From a bacterium (GTDB lineage Bacteria; Patescibacteriota; Patescibacteriia; UBA9570): 64,000 nt of DNA. Position numbers and translations under genes: made by a program. The notes under the pieces were generated by a model. It had not been told where the DNA came from. It was given only the letters and a program-made list of their open reading frames with translations, and did no database searches. Below are positions 1-64,000 of the stretch, piece after piece (within the stretch, counting starts at the first letter, position 1; each line of letters begins with the position of its first letter). Where the stretch lies: contig JAUYKW010000025.1 of NCBI GenBank assembly GCA_030698395.1, positions 68,179 through 132,178 on the forward strand, written 5' to 3'.

Positions 1-1
1 T

Positions 2-1303
2 CCAGGTGATGCCGTAAATGTAAATATTAAAATCACACCAATTTATGAAGAAGAAATAGTTACCACACCCACTACCCCAGTCACCTCAATAGATGAAGAA
101 ACAACCGAAGAAAAAGAGGGTATTAACGAACCTTTAACAGAAGAAGAAATTGTAGAGGCAGAAACGCTTGTTGAGGACTTAAAAGGAAGAATAATATTTC
201 CTGGCGATCTTGATCCTGTTGAGGAAAAGTTAGTAATAGATTATCTAGCAGAAGGTTTAACCTTAGATATAATTGGCGGAGAAAAAAATAACGGATCTCT
301 TATCCTGGAAATACCAGACAATCAAGAATACTTAGAATTAATTGGTAAAGCTGTTCCTGGCAGTACAATCCAACTCTCTACCTGCGGTACAGAATTAACA
401 GCGGGAGAAGTTATCATTGCTGATGCACTTGGAATCTGGAATGCAAAGCTAAACGTGAGCGATTTAGTTAGTGGCAAAAATATCATACTTGCTGAATCCA
501 TTATAAATGGTATATCAAGTGGAAAGAAAATTATCGGTCAATTTATCAACACAAAAACAGCTAAGTTTAAACTCACATTCTGGTTAATTATAGTTAATCT
601 TTTTATCATCCTAGTTATCTCATTAATTGTGAACTACGTAGCTGGTAGAAAAAACGATGATAAAGAAACTATAAAAGAATCTACGAAAAAACAGCCCGTC
701 AAGAAACAAACTAGTCAATCCAGATTATGGATTGTCATTGCTACAATTATCCTTGCCATCCTATTGCTATTAGTTAGCTTGCTTCCAGCAACTGGTGAAA
801 AAGAGATTGAGCTCACCTCTACAGTTAATTTACCAGAATTTGTAATAGATTCTGCTAATGATGAAGGTGTTGATCCAAATAATTCCATTTCTTTAGAAGG
901 AGATAACTTGATCATTAAAGGTAGAGGACTACCAGGAGCAACTGCATCTTTATCAGCCTGCGAAGGAGTAGATAGTTATCTAATTGATATTGATGAGGCA
1001 GGAAATTGGACATTGGAAATTCCAGTATCTGAAATTCCAAATAATGAAGCCAGCTTTTCGTTTAACTTAGTTAATGATGAAGGAGTTAACATCGCACCAG
1101 ATAGTCAAATAATTCAAGTTAAAGTAAGTGAAGCTACGGGAATCTTACCCGATTGGCTAATAATATTATTACTAATAATTTTGATTGTAATAAGCAATGG
1201 ATTGGTTTATATGTATCGCAAGACAAAGAAAGATCCACCGACAAAGAATCAAATCATAAAGAAATCACCAAATAAAAAAGTAGTTTCAAAAAAAACCTAC
1301 TAG
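2..1303 (+). CDS. hypothetical surface/membrane protein, 5' partial (frame open to window edge)
   Basis: Frame of listed ORF 455..1303 stays open back to nt 2; acidic T/E-rich N part; two Cys-containing repeat segments (QLSTCGTEL, SLSACEGVD); hydrophobic TM stretches (FWLIIVNLFIILVISLIV, IVIATIILAILLLLVSLL, C-terminal LIILLLIILIVI). Confidence 0.45.
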   Translation, partial: PGDAVNVNIKITPIYEEEIVTTPTTPVTSIDEETTEEKEGINEPLTEEEIVEAETLVEDLKGRIIFPGDLDPVEEKLVIDYLAEGLTLDIIGGEKNNGSLILEIPDNQEYLELIGKAVPGSTIQLSTCGTELTAGEVIIADALGIWNAKLNVSDLVSGKNIILAESIINGISSGKKIIGQFINTKTAKFKLTFWLIIVNLFIILVISLIVNYVAGRKNDDKETIKESTKKQPVKKQTSQSRLWIVIATIILAILLLLVSLLPATGEKEIELTSTVNLPEFVIDSANDEGVDPNNSISLEGDNLIIKGRGLPGATASLSACEGVDSYLIDIDEAGNWTLEIPVSEIPNNEASFSFNLVNDEGVNIAPDSQIIQVKVSEATGILPDWLIILLLIILIVISNGLVYMYRKTKKDPPTKNQIIKKSPNKKVVSKKTY

Positions 1304-1313
1304 TAAATAATAA

Positions 1314-2513
1314 CTAAATTTCGTCCGCCCCAATATCTGGCCGATTTGTTGTCGGCCTTTTTTCACCATCATAATCTCTCTTTACTGCCTTGAGTTTCTT
1401 TCCCTTTCTTACTACTTTCTTAATCTTCCTATTTAGATGTAAATTCCCTTTCACTGGTTTTTTAAACCAGTCTTTTTTTGCAGATACAAAATTACGACCA
1501 ATTGTTCCAGAACCTCCATCACGTGATGAAATTAATTTATTCGTTAAGTTATTGTGAATTCTCACACCAGACGTACTAGTGAATCGATACTCAATAGCAT
1601 TTACATAATCACCCTGAAAAAATATTGTATTGTTATATACCTTTGCATTGCTAACATTCTCCAGACTAATTCCTACATCATCATTTAAACCTTGGCCATT
1701 ATTAAAAATCATATTATTAGAAATCAGTCCTCCCTGATGACCACGTTTACCTAATCCAAAACCAATTCCTCTATCACAATTAACAATCTTATTGCGCAGT
1801 ACTTTAGTATTTTTTGATTCACTCCAAAAATGAACTGCGTGTTCTGCAAGATATCCATTCTCTGGACTCCGGATATTTTTAAAAGTATTGTCTCTTACTA
1901 TCCAGCTTTCTCCCAAATGAACATCGATACCACCAATATAATATTGCGGTCCGAAATCACTTGTATATTCAAACAGGGAACATTCTACCGATCCATGATC
2001 AGACCCAGTTATATAATCAGATGAGCCTTTTAACATCTGTTCGCCCGTATTGAAAAAATGAACATTATGCACAAACAAATCATCCGCATTTATACTACTT
2101 TCGCCATGTACCTGAATTGCGTGATTAGCTATCTCGCCAATTGTAATGTCAGCAATTGTAACATGATCTCCTGCAACACTAAAGACATGCGATACATTGC
2201 CGGTCATGCCATCACCTTGAATTACTACATTATTTCGTTCGCCAGAAACGCTACGAAATATAACGTTATCAGCAGTAATATACAATTGGCTATTCAAGTT
2301 ATATATACCGTCCTCTAATAATACAGTTGCATCTCTGCCTATTTGGTTAATCTGACTAACAGCATCTTCTAACTCAGTTACATTGCTAACCGTAATCTGT
2401 TGACCACTAATGCCTGTTAGTGGCGCACACCTTTTTTTGATTGCGTCGATTTTTGCGCTAACTAATGCCGGTGTAATTAATAACAAAATTGTAAATATAA
2501 GTATTTTTTTCAT
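1314..2513 (-). CDS. secreted right-handed parallel beta-helix repeat protein
   Basis: N-terminal signal peptide MKKILIFTILLLITPALVSA; repeated short beta-helix-like units (NNMIFNNGQGLNDDVGISLENVSNAKVYNNTIFF, DGMTGNVSHVFSVAGDHVTIADITIG) typical of the pectate-lyase/NosD-like fold. Confidence 0.55.
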   Translation of the reverse strand: MKKILIFTILLLITPALVSAKIDAIKKRCAPLTGISGQQITVSNVTELEDAVSQINQIGRDATVLLEDGIYNLNSQLYITADNVIFRSVSGERNNVVIQGDGMTGNVSHVFSVAGDHVTIADITIGEIANHAIQVHGESSINADDLFVHNVHFFNTGEQMLKGSSDYITGSDHGSVECSLFEYTSDFGPQYYIGGIDVHLGESWIVRDNTFKNIRSPENGYLAEHAVHFWSESKNTKVLRNKIVNCDRGIGFGLGKRGHQGGLISNNMIFNNGQGLNDDVGISLENVSNAKVYNNTIFFQGDYVNAIEYRFTSTSGVRIHNNLTNKLISSRDGGSGTIGRNFVSAKKDWFKKPVKGNLHLNRKIKKVVRKGKKLKAVKRDYDGEKRPTTNRPDIGADEI

Positions 2514-2807
2514 AATACTAGTCTATCATGACAAATTTAATCCGAGAAAAAGTAACTATTTTAAAGAAAAATACATAGTACCATTTTTATTACGAACAAC
2601 TATAATTGGGCAAATGCTATCAAATAGAGCAAAAGTAAACGATAATAAAAAGTGTCTAAAAGTTCGAACTAAACTTGAAAATATGTTTGACACAGTAATT
2701 CTCTTAAATACGTTAAGTTTATCCATAAAATGATCATTTTTATTAAGCCCGTCCATTCTATACTGAAATGTCAATTAAGTTAAGCTTGTTATAACACCTG
2801 TAAACAC

Positions 2808-3095
2808 TTGGCTAAAACTGCACTGTCTAGTAAAATGATATATATGACATTACAAACTGGACCAACCTATATCCAACAATGTCGTCAGATGGGTTTTTCT
2901 GATGATGAAATCAAGGTTGAAATGAAAAAAAATGGCTGGCAAGATGCAGATTTACACGCTGCTTTTGCTCAAGCCGCTGCGCCTACCAACAAAAAGAAAG
3001 GGAAGTCATCTAAACTAGTTATGTGGATTGTTATTGCAATAGTTGCAATTGTCGTGCTTGGTGGTATAGGTTTACTAGCCTTTCTAACCCTATAA
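2808..3095 (+). CDS. hypothetical small protein with C-terminal TM anchor
   Basis: 95-aa ORF, K-rich linker then hydrophobic tail LVMWIVIAIVAIVVLGGIGLLAFLTL; no recognisable family. Confidence 0.3.
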   Translation: MAKTALSSKMIYMTLQTGPTYIQQCRQMGFSDDEIKVEMKKNGWQDADLHAAFAQAAAPTNKKKGKSSKLVMWIVIAIVAIVVLGGIGLLAFLTL

Positions 3096-3180
3096 ATACC
3101 TTTTTTTATAAAACTACCCACTCTTTACATAAATAAGATTGTCCATTATTATATGGAAAGTCATTTATAACTATCACTTA

Positions 3181-3264
3181 GCCGGGATGGCGGAACTGGT
3201 AGACGCAACGGACTTAAAATCCGTCGGTAGCAATACTGTGAGGGTTCGAGTCCCTCTCCCGGCA
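3181..3264 (+). tRNA. tRNA-Leu (anticodon TAA)
   Basis: Acceptor stem GCCGGGA/TCCCGGC, anticodon stem ACGGA/TCCGT with loop CTTAAAA, long variable arm, T-arm GAGGG-TTCGAGT-CCCTC; followed by hairpin AGCGTGGT..ACCACGCT. Confidence 0.85.
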
Positions 3265-3377
3265 CACAGAAAAAAACGGAAACATAGAAAAAGCGTGGTA
3301 ATCCCAACCACGCTTTTATGTATAAATTATAGAACCAATTAGAAATTATACAACTTAGTTGTCCACAATAACAATTT

Positions 3378-4187
3378 CTAAATACGTTTATCTTTTAGAA
3401 CTTTTAATATTTGCTTGTGTATTTTACCATTCGAAGCAATTAAACCGTTGTATGCAATCCTTTTTGGATCTCCCTTGAAGTCAGTAATCATTCCGCCAGC
3501 CTCTTTAACCATCAACATACCAGCAGCCACATCCCAAATACGAACCGGCGGGGTTATAATCATCCCCTCAACACGTCCTGAAGCCACAAAAGCCAGCTCT
3601 AAAGATGATGAACCAAAATGACGCATAGACTGCGCTTCAAACTCAAAATGCTGATAGGCCTTAATGGCTCTTAGCAACGACTTTTTTTCATGAGAATAAG
3701 CAAAACAAAGGAATGATTGATTCAATCTATCTTCATTAGATGTACGCATGCGTACCTCATTTTTTTTCGCTCCTTTTCCAGCTTCTGCAACGAATAATTC
3801 TCGAGTATAAGGAGCATAAATCACCCCTAAAATAGGCTCACCATTTTTTAATAAAGCCATTGTAGTCGTAAAAAAAGTATGACGCATCACAAAGTTTGTT
3901 GTGCCATCCAATGGATCTACTACCCACATGTATTCACTTTTCTGATTATCTGAATCCATACCCTCTTCTTCAGACAATATACTATGCTCCGGATATCTTG
4001 ATTTTATCTTAGAAACTATAAAATCATTAACCTTAAGATCGGTTTTTGTTACAATTTCTCTCTTATCTTTAAACTCAAGTAATTGTCGTTTTCCCTTATA
4101 ACGCAACTCCTCAGGTGCTAAAGCCCTGAACTCTTTCATTAACATATTGCCGGCACGCAATGCGATACCTATTGCGAATTCTTTCAT
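3378..4187 (-). CDS. suhB: inositol monophosphatase family protein (SuhB-like), paralog 1
   Basis: IMPase signature WVVDPLDGTTNF, metal-binding EEEG, C-terminal WDVAAG motif. Confidence 0.8.
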   Translation of the reverse strand: MKEFAIGIALRAGNMLMKEFRALAPEELRYKGKRQLLEFKDKREIVTKTDLKVNDFIVSKIKSRYPEHSILSEEEGMDSDNQKSEYMWVVDPLDGTTNFVMRHTFFTTTMALLKNGEPILGVIYAPYTRELFVAEAGKGAKKNEVRMRTSNEDRLNQSFLCFAYSHEKKSLLRAIKAYQHFEFEAQSMRHFGSSSLELAFVASGRVEGMIITPPVRIWDVAAGMLMVKEAGGMITDFKGDPKRIAYNGLIASNGKIHKQILKVLKDKRI

Positions 4188-4230
4188 AATGAAATTATAA
4201 CACTAAATTACAAAAGGTGATAAATCTTAC

Positions 4231-5070
4231 TTATGATCTTAATTTCTTTAAAATCTTCACATCGTCAGGCCGACCCTCTGGCGGTGTTTCTAAAATAAAA
4301 TCCTGACCTTGTAATTTTGGATGATTTACTAAAAAACCCATACCTTCTTTACCAATATAACCCAACTTAATATGTTCGTGCCTATCCTTCTTACTGTTAA
4401 ACTCAACTTTAGAATCATTTACCTGAATTACTGCTAATTTTTTTAATCCAATATATTTGTCTAGCTGAGCAACTAATCCATCTACATCCTTTGCAGTGCG
4501 CATATCGTATCCAGATGCAAAAGCATGTTGAGTATCTAAACAAAATCCAACCTTTGATTTATTAATTTTAATACCCTTTGTTAATTCTGCGATCTCCTCA
4601 AAAGAACATCCTAAGATTTTTCCACTTCCTGCGGCATTCTCTAATAAAAGTTTGCAATCACCATCATAACCTTCCATAACTTGATTTAAACTTTGAATTG
4701 CAACATTAATAGCTTCTTCACGATCTGGCTGACTAGCAGCGCTTCCAGTATGAAACATAACGCCTGCAACTTTCAATCGTGATCCCCGATCTAGCTCCTG
4801 ACGTAGCATAGTAATCGAAGCGTGTCGGATTCTATTATCTGCTGATGCCAAATTAATCAAATATGGAGCATGAATATAATATTTCTCAAAACTATATTTT
4901 TTACAATTACTTATGAATTTCTCCACCATTTCATCGGTAAGTTCAGGACACTTATAAGTTTGTGGTGGACGTGAAAACATCTGAAAAGTTTCTAACTTTT
5001 CTTCATGCGCATTCAGCGGAGCATTAAATACTCCACCAGAACTAGATACATGTGCGCCAATTTTTATCAT
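4231..5070 (-). CDS. nfo: deoxyribonuclease IV (endonuclease IV, AP endonuclease family 2)
   Basis: Start chosen at MIKIGAHVSSSGG (canonical Nfo N-terminus) inside the longer listed ORF; HAPYLINLAS and TIM-barrel AP-endonuclease motifs. Confidence 0.8.
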   Translation of the reverse strand: MIKIGAHVSSSGGVFNAPLNAHEEKLETFQMFSRPPQTYKCPELTDEMVEKFISNCKKYSFEKYYIHAPYLINLASADNRIRHASITMLRQELDRGSRLKVAGVMFHTGSAASQPDREEAINVAIQSLNQVMEGYDGDCKLLLENAAGSGKILGCSFEEIAELTKGIKINKSKVGFCLDTQHAFASGYDMRTAKDVDGLVAQLDKYIGLKKLAVIQVNDSKVEFNSKKDRHEHIKLGYIGKEGMGFLVNHPKLQGQDFILETPPEGRPDDVKILKKLRS

Positions 5071-5149
5071 AAAAGTATTATAACACAACATTACATGGTA
5101 TAATTTTGTTATCATACGAATCTATTTATTAACCTAAATAATAATCATT

Positions 5150-6073
5150 ATGGCAGGTAAAGTAACAATAATTGGTGCAGGAAATGTTGGAACCGCATGC
5201 GCATACGCGTTAGCAACCGACGGCACTCCAAGTGAAGTAGTTTTATTAGATCGAAATCTTAGTAAAGCTCAAGGAGAAATTATGGACATTGAGCACGGCA
5301 ATGCTTTTCTACCATACACAGAATTTAAGGGGTCAAATAATTATAAAGACGTAGCTGGTTCTGATTTAGTTGTTATCACAGCTGGAGCTCCTCAAAAACC
5401 AGGTGAAACCAGATTAGATTTATTAGCAAAAAATGTCGCAATTTTAAAATCAATTGTTACCGAGGTAAAAAAACACGCACCAAATACCATCTTGCTTGTG
5501 GTAAGTAATCCCGTTGATGTATTAACTTTTTATGCAAAGAAATTTTCTGGATTTCCAAATCATCGTGTAATCGGTTCAGGCACTGTTTTAGATACTGCTC
5601 GATTTCGTTCTTACATTGCAAAAAAATATCATGTAAATGCTCACAATGTTCATGCTTACGTACTAGGTGAACATGGTGATAGCTCATTCCCAGCCATTAG
5701 CACTGCAAATGTTGGACCAGTACCACTCTCCAGTATGCCAGGCTATAAAGAATCCGACATTAAACAAATTCATCAAAAAGTTATAACTGTTGTGTACGAT
5801 ATCATTAAAAAGAAGGGCGCCACAAATTTAGCAATTGCAACCTGCGTCACTCAGTTAGTACGCGCTATCTTAAACGATACTCATGAAATATTTCCAGTAT
5901 CATCCGTATTAAATGGTGAATATGGTGTAAAGGATGTTTCTATTAGTACGCCAACCATATTAGGAAGAAAAGGAATCATTAGGGAATTAGAATTACCAAT
6001 GAATAAAGAAGAAAAAGCGGCATTTAAGAAATCTATCACGGTATTAAAGAAAGCCATCAAATTTGTTAAGTAG
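5150..6073 (+). CDS. ldh: L-lactate dehydrogenase (LDH/MDH family)
   Basis: Rossmann KVTIIGAGNVGTACAYALA, VVSNPVDVLT, and LDH-type catalytic loop LGEHGDS. Confidence 0.75.
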   Translation: MAGKVTIIGAGNVGTACAYALATDGTPSEVVLLDRNLSKAQGEIMDIEHGNAFLPYTEFKGSNNYKDVAGSDLVVITAGAPQKPGETRLDLLAKNVAILKSIVTEVKKHAPNTILLVVSNPVDVLTFYAKKFSGFPNHRVIGSGTVLDTARFRSYIAKKYHVNAHNVHAYVLGEHGDSSFPAISTANVGPVPLSSMPGYKESDIKQIHQKVITVVYDIIKKKGATNLAIATCVTQLVRAILNDTHEIFPVSSVLNGEYGVKDVSISTPTILGRKGIIRELELPMNKEEKAAFKKSITVLKKAIKFVK

Positions 6074-6080
6074 CTATAAT

Positions 6081-6119
6081 AAAAAGTAGGTACATGCCGA
6101 GCAAGTACCTACTTTTTTT
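6081..6119. terminator. bidirectional intrinsic terminator hairpin (AAAAAGTAGGTAC..GTACCTACTTTTTTT)
   Basis: 8-bp GC-containing stem GTAGGTAC/GTACCTAC flanked by A-run and T-run, between convergent ldh and tig; near-identical copy at 15872..15909. Confidence 0.6.
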
Positions 6120-6131
6120 AATACCGTATTT

Positions 6132-7475
6132 TTATTCCGTCTCTTCTTTGGATTCTGCCTTTTTCTCCTCTTTTGAATCCAACTTTGATTTGCTTTTTCC
6201 AGAAGCATAATCCTTCATTCTTTGAACGACCTGCTGATTTTTCAACATAGTTCGCGCATAAGAACGAAATTCAAAACTATCGATTTGAGCTTTTTGTTCA
6301 GGTGCATCTTTATATGCTTCACTATATTTAGCAATCTCTGCATCAATATCGGCTTCTGCTACTTTAATTTCATCTTTTTCACCAACAGCTTTCAATACTA
6401 AAGCCCCTTTAACTCTTTTCTCAGCCTGTTCTTTCCAGCTTTCTAACAACTCCTCTTTGGTTTTTTTGATGTGTTCCAAGTAATCATCAATCTTACCGCC
6501 TTGACCCTGAATATCTTGTTGTAATTCTTCAAACATTCTATCCATTTCACCCTTCACCATTATTTGTGGTATCGGATCAAATTCTGCTTGAGTTATAACT
6601 GCTTCTACTACTGCATTTTCATACTTTTGTTCTGCTTCTTGTTCAATCTCTCGCTGAATATTTCCCCGAACTTGCTCTTCTAGCTCTTTCAACGATTTAA
6701 AATTTAACTTTGTAGCAAACTCATCATTCAACTCTGGCAATATTACTTCATTCACCTCTTTTACCTCTACATCAAAGTCACATTCTTTTCCTGCTAAATG
6801 TTTAGTATTATATTCTTTAGGAAAAGTAAGTTTAAATTGTTTCTTCTCCGTTTTTTTCATACCAACAACATTGTCTTCAAATCCAGGAATAAACTGATTT
6901 TCACCAATTGAAACTGGTACGTCTGTTCCTTGTCCACCCTCAACTGGCACACCCGCAAGACTAACCCTGAAACTAGCAACTACTTGGTCGCCCATTTTGG
7001 CAGCCCTGTCTACAGGCTTTGGTGTCGATTGCATCTTACGCAGATCTTGCAAAGTTCTTTTCATTTTCTCCTCATCAACTTTTACTTCTTCTCTTTTAAC
7101 ATTGATAGATTTATAATCTTTCAAATCAACTTCTGGTACTAAAGCAAATGTAGCTGAATAAGTTAAACCATTTCCTGGAGCAAGTTTTTCTACGCTCACT
7201 TCCGGTTGGCCAATGAACTCTAATTCTTCACGCTTTGCTGCTTTTGGCAAAGAATCTTGTATAGCATCATTTGCTGCTTCTTGATAAATCTCCATTTCAC
7301 CAACCTTTTTTTTCAAAACATCATAAGGTGCTTTCCCGGGTCTGAAGCCATCAATCTTTACATCTTTGGAAATACGCTGAGTAGCCTTATCCAAATATGG
7401 CTTCATCTCCTCTTCCAACAAACTAACTGTTAGTTTTATTGTTGTTTTATTTTCAATTTCTTTTTCAATATTCAT
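6132..7475 (-). CDS. tig: trigger factor
   Basis: N-terminal ribosome-binding region with GFRPGKAPYDVL, FKBP-like middle domain, K/E-rich C-terminus. Confidence 0.9.
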   Translation of the reverse strand: MNIEKEIENKTTIKLTVSLLEEEMKPYLDKATQRISKDVKIDGFRPGKAPYDVLKKKVGEMEIYQEAANDAIQDSLPKAAKREELEFIGQPEVSVEKLAPGNGLTYSATFALVPEVDLKDYKSINVKREEVKVDEEKMKRTLQDLRKMQSTPKPVDRAAKMGDQVVASFRVSLAGVPVEGGQGTDVPVSIGENQFIPGFEDNVVGMKKTEKKQFKLTFPKEYNTKHLAGKECDFDVEVKEVNEVILPELNDEFATKLNFKSLKELEEQVRGNIQREIEQEAEQKYENAVVEAVITQAEFDPIPQIMVKGEMDRMFEELQQDIQGQGGKIDDYLEHIKKTKEELLESWKEQAEKRVKGALVLKAVGEKDEIKVAEADIDAEIAKYSEAYKDAPEQKAQIDSFEFRSYARTMLKNQQVVQRMKDYASGKSKSKLDSKEEKKAESKEETE

Positions 7476-7481
7476 ATCTAC

Positions 7482-9506
7482 TTACGCTAGAAGCGCAACA
7501 ATTAGCAGAGCAACAATATTCAATACCTTAATCATAGGATTGATTGCTGGTCCTGCTGTATCCTTATATGGATCACCAACTGTATCTCCAGTAACAGCAG
7601 CTGCATGTGCATCTGATCCCTTACCACCATGATGTCCGTCCTCGATATATTTTTTAGCGTTGTCCCATGCACCACCACCAGTAGTCATAGCAATCGCCAT
7701 AAATATTCCAGTAACAATTGATCCCATCAAAACTCCACCTAGAGCAACTGGGCCCAAAGCGTACCAAACGATAAACGGTGTTAATACAGGAAACAATACC
7801 GGCAATACCATTTCTTTAATTGCTGCCTTTGTAACGATATCTACACAAACTGCATAATCAGGTTTTCCGGTACCTTCCATGATTCCTGGAATTTCTCTAA
7901 ATTGACGCCGTACTTCTTGTACTACTGCACCAGCTGCTTTTCCAACTGATTGCATACAAAGAGCTGAGAAGAAGTAAGTCACCATTCCACCAATTAACAA
8001 ACCAACGATCACTTTTGGATTCTCTAGTCCAAATGATAATACTTCACCAGTTGCACTAGTGTAATCCTCAGTATATGCCGCAAACAATACTAATGCTGCT
8101 AATCCAGCAGATCCAATTGCATATCCTTTAGTAACTGCTTTAGTAGTATTTCCAACAGCATCAAGTTTATCGGTAATTTCTCTCACATCCTCTGGCAAAT
8201 CAGCCATCTCTGCAATTCCTCCAGCATTATCTGTAATTGGTCCAAATGCATCAATGGTTACAATAATTCCAGCCATAGAAAGCATGGCCATTGCAGCTAT
8301 AGCAATTCCATATAATTCTGCAAAACCGTACGCACCTAAGATTGCCAAAACAATAATTAGCACTGGTGCGGCTGTTGATTTTAATGATACAGCTAATCCT
8401 TGAATTACGTTTGTACCATGTCCAGATTCAGAAGCAGCAGCAATTGATTTAACTGGCTTGTATTGGGTTGAAGTATAGTACTCAGTAATTACTACCAATG
8501 CAGCAGTCACACCCAAACCAATCAATGCAGAAAAATATAATTCATTTACAGTATATAATCCGTTCTCAGCCATTAACCATTTAGTCACGGGATAGAATAA
8601 TACAGCAGAAAGTAAACCAGCAGCGCCTAATCCTTTATACAACGCACCCATAATACTTTCCTTTTTGCCTAGTTTAATAAACCAAGTACCAATAATTGAA
8701 GTTATAATTGCAACAGCACCAATCGCTAACGGATATAGTAATGTACTTTCACGCACAGCATCACTTAATCCCATTTCCTTAGTAAATAATAAGGAAGCCA
8801 ATAACATTGCTGCTACAGAAGTAACTGCGTAAGTTTCGAATAAATCTGCAGCCATTCCTGCATCGTCTCCAACGTTATCTCCAACGTTATCAGCAATTAC
8901 AGCTGGATTTCGTGGATCGTCTTCTGGAATTCCAGCTTCTACCTTACCAACTAAATCTGCTCCAACATCTGCCGCTTTTGTGAAAATTCCTCCACCTACA
9001 CGAGCAAATACTGAAATTAAACTACCTCCAAAACCAAGTCCAATCAAAGCATCAATGTTACCGTCCATTATATAGTAAACTCCAGCCACACCAAGTAATC
9101 CAAGTCCAACTACCAAAATACCAGTAACAGTTCCACCTTGCACAGCTATTCCCATAGCTTTCTTTAATCCAGTTTTGGCTCCTTCTGCGGTTCGTACATT
9201 TGCTCTAACAGCAACGTTCATTCCAACATATCCAGCCAAAGCTGAAAGTACGGCTCCAATAGCAAATCCTATAGCCATTGGCATGTTTCCGAATACAAAC
9301 GCGAAAACTAAAAATAAAATTACCGCAACAACTGCGATTGTTTTATATTGTCGATTTAAATATGCCTTAGCACCATCTTGAATAGCTTTTGCGATTTCTC
9401 GCATTTTTTCGCTACCATCTGGGTTCTTTTTTACACGCGAAGCTAGTACTAGACCATATACAATGGCCACAACTGCCGTTATCAATGCAAATCCTAATGC
9501 TGTCAT
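7482..9506 (-). CDS. hppA: membrane-bound proton-translocating pyrophosphatase (H+-PPase), probably K+-independent type
   Basis: Canonical motifs [20 protein letters not shown], multi-TM; GNTTKA (Lys rather than Ala) suggests K+-independent subfamily. Confidence 0.9.
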
Positions 9507-9551
9507 ATATATTTCTTAGTTATTAATCTACTAATGTTCTTTATAAATAAG

Positions 9552-10964
9552 TTATTTTTTTTCTTCGGTTGATTCTTCAACCTCTGTATTTTCTTTTTGT
9601 TCTTCCGTCTTCTCATCAACTTCTTTTGATTCTTCTTCTTTTTCTTCAACATCATCTTTTTCATCTTTCTGTTCTACATCTTTCTCTGTACTTTCATTAT
9701 TATTCTTTTCTTCTGAATCTTTCTTGCTTTCATCTTTTTCCTCATCTCCTGTTGTTTCGTCTTCAGATTTTTCTGAATCTTCTGAATCATCATCACTACC
9801 TTCTGCTTTACGAATATCAATCGACCAACCAGCTAAGCGAGATGCTAGCCGAACATTCTGACCACTCCGGCCAATTGCTAATGAGAATTGATCTTCTTGT
9901 ACCTCTGCCACCGCAGTTTTATCTTCTTCATTTAGCACGACAGACATAATTTTTGCTGGACTCATTGCATTAACAATATATTTTACCGGATCCTCATCAT
10001 ATTCAATAATATCAATTTTCTCGCCACCCAATTCATTAATAACAGTTTGTACTCTAGTACCACGTTGTCCAACACAAGATCCGATTGGATCAATGCTTGG
10101 ATCGGTTGCTGTTACAGAAATTTTTGATCGTGACCCAGCTTCTCTAGATACACCTTTAATTTCAACTGAACCAGCGGCTATCTCTGGAACTTCTGCTGTA
10201 AATAATGCTGATACTAAATTTGGATGTGATCGTGAAGCAACAATTTCTGGACCCTTATTAGTTTTCTCAATTGAAAGCAATAACACCTTAATTCGTTGAG
10301 TAGCTTTATAAACTTCCCCACGAATTTGTTCACCTGGTGGCATTACTGCAATAGCTTGGCCAAGATCTACAAATATTACTCTGCCTTCTACACGCTGTAC
10401 CATGCCATTAATGACTTCTCCAGATCTATCTTTATATAAGTTATACAAAGTTTCACGTTCAGCTTCTCGCAATTTTTGAATAATTACCTGCTTAGCAGTT
10501 TGTGCTGCCATGCGACCATATTCTTCTGGAACCTCCAGCTCATCACGAATCTCATCACCAATTTCAATATCGGCATCTTCTTCCAACGCCTCTTTCAATG
10601 CAATGTCTGTTTTTGGATTAAACTTTTTCTTAACATCTTCCTGCTCTTCTCCATACGCAGGCCTCTTTGACTCTTCGGGTTCTGGCATAACTTCACCCGC
10701 AGCCTCTGCTTTCTCCCGCTCTTCTTTTTCTTTAATATACTCTTTATATAAATCATCTTCAGCAACAGTATAAACTTCAAAAACTCTCATACTGCCATCA
10801 TTCGGATTAAACTCAACTCGAATATCCTTACCCTTTTTAGCCATCTCTTTACGATAAGCTACGGCCAAAGCCGCTTCGATTGATTCAATCACTGATTCAA
10901 ATGGGATGCCCTTTTCTTCGCAAATTTGCTTAATAGCGGCCCCAATTTCTTTCGCATCTGCCAT
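9552..10964 (-). CDS. nusA: transcription termination/antitermination factor NusA with long acidic C-terminal tail
   Basis: S1 and tandem KH domains (IGRSGQNVRLASRLAGWSIDI); about 95-aa D/E/K/S-rich tail and an acidic insertion in the N-terminal domain. Confidence 0.85.
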   Translation of the reverse strand: MADAKEIGAAIKQICEEKGIPFESVIESIEAALAVAYRKEMAKKGKDIRVEFNPNDGSMRVFEVYTVAEDDLYKEYIKEKEEREKAEAAGEVMPEPEESKRPAYGEEQEDVKKKFNPKTDIALKEALEEDADIEIGDEIRDELEVPEEYGRMAAQTAKQVIIQKLREAERETLYNLYKDRSGEVINGMVQRVEGRVIFVDLGQAIAVMPPGEQIRGEVYKATQRIKVLLLSIEKTNKGPEIVASRSHPNLVSALFTAEVPEIAAGSVEIKGVSREAGSRSKISVTATDPSIDPIGSCVGQRGTRVQTVINELGGEKIDIIEYDEDPVKYIVNAMSPAKIMSVVLNEEDKTAVAEVQEDQFSLAIGRSGQNVRLASRLAGWSIDIRKAEGSDDDSEDSEKSEDETTGDEEKDESKKDSEEKNNNESTEKDVEQKDEKDDVEEKEEESKEVDEKTEEQKENTEVEESTEEKK

Positions 10965-11263
10965 ATTTATTGTTTGTTATTAATTTATTTATTGAAAATA
11001 TAATTTAAGTTTTTCGAAAAAAATAAGCAGTATTCAATGAAATACTACTTATAGACTTCTGCTGGAGTATAAATACGAATAGGCCTTCTGTCAAGTTATT
11101 TTTCCACCTTTTGTTACCAATTCAATTCTTATCAAATTCCTATTATTTTCTTTGAATAAAACTCCTAATACTACGCCTATTGCGAAATATTAAGCCTAAT
11201 CCGATAAATCCTAATAAATACCAACCCATCATGAACTAATACTAGTCCTGCATCTTCTGAAAG

Positions 11264-11629
11264 TCAAAGATCTATATTGTTAATACATCTCAATAATGCC
11301 CTTCCACTTTGTTTATCCATCAAAATACTTATCACGCCTACAGATAAAGCTCGATATTTTGTAATTTTATTAAAACTAAGAAAAACAATTGCTGAACGTT
11401 TAATCCTTTTTACTTTTTGCAAAGAAACTGCTTCCACCGGCTTTCCATGATACGTACTATTCCTTGCTTTTACTTCAAAAAAATAATATACCTCTTGTTT
11501 AAAAGCAATAATATCAATTTCTCCCTGCCGGATTAGAAAATTCCGCTTTACTATTTTATAACCATTTTTCTTTAAATACTTTACTGCAATATTTTCACCG
11601 GTTTTTCCAACTAATTTTTTCTGATTCAT
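11264..11629 (-). CDS. yraN: YraN family endonuclease (UPF0102)
   Basis: GEIDIIAF...EVK motif of the YraN/UPF0102 restriction-endonuclease-like fold. Confidence 0.7.
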   Translation of the reverse strand: MNQKKLVGKTGENIAVKYLKKNGYKIVKRNFLIRQGEIDIIAFKQEVYYFFEVKARNSTYHGKPVEAVSLQKVKRIKRSAIVFLSFNKITKYRALSVGVISILMDKQSGRALLRCINNIDL

Positions 11630-11635
11630 AACAGA

Positions 11636-11664
11636 TTCCTAAAAAATAAAACGCCCATTAAGTG
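11636..11664 (-). terminator. putative intrinsic terminator after methyltransferase gene
   Basis: On minus-strand RNA GGCGUCCACUUAAUGGGCGUUUU forms a stem-loop followed by a U-run. Confidence 0.4.
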
Positions 11665-11695
11665 GACGCCTTTTGTTTAAAATTGTGTTTCTTTT

Positions 11696-12283
11696 TTACT
11701 TTACGAAAATCAAACCCCAATGATATTGTCCGGCATCAAATTCTTCAATTAACTGCATCGACAATTCAGTTGCGTATCCTTTTATTTCTTCTGGATGAAC
11801 TCGCACTGCTTCTTCTGGGCCAAATGGAGCGCTAACACCTGGTTTCCAATCTACAACTGCTAATCGCGCACCTGGTTTCATCATCCGATATGTTTCTTGC
11901 ATTATCTTCATGCGTTGCTTTGATTGAAACAATGTTGTTACTAAAAACGCCACATCTAATGCATTGTCAGTTATCGCTCTAGTAGCTCCATAGATTTCTA
12001 AATTGCTCCAAACAGTTTGAACATTATTAATACCATGAACTTTAGCCTTCGTTGCAATTGTAGGCAAAATAGATTTTACAACATCAACTGCATAAGCTAT
12101 ACCATGCTCACCAACAATTCTTCCAGCGGAAAGAGCCATTCTACCCTCTCTACCAGTTCCTAAATCAGCAATGATATCCCCAGGTTTTACACCTGCTTTT
12201 TTAATAACTCCTGGCGCATCAATTATAATTGTATTATATGGCATATCACATATATTATATACCAAAGCGTTGAATCGGAGCAA
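11696..12283 (-). CDS. class I SAM-dependent methyltransferase (specificity unknown)
   Basis: Gly-rich SAM-binding motif DIIADLGTGREG followed by Rossmann-like beta strands; true start may be the internal MPYNTIIIDAPGV because the 5' end overlaps rnhB. Confidence 0.55.
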   Translation of the reverse strand: MLRFNALVYNICDMPYNTIIIDAPGVIKKAGVKPGDIIADLGTGREGRMALSAGRIVGEHGIAYAVDVVKSILPTIATKAKVHGINNVQTVWSNLEIYGATRAITDNALDVAFLVTTLFQSKQRMKIMQETYRMMKPGARLAVVDWKPGVSAPFGPEEAVRVHPEEIKGYATELSMQLIEEFDAGQYHWGLIFVK

Positions 12284-12851
12284 ACGACTTGCGATGTATC
12301 AAGTGGGGTTTGTAAATTTCTAATTGTTGTTCATGATATTTAGTTCCATAACCCTTATGCTTAGCGAATACAAATCTACCATCAAACATATCAAATCGTC
12401 GCATTAAACGATCGCGGACAACTTTGGCTATAATAGAAGCTGCACCAATGTTATAGCTTTTTGCATCTCCACCTATTACCTGTTCAGTTGGCACGAAATG
12501 TTCAATTTTAAAACCATCCACTAAAACGATATCTGGTACAACATCCAAATGAGTAATTGCATACGATAAAGCTAACTTATTTGCTTCATGAACACCAAGT
12601 GTATCAATCTCATTTTGATTTACACTCACCACTGCCCAACAGAGAGCTTGTTTGGTAATTAGTGGAAATAACTGTTCCCGCTTTCTTTCTGATATTTTCT
12701 TTGAATCTGTTATTCCAGATACTATTTTATTGGGCATAATAACTGCAGCGGCAACCAATGGACCAGCCCAAGCCCCTCTACCAGCTTCATCAACACCTGC
12801 AATCACTTTAAAACCATCTCTTTTAAACTTATTATCAATATTTATACCCAT
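12255..12851 (-). CDS. rnhB: ribonuclease HII
   Basis: AGVDEAGRGAWAGPLVAAAV catalytic N-terminus typical of RNase HII. Confidence 0.85.
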   Translation of the reverse strand: MGINIDNKFKRDGFKVIAGVDEAGRGAWAGPLVAAAVIMPNKIVSGITDSKKISERKREQLFPLITKQALCWAVVSVNQNEIDTLGVHEANKLALSYAITHLDVVPDIVLVDGFKIEHFVPTEQVIGGDAKSYNIGAASIIAKVVRDRLMRRFDMFDGRFVFAKHKGYGTKYHEQQLEIYKPHLIHRKSFAPIQRFGI

Positions 12852-12978
12852 ACTTGTATAATATAGTATTTTCTGGCATAATCCTATCCTGTGGAAATGT
12901 ACTTGCCAAAAGAAAATGGTATGATAAAGTATGATATTCTCTCAAATTACTAACATGGTATAATCCTAATCACAAAAA

Positions 12979-13815
12979 ATGACTAAACATATAGGAAAAG
13001 AACGACTCACGATTACAATGCGCAAGGATGTGCTGGCTTCTTTAGATAAATTCATTGATGGAAAAAAAATTCGTAATCGCTCGCATGCAATAGAATATAT
13101 TGTAGGACACTATCTTGGCGCAGGAATTGATACTTGTGTTATTTTAGCAGCTGGCAAAGAAGAACAAAGCACTAGTCCTCTTCTCAGAATTCAAAATAGA
13201 CCAGTAATTGCTTACACCATCGAATTACTCAGACAAGCCGGGATTCACAAAATTATATTAGTAACGAGCGGTGGCCGACAAGATCTCCAAAAATATCTTG
13301 GCGATGGATCACAGTGGAAAATAAATATTACTTATATTGAAGACTATAAAGGAACTGGCACAGCTCATTCACTTCATCTAGCAAAAGATTATATCAAAGA
13401 CACATTCATTCTTATGTATGGTGATATCTTGATAGATATTGACATTCAAGAAATAGTTAAATTTCACAAAGAACAAGATGATGTAATAAGCACAATGGCT
13501 GTAACTGGTTGTTCAAATATGTCTTTATATGGAGTAACTGAATTACAAGGCAGTAGAGTTTATCGAATCATAGAAAAGCCACAAGCCCACACAAAGAGTA
13601 ATCTAGTATATTCAGGCATGTCTGTGTGCGAGCCATCTTTATTAGACTATCTTGATATAAAAAATAAAAATTACATTACTCGCGATGTAATGCCAGATTT
13701 AGCTCATCGTGGCCAAGTTGCTGGTTATCCATTTACTGGGAAATGGTTTGATATTTCTCATCCAGAAGAGTATGAACTTGCACAGCAACAGTGGGCACAA
13801 ACCATGACGGACTAG
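12979..13815 (+). CDS. sugar-phosphate nucleotidyltransferase with N-terminal ribbon-helix-helix (CopG-like) domain
   Basis: Residues ~5-45 (ERLTITMRKDVLASLDKFI...RNRSHAIEYIV) fit the RHH beta-alpha-alpha pattern; remainder has the NTP_transferase motifs CVILAAGKEEQ...RP, LVTSGG, YGDILID. Confidence 0.65.
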   Translation: MTKHIGKERLTITMRKDVLASLDKFIDGKKIRNRSHAIEYIVGHYLGAGIDTCVILAAGKEEQSTSPLLRIQNRPVIAYTIELLRQAGIHKIILVTSGGRQDLQKYLGDGSQWKINITYIEDYKGTGTAHSLHLAKDYIKDTFILMYGDILIDIDIQEIVKFHKEQDDVISTMAVTGCSNMSLYGVTELQGSRVYRIIEKPQAHTKSNLVYSGMSVCEPSLLDYLDIKNKNYITRDVMPDLAHRGQVAGYPFTGKWFDISHPEEYELAQQQWAQTMTD

Positions 13816-13840
13816 TTAGGAGGGGGTCTGTCTTTTTTAG
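13813..13840 (+). terminator. putative intrinsic terminator of the nucleotidyltransferase gene
   Basis: GACGGAC..GTCTGTC imperfect stem followed by TTTTTT; marks the end of native low-GC sequence before the high-GC island. Confidence 0.35.
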
Positions 13841-14149
13841 TTGTCGGTATTTGGAACCAATATGGTTCTAAACATTGGCACACTAAAGTATTCCAACTGC
13901 AGTGTGTTCGCTCATTTTTTTTCTCATCAACATTCCCTCGCTAAGTTACAATCGTTACTGGCGAATAATCTGCTGTGCTTTGGAGGAAGTACAAGTACGT
14001 TACGACGTTTAAAAGATCCCCCCCCACACACAAAGCTTCAAACTCCCTTGGATAAGGAGTTGTTGACCTACCTCTCGGCTGATCCGGCCGCATGACATCA
14101 ATCGACGGAGACGAAATTGTCTGATCACTCAAACCCTCAGGAGGTTAAC

Positions 14150-15724
14150 ATGCCTGGAACCAAACCCGGTGCGAACACGCATCGGATCGAACCTGTCGAC
14201 ATGGACGGCGACCAGCTGTACGCCCATGCTGGCTTCCACGGACGCACTGCGGACGAGCTGCGACCCAAGCCCACGGAGAGCACCTGGACGCTTCCCAAGA
14301 GCGGACAGATCATCGCTGCTTGCGAGCCGGCTCTGCGCCTGCTCCGCCCGCTGGTGGACTACGCCAAGACCGAAGCCGCCGGCAACAAGCACGACCTGAC
14401 GCTCCTTCCGCTCGCTGTTGGCGAGTACGAAGGCCTGCCGCCCGAGATGGTGTACGGTCGCGCTAGTCGCGATATCCGCCATCACGAGCACTACACGCGC
14501 AACAGCCGGGGAGATGACCGTCTGCTGAAGTCCCACGCCCAGTGGCTGACCTACATGACCGGTGTCGACTACAGTCCCGAGGATATCCTGATCACCACCG
14601 GCGGCATTGGTGCTTGCCAGATCGTGATTCAGTTCCTCACCGATCCCGGCGACGAGATCTGCTTCGTCGAGCCCTCGTGGCCCAACTCCAAGGTGCTGGC
14701 CAAGTCCTACGGTCGCAAGGTGAGTACCCTTGTTCTGTCCCCCGAGGACAACTTCGGCCTGCCGCAGACAAGCCAGGAGTGGGAGGAGCGCGTGCCCAAG
14801 ACCGCCAAGGTCCTGTGGCTCGAGATGCCCTCCAACCCTTCCGGCTTCGGCTGGCGGAGTATGCAAGAGCGCGAAGTGGTAGCCGAGTTCGTGGCCAAGC
14901 GTGGTATCCTGCTGTTCGTGGACGAGGAGTATCGCCTCCTCTACGCTGATCAGCGCCCCAAGACGATCCTGAGCCTCGGCGCCCCGAACGTGATCGCTTC
15001 GTCGGCCTGGGACAAGACCCTGTGCATGACGAGCGCCCGCCTGGGCAGTCTCGAGACCGCCGATCCGAACATCCAGCGCCTCCTCCAGCCCCTCGGCAAC
15101 ACGCTGTTGTCCGCACCGAACTTCATGCGGCTCCAGCAGCACATCGCCGCGATCATGTACGACAAGACGACCTTCGGTGCCCTGGCCTACGTCGAAGGCC
15201 TCGCTGCCGAGATCGAAACCAACCGTGTCCTGACGGCCAAGGTGCTCAATGGCAGCATCGGCATCCACATGAAGGGCAATGCAGGATTCTACGATCCGTG
15301 GATCTTGCCGGAGCTCCGCTCGGGTGGCGCCATGCAGGCCCTCATGTTCAGCCTGGTGCAGCTCGCCCAGGACGAACGCGATGGCAAGCAGAGCGAGATC
15401 ACCGTGTTCTCCAACGCCGTGCCATGGGCCGGCTTCTACACCGACAAGACCGCGGCTCCCGAAGGATACCGGATCACGCTCGGGAGGTCCAAGGATCAGG
15501 GCCTCGCAACGGCGCTTCACGCCTTGCATGCGCAAGTCAGCCGATACATCCACGCGGGCCAGCCCTACATGGGTACGCCCAAGGAGGTGGTGACGCGCTT
15601 CCTGGCTGGCGAAAAGATCGAGCCCGGTGCATGGCCCGGAGAGAAGCGCTTCCACGCCGTCGGTGGACAGAGCGAGAGCGAGAGCGGGCAGGGCACGACC
15701 GTCCCCAAGGTCGAGGCCAGCTAG
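14150..15724 (+). CDS. class I (fold-type I) PLP-dependent aminotransferase-like protein, about 65% GC, compositionally foreign
   Basis: Strong RBS AGGAGG 6 nt before ATG 14150 (the listed ORF begins at an upstream TTG); aminotransferase motifs in order: ITTGGIGACQ...DPGDEI, NPSG, VDEEY, S-x-x-DK-(8)-R-LG (SAWDKTLCMTSARLG); N- and C-terminal extensions of unknown function; GC3 near saturation in contrast to the flanking about 35% GC genome. Confidence 0.7.
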   Translation: MPGTKPGANTHRIEPVDMDGDQLYAHAGFHGRTADELRPKPTESTWTLPKSGQIIAACEPALRLLRPLVDYAKTEAAGNKHDLTLLPLAVGEYEGLPPEMVYGRASRDIRHHEHYTRNSRGDDRLLKSHAQWLTYMTGVDYSPEDILITTGGIGACQIVIQFLTDPGDEICFVEPSWPNSKVLAKSYGRKVSTLVLSPEDNFGLPQTSQEWEERVPKTAKVLWLEMPSNPSGFGWRSMQEREVVAEFVAKRGILLFVDEEYRLLYADQRPKTILSLGAPNVIASSAWDKTLCMTSARLGSLETADPNIQRLLQPLGNTLLSAPNFMRLQQHIAAIMYDKTTFGALAYVEGLAAEIETNRVLTAKVLNGSIGIHMKGNAGFYDPWILPELRSGGAMQALMFSLVQLAQDERDGKQSEITVFSNAVPWAGFYTDKTAAPEGYRITLGRSKDQGLATALHALHAQVSRYIHAGQPYMGTPKEVVTRFLAGEKIEPGAWPGEKRFHAVGGQSESESGQGTTVPKVEAS

Positions 15725-15871
15725 CAGCAGCTAGCAACATGATGAGAAGAACTGCGCGGATTCCGCAGTAACATTTCCCTTTCCTAGGAGGAAACGGTTA
15801 GTAGATGAATCCACTACTAACCACCCCCCTGTGCGTTTCAAAAAATGGAACATACAGGAAGGTATATAAAC

Positions 15872-15909
15872 AAAAGTAGGTACATACCATGGCATGTACC
15901 TACTTTTTT
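15872..15909. terminator. bidirectional intrinsic terminator hairpin (AAAAGTAGGTACAT..ATGTACCTACTTTTTT)
   Basis: 10-bp stem with 8-nt loop, A-run/T-run flanks; between the high-GC gene and gdhA; same stem sequence as 6081..6119. Confidence 0.55.
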
Positions 15910-15924
15910 GTTAATTGCTAAATT

Positions 15925-17166
15925 CTACGCAATGCCTCTTGCAAGCATGGCTTCCTCAATTCGCTTGGCAGCAACAATATAAGCTGCCGTTCTCATGTCG
16001 CAACCATATCTATCCATGGTATCCCATACGGAATTAAATGAACTTACCATAATTGGTTCTAACTTCTGCAACACTTCTTTTTCTGTCCAATAATAATTGT
16101 AAGAATTTTGAACTTGCTCAAAGTAAGAAACTGTAACTCCACCGGCATTCGCAAGAATATCTGGCACAACTACAATACCCTTTCTAAATAATTTTTCATC
16201 TGCTTCTGGAGTGGTTGGTCCATTTGCCAATTCTACAATTGCACGTACTTTAATTTTACCTGCATTTTCTTTAGTAATTACATTTTCTAATGCAGCTGGA
16301 ACTAAAATATCACACTTCGTTGTTAAAATTTGTTCATTAGTAATATTCTTTGCTCCTGGAAAATCTGATACAGAACCAGTTTCTTGCTTATGCTTTTCAA
16401 TCTCAACTGGATCTAACCCTTTTTCATTTACAACACCGCCACGTGAATCTGATACAGCAATAACTTTATAACCTTTCTTAGTTAAAATTTTTGCCATATA
16501 AGCTCCAGCATTTCCGTAGCCTTGAATTGCAACTGTAGCTCCTTTTTTTAACTTTAGTTGCTTTGCTAATTCTAAAGTTACATACACACCACCCTGAGCT
16601 GTGGAATAACCTCTTCCTTCAGATCCACCAATACTTAATGGTTTGCCAGTAATCATTCCTGGAGCATGTTTAGCATGAATCTGTTCATATTCATCCATCA
16701 TCCAAGCCATGATCTGTGGAGTTGTATATACATCAGGTGCTGGAATATCTTTTTCTGGTCCAACATCATTCGCTAATCTACGCATAAATCCACGAGCTAG
16801 CTTTTCTAATTCAGTTTCAGATAATTTTTTTGGATCAACCTTAATTCCACCTTTACCTCCACCTAAAGGAATTCCAACTACTGCACATTTAAATGTCATC
16901 CAAAAAGATAATGCCTTTACCTCATGAATATCTGTTGCTGGATGAAATCTTATGCCTCCTTTATATGGTCCTCGTGAATCATCATATTGCACACGATATC
17001 CCTCAAAAACCTTCACCGATCCATCATCCATCCGAACTGGGATAGAAATATGAATTTCTCGCTTAGGAAATTGTAATCTTTCATGAACTGCAGGATCTAG
17101 CTCCATTAATTCGGCAGCTTTATTTAATTGTTGCAATCCTGATTTAAATGGGTTTACTTTAGCCAT
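15925..17166 (-). CDS. gdhA: NAD(P)-specific glutamate dehydrogenase
   Basis: KGGIRFHP, catalytic GGGKGG, dinucleotide-binding GYGNAGAY. Confidence 0.9.
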   Translation of the reverse strand: MAKVNPFKSGLQQLNKAAELMELDPAVHERLQFPKREIHISIPVRMDDGSVKVFEGYRVQYDDSRGPYKGGIRFHPATDIHEVKALSFWMTFKCAVVGIPLGGGKGGIKVDPKKLSETELEKLARGFMRRLANDVGPEKDIPAPDVYTTPQIMAWMMDEYEQIHAKHAPGMITGKPLSIGGSEGRGYSTAQGGVYVTLELAKQLKLKKGATVAIQGYGNAGAYMAKILTKKGYKVIAVSDSRGGVVNEKGLDPVEIEKHKQETGSVSDFPGAKNITNEQILTTKCDILVPAALENVITKENAGKIKVRAIVELANGPTTPEADEKLFRKGIVVVPDILANAGGVTVSYFEQVQNSYNYYWTEKEVLQKLEPIMVSSFNSVWDTMDRYGCDMRTAAYIVAAKRIEEAMLARGIA

Positions 17167-17206
17167 ATCTATTATTAGTTATTAATCAAGTGACCTTATT
17201 ATATAG

Positions 17207-18403
17207 TTACCCTTTATACTGTTCAAGGGCTAATCCTATTAACTCCAAAGAACGCTTTAAATCCTTCTCTTTTAGCATGAATGCCAATCTAACCTCCTGC
17301 TTACCCATACCTTTGCTAGCATAAAAACCGGCAGCTGGCGCAAGTAGTACTGTTTCATTTTTATCCTGAAATTTCTTTATCATCCATTCGGCAAAGATGT
17401 CTGCATCCTTCACAGGAAGACCAATCACAATATAGAATGCTCCCTCTGGTTTTGAAAAAGTTATACCTTTAATTTTCTTTAGCCCTTCATACACAACATC
17501 TCTTCGTTTCGCAAACTCCTTCACGAGCGGAGCTGTATATTTTTTTGGATTCTTTAGCATTGGTAACATCGCTTGCTGTTCAATGCTAGCAACAGACAAG
17601 CGTGCCATGCCCATTTTCAAAGACGCGGCAATGACATCTTTATTTTTACTCGCAATCACACCAATTCTAGCTCCACAAATATTAAACCTCTTCGATGCAC
17701 TATCCAAAACAATTGCTTGATTACGAATTTCTGGAAAATTCATGATTGAATAATGTTTGCTTTCAAAAGAAAACTCTCGATACACTTCATCCGATAATAC
17801 AAACAAATTATATTGTTTTGCAATCTTTACTAATCTGGTTAACTCTTGTTTTGTAAAAATTGTACCTGTAGGATTAGATGGATTGCAAATCAAAATTGCT
17901 TTTGTACGTTTGGTAATCTTACTTTTAATTTCAGCATCTGATGGTAAATGAAATCCATTATCAATACTTAACGTAACTGGTTTTAACTTCACGGTAGCTA
18001 AGGACGCAAATCCATTATAGTTTGTATAAAATGGTTCAAATACTAACACCTCGTCATTTGGATCACATACTGCCTGCATCGCAAAGATAATTGCTTCGGA
18101 TCCACCAGTGGTAACTACAATATCTTCCGATTTAAAATCAATATTATTTCTTTTGAAATATATAGACCAAGCATCCAAAGTGCTTTCCAAGCCATTTGAT
18201 GGTGCGTATGCAACTGTATCGGGTTTATAAGCCCGAACTGCCTTAAGAAAGTCTGGATGTGTTGGCAAATCTGGTTGACCAATGTTTAAGTGATAAACTT
18301 TTACACCTTTCTTTTTACGGTCCTCTGCTGCTGAAGCTAATTTTCTTAATGGCGAGGCCTGCATGTTTCCTGCTCTCTGCGATATTGGTGGTACTTTTTT
18401 CAT
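17207..18403 (-). CDS. class I/II pyridoxal-phosphate aminotransferase (aspartate/aromatic aminotransferase-like)
   Basis: NPSNPTG, SDEVY, SASKRFNICGARIG motifs. Confidence 0.8.
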   Translation of the reverse strand: MKKVPPISQRAGNMQASPLRKLASAAEDRKKKGVKVYHLNIGQPDLPTHPDFLKAVRAYKPDTVAYAPSNGLESTLDAWSIYFKRNNIDFKSEDIVVTTGGSEAIIFAMQAVCDPNDEVLVFEPFYTNYNGFASLATVKLKPVTLSIDNGFHLPSDAEIKSKITKRTKAILICNPSNPTGTIFTKQELTRLVKIAKQYNLFVLSDEVYREFSFESKHYSIMNFPEIRNQAIVLDSASKRFNICGARIGVIASKNKDVIAASLKMGMARLSVASIEQQAMLPMLKNPKKYTAPLVKEFAKRRDVVYEGLKKIKGITFSKPEGAFYIVIGLPVKDADIFAEWMIKKFQDKNETVLLAPAAGFYASKGMGKQEVRLAFMLKEKDLKRSLELIGLALEQYKG

Positions 18404-18431
18404 GCTTTCTGTTTGATTATTTAACTAAGAA

Positions 18432-19427
18432 TTAAGTTCTAATAAAATGATTATCATTACTTACTTTCCAATCCTGATCTATTTTTACTTCTTTACCATC
18501 AAGCTCCATTAAATATGTATAGCACTCCAGTGCAGCTTTGCAACCTTCCCCAGCCGATACTATTACTTGTTTATATTTCGATGTTGTTACATCACCAGCA
18601 GCAAAGACACCCACAGATGAAGTATGGCAAGTTTCATCCACAATAATTTCATTCTTTTTATTGAGCTCTACAATATTAGAAACAAATTTTACGGCAGACA
18701 TGAAGCCGGCATTAATAAAAACTGCATCCACTTCCAATTCTCTTGTTACATCGCTTTCTCCTTTTTGAGTAATAGTTATTTTTTGAACTTTGTCACTACC
18801 AATAATTTCCGCAACTTGAGCGTTTAAAACTTGCTCCACATTTGAAGATTCTTGCATAGATTTTACAAGCACTTCTTCAGCTCTAAAAGTATCACGACGA
18901 TGTATTAAAAAAACTTTTTTTGCAACTGAACCTAGTTCAATTGAAGTTTCTAATGCAGAATTACCACCTCCAACAACTGCTACATTCTTATTCTTCATTA
19001 AGTCTCGAACTCCAGCTGTTGAATGATAAACTCCCTTTCCAGATAATTGTTCTTCTCCAGGTACATTCAAGTTACGGGGAGTTAAACCAAATGCTAGTAC
19101 AATTGAACGACTAACCATAGTTTCGTTATTATATGTTGTTTCAAAATTACCATCAGACAATTTAGTAATTCCTTTAACTTCACCTAAAACAAATTCAGCA
19201 CCCTGATCTACAGCTTGCTGTTTGAATCTCTGCATTAGCTCTGCGCCATCTACCGCTCCTACTCCTGGATAATTTTCAATCACAGACGTACTTGCCGCTT
19301 GTCCACCAACGTCCTTGCTTATAATTACTGTGCTCAAAGAACGACGTGCACAATATAGCGCCGCACTTAAACCTGCTGGTCCACCACCAACTATAACAAC
19401 ATCATACATAATAGAATGTGATGTCAA
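18432..19427 (-). CDS. thioredoxin-reductase-like FAD/NAD(P)-binding flavoprotein lacking the CxxC redox centre
   Basis: VVIVGGGPAGLSAA and VAVVGGGNSALE dinucleotide motifs and TrxB architecture, but the position of CATCDG reads HSTAGVRD (no cysteines); translationally adjacent to trxA. Confidence 0.7.
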   Translation of the reverse strand: MTSHSIMYDVVIVGGGPAGLSAALYCARRSLSTVIISKDVGGQAASTSVIENYPGVGAVDGAELMQRFKQQAVDQGAEFVLGEVKGITKLSDGNFETTYNNETMVSRSIVLAFGLTPRNLNVPGEEQLSGKGVYHSTAGVRDLMKNKNVAVVGGGNSALETSIELGSVAKKVFLIHRRDTFRAEEVLVKSMQESSNVEQVLNAQVAEIIGSDKVQKITITQKGESDVTRELEVDAVFINAGFMSAVKFVSNIVELNKKNEIIVDETCHTSSVGVFAAGDVTTSKYKQVIVSAGEGCKAALECYTYLMELDGKEVKIDQDWKVSNDNHFIRT

Positions 19428-19751
19428 TTATGCCATGGACTCATCCAAGGCTGCTTTGAGATCTTCCTTTGATTGTACACCAACCATTTGCTTCACTGGT
19501 TCACCGTCCTTAAAAACAATCAATGTAGGAACGCTCATAATTTGATATTGACCAGGAGTCTGCTCATTTGCATCCACCTCTAACTTTGCAATTTTTACAC
19601 CTTTATCTTTATACTCCTCAGCTACCTCTTCAACGATAGGTGATAACATTTTGCATGGTCCACACCAACTTGCCCAAAAATCAACCAGCACAGGAACATC
19701 AGATTCTAATACCTCTTTTTTAAAATTGTCATCTGTTAACTCTAATACCAT
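19428..19751 (-). CDS. trxA: thioredoxin
   Basis: WASWCGPCK active site, about 107 aa. Confidence 0.85.
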   Translation of the reverse strand: MVLELTDDNFKKEVLESDVPVLVDFWASWCGPCKMLSPIVEEVAEEYKDKGVKIAKLEVDANEQTPGQYQIMSVPTLIVFKDGEPVKQMVGVQSKEDLKAALDESMA

Positions 19752-19852
19752 AATATATAATAATATGAATTAATTACCCCTTAGAGATGGCTAACCACGT
19801 ACCTTTCAGTACGTGGTATTGAACGCCACAATGGTAAATCTATGTTAGCACT

Positions 19853-21106
19853 TTAGCGAATTTTGATCAATTTTACTCGCTTAATTTTTGTCTCTTCAGC
19901 CTCTTCAATAATTATCTTCACATTATTAATAGTCAGTTCGTCCCCTTTCTCTGGCACGATTCCTAATTCTTTCAATATTACCCAGGCAATACTCTTATGA
20001 TTAGACTCTCCTAGATCTACCGCCAGATGATCTTCAATATCCGACACATCAACATCTCCATCTACAATAATAGTTTTTTTATTTACTTGTTTTATTACAT
20101 CACTACCTTCATCCTGTTCATCAATTATCTCGCCAACTATTTCTTCTAAAATATCTTCCAATGTAACGAGTCCTCTTGTTTCACCAAACTCATTAACTAC
20201 TATCGCAATATGCTTTGTTTCTTTTTGAAAGGATCTCAACAAATCATCTAATGGTTTCTCTTCAGGTACAAATATAGCTGGTTTGATTAAATTCCGAATA
20301 CTAACTTCATTAATATCTCCCGTTCCAAAATCAACTAGTGCCTCCATTACATCCTTCGTATATATTATTCCTTCAATATTATCAATATTTCCTGAATACA
20401 CTGGGAATCGAGAAAATCCAGTTTCAACCATAATCTTCATTACTTCTCTAGAGCCCTGAGCAATATTAACAGAGACCATATCTGTTGAATGAGTCATGAC
20501 ATCCTCAGCAGTAACATCATTTAAGGTAAATATTTTTTCAATCATTTCACGCTCATCTGCCTCAACAGTACCTGATTCCGATCCCATATAAACCATTGCT
20601 TTTACCTCTTCTTCAGAAACACCCTCCATTGTCCCATCGCCACCAGCAATTAAGTTTGCTAATTTTGCCAATAATTCTAGTATGAAAGAAAAGGGGGTAA
20701 AAATAGTTAATAAAAAACTTGTCACAGGACTCGTCCAACGCGCAATTGAATCTGCATTTCTTTGTGCTAATGATTTTGGAATAATTTCTCCAGCAATTAA
20801 AATTATCAACGTCATGATTCCGGTTGCAATACCAACTCCACTAGATCCAAAAGTTTCAATGGCTAGCATTGTAGCGATTGAAGCAGCACCAATATTTACC
20901 AAATTATTACCAATTAAAATTGTTACTAACAATTTCTCTGGCTTACTTTTAATTTCCAATACTCGCCGTGCCTGTTTACCAACTCTACCTTCTTCGAGTG
21001 ACAAACTACGCAACTTTGCTTCACTAATAGAAAACAGGGCAATTTCAAGCCCTGAAAAAAATGCCGATAAGATTACTAAAACTATTAATATTGGGATTTC
21101 TTGCAT
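19853..21106 (-). CDS. CNNM/HlyC/CorC family transporter (DUF21 TM domain + CBS pair + CorC_HlyC)
   Basis: Four N-terminal TM helices, tandem CBS region, C-terminal transporter-associated domain. Confidence 0.75.
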   Translation of the reverse strand: MQEIPILIVLVILSAFFSGLEIALFSISEAKLRSLSLEEGRVGKQARRVLEIKSKPEKLLVTILIGNNLVNIGAASIATMLAIETFGSSGVGIATGIMTLIILIAGEIIPKSLAQRNADSIARWTSPVTSFLLTIFTPFSFILELLAKLANLIAGGDGTMEGVSEEEVKAMVYMGSESGTVEADEREMIEKIFTLNDVTAEDVMTHSTDMVSVNIAQGSREVMKIMVETGFSRFPVYSGNIDNIEGIIYTKDVMEALVDFGTGDINEVSIRNLIKPAIFVPEEKPLDDLLRSFQKETKHIAIVVNEFGETRGLVTLEDILEEIVGEIIDEQDEGSDVIKQVNKKTIIVDGDVDVSDIEDHLAVDLGESNHKSIAWVILKELGIVPEKGDELTINNVKIIIEEAEETKIKRVKLIKIR

Positions 21107-21150
21107 GTATTTATCTATTTAAATATACCATCAATTACTCATAAAGTCAA

Positions 21151-21777
21151 CTATTCAAAAAGGTCTCTTCCTACACGAACAATTGTCGCTCCTTCTTCTA
21201 TGGCCACCTTCCAATCAGTACTCATTCCCATAGACAATTCCCGTACTTGAAGTTTTTCTTGCAACTCCTTCATTTGCTTAAAATGAACTCTTGTTTGTGC
21301 AATTTTTTGTTGTGCAGTGATAGTCATGATTCCATCTATGGTTATATTGCTTAATTTCTTTAATTCAGGGAATATTCTAATACTCTCCTCATAAGTAAAG
21401 CCGTATTTATTATTATCTTCACTAATATTTATCTGAATATAAATTGAAATTACTTTGTTTGCATTAATGGCAGCTTGATTAATTTTTTCTGCTAACTTCA
21501 AACTATCAACAGTTTCTACACAGTCAAAAACAGCAACAACATCAACTACCTTATTAGTTTGTAGGTGACCAATAAAATGTTTCTCAATACTTTCAGGATA
21601 TAAATGAATTCTATCTTTTGCTTCTTGCCATCTACTTTCACCAATTAAATCAATGCCATATTTATTAAGTGCTGATTTAACATCAGTCATGGCACGATTT
21701 TTTACTACTGCCATAAGCCGTACTTGATCAGTACTATAAATATTGTACGACTCTTGTTCTTTGCTAAGACTGGCCAT
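21151..21777 (-). CDS. yggS: YggS family pyridoxal phosphate homeostasis protein
   Basis: Alanine-racemase-N-like fold with IGHLQTNKV motif. Confidence 0.8.
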   Translation of the reverse strand: MASLSKEQESYNIYSTDQVRLMAVVKNRAMTDVKSALNKYGIDLIGESRWQEAKDRIHLYPESIEKHFIGHLQTNKVVDVVAVFDCVETVDSLKLAEKINQAAINANKVISIYIQINISEDNNKYGFTYEESIRIFPELKKLSNITIDGIMTITAQQKIAQTRVHFKQMKELQEKLQVRELSMGMSTDWKVAIEEGATIVRVGRDLFE

Positions 21778-21896
21778 TTTAATAGGGTAACAAATTATAT
21801 TTTACTATTATTTTCATATATCTAAAGCATACCATAATAATACCATTAATTCATCACTTCACTTTATGTATGTTTCTTTTTACACGACTCACGTAA

Positions 21897-21914
21897 TTGT
21901 TCTACGTGGAACAT
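21897..21914. repeat. 18-nt palindromic motif TTGTTCTACGTGGAACAT, copy A (3' of tRNA-Ala)
   Basis: One of three copies of TTGTTCYACGTRGAACAT within 800 bp. Confidence 0.7.
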
Positions 21915-21922
21915 CGATAATG

Positions 21923-21995
21923 TGGACCATACTGGAGTCGAACCAGCGACCTCTCCCATGCCATGGGAGCGCTCTACCAACTGAGCTAATGGCCC
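21923..21995 (-). tRNA. tRNA-Ala (anticodon GGC)
   Basis: Reverse complement folds as a 73-nt cloverleaf: acceptor GGGCCAT/ATGGTCC with G3:U70 (Ala identity), anticodon stem CTCCC/GGGAG, loop ATGGCAT. Confidence 0.8.
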
Positions 21996-22079
21996 AAATA
22001 TTTTACATGTATATGCTCAGAGTCAATCCTTAAATGCTTCTTATCTACCTCAGCCGTAGGCTGATCCGCCTTTGGCGGA

Positions 22080-22098
22080 AACTGAGCTAATGGCCCTG
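22080..22098 (-). repeat. duplicated 5' fragment of tRNA-Ala (17 nt identical to GGGCCATTAGCTCAGTT) followed by nested hairpins
   Basis: Exact copy of the tRNA 5' end located about 85 bp upstream of the intact gene, continuing into hairpins TCCGCC-AAAG-GCGGA and CAGCC-TAC-GGCTG. Confidence 0.6.
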
Positions 22099-22283
22099 AA
22101 AAGTTGCTTTGCTACTGAACCGACAAAACGTTTCCTAAGTGAAAAATGCTTATTAGTTCAAATGCTAGTAACTCTTCTTTATATTTATATCAGAGTCTGT
22201 CTAGTTTATCCAAGTATCTGACAGATAGCAAGTCTGTAAAAAAAACCGTTTCTTGAAACATTTACTTAAAAAGCTTCAACGGA

Positions 22284-22301
22284 TTGTTCCACGTGGAACA
22301 T
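22284..22301. repeat. 18-nt palindromic motif TTGTTCCACGTGGAACAT, copy B (abuts stop codon of 22301..22672 gene)
   Basis: Perfect 14-bp palindrome GTTCCACGTGGAAC. Confidence 0.7.
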
Positions 22302-22672
22302 TAACGCGCAAAAAAAATAAAATCTCCCTCCTGTATATCTTTCAAAATTTCAGAAGTTCCAACAATTTTTGCAAACGCATTAATTGGCACCAAAGCACGT
22401 GGTTCACCAGCGTGACTAGCCGGAGTTGCACCAAAGAAAATAGCAATAGCAGATCCTTCAACCCAAAAACCAATTTCACCTTCATGCATCACTTCACGGG
22501 CGTCTTCCTCAATTTCAACTCCGATTATTGGAACGTCAAAATATAATTCATCACCCCAACGCTGTACATTACTTGCAAGAGGTAATTGATCATATACAAT
22601 ATGAGCAGTAACAGAGTCATAGAACTCTATATCTAACTTCAAATTACTAATTTCGATGTATGCAGTCTTCAT
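22301..22672 (-). CDS. hypothetical protein, possibly cyclophilin-like (TM1367-like) fold
   Basis: 123-aa ORF; pattern WGDELYFDVPI ... GEIGFWVEGSAIAIFFG ... INAFAKIVG resembles small cyclophilin-like-superfamily proteins from memory; flanked on both sides by the palindromic motif and by tRNA genes. Confidence 0.4.
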   Translation of the reverse strand: MKTAYIEISNLKLDIEFYDSVTAHIVYDQLPLASNVQRWGDELYFDVPIIGVEIEEDAREVMHEGEIGFWVEGSAIAIFFGATPASHAGEPRALVPINAFAKIVGTSEILKDIQEGDFIFFAR

Positions 22673-22679
22673 TTAAATA

Positions 22680-22697
22680 TTGTTCTACGTAGAACAT
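22680..22697. repeat. 18-nt palindromic motif TTGTTCTACGTAGAACAT, copy C (between tRNA-Arg 3' end and start of 22672 gene)
   Basis: Perfect 14-bp palindrome GTTCTACGTAGAAC 8 nt upstream of the start codon at 22672. Confidence 0.7.
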
Positions 22698-22700
22698 TTG

Positions 22701-22773
22701 TGCCCCCACCACGACTCGAACGTGGATTTAAGGCTTAGGAGTCCCTTGTTCTATCCTGTTGAACTATGGGGGC
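22701..22773 (-). tRNA. tRNA-Arg (anticodon CCT)
   Basis: Reverse complement: acceptor GCCCCCA/TGGGGGC, D-arm GTTC-AACAGGATA-GAAC, anticodon loop CTCCTAA, T-arm CCACG-TTCGAGT-CGTGG; anticodon stem has one non-canonical pair so assignment is moderately confident. Confidence 0.65.
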
Positions 22774-23139
22774 AATTATTTTGCCAATGTTAGCACAAAA
22801 TAAGAGTCGTACAATATTATCCTAATAGAGTACTATAAACCTTCTGTGCAAAAAGAGAAAAATTACCCGTTGCATTGTCATATACATACAAACTAGCAAC
22901 TACACCTACGGCAATAAGTGAAATCACTGCAAATTGAATTAAGTCTCGCACAATAAAATTTTGAATTCCTTCTTTCATGATTCTATTGTAGCATGGATGC
23001 TACTAATGCCAAGTTTATTTTTTTACAATCACAACATTTTAATACAAAATTTTGTGCAGGGTTTACATCTTACACAGTGTACGATAAATTACTTAGACAC
23101 ATGGATAACTTTATTTAAAAAATATAAATCAAATAAACA

Positions 23140-23544
23140 ATGTTCAATCCTAAAGAAGAGGGCATGATGGACGACGCCCCAGAAACCATCATCGGACAGG
23201 CTGTTCGCGTAGAAGGAGTTTTTTCAGGTTCAGGTAATGTAACGGTCTATGGAGAGGTTGTTGGGACATTCACAACTTCAGGTGATTTAATAGTAGAAGA
23301 CACTGCAAAAATTGAAGCTGATGTTGAGGCAAATAACATTACAGTATCTGGAGAAATTCATGGAAAAATAAAATGTCATGGCCAATTGAACTTATTAGCT
23401 TCTGGAAAAATTTACGGGGACGTACAGAGCGAAGTATTCTCAGTTGAAACCGGCGCAATTTTACAAGGACAATGCGTCACAGGGAATGGAGGAGGAACTG
23501 TAGAGCATGAAGAACCAACAGAAGAGGAAGTAAACGAGGAATAG
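23140..23544 (+). CDS. bactofilin family cytoskeletal protein
   Basis: Repetitive beta-helical DUF583-like segments (VEGVFSGSGNVTVYGEVVG, ITVSGEIHGKIKCHGQLNLLASGKIYGDVQ) and acidic C-terminal tail. Confidence 0.7.
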   Translation: MFNPKEEGMMDDAPETIIGQAVRVEGVFSGSGNVTVYGEVVGTFTTSGDLIVEDTAKIEADVEANNITVSGEIHGKIKCHGQLNLLASGKIYGDVQSEVFSVETGAILQGQCVTGNGGGTVEHEEPTEEEVNEE

Positions 23545-23553
23545 GTCCGTCGT

Positions 23554-24333
23554 ATGTTCTTCTATCTATACGATACTTTTGTCCTTGAAAAAAAACACGA
23601 AAACACACTAACCGGTGTAGAAAACAGAATCATTGAACTTGGAATCAATGGTAGAGTAGAAAAATTAACAGCTCTTCGAAACATGAAGGAGCTTCTGGAA
23701 AGCGCTGTTAAACAGGAGGCTCATACTATAGTTGTAGTTGGGGATGATGCTACATTTGTAAAAGCAATAAATATTCTAGCTCAACAAGATGTTACTATTG
23801 GCTATATACCTTTTAGTGATCAATCAAATCTTGCTCAAATTTTCGGAATTCCAGACACCTTTGAGGCGTGCAATATTTTATCTCGTCGAATTATAAAAAC
23901 ATTTGATTTAGGAAAAGCAAATCAAAACTATTTTCTCACAGCTGCTATCGCAGAAAACTGTAAAGGACTCCAAATTAAATGTAATGATCAATACACAATT
24001 TCGTTTCCCAAGCATCAGGCTCAAGCTAGTTTTTTAAACCTGGGCAATGTCTTACAACAACCCTTTGATGAGACTTCTATTCGTAATACTACAAATAAGC
24101 AATTAATATTGGAAATAACAGAACCAATAAAAAAATCACGCTTTCGTAGAAAAAATACTGAAATAAACGAACCTATTCCAACGCAGTTACCCTTACAAAA
24201 GGCGACTCTAGATCATGAATCTGAGCCAATTGAAATCCGGCTTGATAATGAAACCACCCTAAAAACACCTATATCGATTACCGTAAAGCCAAAAAGTCTC
24301 AAGGCTATAGTTGGTAAAGAGCGCTTAATTTAA
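23554..24333 (+). CDS. diacylglycerol/lipid kinase catalytic-domain family protein with degenerate catalytic motifs
   Basis: DAGK_cat-like layout but GGDGT replaced by VVVGDDAT and the downstream GTGN region replaced by FSDQSN; likely inactive or divergent. Confidence 0.5.
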   Translation: MFFYLYDTFVLEKKHENTLTGVENRIIELGINGRVEKLTALRNMKELLESAVKQEAHTIVVVGDDATFVKAINILAQQDVTIGYIPFSDQSNLAQIFGIPDTFEACNILSRRIIKTFDLGKANQNYFLTAAIAENCKGLQIKCNDQYTISFPKHQAQASFLNLGNVLQQPFDETSIRNTTNKQLILEITEPIKKSRFRRKNTEINEPIPTQLPLQKATLDHESEPIEIRLDNETTLKTPISITVKPKSLKAIVGKERLI

Positions 24334-24423
24334 ATAAATAGATTAAAAACAACACACACCAAAAGCTTTGGTAAGCTTTATAATATTGACATTTTAAGCC
24401 AAAATCTGTAACTTACATAAGTT

Positions 24424-26403
24424 ATGAACGTAACAGAAATTGTACGCGAACTTAAAATGACCAAGGATGAGTTCTTTCCTCTAGCGAAAGAGCTTGGTTT
24501 TGATATTGGGGAACGCGCCATCAAGGTCGATGACATGATTGCAGTAAAATTAATCGCAGCAATTAAGAAAAATCATAAACAATCAAAGAAGAAAAGTTTA
24601 TTTGAACATGAAAAAGAAGTAGAAGAAATAGTTGAAGAAGGACCACCTACAGAAAAAGAAATTCTTGAAGTAACAAATCCAATCACTACCAAACAATTTG
24701 CTGACTTAATGGAAAAATCAGTCACTGAAGTAATTGCTGTGCTAGTTCAAAATGGCATCATGGCCACTATTAATCAAAATTTAGATTTTGAAACTGTCAC
24801 TATCATTGCTGAAGATATGGGATATAAAACTGTGCTAGTTGATGACTCCAATGATAAAACCGTAGAAAAAGAAAGAGAAGAACAATTAGAAACTGCGTTA
24901 TCCAAAGATACAAAATCTCAACTAGAAAACAGACCCCCTATAGTTGTAGTCATGGGTCACGTTGATCATGGAAAAACAAAATTATTAGACGCTCTCCGCC
25001 AAACTGATATTGTTGCTGAAGAAGCTGGTGGAATTACTCAAAGTATTGGTGCATATCAAATAACACATAAAGATAGAACTGTAACTTTTATCGATACTCC
25101 TGGTCATGAAGCATTTACAGCTATGCGTTCCCGAGGAGCTAATGTTGCTGACTTAGCCATTCTTGTAATTGCAGCCGATGATGGCGTGAAACCACAAACT
25201 ATGGAAGCAATAGAAATTCTTGAAAAGGCCAAGCTTCCTTTTATTGTAGCAATTAATAAAATTGATAAGCCAGACGCTGATATAGATAATGTAAAAAAGG
25301 GTTTATCTGAATTAAGCTTAATCCCAGAAGATTGGGGTGGAACAACAATTTGTGTACCAGTATCAGCAAAGGCTAAACAAAATATTGATGAACTACTAGA
25401 AATGGTACTACTAGTAGCAGATATGAATAAGGACACCATTCAGGCTAACCCAAATCGTGATGCAGTTGGTACTATTATCGAATCAAAAATCGATAAAGAT
25501 ACTGGAGCAGTTGCAACTGTATTAATTCAAACTGGAACACTCCGCGTTGGTGATATTGTTCAAACTGGTGATGTTAATGGAAAAATAAAAGCTTTGAAAA
25601 CATGGAAGGGAGAAAAAGTCACAGCAGCAGCACCTTCAATGCCAGTAGAGTTTTTAGGCCTTAAAGGAGCGCCTGTGGTTGGAGATATTCTTACAGTAAT
25701 TGATAAAAAAGATTTAAAGAAACAAAAAAAATCTTACCAATCATTTGGTTATCTCAAAGACGCTACAGCTCAAGTTGAGTCTAATAAGACAAAATTAAAA
25801 GTAATATTAAAAGCAGATACCCTTGGATCTCTAGAAGCTGTGACGGAATCTCTGAAAAAAATTAACTATGAAGAAGTAGAAGTAGAAATTATCAAAAGTG
25901 GTTTAGGAAATTTCACAGAAAAAGATATTGATCAAGCTGTAGCTGCAAAAGCAAAACTAATTGGCTTTAATGTAAATATGAGTCCAGTTGCTGCAGATTA
26001 TGCTCTTGGTACTCAAACCAAGGAACAATCATTCTCGATAATCTATAAACTAATAGAGCATATAGAAGAACAGTTAGGTGATCTCTTAGAACCTGAAATT
26101 GTATACAATAAAATTGGTGAAATTAAAGTATTGGCGATATTCAAACGAACTGCCAAAACAACCATTGTTGGCGGACGTGTTCAAAGTGGTCTTATTAAAA
26201 ATAAAGCAATTGCCAAAGTAGTACGTAATGAAAAAATTATCGGGGAAGCAACAGTTTCTCAACTAAGGGTTGGTCCCAAAAATGTATCAGAAGTAACATC
26301 TGGTAGTGAGTGTGGCATCAGTATTGATACAGCAGTAGAGGCAGAGATTGATGATATTATAGAAATATATCAATCTGAAGAGAAAAAAAGAATCCTTAAA
26401 TAA
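24424..26403 (+). CDS. infB: translation initiation factor IF-2
   Basis: GTPase G1 VVVMGHVDHGKTKLLD, DTPGHEAF, NKIDK, C-terminal beta-barrel domains. Confidence 0.9.
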   Translation: MNVTEIVRELKMTKDEFFPLAKELGFDIGERAIKVDDMIAVKLIAAIKKNHKQSKKKSLFEHEKEVEEIVEEGPPTEKEILEVTNPITTKQFADLMEKSVTEVIAVLVQNGIMATINQNLDFETVTIIAEDMGYKTVLVDDSNDKTVEKEREEQLETALSKDTKSQLENRPPIVVVMGHVDHGKTKLLDALRQTDIVAEEAGGITQSIGAYQITHKDRTVTFIDTPGHEAFTAMRSRGANVADLAILVIAADDGVKPQTMEAIEILEKAKLPFIVAINKIDKPDADIDNVKKGLSELSLIPEDWGGTTICVPVSAKAKQNIDELLEMVLLVADMNKDTIQANPNRDAVGTIIESKIDKDTGAVATVLIQTGTLRVGDIVQTGDVNGKIKALKTWKGEKVTAAAPSMPVEFLGLKGAPVVGDILTVIDKKDLKKQKKSYQSFGYLKDATAQVESNKTKLKVILKADTLGSLEAVTESLKKINYEEVEVEIIKSGLGNFTEKDIDQAVAAKAKLIGFNVNMSPVAADYALGTQTKEQSFSIIYKLIEHIEEQLGDLLEPEIVYNKIGEIKVLAIFKRTAKTTIVGGRVQSGLIKNKAIAKVVRNEKIIGEATVSQLRVGPKNVSEVTSGSECGISIDTAVEAEIDDIIEIYQSEEKKRILK

Positions 26404-26409
26404 ACTTGT

Positions 26410-26754
26410 ATGAGTGCAAATCGCATGGATCAAATCAACGAATTGCTGCGATCTGAATTAGCGCTTCAAATTAGTCGATCCGTAGAGTTGCCAGATGGAT
26501 CAGTAGTATCAATTACAAAAGTAAGAACATCTCCAGACTTACGTCATGCTTCAGTTTTTGTAACAATTATGCCAGACAAACTATCAGGTACAATCTTAAA
26601 AACTCTTAAAAAAGAATTGTTTAATATTGGCCAAGAAATAGCGCCAAAATTATCATTACGAAATTTCCCTCGTCTCCAAGTTAAAATTGACGAAACCGAA
26701 CGATCCGCTGCCCATATCGAAAACCTCCTTGACAAAATCAAGGAAAACCAGTAG
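26410..26754 (+). CDS. rbfA: ribosome-binding factor A
   Basis: RbfA KH-like fold motif ITKVRTSPDLRHASVFV; conserved infB-rbfA order. Confidence 0.8.
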   Translation: MSANRMDQINELLRSELALQISRSVELPDGSVVSITKVRTSPDLRHASVFVTIMPDKLSGTILKTLKKELFNIGQEIAPKLSLRNFPRLQVKIDETERSAAHIENLLDKIKENQ

Positions 26755-26756
26755 GG

Positions 26757-27749
26757 TTGTCCGTTATGGTAAACCATACACACAAAGAAATTCTTCAGCA
26801 AATCGACCATGCTCAGCATGTTGTTTTGGTATCGCACCGTGGTCCAGACGGAGACACAGTTGGATCGGCATTAGCTTTGCAACAATATATTGATGCTTTA
26901 GGGAAAAAAGTTACTTGTTATTGCGTAAATGAAACCCCTCCTCACTTAGGCTTTCTGCTAAACTCAGAAAAAATTGGTCCACATAATACTGTTTGGAATG
27001 ATGACACCGTTGATCTTGTAATTGTATTAGATTCAGGTGATTTGGTGCACGCTGGAGTTGCTGAATATATACCCAATGGCCCAGACCGAAAATGGCCAGT
27101 AATTTGTATCGACCACCACATAACAAATAAACAATATGGTGATTTTAATTTAATCAATAGTGAAGCATCCTCAACATGCGAAATCGTTTATGGATTACTC
27201 GAAGACACAAATGCAATCAACAAAGACATCGCCACTTGTTTATTAACTGGCTTAATCACTGATACCGGAAGCTTTTCCAACCTAGCTACAACTGCTAGTT
27301 CTGTTCACACTGCATCAAAGCTTTTGTCTCTTGGTGCTAATCTTCAACAAATTGCAAAACACGCCCTAAACTATCGCCCCTATACAACATTGAAACTCTG
27401 GGGACGCGCTCTAGAGAGACTCCATGAAGATGAAAAAACTGGCATGATTGTAACTGTTATTACTCTAGATGATATCACTGAATGCAATGCTGATAGTGAA
27501 GCTGTTTCTGGTATATCAAATTTTTTAAATGATCTAGAACAAGCTGCGGAAAAGGCTATTATGGTACTAGCTCAAACTACTCCTGGTGTTATTAAAGCGA
27601 GTTTACGTACAACAAATCCATTGATTGATGTGTCTGAATTTGCTAAACTCAACGGAGGCGGTGGTCATAAAAAAGCTGCTGGCTTCACTATTAATGGAAC
27701 TTTAGAACATACAAATAATGGATATGAAATCATCAACAAGAGGGATTAA
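26757..27749 (+). CDS. nrnA: DHH-family phosphoesterase, NrnA-like oligoribonuclease/pAp phosphatase
   Basis: DHH motifs [18 protein letters not shown] (ICIDHHITN), C-terminal DHHA1 GGGH. Confidence 0.75.
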
Positions 27750-28320
27750 CCTAATACCAACTGTAATAGAAAAAACTTCCGAAGGGGAGCGTGCATATGA
27801 TATTTATTCTCGATTACTAAAAGAAAGAATTGTCTTTTTAGGAACACCTGTAACAGACGACATTGCTAATAGCATCATTGCACAACTATTATTTTTAGAA
27901 TCACAAAGCCCAAAACAAGATGTAACTCTTTATGTAAATTCTCCTGGTGGTTTAGTTACTGCGGGTTTAGCGGTCTACGATACAATGCAATATATAAAAT
28001 GTGACGTTTCCACAATTGTAGTTGGAACAGCTGCTTCTATGGCTGCAGTGTTATTAGCTGGTGGAACTGTTGGTAAGCGTTATTCTTTGCCCAACTCAGA
28101 AATCATGATTCACCAACCAATGGGTGGTGCGGAAGGGCAAGCATCTGATATAAAAATTCGTGCAGAACACATATTAAAGACCCGAGAACGTCTTAATAAT
28201 ATACTCACTAAACACACAAAACAGTCATTAAAACAGATAGAAATAGATACAGATCGTGATAAATTCATGAGTGCGGAAGATGCAAAAAAATACGGAATAA
28301 TAGACAAAATTATTTCATAA
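27718..28320 (+). CDS. clpP: ATP-dependent Clp protease proteolytic subunit
   Basis: [32 protein letters not shown], catalytic Ser in GTAASMAA, His in MIHQP. Confidence 0.9.
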
Positions 28321-28569
28321 ACCCTTTACACCTTATTACGAATCTGGTAGGCTAATTTTAGCTTATCTTTTAGAATTATCTTTCTTTATAGATAAGCTAT
28401 TATTAAAAAATTAGTCTGCAGACAAGCCCGAGGATTGCGCTTAACGCTAGAACTTGTAGAACAACACCATACATGACTACTCTCTATCAAAAAATACAAG
28501 ACACCCTCATAAATAAACTGACAATCTAGTTCAGTCTGTTTGCTTGCCTGTTAAAACAGGAAAATAATT

Positions 28570-30096
28570 ATGGAAATATTCATTGGACCACTGTTTCTAG
28601 TGGTCGGAGCGCTATTAGGCGCCGGCATTGGCTATTGGTTTCGCAAACAAGTAGCTGCAAAAACCCAAGATTCTGCGGAAGCAAAAGCTGAAAACATTAT
28701 TCAGCAAGCAAAAAGCAAACAACAAGAACTTTTATTAGGAGCAAAAGAAAAATCTCTTAAGCTATTAGATGAAGCTAAAAAAGAGGAAATTGAACGACGC
28801 AAAGAAACTACAAACACCCAAAGACGTTTAGAAAAGCGTGAGAGTCTATTTGACGACAAGTTATTAGACCTTGAAAATAAACAACAGGAGTTACGAAAAA
28901 AAGCAGTAAAAATTGATTCTATCAAAGAAGAAATCGGATCAATTAAAGTTCAGCAACTAGAAGTATTAGAAAAGGTAGCTGGAATGAACAAAAAGGATGC
29001 TTTAGCACTTGTAGAGAAACGAGTAGAAGAAGAACATAGTGAGGCATTAATGAGTAGACTACACAAATTAAATGAACAAGGTGGCGAGGAAATGGAACGC
29101 AAAGCAAAGGAACTAATGACTGTTGTAATCCAACGCTGTTCCACGAGTCATGCTGCTGAAACCACAACAACAGTAGTTCAATTACCAAGCGATGACATGA
29201 AAGGTCGAATTATCGGAAAAGAAGGTCGTAATATCAAAAGAATTGAAGAGCTTACCGGTGTAGAAATTATTATTGATGACACGCCAGGAGCAATTGTAGT
29301 ATCAGGATTTTCGCCAATCCGCAGACACTTAGCCAAAAGGGCTCTCGACATTTTAATATCTGATGGTCGCATCCATCCAGCGCGAATTGAAGAGTCAATT
29401 GAACAGGCAAAAAAAGATCTAGCCTTAGACATTAAAGCTGCTGGAGAAGCTGCCTTATATGAAGTTGGAATTGCTGGTTTTGAACCAAAGCTAGTTTCGA
29501 TTTTGGGCAGACTGAAATATCGAACATCTTATGGTCAAAATGTATTACGTCATTCTATAGAAGTTGCATTTTTAGCAGCTATGTTAGCTGAGCACTTAGG
29601 AGCAGACCCTGCCATCGCAAAAAAAGGTGGTCTCTTGCATGATATTGGTAAATCAGTTGATCATGAAATGAAAGGTACTCATCCAGAGCTCGGTCGTGAC
29701 ATCGCAAAGAAATTTGGTTTATCTGACGAGATAATTGCACCAATTCTGTATCATCATGATGATGTACCGCCAACACTAGAGGCTGTCATTGTAAAAGTTG
29801 CTGATGCAATTTCTGGATCTCGACCAGGTGCAAGAAAAGATACCTATGAAAATTATGTACAGCGCCTTGAAGAACTTGAAGCTGTAACATTAAAATTTGA
29901 AGGTGTTGAAAAAGCATACGCTATTCAAGCTGGTAGAGAAGTTAGAGTATTTGTTCATCCAGATAAAATTGATGATTTTGCAGCATCGGAACTTGCGAAA
30001 AATATTGCAAAAAGAATAGAAGAAGAATTAAAATATCCTGGAGAAATCAAAGTAAATTTAATTCGTGAAAAACGAGTCATCGAATACGCACGTTAA
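28570..30096 (+). CDS. rny: ribonuclease Y
   Basis: N-terminal TM helix, coiled-coil, KH domain (GRIIGKEGRNIK), HD domain (LLHDIGK). Confidence 0.9.
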   Translation: MEIFIGPLFLVVGALLGAGIGYWFRKQVAAKTQDSAEAKAENIIQQAKSKQQELLLGAKEKSLKLLDEAKKEEIERRKETTNTQRRLEKRESLFDDKLLDLENKQQELRKKAVKIDSIKEEIGSIKVQQLEVLEKVAGMNKKDALALVEKRVEEEHSEALMSRLHKLNEQGGEEMERKAKELMTVVIQRCSTSHAAETTTTVVQLPSDDMKGRIIGKEGRNIKRIEELTGVEIIIDDTPGAIVVSGFSPIRRHLAKRALDILISDGRIHPARIEESIEQAKKDLALDIKAAGEAALYEVGIAGFEPKLVSILGRLKYRTSYGQNVLRHSIEVAFLAAMLAEHLGADPAIAKKGGLLHDIGKSVDHEMKGTHPELGRDIAKKFGLSDEIIAPILYHHDDVPPTLEAVIVKVADAISGSRPGARKDTYENYVQRLEELEAVTLKFEGVEKAYAIQAGREVRVFVHPDKIDDFAASELAKNIAKRIEEELKYPGEIKVNLIREKRVIEYAR

Positions 30097-30106
30097 GCAC
30101 GAAGCT

Positions 30107-30904
30107 ATGTTGAATGTATTATATATAGGTGATGCTGTTGGAAAAGCTGGGCGCTCTGCTGTAACAAAACTAGTTCCCGAATTAAGGAAAGAACTTTCTC
30201 TTGATGCTGTTTTTCTAAATGCCGAAAATATTGCTCATGGTAATGGAATAACTCCACAAACAATTACCGAGGTTTTAGAAGGTGGGGTGGATTTCTGTTC
30301 TTCTGGAAATCATATTTGGGATAATGAACGAGGCATTGAATACTTAAAATCTTCCGATGCAAAAGTAATAAGGCCGGCTAACTTTTCTGAGTCAGATCCT
30401 GGTGTTGGATGGGCAGAAATGGTTATCGGTGAATACAAGATCCTTTTAATCAATTTAATTGGAGAAGTATTCATGGCCCAAGAAGTAGCCAGCCCCTTTA
30501 CTACGGCAGATAAAATTCTCGAACAAATCAATCCAAAAGATTACTCAGCAATTTTTGTAGACCTTCACGCTGAGGCTACCAGTGAAAAACAGGCACTTGC
30601 ACACTACTTAGATGGTCGGGTTACTGCTGTTGTAGGAACGCACACTCATGTACCAACAGCTGATTTGCGCGTCTTACCAAAGGGCACTGGTCTTGTTTGT
30701 GATTTAGGATATGTAGGTGCCCGTGATTCTGTTCTAGGCTTTGATGTAGCAAAAGTACTTGAAAGATTTTTATCTCAAACACACGTCTCGTTGCCTCCGA
30801 TTGAATCCGGTCCAACCCTTTTTAACTCTGTATTATTTACGATTGATCCTAATACAAGGTTACTAAATAAAATTCAAAGAATTGACCGTGAAATTGAGGT
30901 GTAA
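30107..30904 (+). CDS. ymdB: YmdB-like metallophosphoesterase (TIGR00282 family)
   Basis: Start set at MLNVLYIGDAVGKAGR (after rny stop); calcineurin-like GDxxG and GNH motifs; conserved rny-ymdB pairing. Confidence 0.75.
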   Translation: MLNVLYIGDAVGKAGRSAVTKLVPELRKELSLDAVFLNAENIAHGNGITPQTITEVLEGGVDFCSSGNHIWDNERGIEYLKSSDAKVIRPANFSESDPGVGWAEMVIGEYKILLINLIGEVFMAQEVASPFTTADKILEQINPKDYSAIFVDLHAEATSEKQALAHYLDGRVTAVVGTHTHVPTADLRVLPKGTGLVCDLGYVGARDSVLGFDVAKVLERFLSQTHVSLPPIESGPTLFNSVLFTIDPNTRLLNKIQRIDREIEV

Positions 30905-30949
30905 TATACTAACATTAGATATAATTCACGTTTCTCTAACATATCTCTT

Positions 30950-31252
30950 ATGAACAAAGCATCATTAATTGACACCTTAGTAGAAAAAACTGGTCTTAAC
31001 AAAAAAGACGTCGAGGCTGTTTTGGACACAACGCTAGATACTATAGTTGCTACCCTCCAAAACAATGGCGATGTAAACCTAACTGGGTTTGGAAAATTTT
31101 CTGCTCGAACCCGTTCTGCTAGAATGGGTGTCGATCCTCAAAATCCAAGCAATCGAATACAAGTACCTGCTGTTGTTGTGCCAAAGTTTAAAGCTGGTAA
31201 AGCATTAAAAGATGCTCTGAAACATACCGCTCCAAAGAATCCAACCGAATAG
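30950..31252 (+). CDS. hup: HU family DNA-binding protein
   Basis: MNKASLIDTLVEKTGLNKKDVEAVLD ... GFGKFSARTR ... arm motif. Confidence 0.85.
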   Translation: MNKASLIDTLVEKTGLNKKDVEAVLDTTLDTIVATLQNNGDVNLTGFGKFSARTRSARMGVDPQNPSNRIQVPAVVVPKFKAGKALKDALKHTAPKNPTE

Positions 31253-31313
31253 AGCTTGCACATTTAAGATTAATCCGATAAACTCCTAAAGACGTGCTGA
31301 GGCGCGTTCCTTT

Positions 31314-31387
31314 GCGCCGGTAGCTCAACTGGATAGAGTGCTTGGCTTCGGACCAAGAGGTTATAGGTTCGAATCCTATCCGGCGCA
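31314..31387 (+). tRNA. tRNA-Arg (anticodon TCG)
   Basis: Acceptor GCGCCGG/CCGGCGC, anticodon stem CTTGG/CCAAG with loop CTTCGGA, T-arm ATAGG-TTCGAAT-CCTAT. Confidence 0.75.
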
Positions 31388-31392
31388 CACTA

Positions 31393-31465
31393 GGGCCGTT
31401 AGCTCAGTTGGTAGAGCAATCGCCTCTTAAGCGAATGGTCATAGGTTCAAATCCTGTACGGCCCA
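31393..31465 (+). tRNA. tRNA-Lys (anticodon CTT)
   Basis: Acceptor GGGCCGT/ACGGCCC, anticodon loop CTCTTAA, T-arm ATAGG-TTCAAAT-CCTGT. Confidence 0.75.
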
Positions 31466-31467
31466 CA

Positions 31468-31497
31468 AACCCCCGCTAATTGCGGGGTGTTTTTTAT
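31468..31497 (+). terminator. intrinsic terminator after tRNA pair
   Basis: CCCCGC-TAATT-GCGGGG hairpin followed by TGTTTTTT. Confidence 0.65.
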
Positions 31498-31548
31498 TAA
31501 TTATTTACATATGGTAAACTAGCCATACTACTCATTAATAATACACAT

Positions 31549-31709
31549 ATGATAATTTCAACAACAGATAAAATACCAAACAAAGAATGGTCGAGGACGC
31601 CGAGAAAGTAAACGCCGATGCCATAGTCAATGTTAGGCTCACTACGTCTATGGTTATGCAGGGAGCAGCAGAAATTCTAGCCTATGGTACTGCAGTAAAG
31701 TTTAGATAA
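31549..31709 (+). pseudogene. YbjQ/UPF0145 (DUF74) family gene remnant with internal deletion and frameshift
   Basis: Frame A gives MIISTTDKIPNKEW (typical family N-terminus) then stops; the +1 frame continues as VEDAEKVNADAIVNVRLTTSMVMQGAAEILAYGTAVKF (typical family C-terminus); the middle of the about 105-aa protein is missing. Confidence 0.5.
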
Positions 31710-31710
31710 A

Positions 31711-31845
31711 TGGATCTCATAGGAACATTAATATTTAGTGCATACGGATTATTCTGGGGAATATGTTTAGTGATTTTAGTTTTTCTAATCTTTAGAAGAA
31801 TTAAGATTAAGAAAAATGAAGACTTTGACGATAGAGACAACTAAC
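31711..31845 (+). CDS. hypothetical 44-aa single-TM peptide
   Basis: MDLIGTLIFSAYGLFWGICLVILVFLIFRRIKIKKNEDFDDRDN; small ORF not in supplied track; weak support. Confidence 0.2.
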
Positions 31846-31897
31846 TTTCTCTTATAAAAAAGTTTCAAAAAACATCTCCTCAGGGATATTTTTATTT

Positions 31898-32950
31898 TTA
31901 CTCATCCAACAAAGAAGGATTTTGCATGTAACCACTAACCAAGTCTCGATCAACCAAGCCCTCATCATGTAACTTTTTTAAACTAAGGTCCAATGTAATC
32001 ATCCCGCTATCCGCTGAAGTTTGTAAAACTGTCTGTAATTGTGGAATTTTATTTTCCCTGATTAAATTTGAAACTGCAGAAGTATTAATCATAACTTCTC
32101 TAGCTGCTACTCTACCACCACCTACTCGGGGGACCAGTTGTTGAGACACAACCGCTCTTAATTCCATTGATAACTGAAGACGAATTTGCTCCTGTTGATA
32201 AGGAGGAAATACATCAATAATTCTATCTATTGTCTCGCTTGAACCTAAGGTATGTAAAGTTGCAAAAACTAAATGTCCTGTTTCCGCAACTGTAAGTGCG
32301 GCAGATATTGTTTCTAAATCTCGCATTTCACCAACCATAATAATATTCGGATCTTGCCGTACTACATGTTTTAATGCCGTACTGAAAGAAAGAAAATCTC
32401 TATCCATTTCACGTTGACGAATCAAGCTTTTATCAGATGTAAAAATATACTCAATAGGATCCTCTAAAGTAATAATATGCTCTCTTCTCTCCTTGTTTAT
32501 TAAATTAATCATTGCTGCCAAGGAAGTTGATTTACCACAACCCGTAGGTCCTGTTACTAAAACCAATCCTTGTTTTAAACGTGTCAGCTCATATACTATG
32601 TCTGGCATACCAAGATCTTCCATGGTTGGTATCTGCATTGGAATCACTCTTGCAACCATGCCAACATACCCTCTTTCCCAATGAATATTTACTCTAAAAC
32701 GAACTCCATTCGGTATTTGATAAGCAAAATCAAGCTCTCGTTCCTTTATAAACCTTTGTTTTCGTTGCGGAGACAACATAGAATAAACTAGTTCTTCCGT
32801 TATATTTGCCTGCAATTGTTCTTCCTCTTCAATTTCCATCAACACTCCATCAACCCTCATTAATGGTTTCTTTCCTACAAAAAAATGTACATCAGATGCT
32901 CTTCTGCTGGCTGCTAATCCTAATATTTTATCAACGTATTCAGTCGTCAT
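31898..32950 (-). CDS. pilT: type IV pilus retraction ATPase PilT family
   Basis: Walker A GPTGCGKST, Asp box, His box of the PilT/GspE secretion ATPases, about 350 aa typical of PilT. Confidence 0.85.
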   Translation of the reverse strand: MTTEYVDKILGLAASRRASDVHFFVGKKPLMRVDGVLMEIEEEEQLQANITEELVYSMLSPQRKQRFIKERELDFAYQIPNGVRFRVNIHWERGYVGMVARVIPMQIPTMEDLGMPDIVYELTRLKQGLVLVTGPTGCGKSTSLAAMINLINKERREHIITLEDPIEYIFTSDKSLIRQREMDRDFLSFSTALKHVVRQDPNIIMVGEMRDLETISAALTVAETGHLVFATLHTLGSSETIDRIIDVFPPYQQEQIRLQLSMELRAVVSQQLVPRVGGGRVAAREVMINTSAVSNLIRENKIPQLQTVLQTSADSGMITLDLSLKKLHDEGLVDRDLVSGYMQNPSLLDE

Positions 32951-32999
32951 GGTTTTTACCTATTGTGAAACTTTATTATTATGATACAATTAGTATAGC

Positions 33000-33458
33000 A
33001 TGAAAACAGTCGTTTGTCAATCACAATCAGAAGGTGTCACAAAAGCTCTTGGCCGCAAGCTGGGTGAAAATTTATCTATGGCTGGAATTATTTTGCTTGA
33101 AGGAGAGCTTGGGGCTGGCAAAACTACTTTTATTCAGGGGTTAGCAGAAGGGCTAGGTATTTCTGAGGCAATTACTAGCCCAACTTTCACCATCATGAAC
33201 GTCTTTCCAAATACAACCCACTCGATAATAAAAACATTTATTCATATCGATTTATATCGTATTTCATCTGAAGATTCAATTGAAGATATTGATGTCGACC
33301 AATACATTAACGATCCTTCGGCATTAGTAGTTGTAGAGTGGCCAGAAAGAATACCTGGGCTTTGGAAAGATTCAATAGGAAAAATTAGTCTTGAAACAAA
33401 AGAATTACATCATCGATCTATAATTTTCTCGGGATCAATTGCTTCTTTGATGAGCTGA
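33000..33458 (+). CDS. tsaE: tRNA threonylcarbamoyladenosine biosynthesis protein TsaE
   Basis: GELGAGKTTF P-loop and SPTFTI motif. Confidence 0.8.
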   Translation: MKTVVCQSQSEGVTKALGRKLGENLSMAGIILLEGELGAGKTTFIQGLAEGLGISEAITSPTFTIMNVFPNTTHSIIKTFIHIDLYRISSEDSIEDIDVDQYINDPSALVVVEWPERIPGLWKDSIGKISLETKELHHRSIIFSGSIASLMS

Positions 33459-33767
33459 TGCTGTAGCTGGCATTCCAACCTCTGTAGCTTCAATTTCACT
33501 CTCTAATACCTCGCTCGGCAGTACTGCGTCCATAACAATCATCCGATCTACGGTGATGCTAACCACCTGACTTGGAGCAATACTTAACAATGAAGATCCA
33601 ATTATATTTTTTAGTAGTTCATCTACTAATTTATTTTTTCCAACATAATATTTTACGATCACATGATCGTCTATGCTCAAGTCTGCATCAACAATATTTC
33701 CTAAAAAATAATCAGTTTCGGTATAAACTGGTAAATTAATCAATTGCTTTAGGTTGATCTTTGGCAT
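33435..33767 (-). CDS. PRC-barrel-like domain protein (hypothetical)
   Basis: Pattern LPVYTETDYFLGNIVDADLSIDDHVIV ... VVSITVDRMIV consistent with PRC barrel; overlaps ends of tsaE and yidC, so could alternatively be non-coding. Confidence 0.35.
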   Translation of the reverse strand: MPKINLKQLINLPVYTETDYFLGNIVDADLSIDDHVIVKYYVGKNKLVDELLKNIIGSSLLSIAPSQVVSITVDRMIVMDAVLPSEVLESEIEATEVGMPATASAHQRSN

Positions 33768-34530
33768 CGTCTTTGTTCCAATCTTTTTTTACTCTAAAAA
33801 AGTATAGTTGTTGTCCTAAACTAAATAATGTTGATACCAACCAGTACAGCGTTACACCGGCAGGGAACTGATAACCAAACACAATCGTAATAATTGGTAA
33901 AAAATATGTCATTTGCTTACTAATGGCTGCTGCTGTGTTTTCATCTTTAGCCCCTTCGCTCTTTACTTCTGTGCGTTTTGATTGCATTGTCTTTCCTTGT
34001 ATAAATGCAGCAATTCCCGCTAATACAGCTAATACTATATTATGTGTAGCTGAAAGATCTAAAAAACCAAACATCTGTGTGTCTATTGGCATTGTGGTAT
34101 AGATGTTAGCTAGATATCCATACAAATGCTGTATTTGATCTGCCGCTAGTAAATGTGTTTCAGGGTCCACTCCTAGTCCTTGGAAAAAAGCTCTGTATAA
34201 AGCAAGTAGAATTGGCAATTGAATAAGCAATGGTAAGCAAGAAGCAAAAGGATTAACTTTGTTATTCTTATAAAATGCCATTAATTGACGCCCTAATTCC
34301 TCTTTATCGTCTTTGTACTTTTCTCTAATCTCTTCAACTTTTGGCTGAGTTTCCTGTAGGTTCTTTTGTGCCTTTAATGATGATAATGATGGCCAAAATA
34401 ATAAAACTTTTATGAATACCGTTAAAACAATAATTGCTATCCCCATATCACTGCCAGGCAGAATATGATAAAGATAAATTAAAGCATTAAATATCGGCTC
34501 GTATAAAAAGGTATTGTATAATTCCGTCAT
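33736..34530 (-). CDS. yidC: membrane protein insertase YidC (short form)
   Basis: Conserved 60-kDa-IMP core NPFASCLPLLIQLPILLALYRAF, five TM helices. Confidence 0.85.
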   Translation of the reverse strand: MTELYNTFLYEPIFNALIYLYHILPGSDMGIAIIVLTVFIKVLLFWPSLSSLKAQKNLQETQPKVEEIREKYKDDKEELGRQLMAFYKNNKVNPFASCLPLLIQLPILLALYRAFFQGLGVDPETHLLAADQIQHLYGYLANIYTTMPIDTQMFGFLDLSATHNIVLAVLAGIAAFIQGKTMQSKRTEVKSEGAKDENTAAAISKQMTYFLPIITIVFGYQFPAGVTLYWLVSTLFSLGQQLYFFRVKKDWNKDDAKDQPKAID

Positions 34531-34542
34531 CTTTTGTTAAAT

Positions 34543-34821
34543 TTATTTTTTCTTTATCTCTATCTGTTTAGTAGGAACTGGATCGTATCCACCTTTGCTA
34601 ATTGGATTACATCTAAATATTCTTTTTGTTCCCATCCACATTCCTTTAGTGATACCATATATCTCAATTGCTTCGTAGGTATATTCGGAACAAGTAGGTC
34701 TGTATTTGCAACCATGGAAAGTCGCTTGTGAAAACCAACCATGATCTGGAGAAAAAGTTTGCTGATAAACCCGAATTAACTTTAAGACGAGATAGCGTGA
34801 TAAAAATTTATTTTGCCCCAT
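34543..34821 (-). CDS. yidD: membrane protein insertion efficiency factor YidD
   Basis: YRPTCSEY and CNP..GGYDPVP motifs. Confidence 0.85.
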
Positions 34822-35155
34822 GTTTATTTATCTTTATCAACAGCCTATCAACAGCCCTGTCTAATTCGGCATATGTTGCACTTTTTGACTGAGCTTGTGC
34901 TATTAACAATATATCATGAGGTATGTTTATATCCTCAATTTTTTGACTAATAGCGGACCGGATTCTTCTTTTTACACTATTTCTGTCCACAGCATGTGCA
35001 GAAACTCTTTTTGACACCACAACAGCAACTCTAGACTCGGATCCTTGATTTTGTTGATAAATCATTCTTATAAGAGGATTATGCACCTTCGTACCCTCCT
35101 TAAATAAGCGTTCAATGTCTGACCTTCTTCTAAGCCGCTGCTGTGATGGCAACAT
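34808..35155 (-). CDS. rnpA: ribonuclease P protein component
   Basis: Basic RnpA pattern ([15 protein letters not shown]) and position between rpmH and yidD. Confidence 0.8.
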
Positions 35156-35161
35156 ATAACA

Positions 35162-35299
35162 TTACGCAGAAAGCTTCTTTCTGCCCTTAGCGCGCCTTTT
35201 TTTCAGTACCTTAACACCTGTAGAAGTACTTGCTCGTTTACGAAAACCGTGCGTTTTAGCACGTGATCGTTTTTTCGGTTGATATGTCCTTTTAGGCAT
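35162..35299 (-). CDS. rpmH: 50S ribosomal protein L34
   Basis: Not in ORF track (45 aa); reverse complement translates to [45 protein letters not shown]. Confidence 0.85.
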
Positions 35300-35441
35300 A
35301 CAATTTCTTCAAAATTTAGCCAGTATAGTATAGCGACAAGATACCTATTTGACAAGATACACACAACATCCACAGGTTGTTCACATGGACTGCACAAGTA
35401 AAATATTTTTCCACAAGTGTTGTGTGTTAATATAATATCCT

Positions 35442-36839
35442 ATGGATTCAAAACAGTTATGGGAAGCCTGCTTAGGAGAGTTAGAACTTTCTTTAACCAA
35501 GGCAAATTTTACAACCTGGTTTAAAAACACATTCATTTTAGAATATCAAGAATCTTCTGTGATTGTAGGAGTGCCAAACGCTTTTACAAAAACTTGGATG
35601 GAAAATAAATACCACCATAAAATACTAGATTCACTTCAAAGTATTACCGAAGATAAAATTAAACAGGTTTCTTTTAAAGTAGCACCTATCAGTAAACAAG
35701 AAACTTTTTTAGTAGATAAAGAAGCTGAGGAAGAAGAAAAAATTGAAGCCAAACCTATTTCCGAACCTATAATTACACAAGCTCCAGTTGCTACATTTAA
35801 AACAACAGCTCCAAAGGACTCAGATTTAAATCCTAGATATCTATTCGATTCTTTTGTAGTAGGAAAAAAATCTGAACTTGCTCACGCAGCATGTAGAGCT
35901 GTTAGTGAAAATCCAGCAACAATTTACAATCCATTGTTTATTTACGGCGGTGTAGGATTAGGAAAAACTCATTTAATGCAAGCTGTTGGCAATGAAATAC
36001 ATGCTCGCGCTCAAAAAAAGAAAGTTTTATACACACCTTGTGAAACATTCACTAATGAATATATCAAATCAGTGACAATGGGTAAGGCAGATACTTTTAA
36101 AGATAAATATCGCTCTGTAGATGTGTTGTTAGTAGATGACATTCAGTTCCTTGCTGGCAAAGAGGGCACTCAAGAAGCCTTCTTTCACACCTTCAACTTC
36201 TTACATCAAAATGATAAACAAATTGTTATTAGTTCTGATCGTCCTCCAAAGGCAATTCCTACATTAGAAGACCGTTTAGTATCACGTTTTGAATGGGGAA
36301 TGATAGTTGATATTGGTGCGCCAGATCTAGAAACGAGAATCGCGATTTTGCGAAGTAAATGTGAAAGTAAAAAAGTTAATATTGATGATGAAATAATTAC
36401 CCACATCGCAAAGACTGTCCAAAATAATATCAGAGAATTAGAAGGAGCTTTAAATAGAGTAATTGCCGCAACTCAATTAACAAACGTTCAACCAACTATT
36501 GAAAGTGTAAAAGGTTTATTATCTGGAATAATACAGTCTCCTAAACGCAGTGCTATCACGGGAAAACAAATTATATTAGCTGTCTCTGAATATTATGATA
36601 TTTCTATTGAAAATTTAGTTGGTAGTTCTAGGAAAAAAGGATTGGTAGTGCCCCGACAAATATCTATGTATATTATGCGCGAAGAAATGAGTGCCTCTTA
36701 TCCAGCAATCGGAAGTGAAATTGGTGGACGTGATCACACTACTGCAATGCATGCTTACAATAAAATAAAAAATGAAGTGGTTGAGAATGAAAAACTATCT
36801 CAAGACATCTCATTAATAAAACAAAAACTATACGCTTAG
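35442..36839 (+). CDS. dnaA: chromosomal replication initiator DnaA
   Basis: AAA+ Walker A GGVGLGKTHL, sensor motifs, C-terminal HTH domain IV. Confidence 0.9.
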   Translation: MDSKQLWEACLGELELSLTKANFTTWFKNTFILEYQESSVIVGVPNAFTKTWMENKYHHKILDSLQSITEDKIKQVSFKVAPISKQETFLVDKEAEEEEKIEAKPISEPIITQAPVATFKTTAPKDSDLNPRYLFDSFVVGKKSELAHAACRAVSENPATIYNPLFIYGGVGLGKTHLMQAVGNEIHARAQKKKVLYTPCETFTNEYIKSVTMGKADTFKDKYRSVDVLLVDDIQFLAGKEGTQEAFFHTFNFLHQNDKQIVISSDRPPKAIPTLEDRLVSRFEWGMIVDIGAPDLETRIAILRSKCESKKVNIDDEIITHIAKTVQNNIRELEGALNRVIAATQLTNVQPTIESVKGLLSGIIQSPKRSAITGKQIILAVSEYYDISIENLVGSSRKKGLVVPRQISMYIMREEMSASYPAIGSEIGGRDHTTAMHAYNKIKNEVVENEKLSQDISLIKQKLYA

Positions 36840-37104
36840 TTGATAAGTTGTTTTTTAAGTGTGTACACAATGTTAATAAACCGAGGAAAACATTGTAGTA
36901 AGAACACTAACATCTTGTGGGTAAAAAAACATCAAAAAACACCTTTTTTAATTATCAACACCTTAACTACCGCGTTTTCCTTATCTTATTAACAAACAAA
37001 TTCATATACTAACTAATAAAAATGGCTTTAAAGTAACTTTCCCACATTTCCACAGCCCTTATTATTATTAATAAGTATATTTATAAATTTTTTATCCCCA
37101 TATT
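36840..37104. promoter_or_regulatory. candidate oriC (dnaA-dnaN intergenic, DnaA-box-like 9-mers plus AT-rich tract)
   Basis: Within one mismatch of TTATCCACA: TTATCAACA, TTATCCCCA, TGTGGGTAA (reverse orientation), plus TTTCCACAG; long AT-rich run. The dnaA upstream region 35300..35441 also has TTTTCCACA. Confidence 0.4.
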
Positions 37105-38208
37105 ATGAAATTCTCATGTACACAAGAAAACTTGAATCGTGGGTTACAGATAGTTGGGCACATAGCTAACAGAAATGTAAACTTACCCATCTTACAAAAT
37201 GTATTGATTCAAGCTAAGGATGGAAAAATATCATTATCATCCACAAATCTAGAAATAGGAGTAAGAGTATCTATTAGAGGAAAGATAGAAGAGGAAGGAG
37301 AGTTTACATTACCAGCTCAGTTGCTTTCTAGTTATATAAATGTTCTTACTACTGAAAGAATTGATTGTATTCTAAACGGGAAAGAATTTAATATTATTGC
37401 AGATGAGCAAAACACAGTAGTAAAAGGAGAGATGGCTACTGAATTCCCAATTTTACCAGAAGTTGAAAAAGTAGAGAGTTTTATATTGAATAGAGAGTTA
37501 TTAGAAAGAGCATTGCAACAAGTTGTTATCGCTGCTTCTTTTGATGAAACTAGACCAGAAATTGCAGGAGTATTATTTGATTTCACAAATAATGAATTAA
37601 TTCTAGCTGCAACTGATAGTTATAGATTAGCAGAAAAGAAAATTCCAGTAACAAAACAAGGGAAAGAAATTAAAGTTATTCTTCCTCAACGATCAGCTCA
37701 GGAACTACTTAGGGTGATACAAGCAACAAAAGAGGAAAATGTTATTATTTATGCCTCTGAAACACAATTAGCTTGTGAGATGGGAGAAATTGAATTTGTA
37801 TCACGTGTTATTGAAGGTAACTTTCCTGATTATCACCAAATTATTCCCCAACAAGGAAATACAACAATCTCTCTTGTTTCAACAGATCTTATTACAGCTG
37901 TAAAAGGAGCTGCATTATTCTCAAAAACTGGCATAAATGATGTGAAGCTATCCTTTTCAAAGGAGGATAATACAGTGTCGATTAATGCGGTTAATGCGCA
38001 ATTGGGTGAAAATACAACCAAGCTATCTTGTGTGGTTGAAGGGCAAGATAATACCGCTGTGTTCAATTATCGATATTTATTAGATGGATTGCAACAAGTA
38101 CAAAAAGGGGAGGTTGAAATAAAAATAATTGATAGTATTAGCCCAGGTGTCTTTCGAGGTAAAAGGGATGAAACATATACGTATGTTATTATGCCAATAA
38201 AACAATAA
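37105..38208 (+). CDS. dnaN: DNA polymerase III beta subunit (sliding clamp)
   Basis: Three-domain clamp of about 367 aa immediately after dnaA. Confidence 0.85.
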   Translation: MKFSCTQENLNRGLQIVGHIANRNVNLPILQNVLIQAKDGKISLSSTNLEIGVRVSIRGKIEEEGEFTLPAQLLSSYINVLTTERIDCILNGKEFNIIADEQNTVVKGEMATEFPILPEVEKVESFILNRELLERALQQVVIAASFDETRPEIAGVLFDFTNNELILAATDSYRLAEKKIPVTKQGKEIKVILPQRSAQELLRVIQATKEENVIIYASETQLACEMGEIEFVSRVIEGNFPDYHQIIPQQGNTTISLVSTDLITAVKGAALFSKTGINDVKLSFSKEDNTVSINAVNAQLGENTTKLSCVVEGQDNTAVFNYRYLLDGLQQVQKGEVEIKIIDSISPGVFRGKRDETYTYVIMPIKQ

Positions 38209-38213
38209 AGATT

Positions 38214-38504
38214 GTGCAAAAACTATCCAACAAGGATTTAATGTACCAGTTGAATAGAGCTGGGATAACAGGCGCTGTAAAGGCTAGTCAGGTAATGGAA
38301 GCTGCTGAGCTTTATATTAAAAGCGAATTACCAACGATAAATAAAACAGATCTTCAACCTCTGTTTTTGCGCCAGGGTGTGTTAATGGTGAAGAGTTCTA
38401 GCCCTGCGCTATCACAACTACTAAAAGACCGCGAGAGGGACATTTTGGAGTTTATAAACCAATCAACAGGCTCTAAGGTAATGCGAATTCAGTTCAAAAT
38501 TTGA
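38214..38504 (+). CDS. DUF721 (DciA-like) protein
   Basis: 96 aa; C-terminal pattern ALSQLLKDRERDILEFINQSTGSKVMRIQFKI matches DUF721 family C-terminus; location directly after dnaN is typical. Confidence 0.45.
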   Translation: MQKLSNKDLMYQLNRAGITGAVKASQVMEAAELYIKSELPTINKTDLQPLFLRQGVLMVKSSSPALSQLLKDRERDILEFINQSTGSKVMRIQFKI

Positions 38505-38505
38505 A

Positions 38506-41256
38506 CTAATTATTTTTATTCTTCGAAGAATTCTTATTCGAATTAGAATTAGAATTTTCGTTAGTGTTAGAAGAATTTTGATTATTAGTGTTTGAATTTG
38601 AGGTATCAACAATTTCGCCCTGCGCCATGTACGTGAAGATGATTGTATGTTCATTAGTGTTATCTCGATCATTGGTTACACGTACAGTTAATGTGTGTTT
38701 ACCATTAGTTAAGTTTGTTGGATTATATCCAGTGTTGAATGGTGGGCTGGTTTTTACATCAATAACATTTGAATCGATGATATAGGTTGTTTCTTTGATA
38801 TTTCTTCCTGTACCTGGATCAATGCTTGTTTGAATATCAAATGTAGCACTTGTTAAGCGAGCACCAACAGCAGGGTAGGTTATAGACACGGAAGGTATTT
38901 GATCAGAAGAGCGAAGATTACAATCCTCATAAGTCATTTCATCAGAAATATATTCTTCCTGGCCATTAGACCAAGCTTTTACACCAGCTTCCCAGTTATT
39001 AAACATAGGGTCGTTTTGGGGTTCGGAAGGAGCATCACCAAGAGGATCTTCTTTTGTGAGGTAGTATAAAATATTATGTACTTCTTTGAATTCACGGGTC
39101 TGTTTGAATTCTTCAGGATAAGACGAGATGCATTCATCAGGTATGATGTGTTGTGTATTTTTATCAACTATTTTTTCTACAGAAGTTCCAATTCCGCCCC
39201 ATAAAACAGCTTTATTCGCTTGTGCTGGCGGAGGAGAATTAAAACCTTCATCAGGTAATCCATCAAGAATACGTGACATATAGTCATTCATCATTGGAGC
39301 CGCAACAACTAAACCAGCCGCTCCATTGTGCATCTCAGTATTATCATTATTACCCACCCAAACTCCAGTCGCAAAAGAGGGAGTGTAACCCATAGCCCAG
39401 GCATCTCGGTAATTATTAGTTGTACCAGTTTTGGCTGCCAGGGTTCGTCCGGAAATGTTTAATGCTGTAAAACCAGCTCTAGCACTAGGATCAGATAAAA
39501 TACTATTTAGATTTTGAACCGCAACTTGATCAATGACTTGGTTTTCGGTATTGCTCCATTCATATAATACAGCACCTTTTTGATCTTCAACTTTTAAGAT
39601 GGTAGTAACAGGATGACGCACACCTTCTCGAGCAAATGTTGCAAAGGCTGAAGTGTGCTCTAACAAGGTAACTTCTCCACCTCCTAATACAAGTGCTAAA
39701 CCATATCTAGAGCGGTCTTGGAATGAGGTATAACCAAAAGATTCTGCCACATCAATTACCCTATCAACACCCACTAAATAAAGTGCTTTCACAGCTGGAA
39801 TATTTAAAGATTGACCAAGAGCCCGTCTGATAGTTACTGGACCCGAGAATCCACCGGAATAATTACTAGGAATGTAATCGCCTGAATCTGAAGTGAAGTT
39901 AGTTCTAACGTCAAATAAGATTGTATTTGGATTATAACCACTATCAAATGCAGTCATGTATACCAGGGGTTTAAAGGAAGAACCTGGTTGACGTAGGCTT
40001 GTTGCAACATTTACTTGGCCATCATAATCTTCTGAATAATAATCTTTAGAGCCAACCATTACTAATACCTGACCCGTATGTGCATCAATAGAAATAAGTG
40101 ATGCGTTACTTCCACCATATTGTTCAACTTTTCCCATGCCGTCTTGGATAACACTTTCAGCAATTTCTTGTTTGTCGAAATCTAAAGTAGTTGTTACACG
40201 AAGTCCTTGATTTATAAAAGCACCACCAAAATCATCTTCCAATTGAGACAAGACATAATCAACAAAATGAGGAGCGTCTTTAATTGCAATAGTTTGTTGG
40301 ATAGTAACGTCTTCTGTTTTTGCTGCATCAGCTTCTTCTTCTGTTATATATCCTTCTTCTACCATTCGATCAAGAGCAAAATCTTTTCGTTCATATAAAG
40401 CTTCGCGATCTTGACTGATGTAGTAAGTAGGTCTTTGAGGGATGGAGGACAATAACGCAGATTCTGCTAATGAGAGTTCAGAAGGAGTCTTGCCAAAATA
40501 ACTTTGAGAGGCAGCGGCAACACCCATATTTACACCACCGTAAGATGCTTCATTTAAGTAGAATTCTAGAATTTGATCTTTATCATATTTTCTTTCTAGT
40601 TCAACTGAAAGGATTAATTCTTTTATTTTTCGAGAATATGTTTTTTCATTTCCAACAATTGCCATTTTGACGAACTGTTGAGTTATAGTTGATCCTCCAA
40701 CTTGCTGATCAGTTGCTACATTTATTCCTGCAGAGCGGAGAATGCCAACTGGATCAAAACCTTTGTGTTCATAGAACTTTTTATCTTCTAAAGCAACAGT
40801 TGCATCAGCCATGTAAGGAGAAATATCTTCTATTTTTGTGTACGTTCGGCGAACATCTTTACCGGTCTCATAAAGTAGATGTTCTCCGGAGCGATCATAG
40901 ATTTTTGTACTCTCAGCTAGTACGCGATTTTCTAATTGATCTGGACTTGGTAAATCTTTAGCAAACCACGCAAACGCTCCAATCCCTGCTAATACTAGAA
41001 GTGCAAAACCAACAACACCAACTATGAATAAACGTAATAACCAGCGTTTCCAGCGGGGGCCACGTTTTTTTGCTAGCCTACGCTCTGCCTTACTTAATGG
41101 TTTTAGGTTTGATTTAGCAGTTGTATTATTTGAAATACTTTTATCTTTATTTGTAGGCAGAGTAGACTTTTTTTTGAATTGAGATGAGGTAGGACTAGAT
41201 TTTTTTTCTATCATAGGCTTGCGAGAGCTACTTAGTTTTTGAGTATTATTTTCCAT
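38506..41256 (-). CDS. class A penicillin-binding protein (PBP1A-type transglycosylase/transpeptidase) with Ig-like domain and Asn/Ser-rich tail
   Basis: Start set at MENNTQK (41256); GT51 motifs (GGSTITQQ, RKIKE), transpeptidase SSFKP, SxN, KTGT; C-terminal extra beta-rich domain and about 40-aa N/S low-complexity tail. Confidence 0.85.
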   Translation of the reverse strand: MENNTQKLSSSRKPMIEKKSSPTSSQFKKKSTLPTNKDKSISNNTTAKSNLKPLSKAERRLAKKRGPRWKRWLLRLFIVGVVGFALLVLAGIGAFAWFAKDLPSPDQLENRVLAESTKIYDRSGEHLLYETGKDVRRTYTKIEDISPYMADATVALEDKKFYEHKGFDPVGILRSAGINVATDQQVGGSTITQQFVKMAIVGNEKTYSRKIKELILSVELERKYDKDQILEFYLNEASYGGVNMGVAAASQSYFGKTPSELSLAESALLSSIPQRPTYYISQDREALYERKDFALDRMVEEGYITEEEADAAKTEDVTIQQTIAIKDAPHFVDYVLSQLEDDFGGAFINQGLRVTTTLDFDKQEIAESVIQDGMGKVEQYGGSNASLISIDAHTGQVLVMVGSKDYYSEDYDGQVNVATSLRQPGSSFKPLVYMTAFDSGYNPNTILFDVRTNFTSDSGDYIPSNYSGGFSGPVTIRRALGQSLNIPAVKALYLVGVDRVIDVAESFGYTSFQDRSRYGLALVLGGGEVTLLEHTSAFATFAREGVRHPVTTILKVEDQKGAVLYEWSNTENQVIDQVAVQNLNSILSDPSARAGFTALNISGRTLAAKTGTTNNYRDAWAMGYTPSFATGVWVGNNDNTEMHNGAAGLVVAAPMMNDYMSRILDGLPDEGFNSPPPAQANKAVLWGGIGTSVEKIVDKNTQHIIPDECISSYPEEFKQTREFKEVHNILYYLTKEDPLGDAPSEPQNDPMFNNWEAGVKAWSNGQEEYISDEMTYEDCNLRSSDQIPSVSITYPAVGARLTSATFDIQTSIDPGTGRNIKETTYIIDSNVIDVKTSPPFNTGYNPTNLTNGKHTLTVRVTNDRDNTNEHTIIFTYMAQGEIVDTSNSNTNNQNSSNTNENSNSNSNKNSSKNKNN

Positions 41257-41421
41257 AAAAATCAGCCTAACTATATAACATTGATAGTCTTTTGTCGAAT
41301 TAAATAACTTACAAAAATGGATATAATTAGCAAGATAATTGTTATGGTTTAAGGAGAGATAGACACAATAAATGCACATATTTTCTTGTTCTGAAAATGT
41401 GCATATGGTAGGCTGGTATTC

Positions 41422-42609
41422 ATGGAACAGACAGAATATCTCTTGTCTCGTGGAGTAGACACTATCTATCCTACACGTAAAGAGTTAGAAAAAAAACTTG
41501 CATCTGGAAAAAAAATAAGCCTGTATTTAGGGGTTGATCCTACTGGCGCACAATTGCATATTGGGCACACTGTTGCATTACGAAAGTTAGCACAGTTTCA
41601 GCGTGCTGGGCATAAAGTTGTTTTATTAATTGGAGATTTCACTGGACGCATTGGAGACCCAACTGGAAAAGATAAAACGCGCAAACCTTTAACAGCCGAG
41701 CAAGCAATAATGAATGCGAAAAGCTATCAAGAACAAGCTAGTAAAATATTAGATTTTAATAATAAAAAAAATCCAGTTGAGATTAAATATAACAGTGAGT
41801 GGTTGGCAAAGCTTACATTTGAGCAAATTATTAAATTAGCTGCTCATTTTACAGCGCAACAGATGCTTGAACGGGACATGTTTGAAAAAAGAATGAAAGC
41901 TGGAAAACCTATATCCCTACATGAATTTTTTTATCCCCTCATGCAAGGATATGATTCAGTAGCTTTAGATGTTGATTTAGAAATTGGTGGCACGGATCAG
42001 ACGTTTAATATGTTAGCTGGTCGGACATTACAAAGAGTAATAAATAAAAAAGAAAAATTCGTATTAACGGTTCCAATATTAGCAGATTCGAATGGCGTTA
42101 AAATAGGAAAGACCGCTGGAAACGTAATTGCCATAACAGCAGAGCCAGCAGATTTATATGGCAAGATTATGTCATTAGGGGACGATGTGATTGTACAAGC
42201 TTTTGAATTATGTACTGATGTTGAGATGGAGGAAATTAATCAGATAGAAAAGAATCTAAAAAAGGGAGAAAATCCACGAGATGCAAAAATGCGATTAGCG
42301 AGAGAGATTGTTACTATTTATCACAATTCAGATATAGCTCAAGTAGCAGAAGATGATTTTAAGAATGTGTTTACTAAACATGGAAAGCCAACTGATATAC
42401 CAGAAGAAAAGTTGCCGGACAGTACAGATATTATTGAGATTTTAATAACATATAAATTAGCTGAATCTAAATCGGCGGCAAAACGACTAGTAGAGCAGGG
42501 AGCAGTTAAGTTAAATGACAAAGCTATCTCAAGCTGGAAAGAAATAGTTAAAATAAAAAGCGGAGATGTTCTCCAAGTGGGAAAAAGAAAGTTTCTGCAA
42601 TTTAAGTAA
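41422..42609 (+). CDS. tyrS: tyrosine--tRNA ligase
   Basis: GVDPTGAQLHIGH (HIGH), KIGKTAGN (KMSKS-like), C-terminal S4 domain. Confidence 0.85.
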   Translation: MEQTEYLLSRGVDTIYPTRKELEKKLASGKKISLYLGVDPTGAQLHIGHTVALRKLAQFQRAGHKVVLLIGDFTGRIGDPTGKDKTRKPLTAEQAIMNAKSYQEQASKILDFNNKKNPVEIKYNSEWLAKLTFEQIIKLAAHFTAQQMLERDMFEKRMKAGKPISLHEFFYPLMQGYDSVALDVDLEIGGTDQTFNMLAGRTLQRVINKKEKFVLTVPILADSNGVKIGKTAGNVIAITAEPADLYGKIMSLGDDVIVQAFELCTDVEMEEINQIEKNLKKGENPRDAKMRLAREIVTIYHNSDIAQVAEDDFKNVFTKHGKPTDIPEEKLPDSTDIIEILITYKLAESKSAAKRLVEQGAVKLNDKAISSWKEIVKIKSGDVLQVGKRKFLQFK

Positions 42610-43584
42610 TTACTTTTTTGCTTGAGCAATAAAAGTATCAATTTTATCGACGTAAAAAGCTTGCGCTTGTTTGATGTATTCTAGATTATCCACTTTTGCT
42701 TCTAAGGGAATTGATCCTTCATCAAATTCTTTTATGAGAGCAGTTTTTACATCATGTAAAATGCTATAAAATTTTGGTAGCCAGTAACAGACAAGTTGAA
42801 AAAAATCAGTTGAATTTTCTATTTGTTTAATAATATCATCTTGTACATCAGGAGTGCGCCAAAAGCAGAGCCACATAAAAGCAAGGTCATAATACCTACA
42901 ATTTAAATGAGCATCAGACCAATCAATAATACCAAATCCATCCTCAGGTGTTACAAGAATATTTTTTGGATTAAAGTCTCCGTGTACTAGAACGGGATTT
43001 TTTAGCCAGTCTAGAACATGATCTTGGGTGATAGAGTGACACTCTGAATATTGTTCTTCGCTTAATCCTCCAGCTAAAGCACCGGTATGATAACTTTTCA
43101 TCTTATTTGACAGCTGTTCTTGATTGATAACACTAAAACCAATTGAATCGTTTAATGACTGAGAGTTGTTTTGTAAATAATTTAGTGCTGTAATAATCGT
43201 TTCTGCCCCAATTGTGCGGACTTGTTTTGTTCCAGTATAGAAATAATACCAACCAGCGGGTTCACCTTCAACGAGTGAGTAAGCTAAACCAATAGGGTCT
43301 ATTTGATCGTAAAGAAAGACTTGCTCGGGAGCAGTAAAAGGTAAGGTAGTTTGTTCAGAAAAAAACTTATTCATTTTTGCTTCAGACAAGAACGCCTCTT
43401 TTGCTTCAGCACTTGTTTTGCGTAAGATTTTTATTATAAAGTTTTTGTTATTTTCATCATGGCATTGGACAACATGATTAGTGCCAGAGGTGCTCATTAT
43501 TAAATCTAATACTAAACCATGTTCCTGTAATATTTTATCTAGTGTTTTGAAAATTTCTTTTTCTGCTACGAATTTTTCTGTCAT
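42610..43584 (-). CDS. aminoglycoside-phosphotransferase-family (APH/protein-kinase-like) kinase
   Basis: Brenner motif HGDFNPKNILV and DWSDAHLNCRYYDLAF. Confidence 0.7.
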   Translation of the reverse strand: MTEKFVAEKEIFKTLDKILQEHGLVLDLIMSTSGTNHVVQCHDENNKNFIIKILRKTSAEAKEAFLSEAKMNKFFSEQTTLPFTAPEQVFLYDQIDPIGLAYSLVEGEPAGWYYFYTGTKQVRTIGAETIITALNYLQNNSQSLNDSIGFSVINQEQLSNKMKSYHTGALAGGLSEEQYSECHSITQDHVLDWLKNPVLVHGDFNPKNILVTPEDGFGIIDWSDAHLNCRYYDLAFMWLCFWRTPDVQDDIIKQIENSTDFFQLVCYWLPKFYSILHDVKTALIKEFDEGSIPLEAKVDNLEYIKQAQAFYVDKIDTFIAQAKK

Positions 43585-45050
43585 TAGGATAGTTTATTAT
43601 AAAGTGAAATATATTTTTTTACTGAACTGTCCCAACCAAAATCAGCAGACATCCCACTGCGCATTATCTTCTCCCATTGTTTGGGTTGGTTATGATAAAT
43701 TCGTAATGCCCGATTAATTGTACGTTGCAGAGCACTTGCTGAATAAGATGAAAATAGAAATCCATTTTTACCATCATCTATAGTATCTTTGAGGCCTCCA
43801 GTTGCTCGTACAATTGGCACAGAACCATAGCGCATGGCAATTATTTGGCTTAGGCCGCAGGGTTCATATTTAGATGGCATAAAAAATAAATCCGATCCAG
43901 CATAAATCTGTTGGCTAAAAGGAATGTCGAATTTGTTATGAAAGAAAAATTTGTTGGGGGCAATAGCAGCGGCATCAGAAAATGTTTTTTCATATTTAGG
44001 ATCACCTGTACCAGTAAAGACAAATTGTGCATCAAGAGCTAGTAGTTTGGGCAGTAATTCAATTATTAGCTCTAAACCTTTTTGGCTAGTGAGTCTGTGG
44101 ACTAAGCCAAAGAGGGGTATATTTGGATTAAGAGATAGACCAGACTTTTTTTGGAGAAAAAGTTTATTTTTCTTTTTTTTATTTAAGCTAGCGATAGAAT
44201 ATTTATATTTAATATGAGGATCTTTTAAAGGATTGAACTTATCCATATCAATTCCATTTAGAATTCCGGATAAGTCTTTTTTTCTGGCTTTAATAATATT
44301 TTCTAGACCAGAGCCAAATTCTTTTGATAAAATTTCATTTGCATAAGTTGGACTTACTGTATTAATCAGATTTGCATTATCAATTGCGACGCGAAGCATA
44401 CGAATTCCTTTTTTGCGTCGCAACTCACTACTAACACTAATACTTTTTGCGTTCCAATTGAATAATTTAAGAAGCTCAATTTTAGTATCTCCAACAACGC
44501 CCATGTTGTGGATAGTTAGTAAACATTTTATGTGACCGAGGTCAGAATCTTGTTTTAAAAGATATTGTAATCCCGCAGTATGGTAATCATTAGCATGGAG
44601 AGTGGTGACTGGTAATTTTTCTTGCTTAATAAATTGATAAACTGCATGGGAGAAAAAAAGAAAGCGCAATCGTTGCCCGGTATGAGCTGTTGCAGGACGT
44701 TTAGTTATTGGATTTGTAACTGCTGTGCCTTGATAGGCTGTACCACGACTTAAGTAATTATTGTTTTTGAATAAAAGAACTGGGATTTTAGAGTTGGGTA
44801 TATATGTTCGCCAAACAGAAACACGTTCAACTTTATTATTGACTCTAACTTGAACATTAGCGATGTGTTCAATTTTGCTCGTTGCGTTTTTTGTGACTGA
44901 TTTGTAAAACGGTAGAGCAACCCAGGTTTTATTTACATGGGGGGCAATGCCTTTGGGAAGGGCGCCTAATACATCACCGAGACCACCGGCTTTTGCTAAA
45001 GGCGCTAGTTCAGACCCAACAAATAATACGTTAAAGGGACTTTTTTTCAT
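43584..45050 (-). CDS. glgA: glycogen/starch synthase (GT5), ADP-glucose type
   Basis: N-terminal signature FVGSELAPLAKAGGLGDV (K-x-GGL motif) and GT-B C-terminal domain. Confidence 0.8.
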   Translation of the reverse strand: MKKSPFNVLFVGSELAPLAKAGGLGDVLGALPKGIAPHVNKTWVALPFYKSVTKNATSKIEHIANVQVRVNNKVERVSVWRTYIPNSKIPVLLFKNNNYLSRGTAYQGTAVTNPITKRPATAHTGQRLRFLFFSHAVYQFIKQEKLPVTTLHANDYHTAGLQYLLKQDSDLGHIKCLLTIHNMGVVGDTKIELLKLFNWNAKSISVSSELRRKKGIRMLRVAIDNANLINTVSPTYANEILSKEFGSGLENIIKARKKDLSGILNGIDMDKFNPLKDPHIKYKYSIASLNKKKKNKLFLQKKSGLSLNPNIPLFGLVHRLTSQKGLELIIELLPKLLALDAQFVFTGTGDPKYEKTFSDAAAIAPNKFFFHNKFDIPFSQQIYAGSDLFFMPSKYEPCGLSQIIAMRYGSVPIVRATGGLKDTIDDGKNGFLFSSYSASALQRTINRALRIYHNQPKQWEKIMRSGMSADFGWDSSVKKYISLYNKLS

Positions 45051-46107
45051 GCTGTTTGATTAGTTTTTTGTATACTTGTTCATAGCCATCACCCATGCGT
45101 TCTATAGAAAAATTATTTTTTACCCATTCTCGACATGCTGCTCTATCTATAGTATCAATTTTTTTAATCGCATCCCTCATTTCATCTTCATTTTTTACAA
45201 CAAAGCCAGTAACGCCATCCTTGACCAATTCTGGTACAGATCCTTTATTGAATGCTATTACAGGTGTTCCGGTAGCCATGGCCTCTACCATTACTAAACC
45301 AAACGGCTCTTCCCACTCAATGGGAAACAACAAAGCCTTGGCTTGGCCTACGAACTTTGCAATTTTCTGATGTGGAAGTTCTCCCCTGTAACTAATGAAG
45401 GAGCTTTTTAAAGCGGGGTTAATTTTTTTCTCCCAGTAATTTCTATAAATCTCACGTTGCAAGTCTGTTGAGCCGGCAAGAATTAATTTTTTACGAAGTT
45501 TTTTACATACATTAATAGCATGATGTACACCTTTTGAAGGATGAAGTCTGCCAATAAAAACAAAATGATCTTGGGGAGACTTATTAAACTTAAATTGATT
45601 CACATCAATACCATTGTAGACCACATCTGTGTATTGAATTTTTTCTTTATAATGTTTAGTTTGGGCTTTTGATATTGGAGTTATATATACATTAGAAAAA
45701 GGTATCTGCTGAACAATGTTTTGCGTTAATGGTTCAATCGGCCAATGCTGAGTCATTAATGTTGGCTTATCAACCAATGATGACATAAAAAAATGTAAGT
45801 TATCCAAATGGCTATGTAAAATATCAAATTCTTCGATATGGCGATATGCTCTATTTAGGAGCAGTAGATAAGTATAGTGCTTTAACATCCGAGCCGAGGT
45901 AGCCGGACCCTTAATACTATCTGGTGTCAAAGGATCGAGGCTTTCAATCCGAGCTCCTTTGATATTGGTTTTACTGTTACCAAATACAGTCACTTCATGT
46001 CCGCGCCGTATTTGTTCTCGGATAAGTGATGTTACTAGCAACCAACGACCACGATCTCCTTTGGGTGGTAATTGTTGGGATGGGTTTGTAATATGTGCAA
46101 TTCGCAT
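45031..46107 (-). CDS. GT4 family glycosyltransferase
   Basis: EPFGLVMVEAMATGTPVIA ... GSVPELVKDGVTGF (E-x7-E region). Confidence 0.8.
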   Translation of the reverse strand: MRIAHITNPSQQLPPKGDRGRWLLVTSLIREQIRRGHEVTVFGNSKTNIKGARIESLDPLTPDSIKGPATSARMLKHYTYLLLLNRAYRHIEEFDILHSHLDNLHFFMSSLVDKPTLMTQHWPIEPLTQNIVQQIPFSNVYITPISKAQTKHYKEKIQYTDVVYNGIDVNQFKFNKSPQDHFVFIGRLHPSKGVHHAINVCKKLRKKLILAGSTDLQREIYRNYWEKKINPALKSSFISYRGELPHQKIAKFVGQAKALLFPIEWEEPFGLVMVEAMATGTPVIAFNKGSVPELVKDGVTGFVVKNEDEMRDAIKKIDTIDRAACREWVKNNFSIERMGDGYEQVYKKLIKQHEKKSL

Positions 46108-46592
46108 TATGCTGTACGATAAATATTTTTTGTCGGATCGATTAAAAATCCTTCCATATCGCGTTTGCCGATAAGTATGGGATATAAGAGCATTTTTCTA
46201 TCAACGATACTTGCAATCGTTTCGATTTTTTTATTACGCATTTTATATTCTAGCTTAACAAAGGGCCTTACAGTTATGCCGTTTGTTGCAGGAATTACTC
46301 GGATATCATATAAACCGGGAATTTGTTTTTTTAATTTAGGAGCAAGTACTGTACGAATTTTTTTCTTGATTTCTTTAAAATTTTTGGTGGTGATTTTTAA
46401 TTTGGGCATTTCTTTATTAAATTCTTCGTATACAGAAAGAAGGCCAATTTTTTTTGCGATACTAACATCGATTGCTGTTGTTCTGGCGCCAGTATCAATC
46501 TTTGCTTGACGACGAATAAATTTTCCATTAGGAAGATAAATTTTTACTTCTTCCACTAGGCCAAGAATAGGTTTTATTTTTTTATTATTCAT
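46107..46592 (-). CDS. retropepsin-like (clan AA, putative ATP-dependent zinc protease family) protein
   Basis: AKIDTGARTTAID DTG active-site-like motif; about 160 aa; adjacent to RimK-like ligase. Confidence 0.65.
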   Translation of the reverse strand: MNNKKIKPILGLVEEVKIYLPNGKFIRRQAKIDTGARTTAIDVSIAKKIGLLSVYEEFNKEMPKLKITTKNFKEIKKKIRTVLAPKLKKQIPGLYDIRVIPATNGITVRPFVKLEYKMRNKKIETIASIVDRKMLLYPILIGKRDMEGFLIDPTKNIYRTA

Positions 46593-47987
46593 TTATTTTG
46601 TCTTTGTTGGATTAACTAAGAAGCCAGCAAGATCTCGTCTGCCAATTATTATTGGATGAGATAGTTTATTATCCATTGCAATGGCAACCTGGGTGCTGAT
46701 GTTCTTTTTTCCTAACACGAATGATAGTGAAACTTTAGGACGGATTGTATATTTGTCACCACTACGTACAGCAACTATATCAACTATATCTTCGTGTAAT
46801 CCTTTAATTGAATGTTGAAATGATTCTTCTACTTGGCGAGCATCAGATGCAGAGACTATGCTGGGTAAAACGATAGAATCAAGTGCAGTTAAGGCGTCTT
46901 GAAAACCAAGGCGACGTGCTAGGTCTTTAGAAATTGTAGTAGATGTTAAACCAGTATCAATCCGAACACGCATAGCTTGTTGTTTGTTATTACGGTCTGT
47001 AATTTCGATTGATTCGTATACACCAATAACTGCTTTATCTTCTTCGGTTTCGGTATCGTTACTAAATAAATCTTTGCATACTTTTACTCCTTTTACTACA
47101 CTGGAAATATTCAGGCCCGCTACCCTTTCTAATCTATCTCGGAGAGTTGTTTGATTTGCATTTTGAATTTCTAATCCAGGATGCGCATTTACTTCTAATA
47201 TTACTGGCCCTTGTTGTTTGTCTATCACTATGTCAACACCCGCATAACCAAGGCCGACGGCTCGTTGAGCTTCTACACTGATGCGTAGTATTTCATTCCA
47301 GTTATTAATGTGTAAACCACGGAGACTAGTATTGTAATCTGGATGTACTGTTAGTTCTCCTACGTGTTTGGATGCCGCATAAGTGGTGATGCCTGTCGTT
47401 AAATCTATACCTACGCCTATTCCTCCCATATGTAGATTGGCTTTCCCCGAGGATGATTTTGTTGGTAGGCGTAACATGGCCATTATTGGTACAGAGTTAA
47501 ATACAATTACCCGAATATCTGGAATGCCTTTATAACTTACATGTTTAAATTCTTCTGATAATTTTAAGCGTTCTTCAAAGTATGCTATATCCGGGATATT
47601 TGATATTGAATAATTACCATCTAATATATTACTAACGCGCATCATTAAATCGTCTTCTGTATAGAATTCGTTGCTCCCCCCAATCCATTGATTGTTTTTG
47701 TTTTTTCCATAAACAATAAGAATACCATTACCACCTAGACCAAAGTTTGGTTTTAATACAAAGCTTGGTGGGAGCGATGACCAATCAAATTCAAAGAGTT
47801 CACGACGATCATGAATTTCAGAAAATATTTTTGCTGTTGGCAGACCATGTTTTAATAGACGTTCTTTGGTTGCTAGTTTATTACGAGCAAGCTGAATAGA
47901 CGAACGTTTGTTATTCGGACGAATATAGCGCAAATTGCGAGCGTTCATACCAAGAACACGACTTGATTTAGCAAAGAATTCACTCAT
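46593..47987 (-). CDS. RimK-like ATP-grasp amidoligase (alpha-L-glutamate-ligase-related) fused to C-terminal retropepsin-like domain
   Basis: ATP-grasp core (VLKPNFGLGGNGILIV ... VNAHPGLEI) in first about 300 aa; C-terminal about 150 aa repeats the DTG (VRIDTGLTSTTIS) fold of the neighbouring gene. Confidence 0.7.
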   Translation of the reverse strand: MSEFFAKSSRVLGMNARNLRYIRPNNKRSSIQLARNKLATKERLLKHGLPTAKIFSEIHDRRELFEFDWSSLPPSFVLKPNFGLGGNGILIVYGKNKNNQWIGGSNEFYTEDDLMMRVSNILDGNYSISNIPDIAYFEERLKLSEEFKHVSYKGIPDIRVIVFNSVPIMAMLRLPTKSSSGKANLHMGGIGVGIDLTTGITTYAASKHVGELTVHPDYNTSLRGLHINNWNEILRISVEAQRAVGLGYAGVDIVIDKQQGPVILEVNAHPGLEIQNANQTTLRDRLERVAGLNISSVVKGVKVCKDLFSNDTETEEDKAVIGVYESIEITDRNNKQQAMRVRIDTGLTSTTISKDLARRLGFQDALTALDSIVLPSIVSASDARQVEESFQHSIKGLHEDIVDIVAVRSGDKYTIRPKVSLSFVLGKKNISTQVAIAMDNKLSHPIIIGRRDLAGFLVNPTKTK

Positions 47988-47989
47988 TG

Positions 47990-49612
47990 TTATGCGGAGG
48001 GTTTTTTAAATAATTTACGGAAACGAATATATTCAAATAAACGCAAACCAGTGAAGCGACCAAATACAAAATTAAGAACCAGAGTTAGCAATACAGCCTC
48101 AGGGTAAGCCATAATAAATGTTTCAAATACACCCCAAGTAACAATGCCGTAACTAATTATAGCCAAGACTAACGTTTCTATGGTCAATACAATTGCGGTA
48201 CGGTTGCCTTGTTCAATTTGAGCTTCTACAAATTTTTCAGTAAGAATAATCATGACTAAAATAGGAAAGATAGAAATAGTTACAATTGAGCTTCTACCTA
48301 AATAACTAGCAGCAATAAACATGATAAATATCGACAAACTAACGATTGTTAAAACTATGGCCATGCGGGGCATGTACAAAATACGTAAATATCGAACTAA
48401 TAATCTAGATACAGTTGCTACTACTAGTAATAGCAAGAATAGAACTAAACCATATTTTAATTGAGTAACTACAAAAGTTAGAGCGATAATAGATGGAACG
48501 TAGATACCAAAAGCTTTTACACCAACTATTTGTCTACCAAAGGCAATGATTGTAGCTACAATCGGTAGGATGAGTAAAAGGAATAAAGTATCTGGACTAA
48601 CACCCTGATTGATCAGATAGTTAATACCATAAGAGAAAAAATTAAACGGAGATATTGTATCTAACACTCGTTGGCTATGACGTCCAATAATTTGATAATC
48701 GATATTATTGGATTGCAAACTTGAAGTTAGAGTATCAGCTGAAGGATTGGCAAGGATGATTTCTAATGCTGGAGTAGTTGTAAGTAGTACATATTGTGGC
48801 GTGATGATGTTAAAAGTACTTTGAGCTAACCTAGCTAAAGCAGACCCTGCGGTTTTATCATCAATTCTTACGATGGCTTTCTGGCTGAAGCTAGCACTAG
48901 ATGTAGCAACATCTCCATTTGAAGAGGTAAATATTCTACCAACTTCAGATAGTGCATTTAGGCCAATATTTTTTCCGGTCCAGGTAATGATTAAATTGGC
49001 TTGAGCCAAATCTTCCTCTGACGTTACTAATTGTTCCGCAATATTTCTAGAGAGAGCATAGTTTGGATCGTTTTCATTTGTTGGTTTTACCGAAACCAAA
49101 AGAGTGCCGTGTCTTTGGGCATAGTCTTTAAGTTTTTTTAAATCATCCTTTGATACAGAATTGTCGGTAATAAGTAATACAACGTCTTTTGCGATAGAAA
49201 CTAACAATGTGTCTTTGGATACTTTTTCGCCATCAGTAACTGTTATTCTTGCTTTATACGTTCCTGGTTCAGCATAAATATGCGATGCGTCTATACCAAC
49301 AAATTGTTCCCCATCCCCAAAATCCCAAGTGTAGATTAATTTTTCATCAGTTGGACCAGTAGAACCAGATGCATCAAATACAATATTGCGTCCTACCACA
49401 CCATTTTTATCTTTGCCCGCAGATGCAGCCAATGGCGTTGCTTCGATTATTTCTTCCTCTTTCGCATTGTTCCCATCTTGAGAAGATTCAGTATTAGCAA
49501 CAACGACCTCGTCAGTAACCGGATTTTCAATAACAGTCTCTTGTGCAGAGACGTTTGGCCAAGGTGACAAGCTAAAAAGGAGAACAATAATTATCGTTAG
49601 TTGTTTTTTCAT
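47990..49612 (-). CDS. signal peptide + PKD domain + C-terminal multi-TM (7TM-like) membrane protein
   Basis: Cleavable signal MKKQLTIIIVLLFSLSPWPNVSA; PKD motif FDASGS...YTWDFGDGE...HIYAEPGTYKARITVTDG; C-terminal about 200 aa with 6-7 hydrophobic helices. Confidence 0.55.
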   Translation of the reverse strand: MKKQLTIIIVLLFSLSPWPNVSAQETVIENPVTDEVVVANTESSQDGNNAKEEEIIEATPLAASAGKDKNGVVGRNIVFDASGSTGPTDEKLIYTWDFGDGEQFVGIDASHIYAEPGTYKARITVTDGEKVSKDTLLVSIAKDVVLLITDNSVSKDDLKKLKDYAQRHGTLLVSVKPTNENDPNYALSRNIAEQLVTSEEDLAQANLIITWTGKNIGLNALSEVGRIFTSSNGDVATSSASFSQKAIVRIDDKTAGSALARLAQSTFNIITPQYVLLTTTPALEIILANPSADTLTSSLQSNNIDYQIIGRHSQRVLDTISPFNFFSYGINYLINQGVSPDTLFLLLILPIVATIIAFGRQIVGVKAFGIYVPSIIALTFVVTQLKYGLVLFLLLLVVATVSRLLVRYLRILYMPRMAIVLTIVSLSIFIMFIAASYLGRSSIVTISIFPILVMIILTEKFVEAQIEQGNRTAIVLTIETLVLAIISYGIVTWGVFETFIMAYPEAVLLTLVLNFVFGRFTGLRLFEYIRFRKLFKKPSA

Positions 49613-50112
49613 ATTTCAGCTGGATTATTCATTAAGCTGGATGTTGTTATGGCAATCGCCAAAGCATCAGCGGCATCGTCAGGCTTAGGAATGCTTTTTA
49701 GTTGGAGTATTTGTTGAGTCATATATTGAACTTGTTTCTTATCGGCTGAACCATATCCAGTGATTGCGTTTTTTACTTGTGGTGGTGTTAGTTCTACTAA
49801 CTTCGCTCCATGTTGATCGATGGCTAGTAGAATAACTCCCCGGGCATGCGAAACTGCAGAAGCAGTTTTAATATTTTTTGAGAAGAAAATTTTCTCACAG
49901 CCAACAGCAATGGGTTTGTATTTGATAAGTAATTCTGAAAGGGCATTATATATTTCTGATAAACGAGTAGAATCTGGTAATCTGGAAGCTGTTCGGATGA
50001 CTCCATACTCTAATACTTCTGGTAGTGATGACTTCTTGGAGACGCGGATAGCGCCATAGCCAGTTATTGCTGTACCTGGATCAATGCCAATAAAAATATC
50101 AGAGTTCGGCAT
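49609..50112 (-). CDS. ruvC: crossover junction endodeoxyribonuclease RuvC
   Basis: Start set at MPNSDIFIGIDPGT; catalytic IGIDPG...GYG. Confidence 0.85.
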   Translation of the reverse strand: MPNSDIFIGIDPGTAITGYGAIRVSKKSSLPEVLEYGVIRTASRLPDSTRLSEIYNALSELLIKYKPIAVGCEKIFFSKNIKTASAVSHARGVILLAIDQHGAKLVELTPPQVKNAITGYGSADKKQVQYMTQQILQLKSIPKPDDAADALAIAITTSSLMNNPAEI

Positions 50113-50800
50113 TGTGGTAAGTTTCGTCAATGTCTTCATTTTCTTCTAAGTCTGATAATAGCTTTTCAATTCTTCCTTTATCTTCTTCTTTACTGACATT
50201 TACTTTTGTTAGAGGAACTAAGTGAATTTCTGCTAGTTCAACATCATCTCCCATGGCATCTTTTACAGCATCTAAGGTTTCTGGAGATGTATATATAGTA
50301 AGACCATCATCTTCCTCAACTATATCGTCCGCACCTGCATCCATGGCTATTAATTGGAGTTCGTCCGCGCTCTTCTCAATGCGCACAATTCCCTTTTTTT
50401 GGAACAAATAATTAACAGTTCCTGGTCCACCTAGATTACCTCCAGCCTTAGATAAGGTTGTTTTAATGAACGTAGCTGTACGATTCGTGTTATCTGTAGA
50501 ACAGCGAATCATGATGGCAACACCTCCGGGACCATAACATTCATATGTAAGCTCTTCTATTAACTGTCCAGGTAATTCTCCGGCACCACGTAAAATTGCC
50601 CTTTCTATGTTGTCTTTGGGCATATTTGCAGCTTTTGCTGCATCAATTGCGGTCCGTAGGGCAGAATTCATCGATGGATCTTTACCGTTTTTGGCCGCTA
50701 AACTAATATTTTTCGATAGTTTAGTAAAAATAGCACCTTTTTTGGCGTCTGTAGCACCTTTTGCTCGCTTAATACTTGACCATTTAGAGTGTCCTGACAT
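50099..50800 (-). CDS. yebC: YebC/PmpR family transcriptional regulator
   Basis: MSGHSKWSSIKRAKGATDAKKGAIFTKL N-terminus. Confidence 0.85.
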   Translation of the reverse strand: MSGHSKWSSIKRAKGATDAKKGAIFTKLSKNISLAAKNGKDPSMNSALRTAIDAAKAANMPKDNIERAILRGAGELPGQLIEELTYECYGPGGVAIMIRCSTDNTNRTATFIKTTLSKAGGNLGGPGTVNYLFQKKGIVRIEKSADELQLIAMDAGADDIVEEDDGLTIYTSPETLDAVKDAMGDDVELAEIHLVPLTKVNVSKEEDKGRIEKLLSDLEENEDIDETYHNAEL

Positions 50801-50890
50801 AGAAAATCTTGTTAATTATAACAAAAAATGGTTAAATAATCAAGGGTAATCATTGAGCAGGCTGTATGTCTGCGCTATACTAAACAAACT

Positions 50891-51934
50891 ATGATAAATA
50901 CAGATAAAATCAAACAATTAGATAGCCAAAACATGCTTGGAAGTATTGATCAGCTTGCAAGTCAGGTAAAACATGCTTGGGATGCAGTGAAACAAATAGA
51001 AGTTCCTGAACACTACAAAGAATGTAAGAATATTGTGTTATTTGGTATGGGCGGATCAGCATTGGGCATGGATATTATTAAAGCAGTTTATTCAAACCAA
51101 ATTACTGTACCAATTCACATTCAAAATGATTATGCAGTACCTAAATTTGTAGATAAGAATTCTTTGGTAATTCTTTCTAGTTACTCCGGTACAACTGAGG
51201 AGGTTGTGGCAACTGCATCAGAAGTAGCAGAATTAACTGATCGTATTCTAGTGGTCACAACCGGTGGTAAGTTGAGTGAATTAATGGAAGAAAAGAAGTA
51301 TCCTGGATACTTAATAGAGCCGACGTTTAATCCATGTGGTCAGCCACGTATTGCTGTAGGATATGCAACAATTGGATTGCTAGGATTATTGAATAACGTT
51401 GGTTTGGTAAAATTATCAGATCAAAACATTGATGATGTTGTACATTTTTTAGAAGGCAATCGAGAATTATTGCGGGATGATGCTATGCGAGTAGCTAGTG
51501 ATACAGAGCAATATATTCCAGTATATATTGGTAGTGAATTCTTGGCTGGAAACGTTCATGTAATGTCTAATCAGACAAATGAAAATGGTAAGCACTTTTC
51601 AACCTGGAAATTAATACCAGAGTTGAATCATCACCTCTTGGAGGGATTGGAAAATCCTGCGGGCAATACGGATAAAATTAGATTTATTTTTTTAGAGTCA
51701 AATTTGTATCATGTGCGTAATCAGAAACGCTATGAAGTTACGAAGCAGGTGTTAGAAGAATTAAAAATGACATATTCAGTATTTGTACCTACTGCAAATA
51801 ATGAATTATTACAATCGTTTGAAACTTTGCAATGGGGAAGTTATTTAAGCTTTTATTTATCTGTACTAAATAACATAGATCCATCACCGATCCCTTGGGT
51901 GGATTATTTTAAGGATGCACTTAAAAAGCCGTAA
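50891..51934 (+). CDS. bifunctional phosphoglucose/phosphomannose isomerase (SIS domain, archaeal type)
   Basis: SIS motif VLFGMGGSALG and overall about 350-aa PGI/PMI layout. Confidence 0.7.
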   Translation: MINTDKIKQLDSQNMLGSIDQLASQVKHAWDAVKQIEVPEHYKECKNIVLFGMGGSALGMDIIKAVYSNQITVPIHIQNDYAVPKFVDKNSLVILSSYSGTTEEVVATASEVAELTDRILVVTTGGKLSELMEEKKYPGYLIEPTFNPCGQPRIAVGYATIGLLGLLNNVGLVKLSDQNIDDVVHFLEGNRELLRDDAMRVASDTEQYIPVYIGSEFLAGNVHVMSNQTNENGKHFSTWKLIPELNHHLLEGLENPAGNTDKIRFIFLESNLYHVRNQKRYEVTKQVLEELKMTYSVFVPTANNELLQSFETLQWGSYLSFYLSVLNNIDPSPIPWVDYFKDALKKP

Positions 51935-53453
51935 AGGAGAAATTGCCTTCTATACGGCAGTAGCTTTATTTAGCGGGATTTACTTTAGTATTTTGCAATG
52001 GCCAAGTAGCTTTGCTGATCCTGATTCTTTTTATCACGCAAGGATAATTCAGCAGATTTCTGAGCATGGATTACTCTATGCATTTCCTTGGCTCCAAGCT
52101 ACAACGCTTGCAGAAAAGTTTACAGATCATCATTTGTTGTATCATTTATTCTTGGTTCCATTCACGACCGTGCTAGATCCTGCAACTGCAGTCAAAGCCG
52201 GGCAGGTGGTGTTACTAGTAATTTTATCATTAGTTCTAGTATCTATATTACGGCGTTGGAAGTTGTCTTATAGTTGGGCCGCTTTGTTCATACTCTATAC
52301 AATTTCACCTTTTGTAGTACGGATAAATTTAGTTAAAGCAACAGCTTTGGCGATGATTATTTTGTTAGGTATTTTTATTTTATTGTTAGAAAGAAAATAT
52401 GGTTTAGTGGCACTATTGACTGTGGCTTATACCTGGGCGCATGGTGGATTTATATTGGCATGGTTAGTTGCTATGATGATTTGGCTGGCAGACATTGTTA
52501 CACAATCTATAAAACGAAAAAGAATTTATTTTGAAGATCCACGGGGTGTGATAATGGTTACGTTGGGCATTATAGCGGGCATAATAATAAATCCATATTT
52601 TCCACAAAACTTATTTTTTTTCTGGGAACAAGTTGTTCAGATCGGTTTCATTAATTATCAAGAAGTTATAGAGGTAGGAGGTGAATGGTATCCATTTGCG
52701 CTCGATCAGTTAACGGGGTTACTTAGTATTTTGCTTATTGCCGTATTGTTAGCCTGTATGATTTTTGTGTGGCAAAGAAAGAAATACTTTACAGACATCA
52801 AAGCAGTTAGCTTATTGTTTATAGCGATAATGTTCTTTTTTGCAACTTTACGCTCACGGCGTAATGTAGAGTATTTGGTTCCATTTTTGTGGTTGTGGAC
52901 ATGTTATTTGGTTTTGCCCTATCTAGAATCAGGAGCTTGGAAGGTTCATCTTAAAAAGCTAAAGCAACAATTAGGAAAGGTGTTTACAGTATTAGCTGTT
53001 TATTTACTAATTGTTATTCCGCTGGCATCAATTAAAAATGTATTTGAAGCACAAGAAGATTTAAGTGAGGGCATTGATTTGTCCACTTATCAGGCAGCTG
53101 GGGAGTATATGAAAGAAAACATCCCTGTGAATACAAATATATTTCACACACAATGGGATGAGTTTCCTATGTTGTATTATCAGAATTCGAATAATTATTA
53201 TTTAGTAGGACTCGATGCAACATTTATGTATTTAGATGACGCTGACAAATATCGGCGCTGGCGAGAGATATCCGAAGGCAATGTAAAAGAGCATTTATCT
53301 ACAATAATAAATGAAGAGTTCAATTCATCATATGTTTTTATAGGGCGTTCTACAAAAAGTTCTCAGTTGCTTGATGCATATTTGTTTCGTGATCCAGAAG
53401 TAATCCTTGAATACGAAGATGAATATACGAGGATATATAATCTAGGCACATGA
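51915..53453 (+). CDS. GT-C-fold-like polytopic membrane glycosyltransferase candidate, paralog 1
   Basis: About 11 TM helices; first extracytoplasmic loop motif ADPDSFYHARI (acidic-aromatic loop reminiscent of STT3 FDPYFNYR / ArnT-PMT DE loop); C-terminal soluble domain. Confidence 0.45.
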   Translation: MHLKSRKGEIAFYTAVALFSGIYFSILQWPSSFADPDSFYHARIIQQISEHGLLYAFPWLQATTLAEKFTDHHLLYHLFLVPFTTVLDPATAVKAGQVVLLVILSLVLVSILRRWKLSYSWAALFILYTISPFVVRINLVKATALAMIILLGIFILLLERKYGLVALLTVAYTWAHGGFILAWLVAMMIWLADIVTQSIKRKRIYFEDPRGVIMVTLGIIAGIIINPYFPQNLFFFWEQVVQIGFINYQEVIEVGGEWYPFALDQLTGLLSILLIAVLLACMIFVWQRKKYFTDIKAVSLLFIAIMFFFATLRSRRNVEYLVPFLWLWTCYLVLPYLESGAWKVHLKKLKQQLGKVFTVLAVYLLIVIPLASIKNVFEAQEDLSEGIDLSTYQAAGEYMKENIPVNTNIFHTQWDEFPMLYYQNSNNYYLVGLDATFMYLDDADKYRRWREISEGNVKEHLSTIINEEFNSSYVFIGRSTKSSQLLDAYLFRDPEVILEYEDEYTRIYNLGT

Positions 53454-54973
53454 AACGATTATTGTCGAAAGATCATTTAATATTATACTTACTCACTAGT
53501 AGTATATTTGTTTTATTTTTATTTAATCAGTATTCATCCGTGTTAGCAGATCCGGATTCCTTTTATCATATGAAAATGGCACAGTTGTTGTTGGATCAAG
53601 GAATAATTAAGGATTTTATATGGTTACCATACACTACTTTAAGTGAACATTTTGTTAATCAGCATTTATTGTTTCATGTATTATTAGCACCATTTGTTAC
53701 GTGGGGAAATCCATTTTTGGGTGTAAAATTATTTACGGCGTTATTAGGTACAACTGCAATCATTAGTATTGCGTTATTGCTACGAAGTTTAAAGTTGCGT
53801 TGGTGGCTTTTGGCAACAGTTATTTTAACGCTTACTGTTACCTTTACATTTCGATTGAACTTAGTAAAAGCATCGCCACTGTCGATGATATTGTTGTGCG
53901 TGGTAATTTGGTGTTTGATAAAAAAAAGAAATTGGTTATTAGCGGTTACGAGCATGGTTTTTGTGTGGAGCTATGGGGGCTTTTTTCTTGTTATCCCAGT
54001 TGTTTGTATTTGGATAATTGCTAATGCAAAAAAAGCTTTATGGAAAAAACCTGGTATATTTAAAAACCTAATAATTTTAATAAGACCACTATTGGCTGCT
54101 TGTGGGGGTATAATAATTGGATTACTTTTTAACCCATACTTTCCTGATAATTTATATTTTTATTGGGAGCAGGTAGTACAAATTGGAATTATAAATTACG
54201 GAGATAGTATCGGCGTGGGCGGTGAGTGGTATTCATATTATCCTCACGAATTATTTATTGGTTCTTTATGGCTTACTTTTATATTTGGCGGAGCATTGTT
54301 TTTTAAAATCATAAATCGGTTAAAGTGGAAAGAGTTGGATTGGTTTGTACTTGGTTTGTCTATTTTTGGAATGTTGTTAACATTTAAATCACGGCGCTAT
54401 GTGGAGTATTTTGGTCCGTTTACAATTCTTGCTGCGGCTACTTGGTTGAATGAGTTAAAAACTGATTCATTAAAACGTTTGATAAAAAGCGATATGCCAT
54501 TGAGAAAGATGGTAATGTGCTTACTACTAACAGCTTTTTTGGTTATTAGTGTTGTTCCGATAATTCTCCATGATAGCATTACTAACGCCAGTGATGTACG
54601 TGAGGGTTATTCGATTACACAATATAAGGATGCTAGTGAATGGTTGAGCATAAATGCAGTTCCGGGTAGCAATGTGATGCATAGTGATTGGGATGATTTT
54701 CCCATGTTGTTTTACTACAATAGCAATGTTAATTATATGGCCGGCTTAGATCCAACATTTATGTATCGTTATAATGAAGATCTGTATTGGATGTGGGTAG
54801 AGATTACCCTTGGTACTTATAAAGGAGATTTAGGAGATGCCCTATCTAAGCTAAATGTAAAGTACATTTTTATTGAAAGTAATCATACGGAAATGTATAA
54901 CTTATTTAATGAATATAAAAAAGTAAAACTTATTTATACTGATGAAGAAGCTGACATTTTTGTAGTACTGTAG
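53450..54973 (+). CDS. GT-C-fold-like polytopic membrane glycosyltransferase candidate, paralog 2
   Basis: Same architecture and motif (ADPDSFYHMKM; shared NPYFP, WEQVVQIG, VGGEWY, DDFPMLFY); tandem paralog of 51915..53453. Confidence 0.45.
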   Translation: MKRLLSKDHLILYLLTSSIFVLFLFNQYSSVLADPDSFYHMKMAQLLLDQGIIKDFIWLPYTTLSEHFVNQHLLFHVLLAPFVTWGNPFLGVKLFTALLGTTAIISIALLLRSLKLRWWLLATVILTLTVTFTFRLNLVKASPLSMILLCVVIWCLIKKRNWLLAVTSMVFVWSYGGFFLVIPVVCIWIIANAKKALWKKPGIFKNLIILIRPLLAACGGIIIGLLFNPYFPDNLYFYWEQVVQIGIINYGDSIGVGGEWYSYYPHELFIGSLWLTFIFGGALFFKIINRLKWKELDWFVLGLSIFGMLLTFKSRRYVEYFGPFTILAAATWLNELKTDSLKRLIKSDMPLRKMVMCLLLTAFLVISVVPIILHDSITNASDVREGYSITQYKDASEWLSINAVPGSNVMHSDWDDFPMLFYYNSNVNYMAGLDPTFMYRYNEDLYWMWVEITLGTYKGDLGDALSKLNVKYIFIESNHTEMYNLFNEYKKVKLIYTDEEADIFVVL

Positions 54974-55039
54974 GGAAAAAGCTAAAAACAAAACAGACCT
55001 CGATTAAGAGATCTGTTTGAATATGTAAGTATTTGTTCT

Positions 55040-55414
55040 TTACGCTCCTGTGAAATTCAACAAGTTGTTGATTGCATAGGTTGAAAGTCCCCAAGCTGCT
55101 AAGATGATCACTAAACCAATTAAGGCAGCGATTAAAAGCTTTTTGGCGCTTTCTACTTTTTCTTCATTACCACCAGCAGTCATCCATCGGAATCCACCGA
55201 TAAGAATCATGATAACGGCAACTAGCGCTAGTAGGCCTAATACCCAATTTACTACGCTTACGGCTAGATCCACTGGACTGGAATTACCCAATACTAGTGA
55301 GTTACCAATACCAGATGTATCTATAGTATCTACAGTTGCTGCACTAGCAATGTTTGCTGTTAGCAATGTAGCAGATCCTACTGCCAAATAACCTAGTTTT
55401 TTAAATTTATTCAT
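55040..55414 (-). CDS. VirB2/TrbC-pilin-like small secreted membrane protein, paralog 1 of 10
   Basis: Signal peptide (ATLLTANIASAAT), variable segment, then conserved hairpin LALVAVIMILIGGFRWMTAGGNEEKVESAKKLLIAALIGLVIILAAWG. Confidence 0.55.
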   Translation of the reverse strand: MNKFKKLGYLAVGSATLLTANIASAATVDTIDTSGIGNSLVLGNSSPVDLAVSVVNWVLGLLALVAVIMILIGGFRWMTAGGNEEKVESAKKLLIAALIGLVIILAAWGLSTYAINNLLNFTGA

Positions 55415-55544
55415 AGCGAATTGCGTTAAGAATATTGTTAGTTAGATATTTTTTTAATTCTCCTATTTATGGATGCAATTATAGCACATCTAGAATTGAT
55501 TGTAAATGTTTTATAGACAGGTAGATAGAGGAAAGAAAAAGTTA

Positions 55545-55574
55545 TTGACTTCAGAGGGTAAAATGTGGTATGCT
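55545..55574 (+). promoter_or_regulatory. candidate sigma70-like promoter for the plus-strand pilin-like array
   Basis: TTGACT - 18 nt - TGgTATGCT (extended -10), upstream of paralog 2. Confidence 0.3.
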
Positions 55575-55582
55575 ATTTATCA

Positions 55583-55993
55583 ATGCAGACTACTAAATAT
55601 AATTTATCGTTTGCAACATTTGCAAGAACATTGGCAATTGCTTTTTTAATTACATTCCCATTTGCAGTTAGTGCATATACTTTAGGATTTGATCCTGCAG
55701 TTGGTGACACGGAGCAACCATTACAGAAAGCAAGTCAATTAGGAACTGCAGATCCAACTCAAATTATCTTTACTATTATTAATACTAGTTTGATATTTCT
55801 AGGATCCATAACCTTAATTATGGTAATTGTAGCAGGCTTTATGTGGTTGTTAGCAGGTGGATCTGAGGAAAAGATAAAGAAAGCAAAAGACTTACTTAAA
55901 GGAGCGACAATTGGTTTGGTTATTGTATTGTCATCATTTGGATTGGCGAATTATGTGTTTACAGCTCTCCAAAGCGCAATTATTAGTAATTAG
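55583..55993 (+). CDS. VirB2/TrbC-pilin-like small secreted membrane protein, paralog 2
   Basis: Start at MQTTKYNL; signal peptide ...FPFAVSA; LGTADPTQ then IMVIVAGFMWLLAGGSEEKIKKAKDLLKGATIGLVIVLSSFG. Confidence 0.55.
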   Translation: MQTTKYNLSFATFARTLAIAFLITFPFAVSAYTLGFDPAVGDTEQPLQKASQLGTADPTQIIFTIINTSLIFLGSITLIMVIVAGFMWLLAGGSEEKIKKAKDLLKGATIGLVIVLSSFGLANYVFTALQSAIISN

Positions 55994-56433
55994 TGAGTTT
56001 AATGACACATCAAACAAAGAGTATAAAAATTTTTTTCATCAGCGCTTTAGTGATAGCTGTTGGATTATTCGTGGCTTTCCCTCCTGAATTGGTAGGTGCA
56101 GCTAACATATCTATAAATCCAATTGATGCTAGCGGTGAGTGGGGTAATTTAACCGATACCGGCTTAGGAACAACCGATCCCGTTGTTGTGGCATCTCAAA
56201 TAATCAACATACTTTTGCGAGTATTAGGACTGTTTTCATTGATAGTTATGCTATATGGTGGATGGTTATGGATTTGGGCAAGGGGAAATGAAGAAACTAT
56301 TAGTAAGGCTAAGGATATTTTAGTAGGTACGTTTATTGGCCTAATTATCATTTTGGCTTCATATGGGATTTTGCAGTGGGTATTTTATTATCTAGCAGAC
56401 ATTACAAATGCAGGTGGCGGAGCAAGCGCTTAA
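55993..56433 (+). CDS. VirB2/TrbC-pilin-like small secreted membrane protein, paralog 3
   Basis: LGTTDPVV ... LYGGWLWIWARGNEETISKAKDILVGTFIGLIIILASYG. Confidence 0.55.
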   Translation: MSLMTHQTKSIKIFFISALVIAVGLFVAFPPELVGAANISINPIDASGEWGNLTDTGLGTTDPVVVASQIINILLRVLGLFSLIVMLYGGWLWIWARGNEETISKAKDILVGTFIGLIIILASYGILQWVFYYLADITNAGGGASA

Positions 56434-56923
56434 AAAAAATAGTTTTAAGTTTTTATTAGTAGCATGTTTAATACTGATATGTTTGCCTTTGGTAGGTATT
56501 GCAGTAGATAGTGAATCACCAGCTGAACAGGAAGATCCAACAAAAGGATATCTGCAGTTTGATCCAGCAGATAATACGAAAGTAAAAGAAGGTGGCCCCG
56601 ATGTAGCGCTTACTACAGTAAATCGACTGACATTTTTATCTGGAGGCAATGATCCATTAAGTATTTCTTTGAATATTATTAATGTGTCTCTTACCTTTTT
56701 AGGTACTTTATCAATGATAATGATTTTGTATGGGGGTGTAGTATGGTTTACATCAGGTGATAATGAGGAGAAGCTGGGCAAGGCTAAACAAATTATTATA
56801 GGAGCAATTATTGGATTGGTATTAACATTGGGTGCTTATTCAATAAGTACTTTAGTGTTTGATCAGATAAGTACTGCAACACAGAGACAAGACGATTCTT
56901 TATCGGAAGCACTTAATGATTAG
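56408..56923 (+). CDS. VirB2/TrbC-pilin-like small secreted membrane protein, paralog 4
   Basis: GGNDPLSI ... LYGGVVWFTSGDNEEKLGKAKQIIIGAIIGLVLTLGAYS. Confidence 0.55.
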   Translation: MQVAEQALKKNSFKFLLVACLILICLPLVGIAVDSESPAEQEDPTKGYLQFDPADNTKVKEGGPDVALTTVNRLTFLSGGNDPLSISLNIINVSLTFLGTLSMIMILYGGVVWFTSGDNEEKLGKAKQIIIGAIIGLVLTLGAYSISTLVFDQISTATQRQDDSLSEALND

Positions 56924-57419
56924 TAATATCAAGGATAGAATTTTAATATCAGGGTGGGTGATGGTAATTTTTTTAACTTTATTCATGCCATTTTTGGTAT
57001 TTGCCGCACCTACAACCGAGGATACTGCGCCTGTCTATACAAAGGACGCACTACCATTTGATCCAACGCAGGCGGCTCAGATAGAGTTAAAGTATCACGC
57101 AAAGGAACAATGGGAGGCCGGAAGACTTAGTACGATATGGCAACTTGATCTTGGTAGCGCTGATCCATTGTCTATAACGCTTAACATAATTAATATTGTA
57201 CTTACTTTCCTAGCTTCTGGATTTTTGATACTCTTAATGTACGCTGGAGTGTTATGGATGATAGCTCGTGGTAATCAGGAGCAAATTGATAAATCAAAAA
57301 AAATTATTCAACGAGCAGTTATTGGTTTAATCATTGTACTGGGAGCGCTTAGTATATCATCAACTATCTTCTATTTTATCGAACCTAGCTTTCAGGAGCC
57401 GGAAGCAGAAACACCATAA
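56916..57419 (+). CDS. VirB2/TrbC-pilin-like small secreted membrane protein, paralog 5
   Basis: LGSADPLSI ... MYAGVLWMIARGNQEQIDKSKKIIQRAVIGLIIVLGALS. Confidence 0.55.
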   Translation: MISNIKDRILISGWVMVIFLTLFMPFLVFAAPTTEDTAPVYTKDALPFDPTQAAQIELKYHAKEQWEAGRLSTIWQLDLGSADPLSITLNIINIVLTFLASGFLILLMYAGVLWMIARGNQEQIDKSKKIIQRAVIGLIIVLGALSISSTIFYFIEPSFQEPEAETP

Positions 57420-57428
57420 ACAAAAAAT

Positions 57429-57866
57429 ATGTATAAAAAACTCACTAGTTTATTTCTCATCATAGCATTAAGCATTACAGTGTTTTCTCTGTCTACAGCA
57501 CCTGCGTATGCGTTAAATTTTTTTCCAACATCAGATAATACTGGTCAATTAAATAATACAGCAGACACCGAAATAGCCTTAGGAGGAGTAGCCGCAACTC
57601 AAGTAGCGCTAGACTTAGTTAACTTGGCTTTATCATTACTAGTTACTCTATGTTTAATACTATTATTATATGGTGGTTTTTTATGGATCTGGGCACGTGG
57701 TAATGCTGAACAAGTACAGAAAGCAAAAGATATTATTCAGGGTACAGCTATTGGCATAGTTATCGTATTGTCAGCTTTAGGAATTACACAATTTGTATTC
57801 ATTCAGGTAGCTGATATTACAGGAGCGACCGTTGATACCGCTGAAGAACAAGCATCAACTCCTTGA
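57429..57866 (+). CDS. VirB2/TrbC-pilin-like small secreted membrane protein, paralog 6
   Basis: Signal peptide ...APAYA; LYGGFLWIWARGNAEQVQKAKDIIQGTAIGIVIVLSALG. Confidence 0.55.
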   Translation: MYKKLTSLFLIIALSITVFSLSTAPAYALNFFPTSDNTGQLNNTADTEIALGGVAATQVALDLVNLALSLLVTLCLILLLYGGFLWIWARGNAEQVQKAKDIIQGTAIGIVIVLSALGITQFVFIQVADITGATVDTAEEQASTP

Positions 57867-57893
57867 TGATTTTTAGAATGATATAAATCATCA

Positions 57894-58316
57894 GTGAAAA
57901 CAAGAATTATGAACAAGAATATTATGAATAAAGTTAAAAACATTGGTTTATCGCTGGTTATTGCGGGAGTATGTGTTGTGCCTGCAATGGCGATGGCTTA
58001 TACTCCTCAAGCTGTAGTATTTGATCCAGGTAGTAATGTAGAACGAAACACTGGTTTAGGTAACGCAAGCCCTACAGATGTAGCTGCTGGTATAATTAAT
58101 TGGGTGCTGGGGTTATTAATGATTATCTCCGTAATCTTGATTATCTACGGAGGTTTTATTTGGATGTTTTCACGTGGAAATGAAGAACAGGTAACTAAAG
58201 CGAAGGATATTTTAACTGGAGCTTTAATTGGAGCGGTGATTATTTTAGCGTCTTATGGAGCATCGTATTATGTATTTGAAAATTTACTAAATGCAACTGT
58301 AAATGGAGTTGCTTAA
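57894..58316 (+). CDS. VirB2/TrbC-pilin-like small secreted membrane protein, paralog 7
   Basis: LGNASPTDV ... IYGGFIWMFSRGNEEQVTKAKDILTGALIGAVIILASYG. Confidence 0.55.
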   Translation: MKTRIMNKNIMNKVKNIGLSLVIAGVCVVPAMAMAYTPQAVVFDPGSNVERNTGLGNASPTDVAAGIINWVLGLLMIISVILIIYGGFIWMFSRGNEEQVTKAKDILTGALIGAVIILASYGASYYVFENLLNATVNGVA

Positions 58317-58734
58317 GGGACGAAACATTTTTTTAATTCTAGGTACTATAGTGCTTTTATTTGCATTTTCTATACCGGCTAATGCTCAACCCAGAAAGAC
58401 ACTTAATGAGTATGACCAAGTCATACAAAATGAAACTCAGTTAGGGGGAATTGAGGTAAGTGAAGCGGGAGCGCTTAATTCTGCAGTAGTATTAGGTGGC
58501 CCACTTGATATGGCATCACAAATAATTAATTTATTACTTGGTTTGTTAGGAACAATAAGTGTTATTTTTATGTTTTATGCGGGATGGTTATGGATGATTG
58601 CTCGTGGTAATCAGGACCAAGTAAAAAAAGCCAAAGATATTCTAACCGGAACCGTCATTGGATTGTTTTTTATTCTAGCGTCTTATACGCTATTAAACTT
58701 TGTATTTAGAAGCTTGGTTACGATAACTAACTAA
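58303..58734 (+). CDS. VirB2/TrbC-pilin-like small secreted membrane protein, paralog 8
   Basis: Signal ...SIPANA; FYAGWLWMIARGNQDQVKKAKDILTGTVIGLFFILASYT. Confidence 0.55.
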   Translation: MELLKGRNIFLILGTIVLLFAFSIPANAQPRKTLNEYDQVIQNETQLGGIEVSEAGALNSAVVLGGPLDMASQIINLLLGLLGTISVIFMFYAGWLWMIARGNQDQVKKAKDILTGTVIGLFFILASYTLLNFVFRSLVTITN

Positions 58735-58741
58735 TCTTGCC

Positions 58742-59092
58742 TTATCCAGTAGCAGCAGATTGAAATACAGCAAAGGTGTATTGTAAGATTGCGTAACTAC
58801 TTAAAATTATAGCCAAACCAATGGCTGCCCACAATAATGTGCTACGGCCTTTTTTGATTTTCTCTTCGTTTCCACCAGAAAACAATACTTTAAAACCACC
58901 CCAAATGAACATTAACAAGGTAGCTGCACCTACAATACCTAATAATGCTTGAATAATTGCTCCAATAATAAGAATTGGTTCTGCATCTTCGGCACCGGCA
59001 AATGGTGGAGCGAGACTTTCGGTGGCGGCCGCTATGCTAGGGAGGCTTAGAAAAAGAGCTGTGGCGGCAACTGTTTTGATTTTAGTAAACAT
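58742..59092 (-). CDS. VirB2/TrbC-pilin-like small secreted membrane protein, paralog 9
   Basis: Start set at MFTKIKTVAATALFLSLPSIAAA; IWGGFKVLFSGGNEEKIKKGRSTLLWAAIGLAIILSSYA. Confidence 0.5.
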   Translation of the reverse strand: MFTKIKTVAATALFLSLPSIAAATESLAPPFAGAEDAEPILIIGAIIQALLGIVGAATLLMFIWGGFKVLFSGGNEEKIKKGRSTLLWAAIGLAIILSSYAILQYTFAVFQSAATG

Positions 59093-59112
59093 AGAGTAGT
59101 AACTAATAATAT

Positions 59113-59970
59113 TTAATATTTTACAACGCATGTTTTGCCAGTTTCTGTACAACTGTAATCTAGTTTCAAATAGAGAGATTCATTTGCTTTATAAGCCGAT
59201 GTAGCAACACACTCTGCTTTACGCCCTTCAAGGCTAGATATGTTTAGATTGTTTATTAGAGTACAATCACTAGAGCAATAGCATTGTTTTTTATCCATTC
59301 CAGCATCACTTTCAGCAGTAGCTAGATCCGGTGCGTCTGTTGTGCATTTATTATCATCACCTTCAGGATTTAGTTTACGGTAACAAATACAATTAGATCC
59401 TTTTTCTTTGCAATCACCAACGCCACCACAATAGTTACCAGCTGGCTGGCCAGCACAAGATTTACCAACTGGTAAACAGGCTGGAGGTTCCCACCAGGCT
59501 GAATCAAAGATTGTTGCTTTATTGCTTCCTTGTTCACCACTAAATATATTGCCTGATTCGGCAGTACTGTAATAAGCAGTGCGGACAATGAAGTTTACGG
59601 CAAACCAAGCGAAAAATACGATAGCTAACCCAGTAACAGTTCCTATTAGGATCTTTTTTCCAGTTTCAACTCGCTGTTCATTTCCAGAGGAAAATATTAA
59701 GAAGAACCCACCAACAATAAACATGATCAATGAGAGCGAGCTAACGGAAGCTGCTATTAAATTAGCTGCATTGGTAAATATTAAAGTGACGTCACAGATA
59801 TTACAACCAATAGAACTTTGCCAACATTTTGATGGCACTATAGAAATACCAAAACCAGCAGTGGCAGGGTCTTCTGCTTGAGTAGCAAATGGAATTGCTA
59901 AGAACGCCAGTAATAAAACAGCCGTTTTTATGCTACGGACAATATTGTTGCGGAGGCTATTATTAATCAT
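59113..59970 (-). CDS. pilin-like family paralog 10 with about 130-aa Cys-rich C-terminal extension
   Basis: First about 150 aa have family core (IVGGFFLIFSSGNEQRVETGKKILIGTVTGLAIVFFAWF); C-terminal region has 13 Cys in CxxC/CxC-like spacing (NCICYRK, QCYCSSDC). Confidence 0.55.
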   Translation of the reverse strand: MINNSLRNNIVRSIKTAVLLLAFLAIPFATQAEDPATAGFGISIVPSKCWQSSIGCNICDVTLIFTNAANLIAASVSSLSLIMFIVGGFFLIFSSGNEQRVETGKKILIGTVTGLAIVFFAWFAVNFIVRTAYYSTAESGNIFSGEQGSNKATIFDSAWWEPPACLPVGKSCAGQPAGNYCGGVGDCKEKGSNCICYRKLNPEGDDNKCTTDAPDLATAESDAGMDKKQCYCSSDCTLINNLNISSLEGRKAECVATSAYKANESLYLKLDYSCTETGKTCVVKY

Positions 59971-61342
59971 AAGTAAGTGCTACTTTACTAGCGGTATTTT
60001 TTACAGCAGTGTTTACATCTAATCGTCCTTCATTGATGATTGTTATCATGTCGGCAAACTGATCTTCAACTTCTTTTGGTTGTGATCCTGCATACCAGCT
60101 TTGAGCAGTTAGGGATTGATCGGCGAATACAGAAAGTACGTAATCTTCTTTTTGTTCCTCTAAAAGAGTTTTGAGAGCAGATGGTTTTTTAGTGGCAGTA
60201 AGGTATTTTTTAACTTTTGCATTTTCAGTAGTTATAGCCTCTATTAATGCCCAGGCCTCATCAGTTACTTTACTATTAATTGATACGGTTTCTAGCCAGT
60301 AATTAGCGTAGTTAATATTGTTGTTAATATTAACTTGTGGCATAGGTGCTAAATCAAAATTTAAATTTGGAGCACGATTGTTTATTTGTTTTAGATCGTA
60401 GTGATAGCCAAAGTAGAAAGCTGTATCGCCATCAATGAAGGATTCCAGTGCATCTGATTGGTCAGCATTCCAGCTGTACCATTCAACATCTGGATTAGCA
60501 AAACTGGTATAAAATTCTACTGCTTGGTTACCAGGATTGTATCCGCGTCTTTCTTTTAGATCTGTTTGAAAAGTAACATTGGAGCCACTAGTCATAACAG
60601 CACCATTTTGCAACATTAACAGTGATATGATGTCAAAAGAGCGAGGAATGTTGTTGCTAGTTCCTAATGCAGCTCCAGACTGGATGATGTTATTATCAAT
60701 ATCAACTAAGGTTAGCCGGGGAACTTGTTCGACAAACTGATCCCATGTTTCTGGTGGGAGGGCAATTTTTGCTTGGCTTAGCATGTCTTTGTTGTAGTAT
60801 AAGACCATTGTGTCCATAGAAAGAGGAAGCGCAAATATCTTTTCTGTTGCCTTATCTTTGCTAGTTGCTTTGTGCACCATGACTACGTCATCTGAGACAA
60901 CTTGTGGGAATGAACTGCCTAGTTGTTGAACGGAAATAGTGCTGAGGGTTTGGGGAGTTACTACTAATTCTTTTTGGCCTAGACTTTCTTTTGTTTCAAC
61001 TGATGTTATTGCAATAGTAGCAGGCATTGGTTCAATGAGATCTTCAAATTTACCAAGATGAGAGTTTGGTATTGAAAAAATATCTGGACCTTCACCTTGA
61101 GCCCAAGCAGAAATTAATTCGTCTTCATAGTTTTGGATGTTTAGCTGTCTGTATTCTACTTGAATATACGGATATTTTACGGCAAATGCATCAAAGGCAC
61201 CTCTAAGATCTGCATCGCTATTTACAACAGACCAATATTTTAAAACAATGGTACTGGGAGAGGTATCTTTACTTTTGCATATGGCTCCACTAAAAATTAA
61301 TAGTGAAAGCAATAGTCCAACGCCAAAAATACTTTTTTTCAT
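59963..61342 (-). CDS. extracellular solute-binding protein (ABC transporter family 1, sugar-type), lipoprotein-like signal
   Basis: N-terminal signal/Cys (LLIFSGAIC), about 440-aa SBP_bac_1-like layout; no permease/ATPase partner in window. Confidence 0.65.
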   Translation of the reverse strand: MKKSIFGVGLLLSLLIFSGAICKSKDTSPSTIVLKYWSVVNSDADLRGAFDAFAVKYPYIQVEYRQLNIQNYEDELISAWAQGEGPDIFSIPNSHLGKFEDLIEPMPATIAITSVETKESLGQKELVVTPQTLSTISVQQLGSSFPQVVSDDVVMVHKATSKDKATEKIFALPLSMDTMVLYYNKDMLSQAKIALPPETWDQFVEQVPRLTLVDIDNNIIQSGAALGTSNNIPRSFDIISLLMLQNGAVMTSGSNVTFQTDLKERRGYNPGNQAVEFYTSFANPDVEWYSWNADQSDALESFIDGDTAFYFGYHYDLKQINNRAPNLNFDLAPMPQVNINNNINYANYWLETVSINSKVTDEAWALIEAITTENAKVKKYLTATKKPSALKTLLEEQKEDYVLSVFADQSLTAQSWYAGSQPKEVEDQFADMITIINEGRLDVNTAVKNTASKVALTYD

Positions 61343-61401
61343 GCAAAAATTATACCACTTTTTTAAAGATAATACAATTTTATTTTACCCTAGCTTATTA
61401 T

Positions 61402-62637
61402 CTAAGTGATGTTGTATACAGACTGTAAGAGGTTGGAAAATTGAGATGATATTTCCTGATTAAATGAAGGATCTTGATAGATTAGTAAATCAACGTATCG
61501 TTTTACAGGCCAGAAGCGAGTTTGTCTAGGGATATTGATGTATTTAGATGGAAGATGAACATCACAAGCAAAGTGTTCTAGTTGAAATACATTATCTTTA
61601 TCAATGGTTTTTTCAGCTAAAATTAACGGTAGGTCATCATCAAAATTCATCAAGTCTTTCAGTGTAAACCAAAAAGAGTTGGTGTTGAACCATTTTATCG
61701 AGTCTTGATCGAAATTTGGCGGAAATTTCATTTGCTCTACAATAATAAGTTCTTCATCAACGAAACATGGAGCTCCACCTTGATCGCCGAGTTCTTTAGT
61801 TGCCAATTCCACAGTACGGCCATATTTGTGGTTTACATGGTAGCCTAATAAAGCAGGATCAATAGTTGCGCCAAGATTATCAATGTTTGCAAAAAATAGA
61901 TATTTTACATTTGGAATGTGTGCAGAACGTAAATAATCTTGTAGTAAGTAAATAAAATCTCCATGACCACATGGTGCAAATGATAAGGATCCATCAGTTG
62001 TAACAAATAAATCAATATTTTTTAGGTTATCAACTTTTGTAAATCTGGGCATTGTTGGTTGTTGGACAACAAAATGAAATCTTTCTGGGTCTAGATCTGG
62101 ATATTTCTTATATAGAGCATTTAAATGCTTTCTAGTTTGTTCATCTGTAATGAAGCTATTCATTATCACAACTTGGGGATGAACATCTAGTTTTGATTGT
62201 TTGGTAATTTCTAGTAGATTACGAATTTTTAATTCTAAATAACTCATGTCATCAATTACTGGTGCTACTCCCTTTGGCAGATTAGTAATTTCTGGAGTAA
62301 TTTTATTCAGTGCAGTTTGATAGCGAATTTGTTCTTCTGGAGTTACTTTAGATTCATCAAAATATCGCGTGGCTGCGCCTCCGTTTAACCAAAAAACTAA
62401 GAGTTCATCATCTTTGAGAGCGTCATTTCCCGCGTTGATCATCTTTTGAGTGTCTAGATTAGAATACTCATTGATATCGGAATTGGTTGGTGGTCTTAAA
62501 CGGTTTTTATCTATCACAAAAGAGCTGTGATCTAATTCTCCAGACTGTAATTTCACATGCAGTGATTTAATATGATCTGGATCGATACCTTGAACTTTTA
62601 GTTTGTTACGAATTTCATCGCGGTCTATGTGTAACAT
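61402..62637 (-). CDS. UDPGP-family UTP--sugar-1-phosphate uridylyltransferase (eukaryotic/archaeal-type UGPase/UAP-like)
   Basis: Pyrophosphorylase loop VFWLNGGAATRYF (compare L-N-G-G-L-G-T), nucleotide-binding core, about 410 aa. Confidence 0.65.
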   Translation of the reverse strand: MLHIDRDEIRNKLKVQGIDPDHIKSLHVKLQSGELDHSSFVIDKNRLRPPTNSDINEYSNLDTQKMINAGNDALKDDELLVFWLNGGAATRYFDESKVTPEEQIRYQTALNKITPEITNLPKGVAPVIDDMSYLELKIRNLLEITKQSKLDVHPQVVIMNSFITDEQTRKHLNALYKKYPDLDPERFHFVVQQPTMPRFTKVDNLKNIDLFVTTDGSLSFAPCGHGDFIYLLQDYLRSAHIPNVKYLFFANIDNLGATIDPALLGYHVNHKYGRTVELATKELGDQGGAPCFVDEELIIVEQMKFPPNFDQDSIKWFNTNSFWFTLKDLMNFDDDLPLILAEKTIDKDNVFQLEHFACDVHLPSKYINIPRQTRFWPVKRYVDLLIYQDPSFNQEISSQFSNLLQSVYNIT

Positions 62638-62730
62638 ATCTAGAGTAATATAGCATTTATAGGGTCAAATTTCAAGGGGTTTGTTAAGAAATGTTTAATG
62701 TGAAAACTAATCTTGTGTTATGATACGGGT

Positions 62731-63510
62731 ATGCATAATATAAAAGAAATAGCGCAATTTACCCAGCAGTTAGCAACGGAAGCTGGTGAGTTGTTGTTAA
62801 AGGCATATCAAGAACAGAGTGGTGCAAACAATGCAAAACGCACTTCACCAAAAGAAATGAAATTAGTAGAAGATGCCACCATAGATGAGTGGTTGGTGCA
62901 GAAAATTCTTGAAACATATCCGACTCATTCAATTTTAGCAGAAGAAAGTGGGGAACATAAAAAAGGAACGGATGTTTTATGGATAATTGATCCGATTGAT
63001 GGGAGTGTTAATTTTAGTGTCCAGAATCCATTTGTTGCAATATCTTTAGCTGTGGTTATCAATGGAGAACTAACTATTGGTGTAATTGAAGCACCAGTAC
63101 TGCAAGAACAATTTATTGCCGTGAAGGGCAAAGGAGCGAAACTCAATAAAAAAGAAATTCATGTGTCACAAACAAAAAAGTTGAGCGATGCTTATCTGGT
63201 TAGTTGTGAAGGAGGCGCAAAAGACAGAACTGCAGTATTGGAGAGAATTATCGTGAATTATTTTGATCAGGTTAAAGATGTGCGCAAGTTGGGATCGGCA
63301 GCTTTGGAATGTGCATGGGTAGCAAGTGGGAGAGCTGATGCGTACGTTACAATTGAGATTGATCCGTGGGATGTAGCTGCTGGCATTTTAATAGTACAAG
63401 AAGCTGGTGGTAAAGTTACTACATTTGATAATGAAGCTTGGGAACCAAAAAGAGCAGACATAATCTGCTCTAATGGATTATTACATGATGAGTTGATGAG
63501 TCTTTTATAG
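62731..63510 (+). CDS. inositol monophosphatase family protein, paralog 2
   Basis: WIIDPIDGSVNF, EESG, WDVAAG motifs; listed ORF starts 18 nt earlier (62713). Confidence 0.8.
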   Translation: MHNIKEIAQFTQQLATEAGELLLKAYQEQSGANNAKRTSPKEMKLVEDATIDEWLVQKILETYPTHSILAEESGEHKKGTDVLWIIDPIDGSVNFSVQNPFVAISLAVVINGELTIGVIEAPVLQEQFIAVKGKGAKLNKKEIHVSQTKKLSDAYLVSCEGGAKDRTAVLERIIVNYFDQVKDVRKLGSAALECAWVASGRADAYVTIEIDPWDVAAGILIVQEAGGKVTTFDNEAWEPKRADIICSNGLLHDELMSLL

Positions 63511-63549
63511 ACTACTTGTACTAGCAGGACGAAAGGGTATACTTAATAT

Positions 63550-63819
63550 ATGGAAGATCGACTCCTAAAAATGGAACGAGATTTGGCTGATATTAAGCAA
63601 AGAAATAGCAGAGTTGAAGCCGACAAAGCTTGGGAAACAAGCCTGGCTAGATCTGTAATTATCGCTATTATTACTTATCTGGTTATTGTTACGTTTTTTT
63701 GGTTTGCTGACATTTCTCGTCCCTTAATAAATGCTATTGTGCCGGCTTTGGCTTTCTTGTTATCAACTTTAACTTTGTCATTTGGTAAGAAATATTGGAT
63801 TAAAAATCATAATAAATAA
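63550..63819 (+). CDS. hypothetical two-TM small membrane protein
   Basis: Coiled N-terminus then two hydrophobic helices (VIIAIITYLVIVTFFWF, AIVPALAFLLSTLTL). Confidence 0.35.
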   Translation: MEDRLLKMERDLADIKQRNSRVEADKAWETSLARSVIIAIITYLVIVTFFWFADISRPLINAIVPALAFLLSTLTLSFGKKYWIKNHNK

Positions 63820-63838
63820 TCATTTAATAAAAAAATTA

Positions 63839-64000
63839 TGTCTGGCAGTATAAATGATAACTCAAGCGAAGGTGAGAAAGTAGGCGAAGAAATTTGTTGT
63901 CCACGATTTAATCCAGAGCCATGGGACGAAAAAGAAATTCAATGGGAGAATAAACTATTTGTAAAAGATGTTGTAAAAAGCATTCTTCATATCCCTTTGA
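63839..64000 (+). CDS. hypothetical protein, 3' partial at window edge
   Basis: ORF MSGSINDNSSEGEKVGEEICCPRFNPEPWDEKEIQWENKLFVKD... open to window end; CC-P-x-F-x-PE-W-D motif looks like a conserved small-domain N-terminus I cannot name. Confidence 0.3.

Follow-up and report, generated by a model that had tools for sequence, protein, structure and literature searches.

The ten adjacent small genes at positions 55040-59970 of the window, the 64,000-nucleotide stretch of DNA analysed here, probably encode, on balance, a fixed set of diverged VirB2-type (T4SS_pilin) subunits of a Kerfeldbacteria-like ABY1 cell. All ten open reading frames are intact, one on the minus strand followed by seven on the plus and two on the minus strand; coordinates and strands in the ORF listing agree exactly with the initial annotation, and a reading of the copies as pseudogenes does not apply. 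In each copy a signal peptide precedes a short variable segment, which is followed by a conserved two-helix hairpin. As no further pilin copy occurs elsewhere in the 64-kb window, this clustering is not due to chance. The array is chromosomal and lies about 20 kb from dnaA, as in published Patescibacteria VirB2-like arrays. The closest relatives of the flanking protein are found in Kerfeldbacteria and Patescibacteria MAGs, and Kerfeldbacteria are placed in class ABY1 (Table S1, PMC12102498).

Every copy independently matches the T4SS_pilin family PF18895 (E 1e-15 to 2e-5), eight of them with 28.1-57.8 bits and thus above the gathering threshold of 26.6 bits, while pilins 3 and 5 fall slightly below it with 24.8 and 26.4 bits. 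PF04956 is matched by three of the ten copies, only below threshold (E 0.01-0.1); both families are found on many homologues. The ten copies also match NF045849 weakly, with pilin 1 alone just reaching the 40-bit cutoff (40.1 bits, against 10.7-29.8 for the remaining copies). When copy profiles A2 and A1 were compared by hhalign with authentic VirB2/TrbC proteins (six sequences from MPF_T plasmids, each encoded between VirB1 and VirB3), probabilities of 95.3% and 94.6% were obtained (E 2e-8 and 7e-8), although composition can inflate such scores between hydrophobic hairpins; the G-x-x-DP...NI...G...W motifs are in register. The proposed VirB2/TrbC-like identity is therefore borne out, and the alignment of the ten copies reproduces the consensus described initially, DPxxIA..IIN..L..LG..SLIM..YGGF.W..ARGNEE.V.KAKDIL.G..IGLVIIL.AYG. 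Solved conjugative pilins were not matched by sequence search.

Hydropathy profiles of all ten copies display an N-terminal signal-type segment and two hydrophobic helices, the topology previously suggested, and an AXA-type cleavage site can be read in every sequence. The AF2 model of mature pilin 1 (pLDDT 80.9) shows a disordered N-terminus followed by a helical hairpin, whose long helices span residues 22-54 and 59-96 with pLDDT above 90. When the PDB was searched with Foldseek, the best E was about 1 and the top 50 contained no conjugative pilin; as a generic fold, the helical hairpin has little power to discriminate here.

Table. Coordinates of the pilin array and its flanking features in the window
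Feature	Position	Strand	Description
AglB/STT3-like GT-C membrane protein, paralogue a	51915..53453	+	512 aa; no Pfam
AglB/STT3-like GT-C membrane protein, paralogue b	53450..54973	+	507 aa; NCBI hypothetical Q8P90_05270
Terminator-like hairpin, 3' of pilin 1	54991..55018	-	11-bp stem and T-run
Pilin 1	55040..55414	-	124 aa; monocistronic; MDP3971069.1, NCBI name 'pilin'; PF18895 57.8 bits
Promoter-like site, 5' of pilin 1	55478..55506	-	TTTACA-17-TATAAT with TG; 11/12 matches
Pilin 2	55565..55993	+	142 aa from GTG; heads seven-gene plus-strand operon; PF18895 28.9 bits
Pilin 3	55993..56433	+	146 aa; PF18895 24.8 bits (gathering score 26.6)
Pilin 4	56408..56923	+	171 aa; 44-aa variable segment; PF18895 33.1 bits; TrbC E 0.012
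Pilin 5	56916..57419	+	167 aa; 47-aa variable segment; PF18895 26.4 bits
Pilin 6	57429..57866	+	145 aa; PF18895 37.1 bits
Pilin 7	57894..58316	+	140 aa; PF18895 36.8 bits
Pilin 8	58303..58734	+	143 aa; ends plus-strand operon; PF18895 32.3 bits
Pilin 9	58742..59152	-	136 aa from TTG; PF18895 44 bits
Pilin 10	59113..59970	-	285 aa; MDP3971078.1; PF18895 28.1 bits
Secreted solute-binding protein (SBP_bac_1/8)	59963..61342	-	Pfam
UDP-sugar pyrophosphorylase (UDPGP)	61402..62637	-	Pfam; syntenic in L002, L008
Promoter-like site at UDPGP	62647..62675		10/12 matches with TG

Genes 2-8 form a single tightly packed operon with gaps or overlaps of at most 27 nt (pilins 4 and 5 overlap by 8 nt). Pilins 2 and 9 likely start at internal ATG codons, 55583 and 59092, the latter giving a protein of 116 aa, which is also the length of pilin 9 in an independent gene call (L005). 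The promoter-like site of pilin 1 is the best in the region, judged by its match to the consensus only. On the other side of the array, the UDPGP gene probably leads a transcription unit comprising UDPGP, the solute-binding protein (SBP), pilin 10 and pilin 9.

The paralogues are 20-47% identical over their full length, with 15% identity in the variable exposed segment versus 38% in the core. The mature variable segment measures 9-47 aa, shorter than the 40-90 aa given initially, and the exposed parts are not completely different between copies, as had been stated: pilins 2, 4, 5 and 7 have in common an FDP motif shortly past the predicted cleavage site, and several segments are kept between orthologues, among them YTPQAVVFDPxSNVERN at the N-terminus of pilin 7. 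Pilins 1 and 7 are the closest paralogues (47% identity). Pilin 1 is the best-conserved copy, with an orthologue core identity of 80%, and in two related loci (L001 and L011) it is kept beside the GT-C genes with the array otherwise absent. Pilin 10 carries a 149-aa cysteine-rich extension (16 Cys) C-terminal to the hairpin, with Cys positions conserved among orthologues. Long pilins homologous to it are found in related loci (233-648 aa, 15-59 Cys), and those that could be placed lie directly downstream of an SBP gene.

Comparison with related Kerfeldbacteria (ABY1) revealed gene-for-gene conservation of the array. The same ten genes occur in L002 in matching order and strands; the set is also present in L004 and L008, where a single fused gene encodes pilins 4 and 5. 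Array-versus-array score matrices are strongly diagonal, orthologues are 41-66% identical (56% for pilin 3), and pilin 2 has orthologues at the matching position in L002 and L004. These one-to-one positional orthologues persist where a neighbouring protein is only 37-53% identical between genomes. In five independent loci neighbouring pilins are fused into two-hairpin proteins, and such recurrent fusion implies physical co-assembly. Taken together, orthology, operon packing and fusions favour a multi-subunit set of fixed composition rather than antigenic variation. Hence, of the functions first considered for the array, major plus minor subunits gains support, whereas hypervariable or antigenic variation is at odds with old paralogues that have orthologues and share an operon.

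We propose that each pilin would be exported by Sec and cut at the AXA site. The processed protein would reside in the membrane as a hairpin of two helices, its termini facing outwards and its charged loop (RGNEE.V.KAKD) facing inwards. From there the subunits would be pulled out and assembled into a polymer, either a surface filament or a wall-spanning conduit, presumably by a type IV secretion apparatus whose genes lie elsewhere in the genome. Being monocistronic, preceded by the best promoter match, most conserved and always retained, pilin 1 is the candidate major subunit. Pilins 2-8, from one translationally coupled operon, and the adjacent pilin 9 may be minor or specialised subunits that assemble together, each of which would display its own surface through its short exposed N-terminus. 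Pilin 10, which has a cysteine-rich ectodomain and is coupled to the SBP, is a candidate distal (tip) or adhesin subunit.

The assignment to a T4SS is weakened by the lack of T4SS genes near the array. A Pfam scan of ORFs of at least 110 aa found no VirB4, VirB6, VirD4, VirB3 or VirB8 in the window, in line with the initial annotation for VirB4, VirB6 and VirD4, and the flanks recovered from the same sample, 9 kb on the upstream and 7 kb on the downstream side, contained none either; the sequence covered is thus the 64-kb window and about 16 kb more of a 141-kb contig. Likewise, 33 of 34 related loci lack T4SS genes up to a distance of about 10 kb from the array; in the remaining one, L017, the gene immediately downstream of a pilin-1-like gene encodes a TraG/VirD4/VirB4-type ATPase. 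VirB4 is listed for some, not all, Kerfeldbacteria assemblies (Table S1, PMC12102498).

Two previously unannotated proteins flanking the array look, from their sequences, like protein N-glycosylating oligosaccharyltransferases (OST). The paralogues are 32% identical, and the invariant motifs DPD, GGEW, SRR and WDEFP are kept in paralogue a. Like AglB, STT3 and PglB, the pair combines a GT-C core with an OST-type C-terminal domain, shows E-W and SRR motifs and carries an invariant acidic DPD in its first outer loop; where the soluble domain begins, it has a motif containing WD. Unlike these enzymes, the proteins are far smaller (507 aa), with H-S-D-W-D-D/E-F-P in place of WWDxG, which it resembles without being identical. 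Neither Pfam STT3 nor any other Pfam family was matched at E up to 5, and a sequence search of the PDB gave no match. The SBP gene overlaps the start of pilin 10 by 8 nt and has no ABC permease nearby; the SBP-then-pilin junction recurs in 17 of 34 related loci. As a tentative and rather doubtful extension, the pilins or their filament might be N-glycosylated at exposed N-x-S/T sites, the array then being part of a conserved module of ABY1-type Patescibacteria that would comprise one or two OST-like genes, an SBP gene in translational coupling with the long pilin, and sugar-nucleotide enzymes. Such a module may even work without a T4SS.

One alternative is a T4SS-independent envelope module, in which the pilin-like hairpins act with the AglB/STT3-like GT-C enzymes, the SBP and sugar-nucleotide enzymes; the pilins might serve as partners of the glycosyltransferases or, in N-glycosylated form, as subunits of the surface or membrane, with a co-opted VirB2 fold. 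We consider this unlikely, yet several observations point towards it. Among the 34 loci with sufficient flanks, 24 have an OST-like or DUF2079 gene less than 4 kb from the array and 17 have an SBP, the most recurrent other neighbours are GT2 and NDP-sugar transferases, and the core is kept while the outer flanks vary by lineage. The absence of T4SS genes at all loci except one and the retention of pilin 1 next to the GT-C genes where the remaining array is lost are also in agreement with such a module, and the exposed segments contain more N-x-S/T sequons than shuffled sequences do (129 versus 93.8 +/- 8.8). However, this excess is modest, and a single conserved N-x-T site, found in the subfamily that pilins 1 and 7 belong to, accounts for much of it, and every locus contains a relative of pilin 1 with at least 44% identity, so that the synteny may be inherited rather than functional. 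Moreover, one relative adjoins a T4SS ATPase, and Saccharimonadia arrays sit within T4SS clusters (PMC12857230, PMC10633639).

The exposed segments are very short, which would also suit a short wall-spanning channel or T4SS membrane component instead of an extended pilus. VirB2 is needed for substrate transfer even in T4SSs without visible pili. Patescibacteria are monoderm, Gram-positive T4SSs normally lack pili (PMC12102498; PMC12857230), and the T4SS of the phylum may serve import (PMC11665869). Ten distinct subunits, one of them with a cysteine-rich ectodomain, nevertheless exceed the needs of a simple channel, and we judge this explanation improbable, somewhat more so than the envelope module. 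Least probable is an antigenic or host-range repertoire of alternative copies, expressed singly or shuffled by recombination. The contrast between variable exposed segment and conserved core would fit it, as would the analogy to Bartonella and Anaplasma VirB2 paralogues drawn in PMC12102498. These host-dependent bacteria also possess diverged tandem VirB2 copies (cited in PMC12102498), which are read as antigenic or host-range variants, whereas the array described here looks like a fixed set, given its orthology, operon packing and fusions. Besides the positional orthologues and the fusions, which imply co-assembly, every copy has its own start and signal peptide, genes 2-8 share one operon, and nucleotide identity between copies is at best 60-74% over 57-89 nt, with no long near-identical tracts and no invertible-type inverted repeats. 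Antigenic-variation cassettes are hence disfavoured, the copies being complete, free of switch-like repeats and orthologous one-to-one.

The array type itself is already known from work of 2023-2025, and NCBI names these proteins "pilin". According to PMC12102498 (Quinonero-Coronel et al. 2025), VirB2-like pilin arrays of 2-11 genes occur in 383 Patescibacteria assemblies, most abundantly in Microgenomatia and Saccharimonadia, with a mean pairwise identity of 25% and a maximum of 54%, and virB4 lies close to the pilin gene in 1135 of 1948 assemblies. In Southlakia epibionticum ML1, a six-pilin array within the T4SS cluster is essential (Wang et al. 2023, PMC10633639; PMC12857230). The array described here agrees with the published ones in its tandem PF18895/PF04956 genes of low mutual identity and in its monoderm, ultra-small host. 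It differs in its ABY1/Kerfeldbacteria-like lineage and in being detached from any T4SS gene in the sequence scanned; the available portions of PMC12102498 and PMC10633639 make no mention of gene-for-gene orthology, fusions or OST-like and SBP neighbours. With VirB2/TrbC of MPF_T systems, such as the Agrobacterium T-pilin, the copies have in common the signal peptide, G-x-x-DP and a pair of hydrophobic helices joined by a short inner loop, but this loop is 7 residues longer here and charged, and ten genes are present instead of a single copy beside virB1 and virB3 on plasmids. The Mbov_0395 protein of a Mycoplasma ICE (NF045849) is likewise a small two-helix hairpin of a wall-less or monoderm T4SS, but is encoded by a single ICE gene and not an array.

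The conservation of a ten-part set across deep divergence suggests that, in at least one lineage, the copies are not interchangeable variants but parts of a heteromeric structure, which reduces the number of models to test. In the only genetically tractable Patescibacterium, neither the T4SS nor its pilin array is dispensable, and effector export, DNA or nucleotide import and attachment have been proposed as roles of this T4SS. If the pilins were indeed N-glycosylated, this would be the first OST-dependent protein N-glycosylation proposed for the phylum and the first glycosylated conjugation-type pilus. For now, the repeated AglB/STT3-like neighbourhood provides a lead on how the contact apparatus of host-dependent cells may be decorated, and the AglB/STT3-like neighbours hint at a large enzyme family, more than 500 homologues strong, that has so far gone unannotated.

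The ORF listing recovers ten intact pilin genes with exactly the coordinates and strands of the initial annotation, so a pseudogene reading was rejected. From N- to C-terminus, their alignment consists of a hydrophobic signal region, a short non-alignable segment and a conserved core of ~80 residues that matches the consensus first described; pilins 2-10 are 20-47% identical to pilin 1. Hydropathy confirms the proposed topology: every pilin has a signal-type segment plus a pair of hydrophobic helices, and an AXA-type site, read from the sequences, follows the h-region in all ten. The AlphaFold2 model of mature pilin 1, computed with 76 homologues (mean pLDDT 80.9), has 21 disordered N-terminal residues followed by long helices at 22-54 and 59-96. 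The variable segment had been put at 40-90 residues, but in the mature proteins it is 9-47 residues long. It had also been called completely different between copies, but an FDP motif just past the predicted cleavage site is common to pilins 2, 4, 5 and 7. Paralogue identity is at random level in this segment (15%) and 38% in the core. Pilin 10 has a C-terminal extension of 149 residues with 16 cysteines and no Pfam match at E up to 5. An HMM of the pilin core found no eleventh copy in the 64-kb window.

Each of the ten pilins matches Pfam PF18895 (T4SS_pilin; E 1.2e-15 to 2.3e-5), eight of them above the gathering score and pilins 3 and 5 short of it by 1.8 and 0.2 bits. TrbC/VirB2 (PF04956) is matched below threshold only, by three copies (E 0.012-0.098), and many database homologues contain both domains. 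Searching PDB sequences with the pilin profile returned chance membrane matches and no relative; Foldseek of the hairpin model against the PDB gave nothing significant, and so plain a hairpin makes that search uninformative. For a direct comparison, six authentic VirB2/TrbC genes were taken from MPF_T plasmids, each located between virB1 and virB3. With hhalign, the pilin-1 family aligned to this set with 95.3% probability (E 2.3e-8, 76 columns) and the ten paralogues with 94.6%; the six-sequence alignment was needed, a single VirB2 sequence giving 40%. The profiles are in register over the signal-peptide end, G-x-x-DP, helix 1, loop and helix 2, while the inter-helix loop of the window pilins is 7 residues longer. 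On these profiles we accept a remote homology to VirB2/TrbC, bearing in mind that hydrophobic hairpins can inflate profile scores; with PF18895 in all ten, the original family assignment was right.

Arrays of this kind have been described before. PMC12102498 describes 383 Patescibacteria assemblies with a total of 441 'VirB2 arrays', each made of 2-11 pilin genes (PF04956/PF18895); identity averages 25% and reaches 54% at most, and the arrays are suggested to aid, perhaps, adaptation to different hosts. In Southlakia epibionticum a run of predicted pilin genes within the T4SS cluster is essential, according to Wang et al. 2023 (PMC10633639), and a 2025 review (PMC12857230) describes these as six VirB2-like pilins, conserved in structure and divergent in sequence. 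The window pilins are themselves already annotated as 'pilin' in NCBI (MDP3971069.1 to MDP3971078.1, on a 141,432-bp MAG contig), and the identical sequence is also present in Logan assemblies of SRR13727534. Hence, the array is a further instance of a published kind. The nearest relatives of the flanking 507-aa protein come from Patescibacteria and Candidatus Kerfeldbacteria MAGs, the latter belonging to class ABY1 (Table S1 of PMC12102498).

The initial annotation offered antigenic variation or a set of major plus minor subunits as possible functions. In a related Kerfeldbacteria locus (L002) the ten genes, their order, strands and flanks are all as in the window; a second Kerfeldbacteria locus (L004) and a 257-kb JGI contig (L008) encode this set too, pilins 4 and 5 being merged there in a single gene. 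BLOSUM scores concentrate strongly on the matrix diagonal, with one positional orthologue per window pilin at 41-66% identity and paralogues far lower. Between the window and L002, core identity is 49-80% and that of the variable segments 7-58%, and orthologue-specific motifs persist in the latter, such as YTPQAVVFDPxSNVERN of pilin 7. Genes 2-8 overlap or have gaps of no more than 27 nt between them. Two complete hairpin domains share one ORF at five independent loci, the linker being a remnant of the second pilin's signal peptide; such four-helix proteins are topologically consistent, as the first hairpin ends, and the next one begins, on the outside. Nucleotide likeness between the copies is confined to stretches of 57-89 nt at 60-74% identity, and no switch-type inverted repeats were found in the array. 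Orthology, packing, fusions and the lack of switch repeats argue for a fixed, co-expressed and co-assembling set of specialised subunits. The major-plus-minor option therefore stands, while antigenic variation is disfavoured and, like phase variation, was rejected on the intact ORFs, positional orthologues, low nucleotide likeness and missing switch repeats.

Within this set, pilin 1 has a promoter-like site of its own (11/12 matches) and its own terminator, the top family score and the highest orthologue conservation, and two loci (L001 and L011) keep it with no other copy nearby. From this we infer that pilin 1 is the major subunit.

The claim that VirB4, VirB6 and VirD4 are absent from the window holds: a Pfam scan of all ORFs from 110 aa upwards found none of them, nor VirB3 or VirB8, and T4SS parts hidden inside the window were thus rejected. 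The five are also absent from the inspected flanks, 9 kb past the 5' end and 7.4 kb past the 3' end. The window covers core chromosome at the origin, with rnpA, yidC, dnaA and dnaN, and the array lies ~20 kb from dnaA. ABY1 T4SS loci usually occur with comF, recG and radA (PMC12102498), none of which is in the window. A PilT-like type II/IV secretion ATPase is encoded next to the origin region, with no other type IV pilus gene in the window. The 9-kb 5' flank encodes two giant surface proteins. A cadherin/Big_9-repeat protein of 2084 aa, inside whose gene the window begins, is adjoined by an 800-aa Bact_surface_Ig-like protein, and both are large adhesin candidates of this cell.

Coordinates of features in the window and in loci of other assemblies (L numbers)
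Sequence	Position	Strand	Feature
Window	1-1303		Cadherin/Big_9-repeat protein gene, partial
L006	1921-10744		Cadherin/Big_9-repeat and Bact_surface_Ig-like protein genes
Window	14050-15780		High-GC island
Window	14117-15724		PLP aminotransferase
Window	31898-32950	-	PilT-like ATPase (T2SSE, 350 aa)
Window	35442		dnaA
Window	43584-49612	-	GT5/GT4 cluster
Window	51915-53453	+	AglB/STT3-like paralogue a
Window	53450-54973	+	AglB/STT3-like paralogue b (507 aa)
Window	55040-59970	1 -, 7 +, 2 -	Pilins 1-10
Window	59963-61342	-	Solute-binding protein (SBP_bac_1/8)
L017	1060-4230		Pilin-1-like gene and T4SS-type ATPase
L004	12661-13584		Fused adjacent pilins
L008	8141-9052		Fused adjacent pilins
L027	10916-11755		Fused adjacent pilins
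L034	1627-2406		Fused adjacent pilins
L075	1133-3079		Fused adjacent pilins

Beside the array lie two paralogous membrane proteins without Pfam match even at E 5 and without PDB sequence match. Their family comprises >500 'hypothetical' proteins, and all taxon-named members are from Patescibacteria-group MAGs. A 37%-identical homologue is encoded on a contig labelled 'uncultured Gammaproteobacteria' (L003, CAZRYK010000046.1), probably a binning or labelling error. Foldseek of the AF2 model of the 507-aa protein (pLDDT 95.2, pTM 0.93) placed STT3, AglB and PglB on top (E 1e-9 to 3e-6), with DPY19, ArnT, ALG12 and AftD behind. Residues that never vary in the family include D34-P-D36 (first outer loop), E259-W260, S314/R316 and, where the soluble domain begins, H-S-D-W-D-D-F-P. 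We take their order to resemble the catalytic DxD, EL5 glutamate, lipid-pyrophosphate arginine and WWDxG of PglB/AglB, the last not being identical. In 192 unique pilin-like proteins, the segments predicted to be exposed contain 129 N-x-S/T sequons, compared with 93.8 +/- 8.8 in composition-preserving shuffles (n=200), none of which reached 129. Much of the excess is one conserved N-x-T site of a subfamily including pilins 1 and 7; it directly follows helix 2 in 48 of the 192 proteins (NFT in pilin 1, NAT in pilin 7). A column-wise test of this C-terminal site carries no weight, since trimming retains the last alignment column only where T matches. As a link between the oligosaccharyltransferase-like (OST-like) enzymes and the pilins the excess is suggestive only, and the pilins may be N-glycosylated by these putative enzymes. 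A non-exhaustive literature search found nothing linking AglB/PglB/STT3 or OST-like enzymes with Patescibacteria.

Scanning metagenomes with the pilin-1 family yielded 80 loci, whose genes were mapped by ORF calling and HMMs; these loci commonly have 3-12 pilin-like genes in an array. Neighbours were counted where both flanks reach 3.5 kb or more (34 loci). A solute-binding protein (SBP) is present at 17 of these, typically followed, after a few bases or with an overlap, by a pilin-like gene that is often long (233-648 aa, 15-59 cysteines). The junction in the window, where the SBP stop overlaps the pilin 10 start by 8 nt, recurs in 17/34 loci; the window SBP is an orphan with no ABC permease nearby. 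GT2 glycosyltransferases recur at 21 loci and NDP-sugar transferases at 12; methyltransferases, a RodZ-like protein, PPDK, PBP1, SMC and DnaA are further repeated neighbours.

On balance we lean slightly towards a fixed heteromeric VirB2-type set, in which pilin 1 would be the major subunit, pilin 10 and the SBP would form the distal or adhesive part, and a T4SS encoded outside the window would assemble the subunits. At a single one of the 34 loci (L017) a T4SS-type ATPase of 854 aa (TrwB_AAD_bind, T4SS-DNA_transf, TraG-D_C, DUF87) lies directly downstream of a lone pilin-1-like gene, a genomic context that ties the pilin-1 subfamily to T4SS. The remaining 33 show that arrays of this subfamily usually lie apart from T4SS machinery, and at 24/34 loci a protein of the 507-aa family or one with DUF2079 occurs within 4 kb. 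The main rival, an envelope module that includes the OST-like enzymes and works without a T4SS, would fit these neighbours; we consider it unlikely. That the hairpin subunits build a short conduit instead of a pilus appears somewhat less likely still.

The GT5/GT4 cluster encodes a glycogen-synthase-like GT5, a GT4, a RimB-like zinc protease, a sugar-transfer-associated ATP-grasp and a PKD-7TM_transglut membrane protein; L007, L008 and L011 preserve its synteny with the pilin block. Elsewhere in the window, a single-gene island of 60-67% GC stands in a genome of 35% GC. Its PLP aminotransferase has only three homologues (48-50% identity) among 5.8 billion proteins, and the one that could be placed lies on a low-GC contig (L098), where its GC content is normal.
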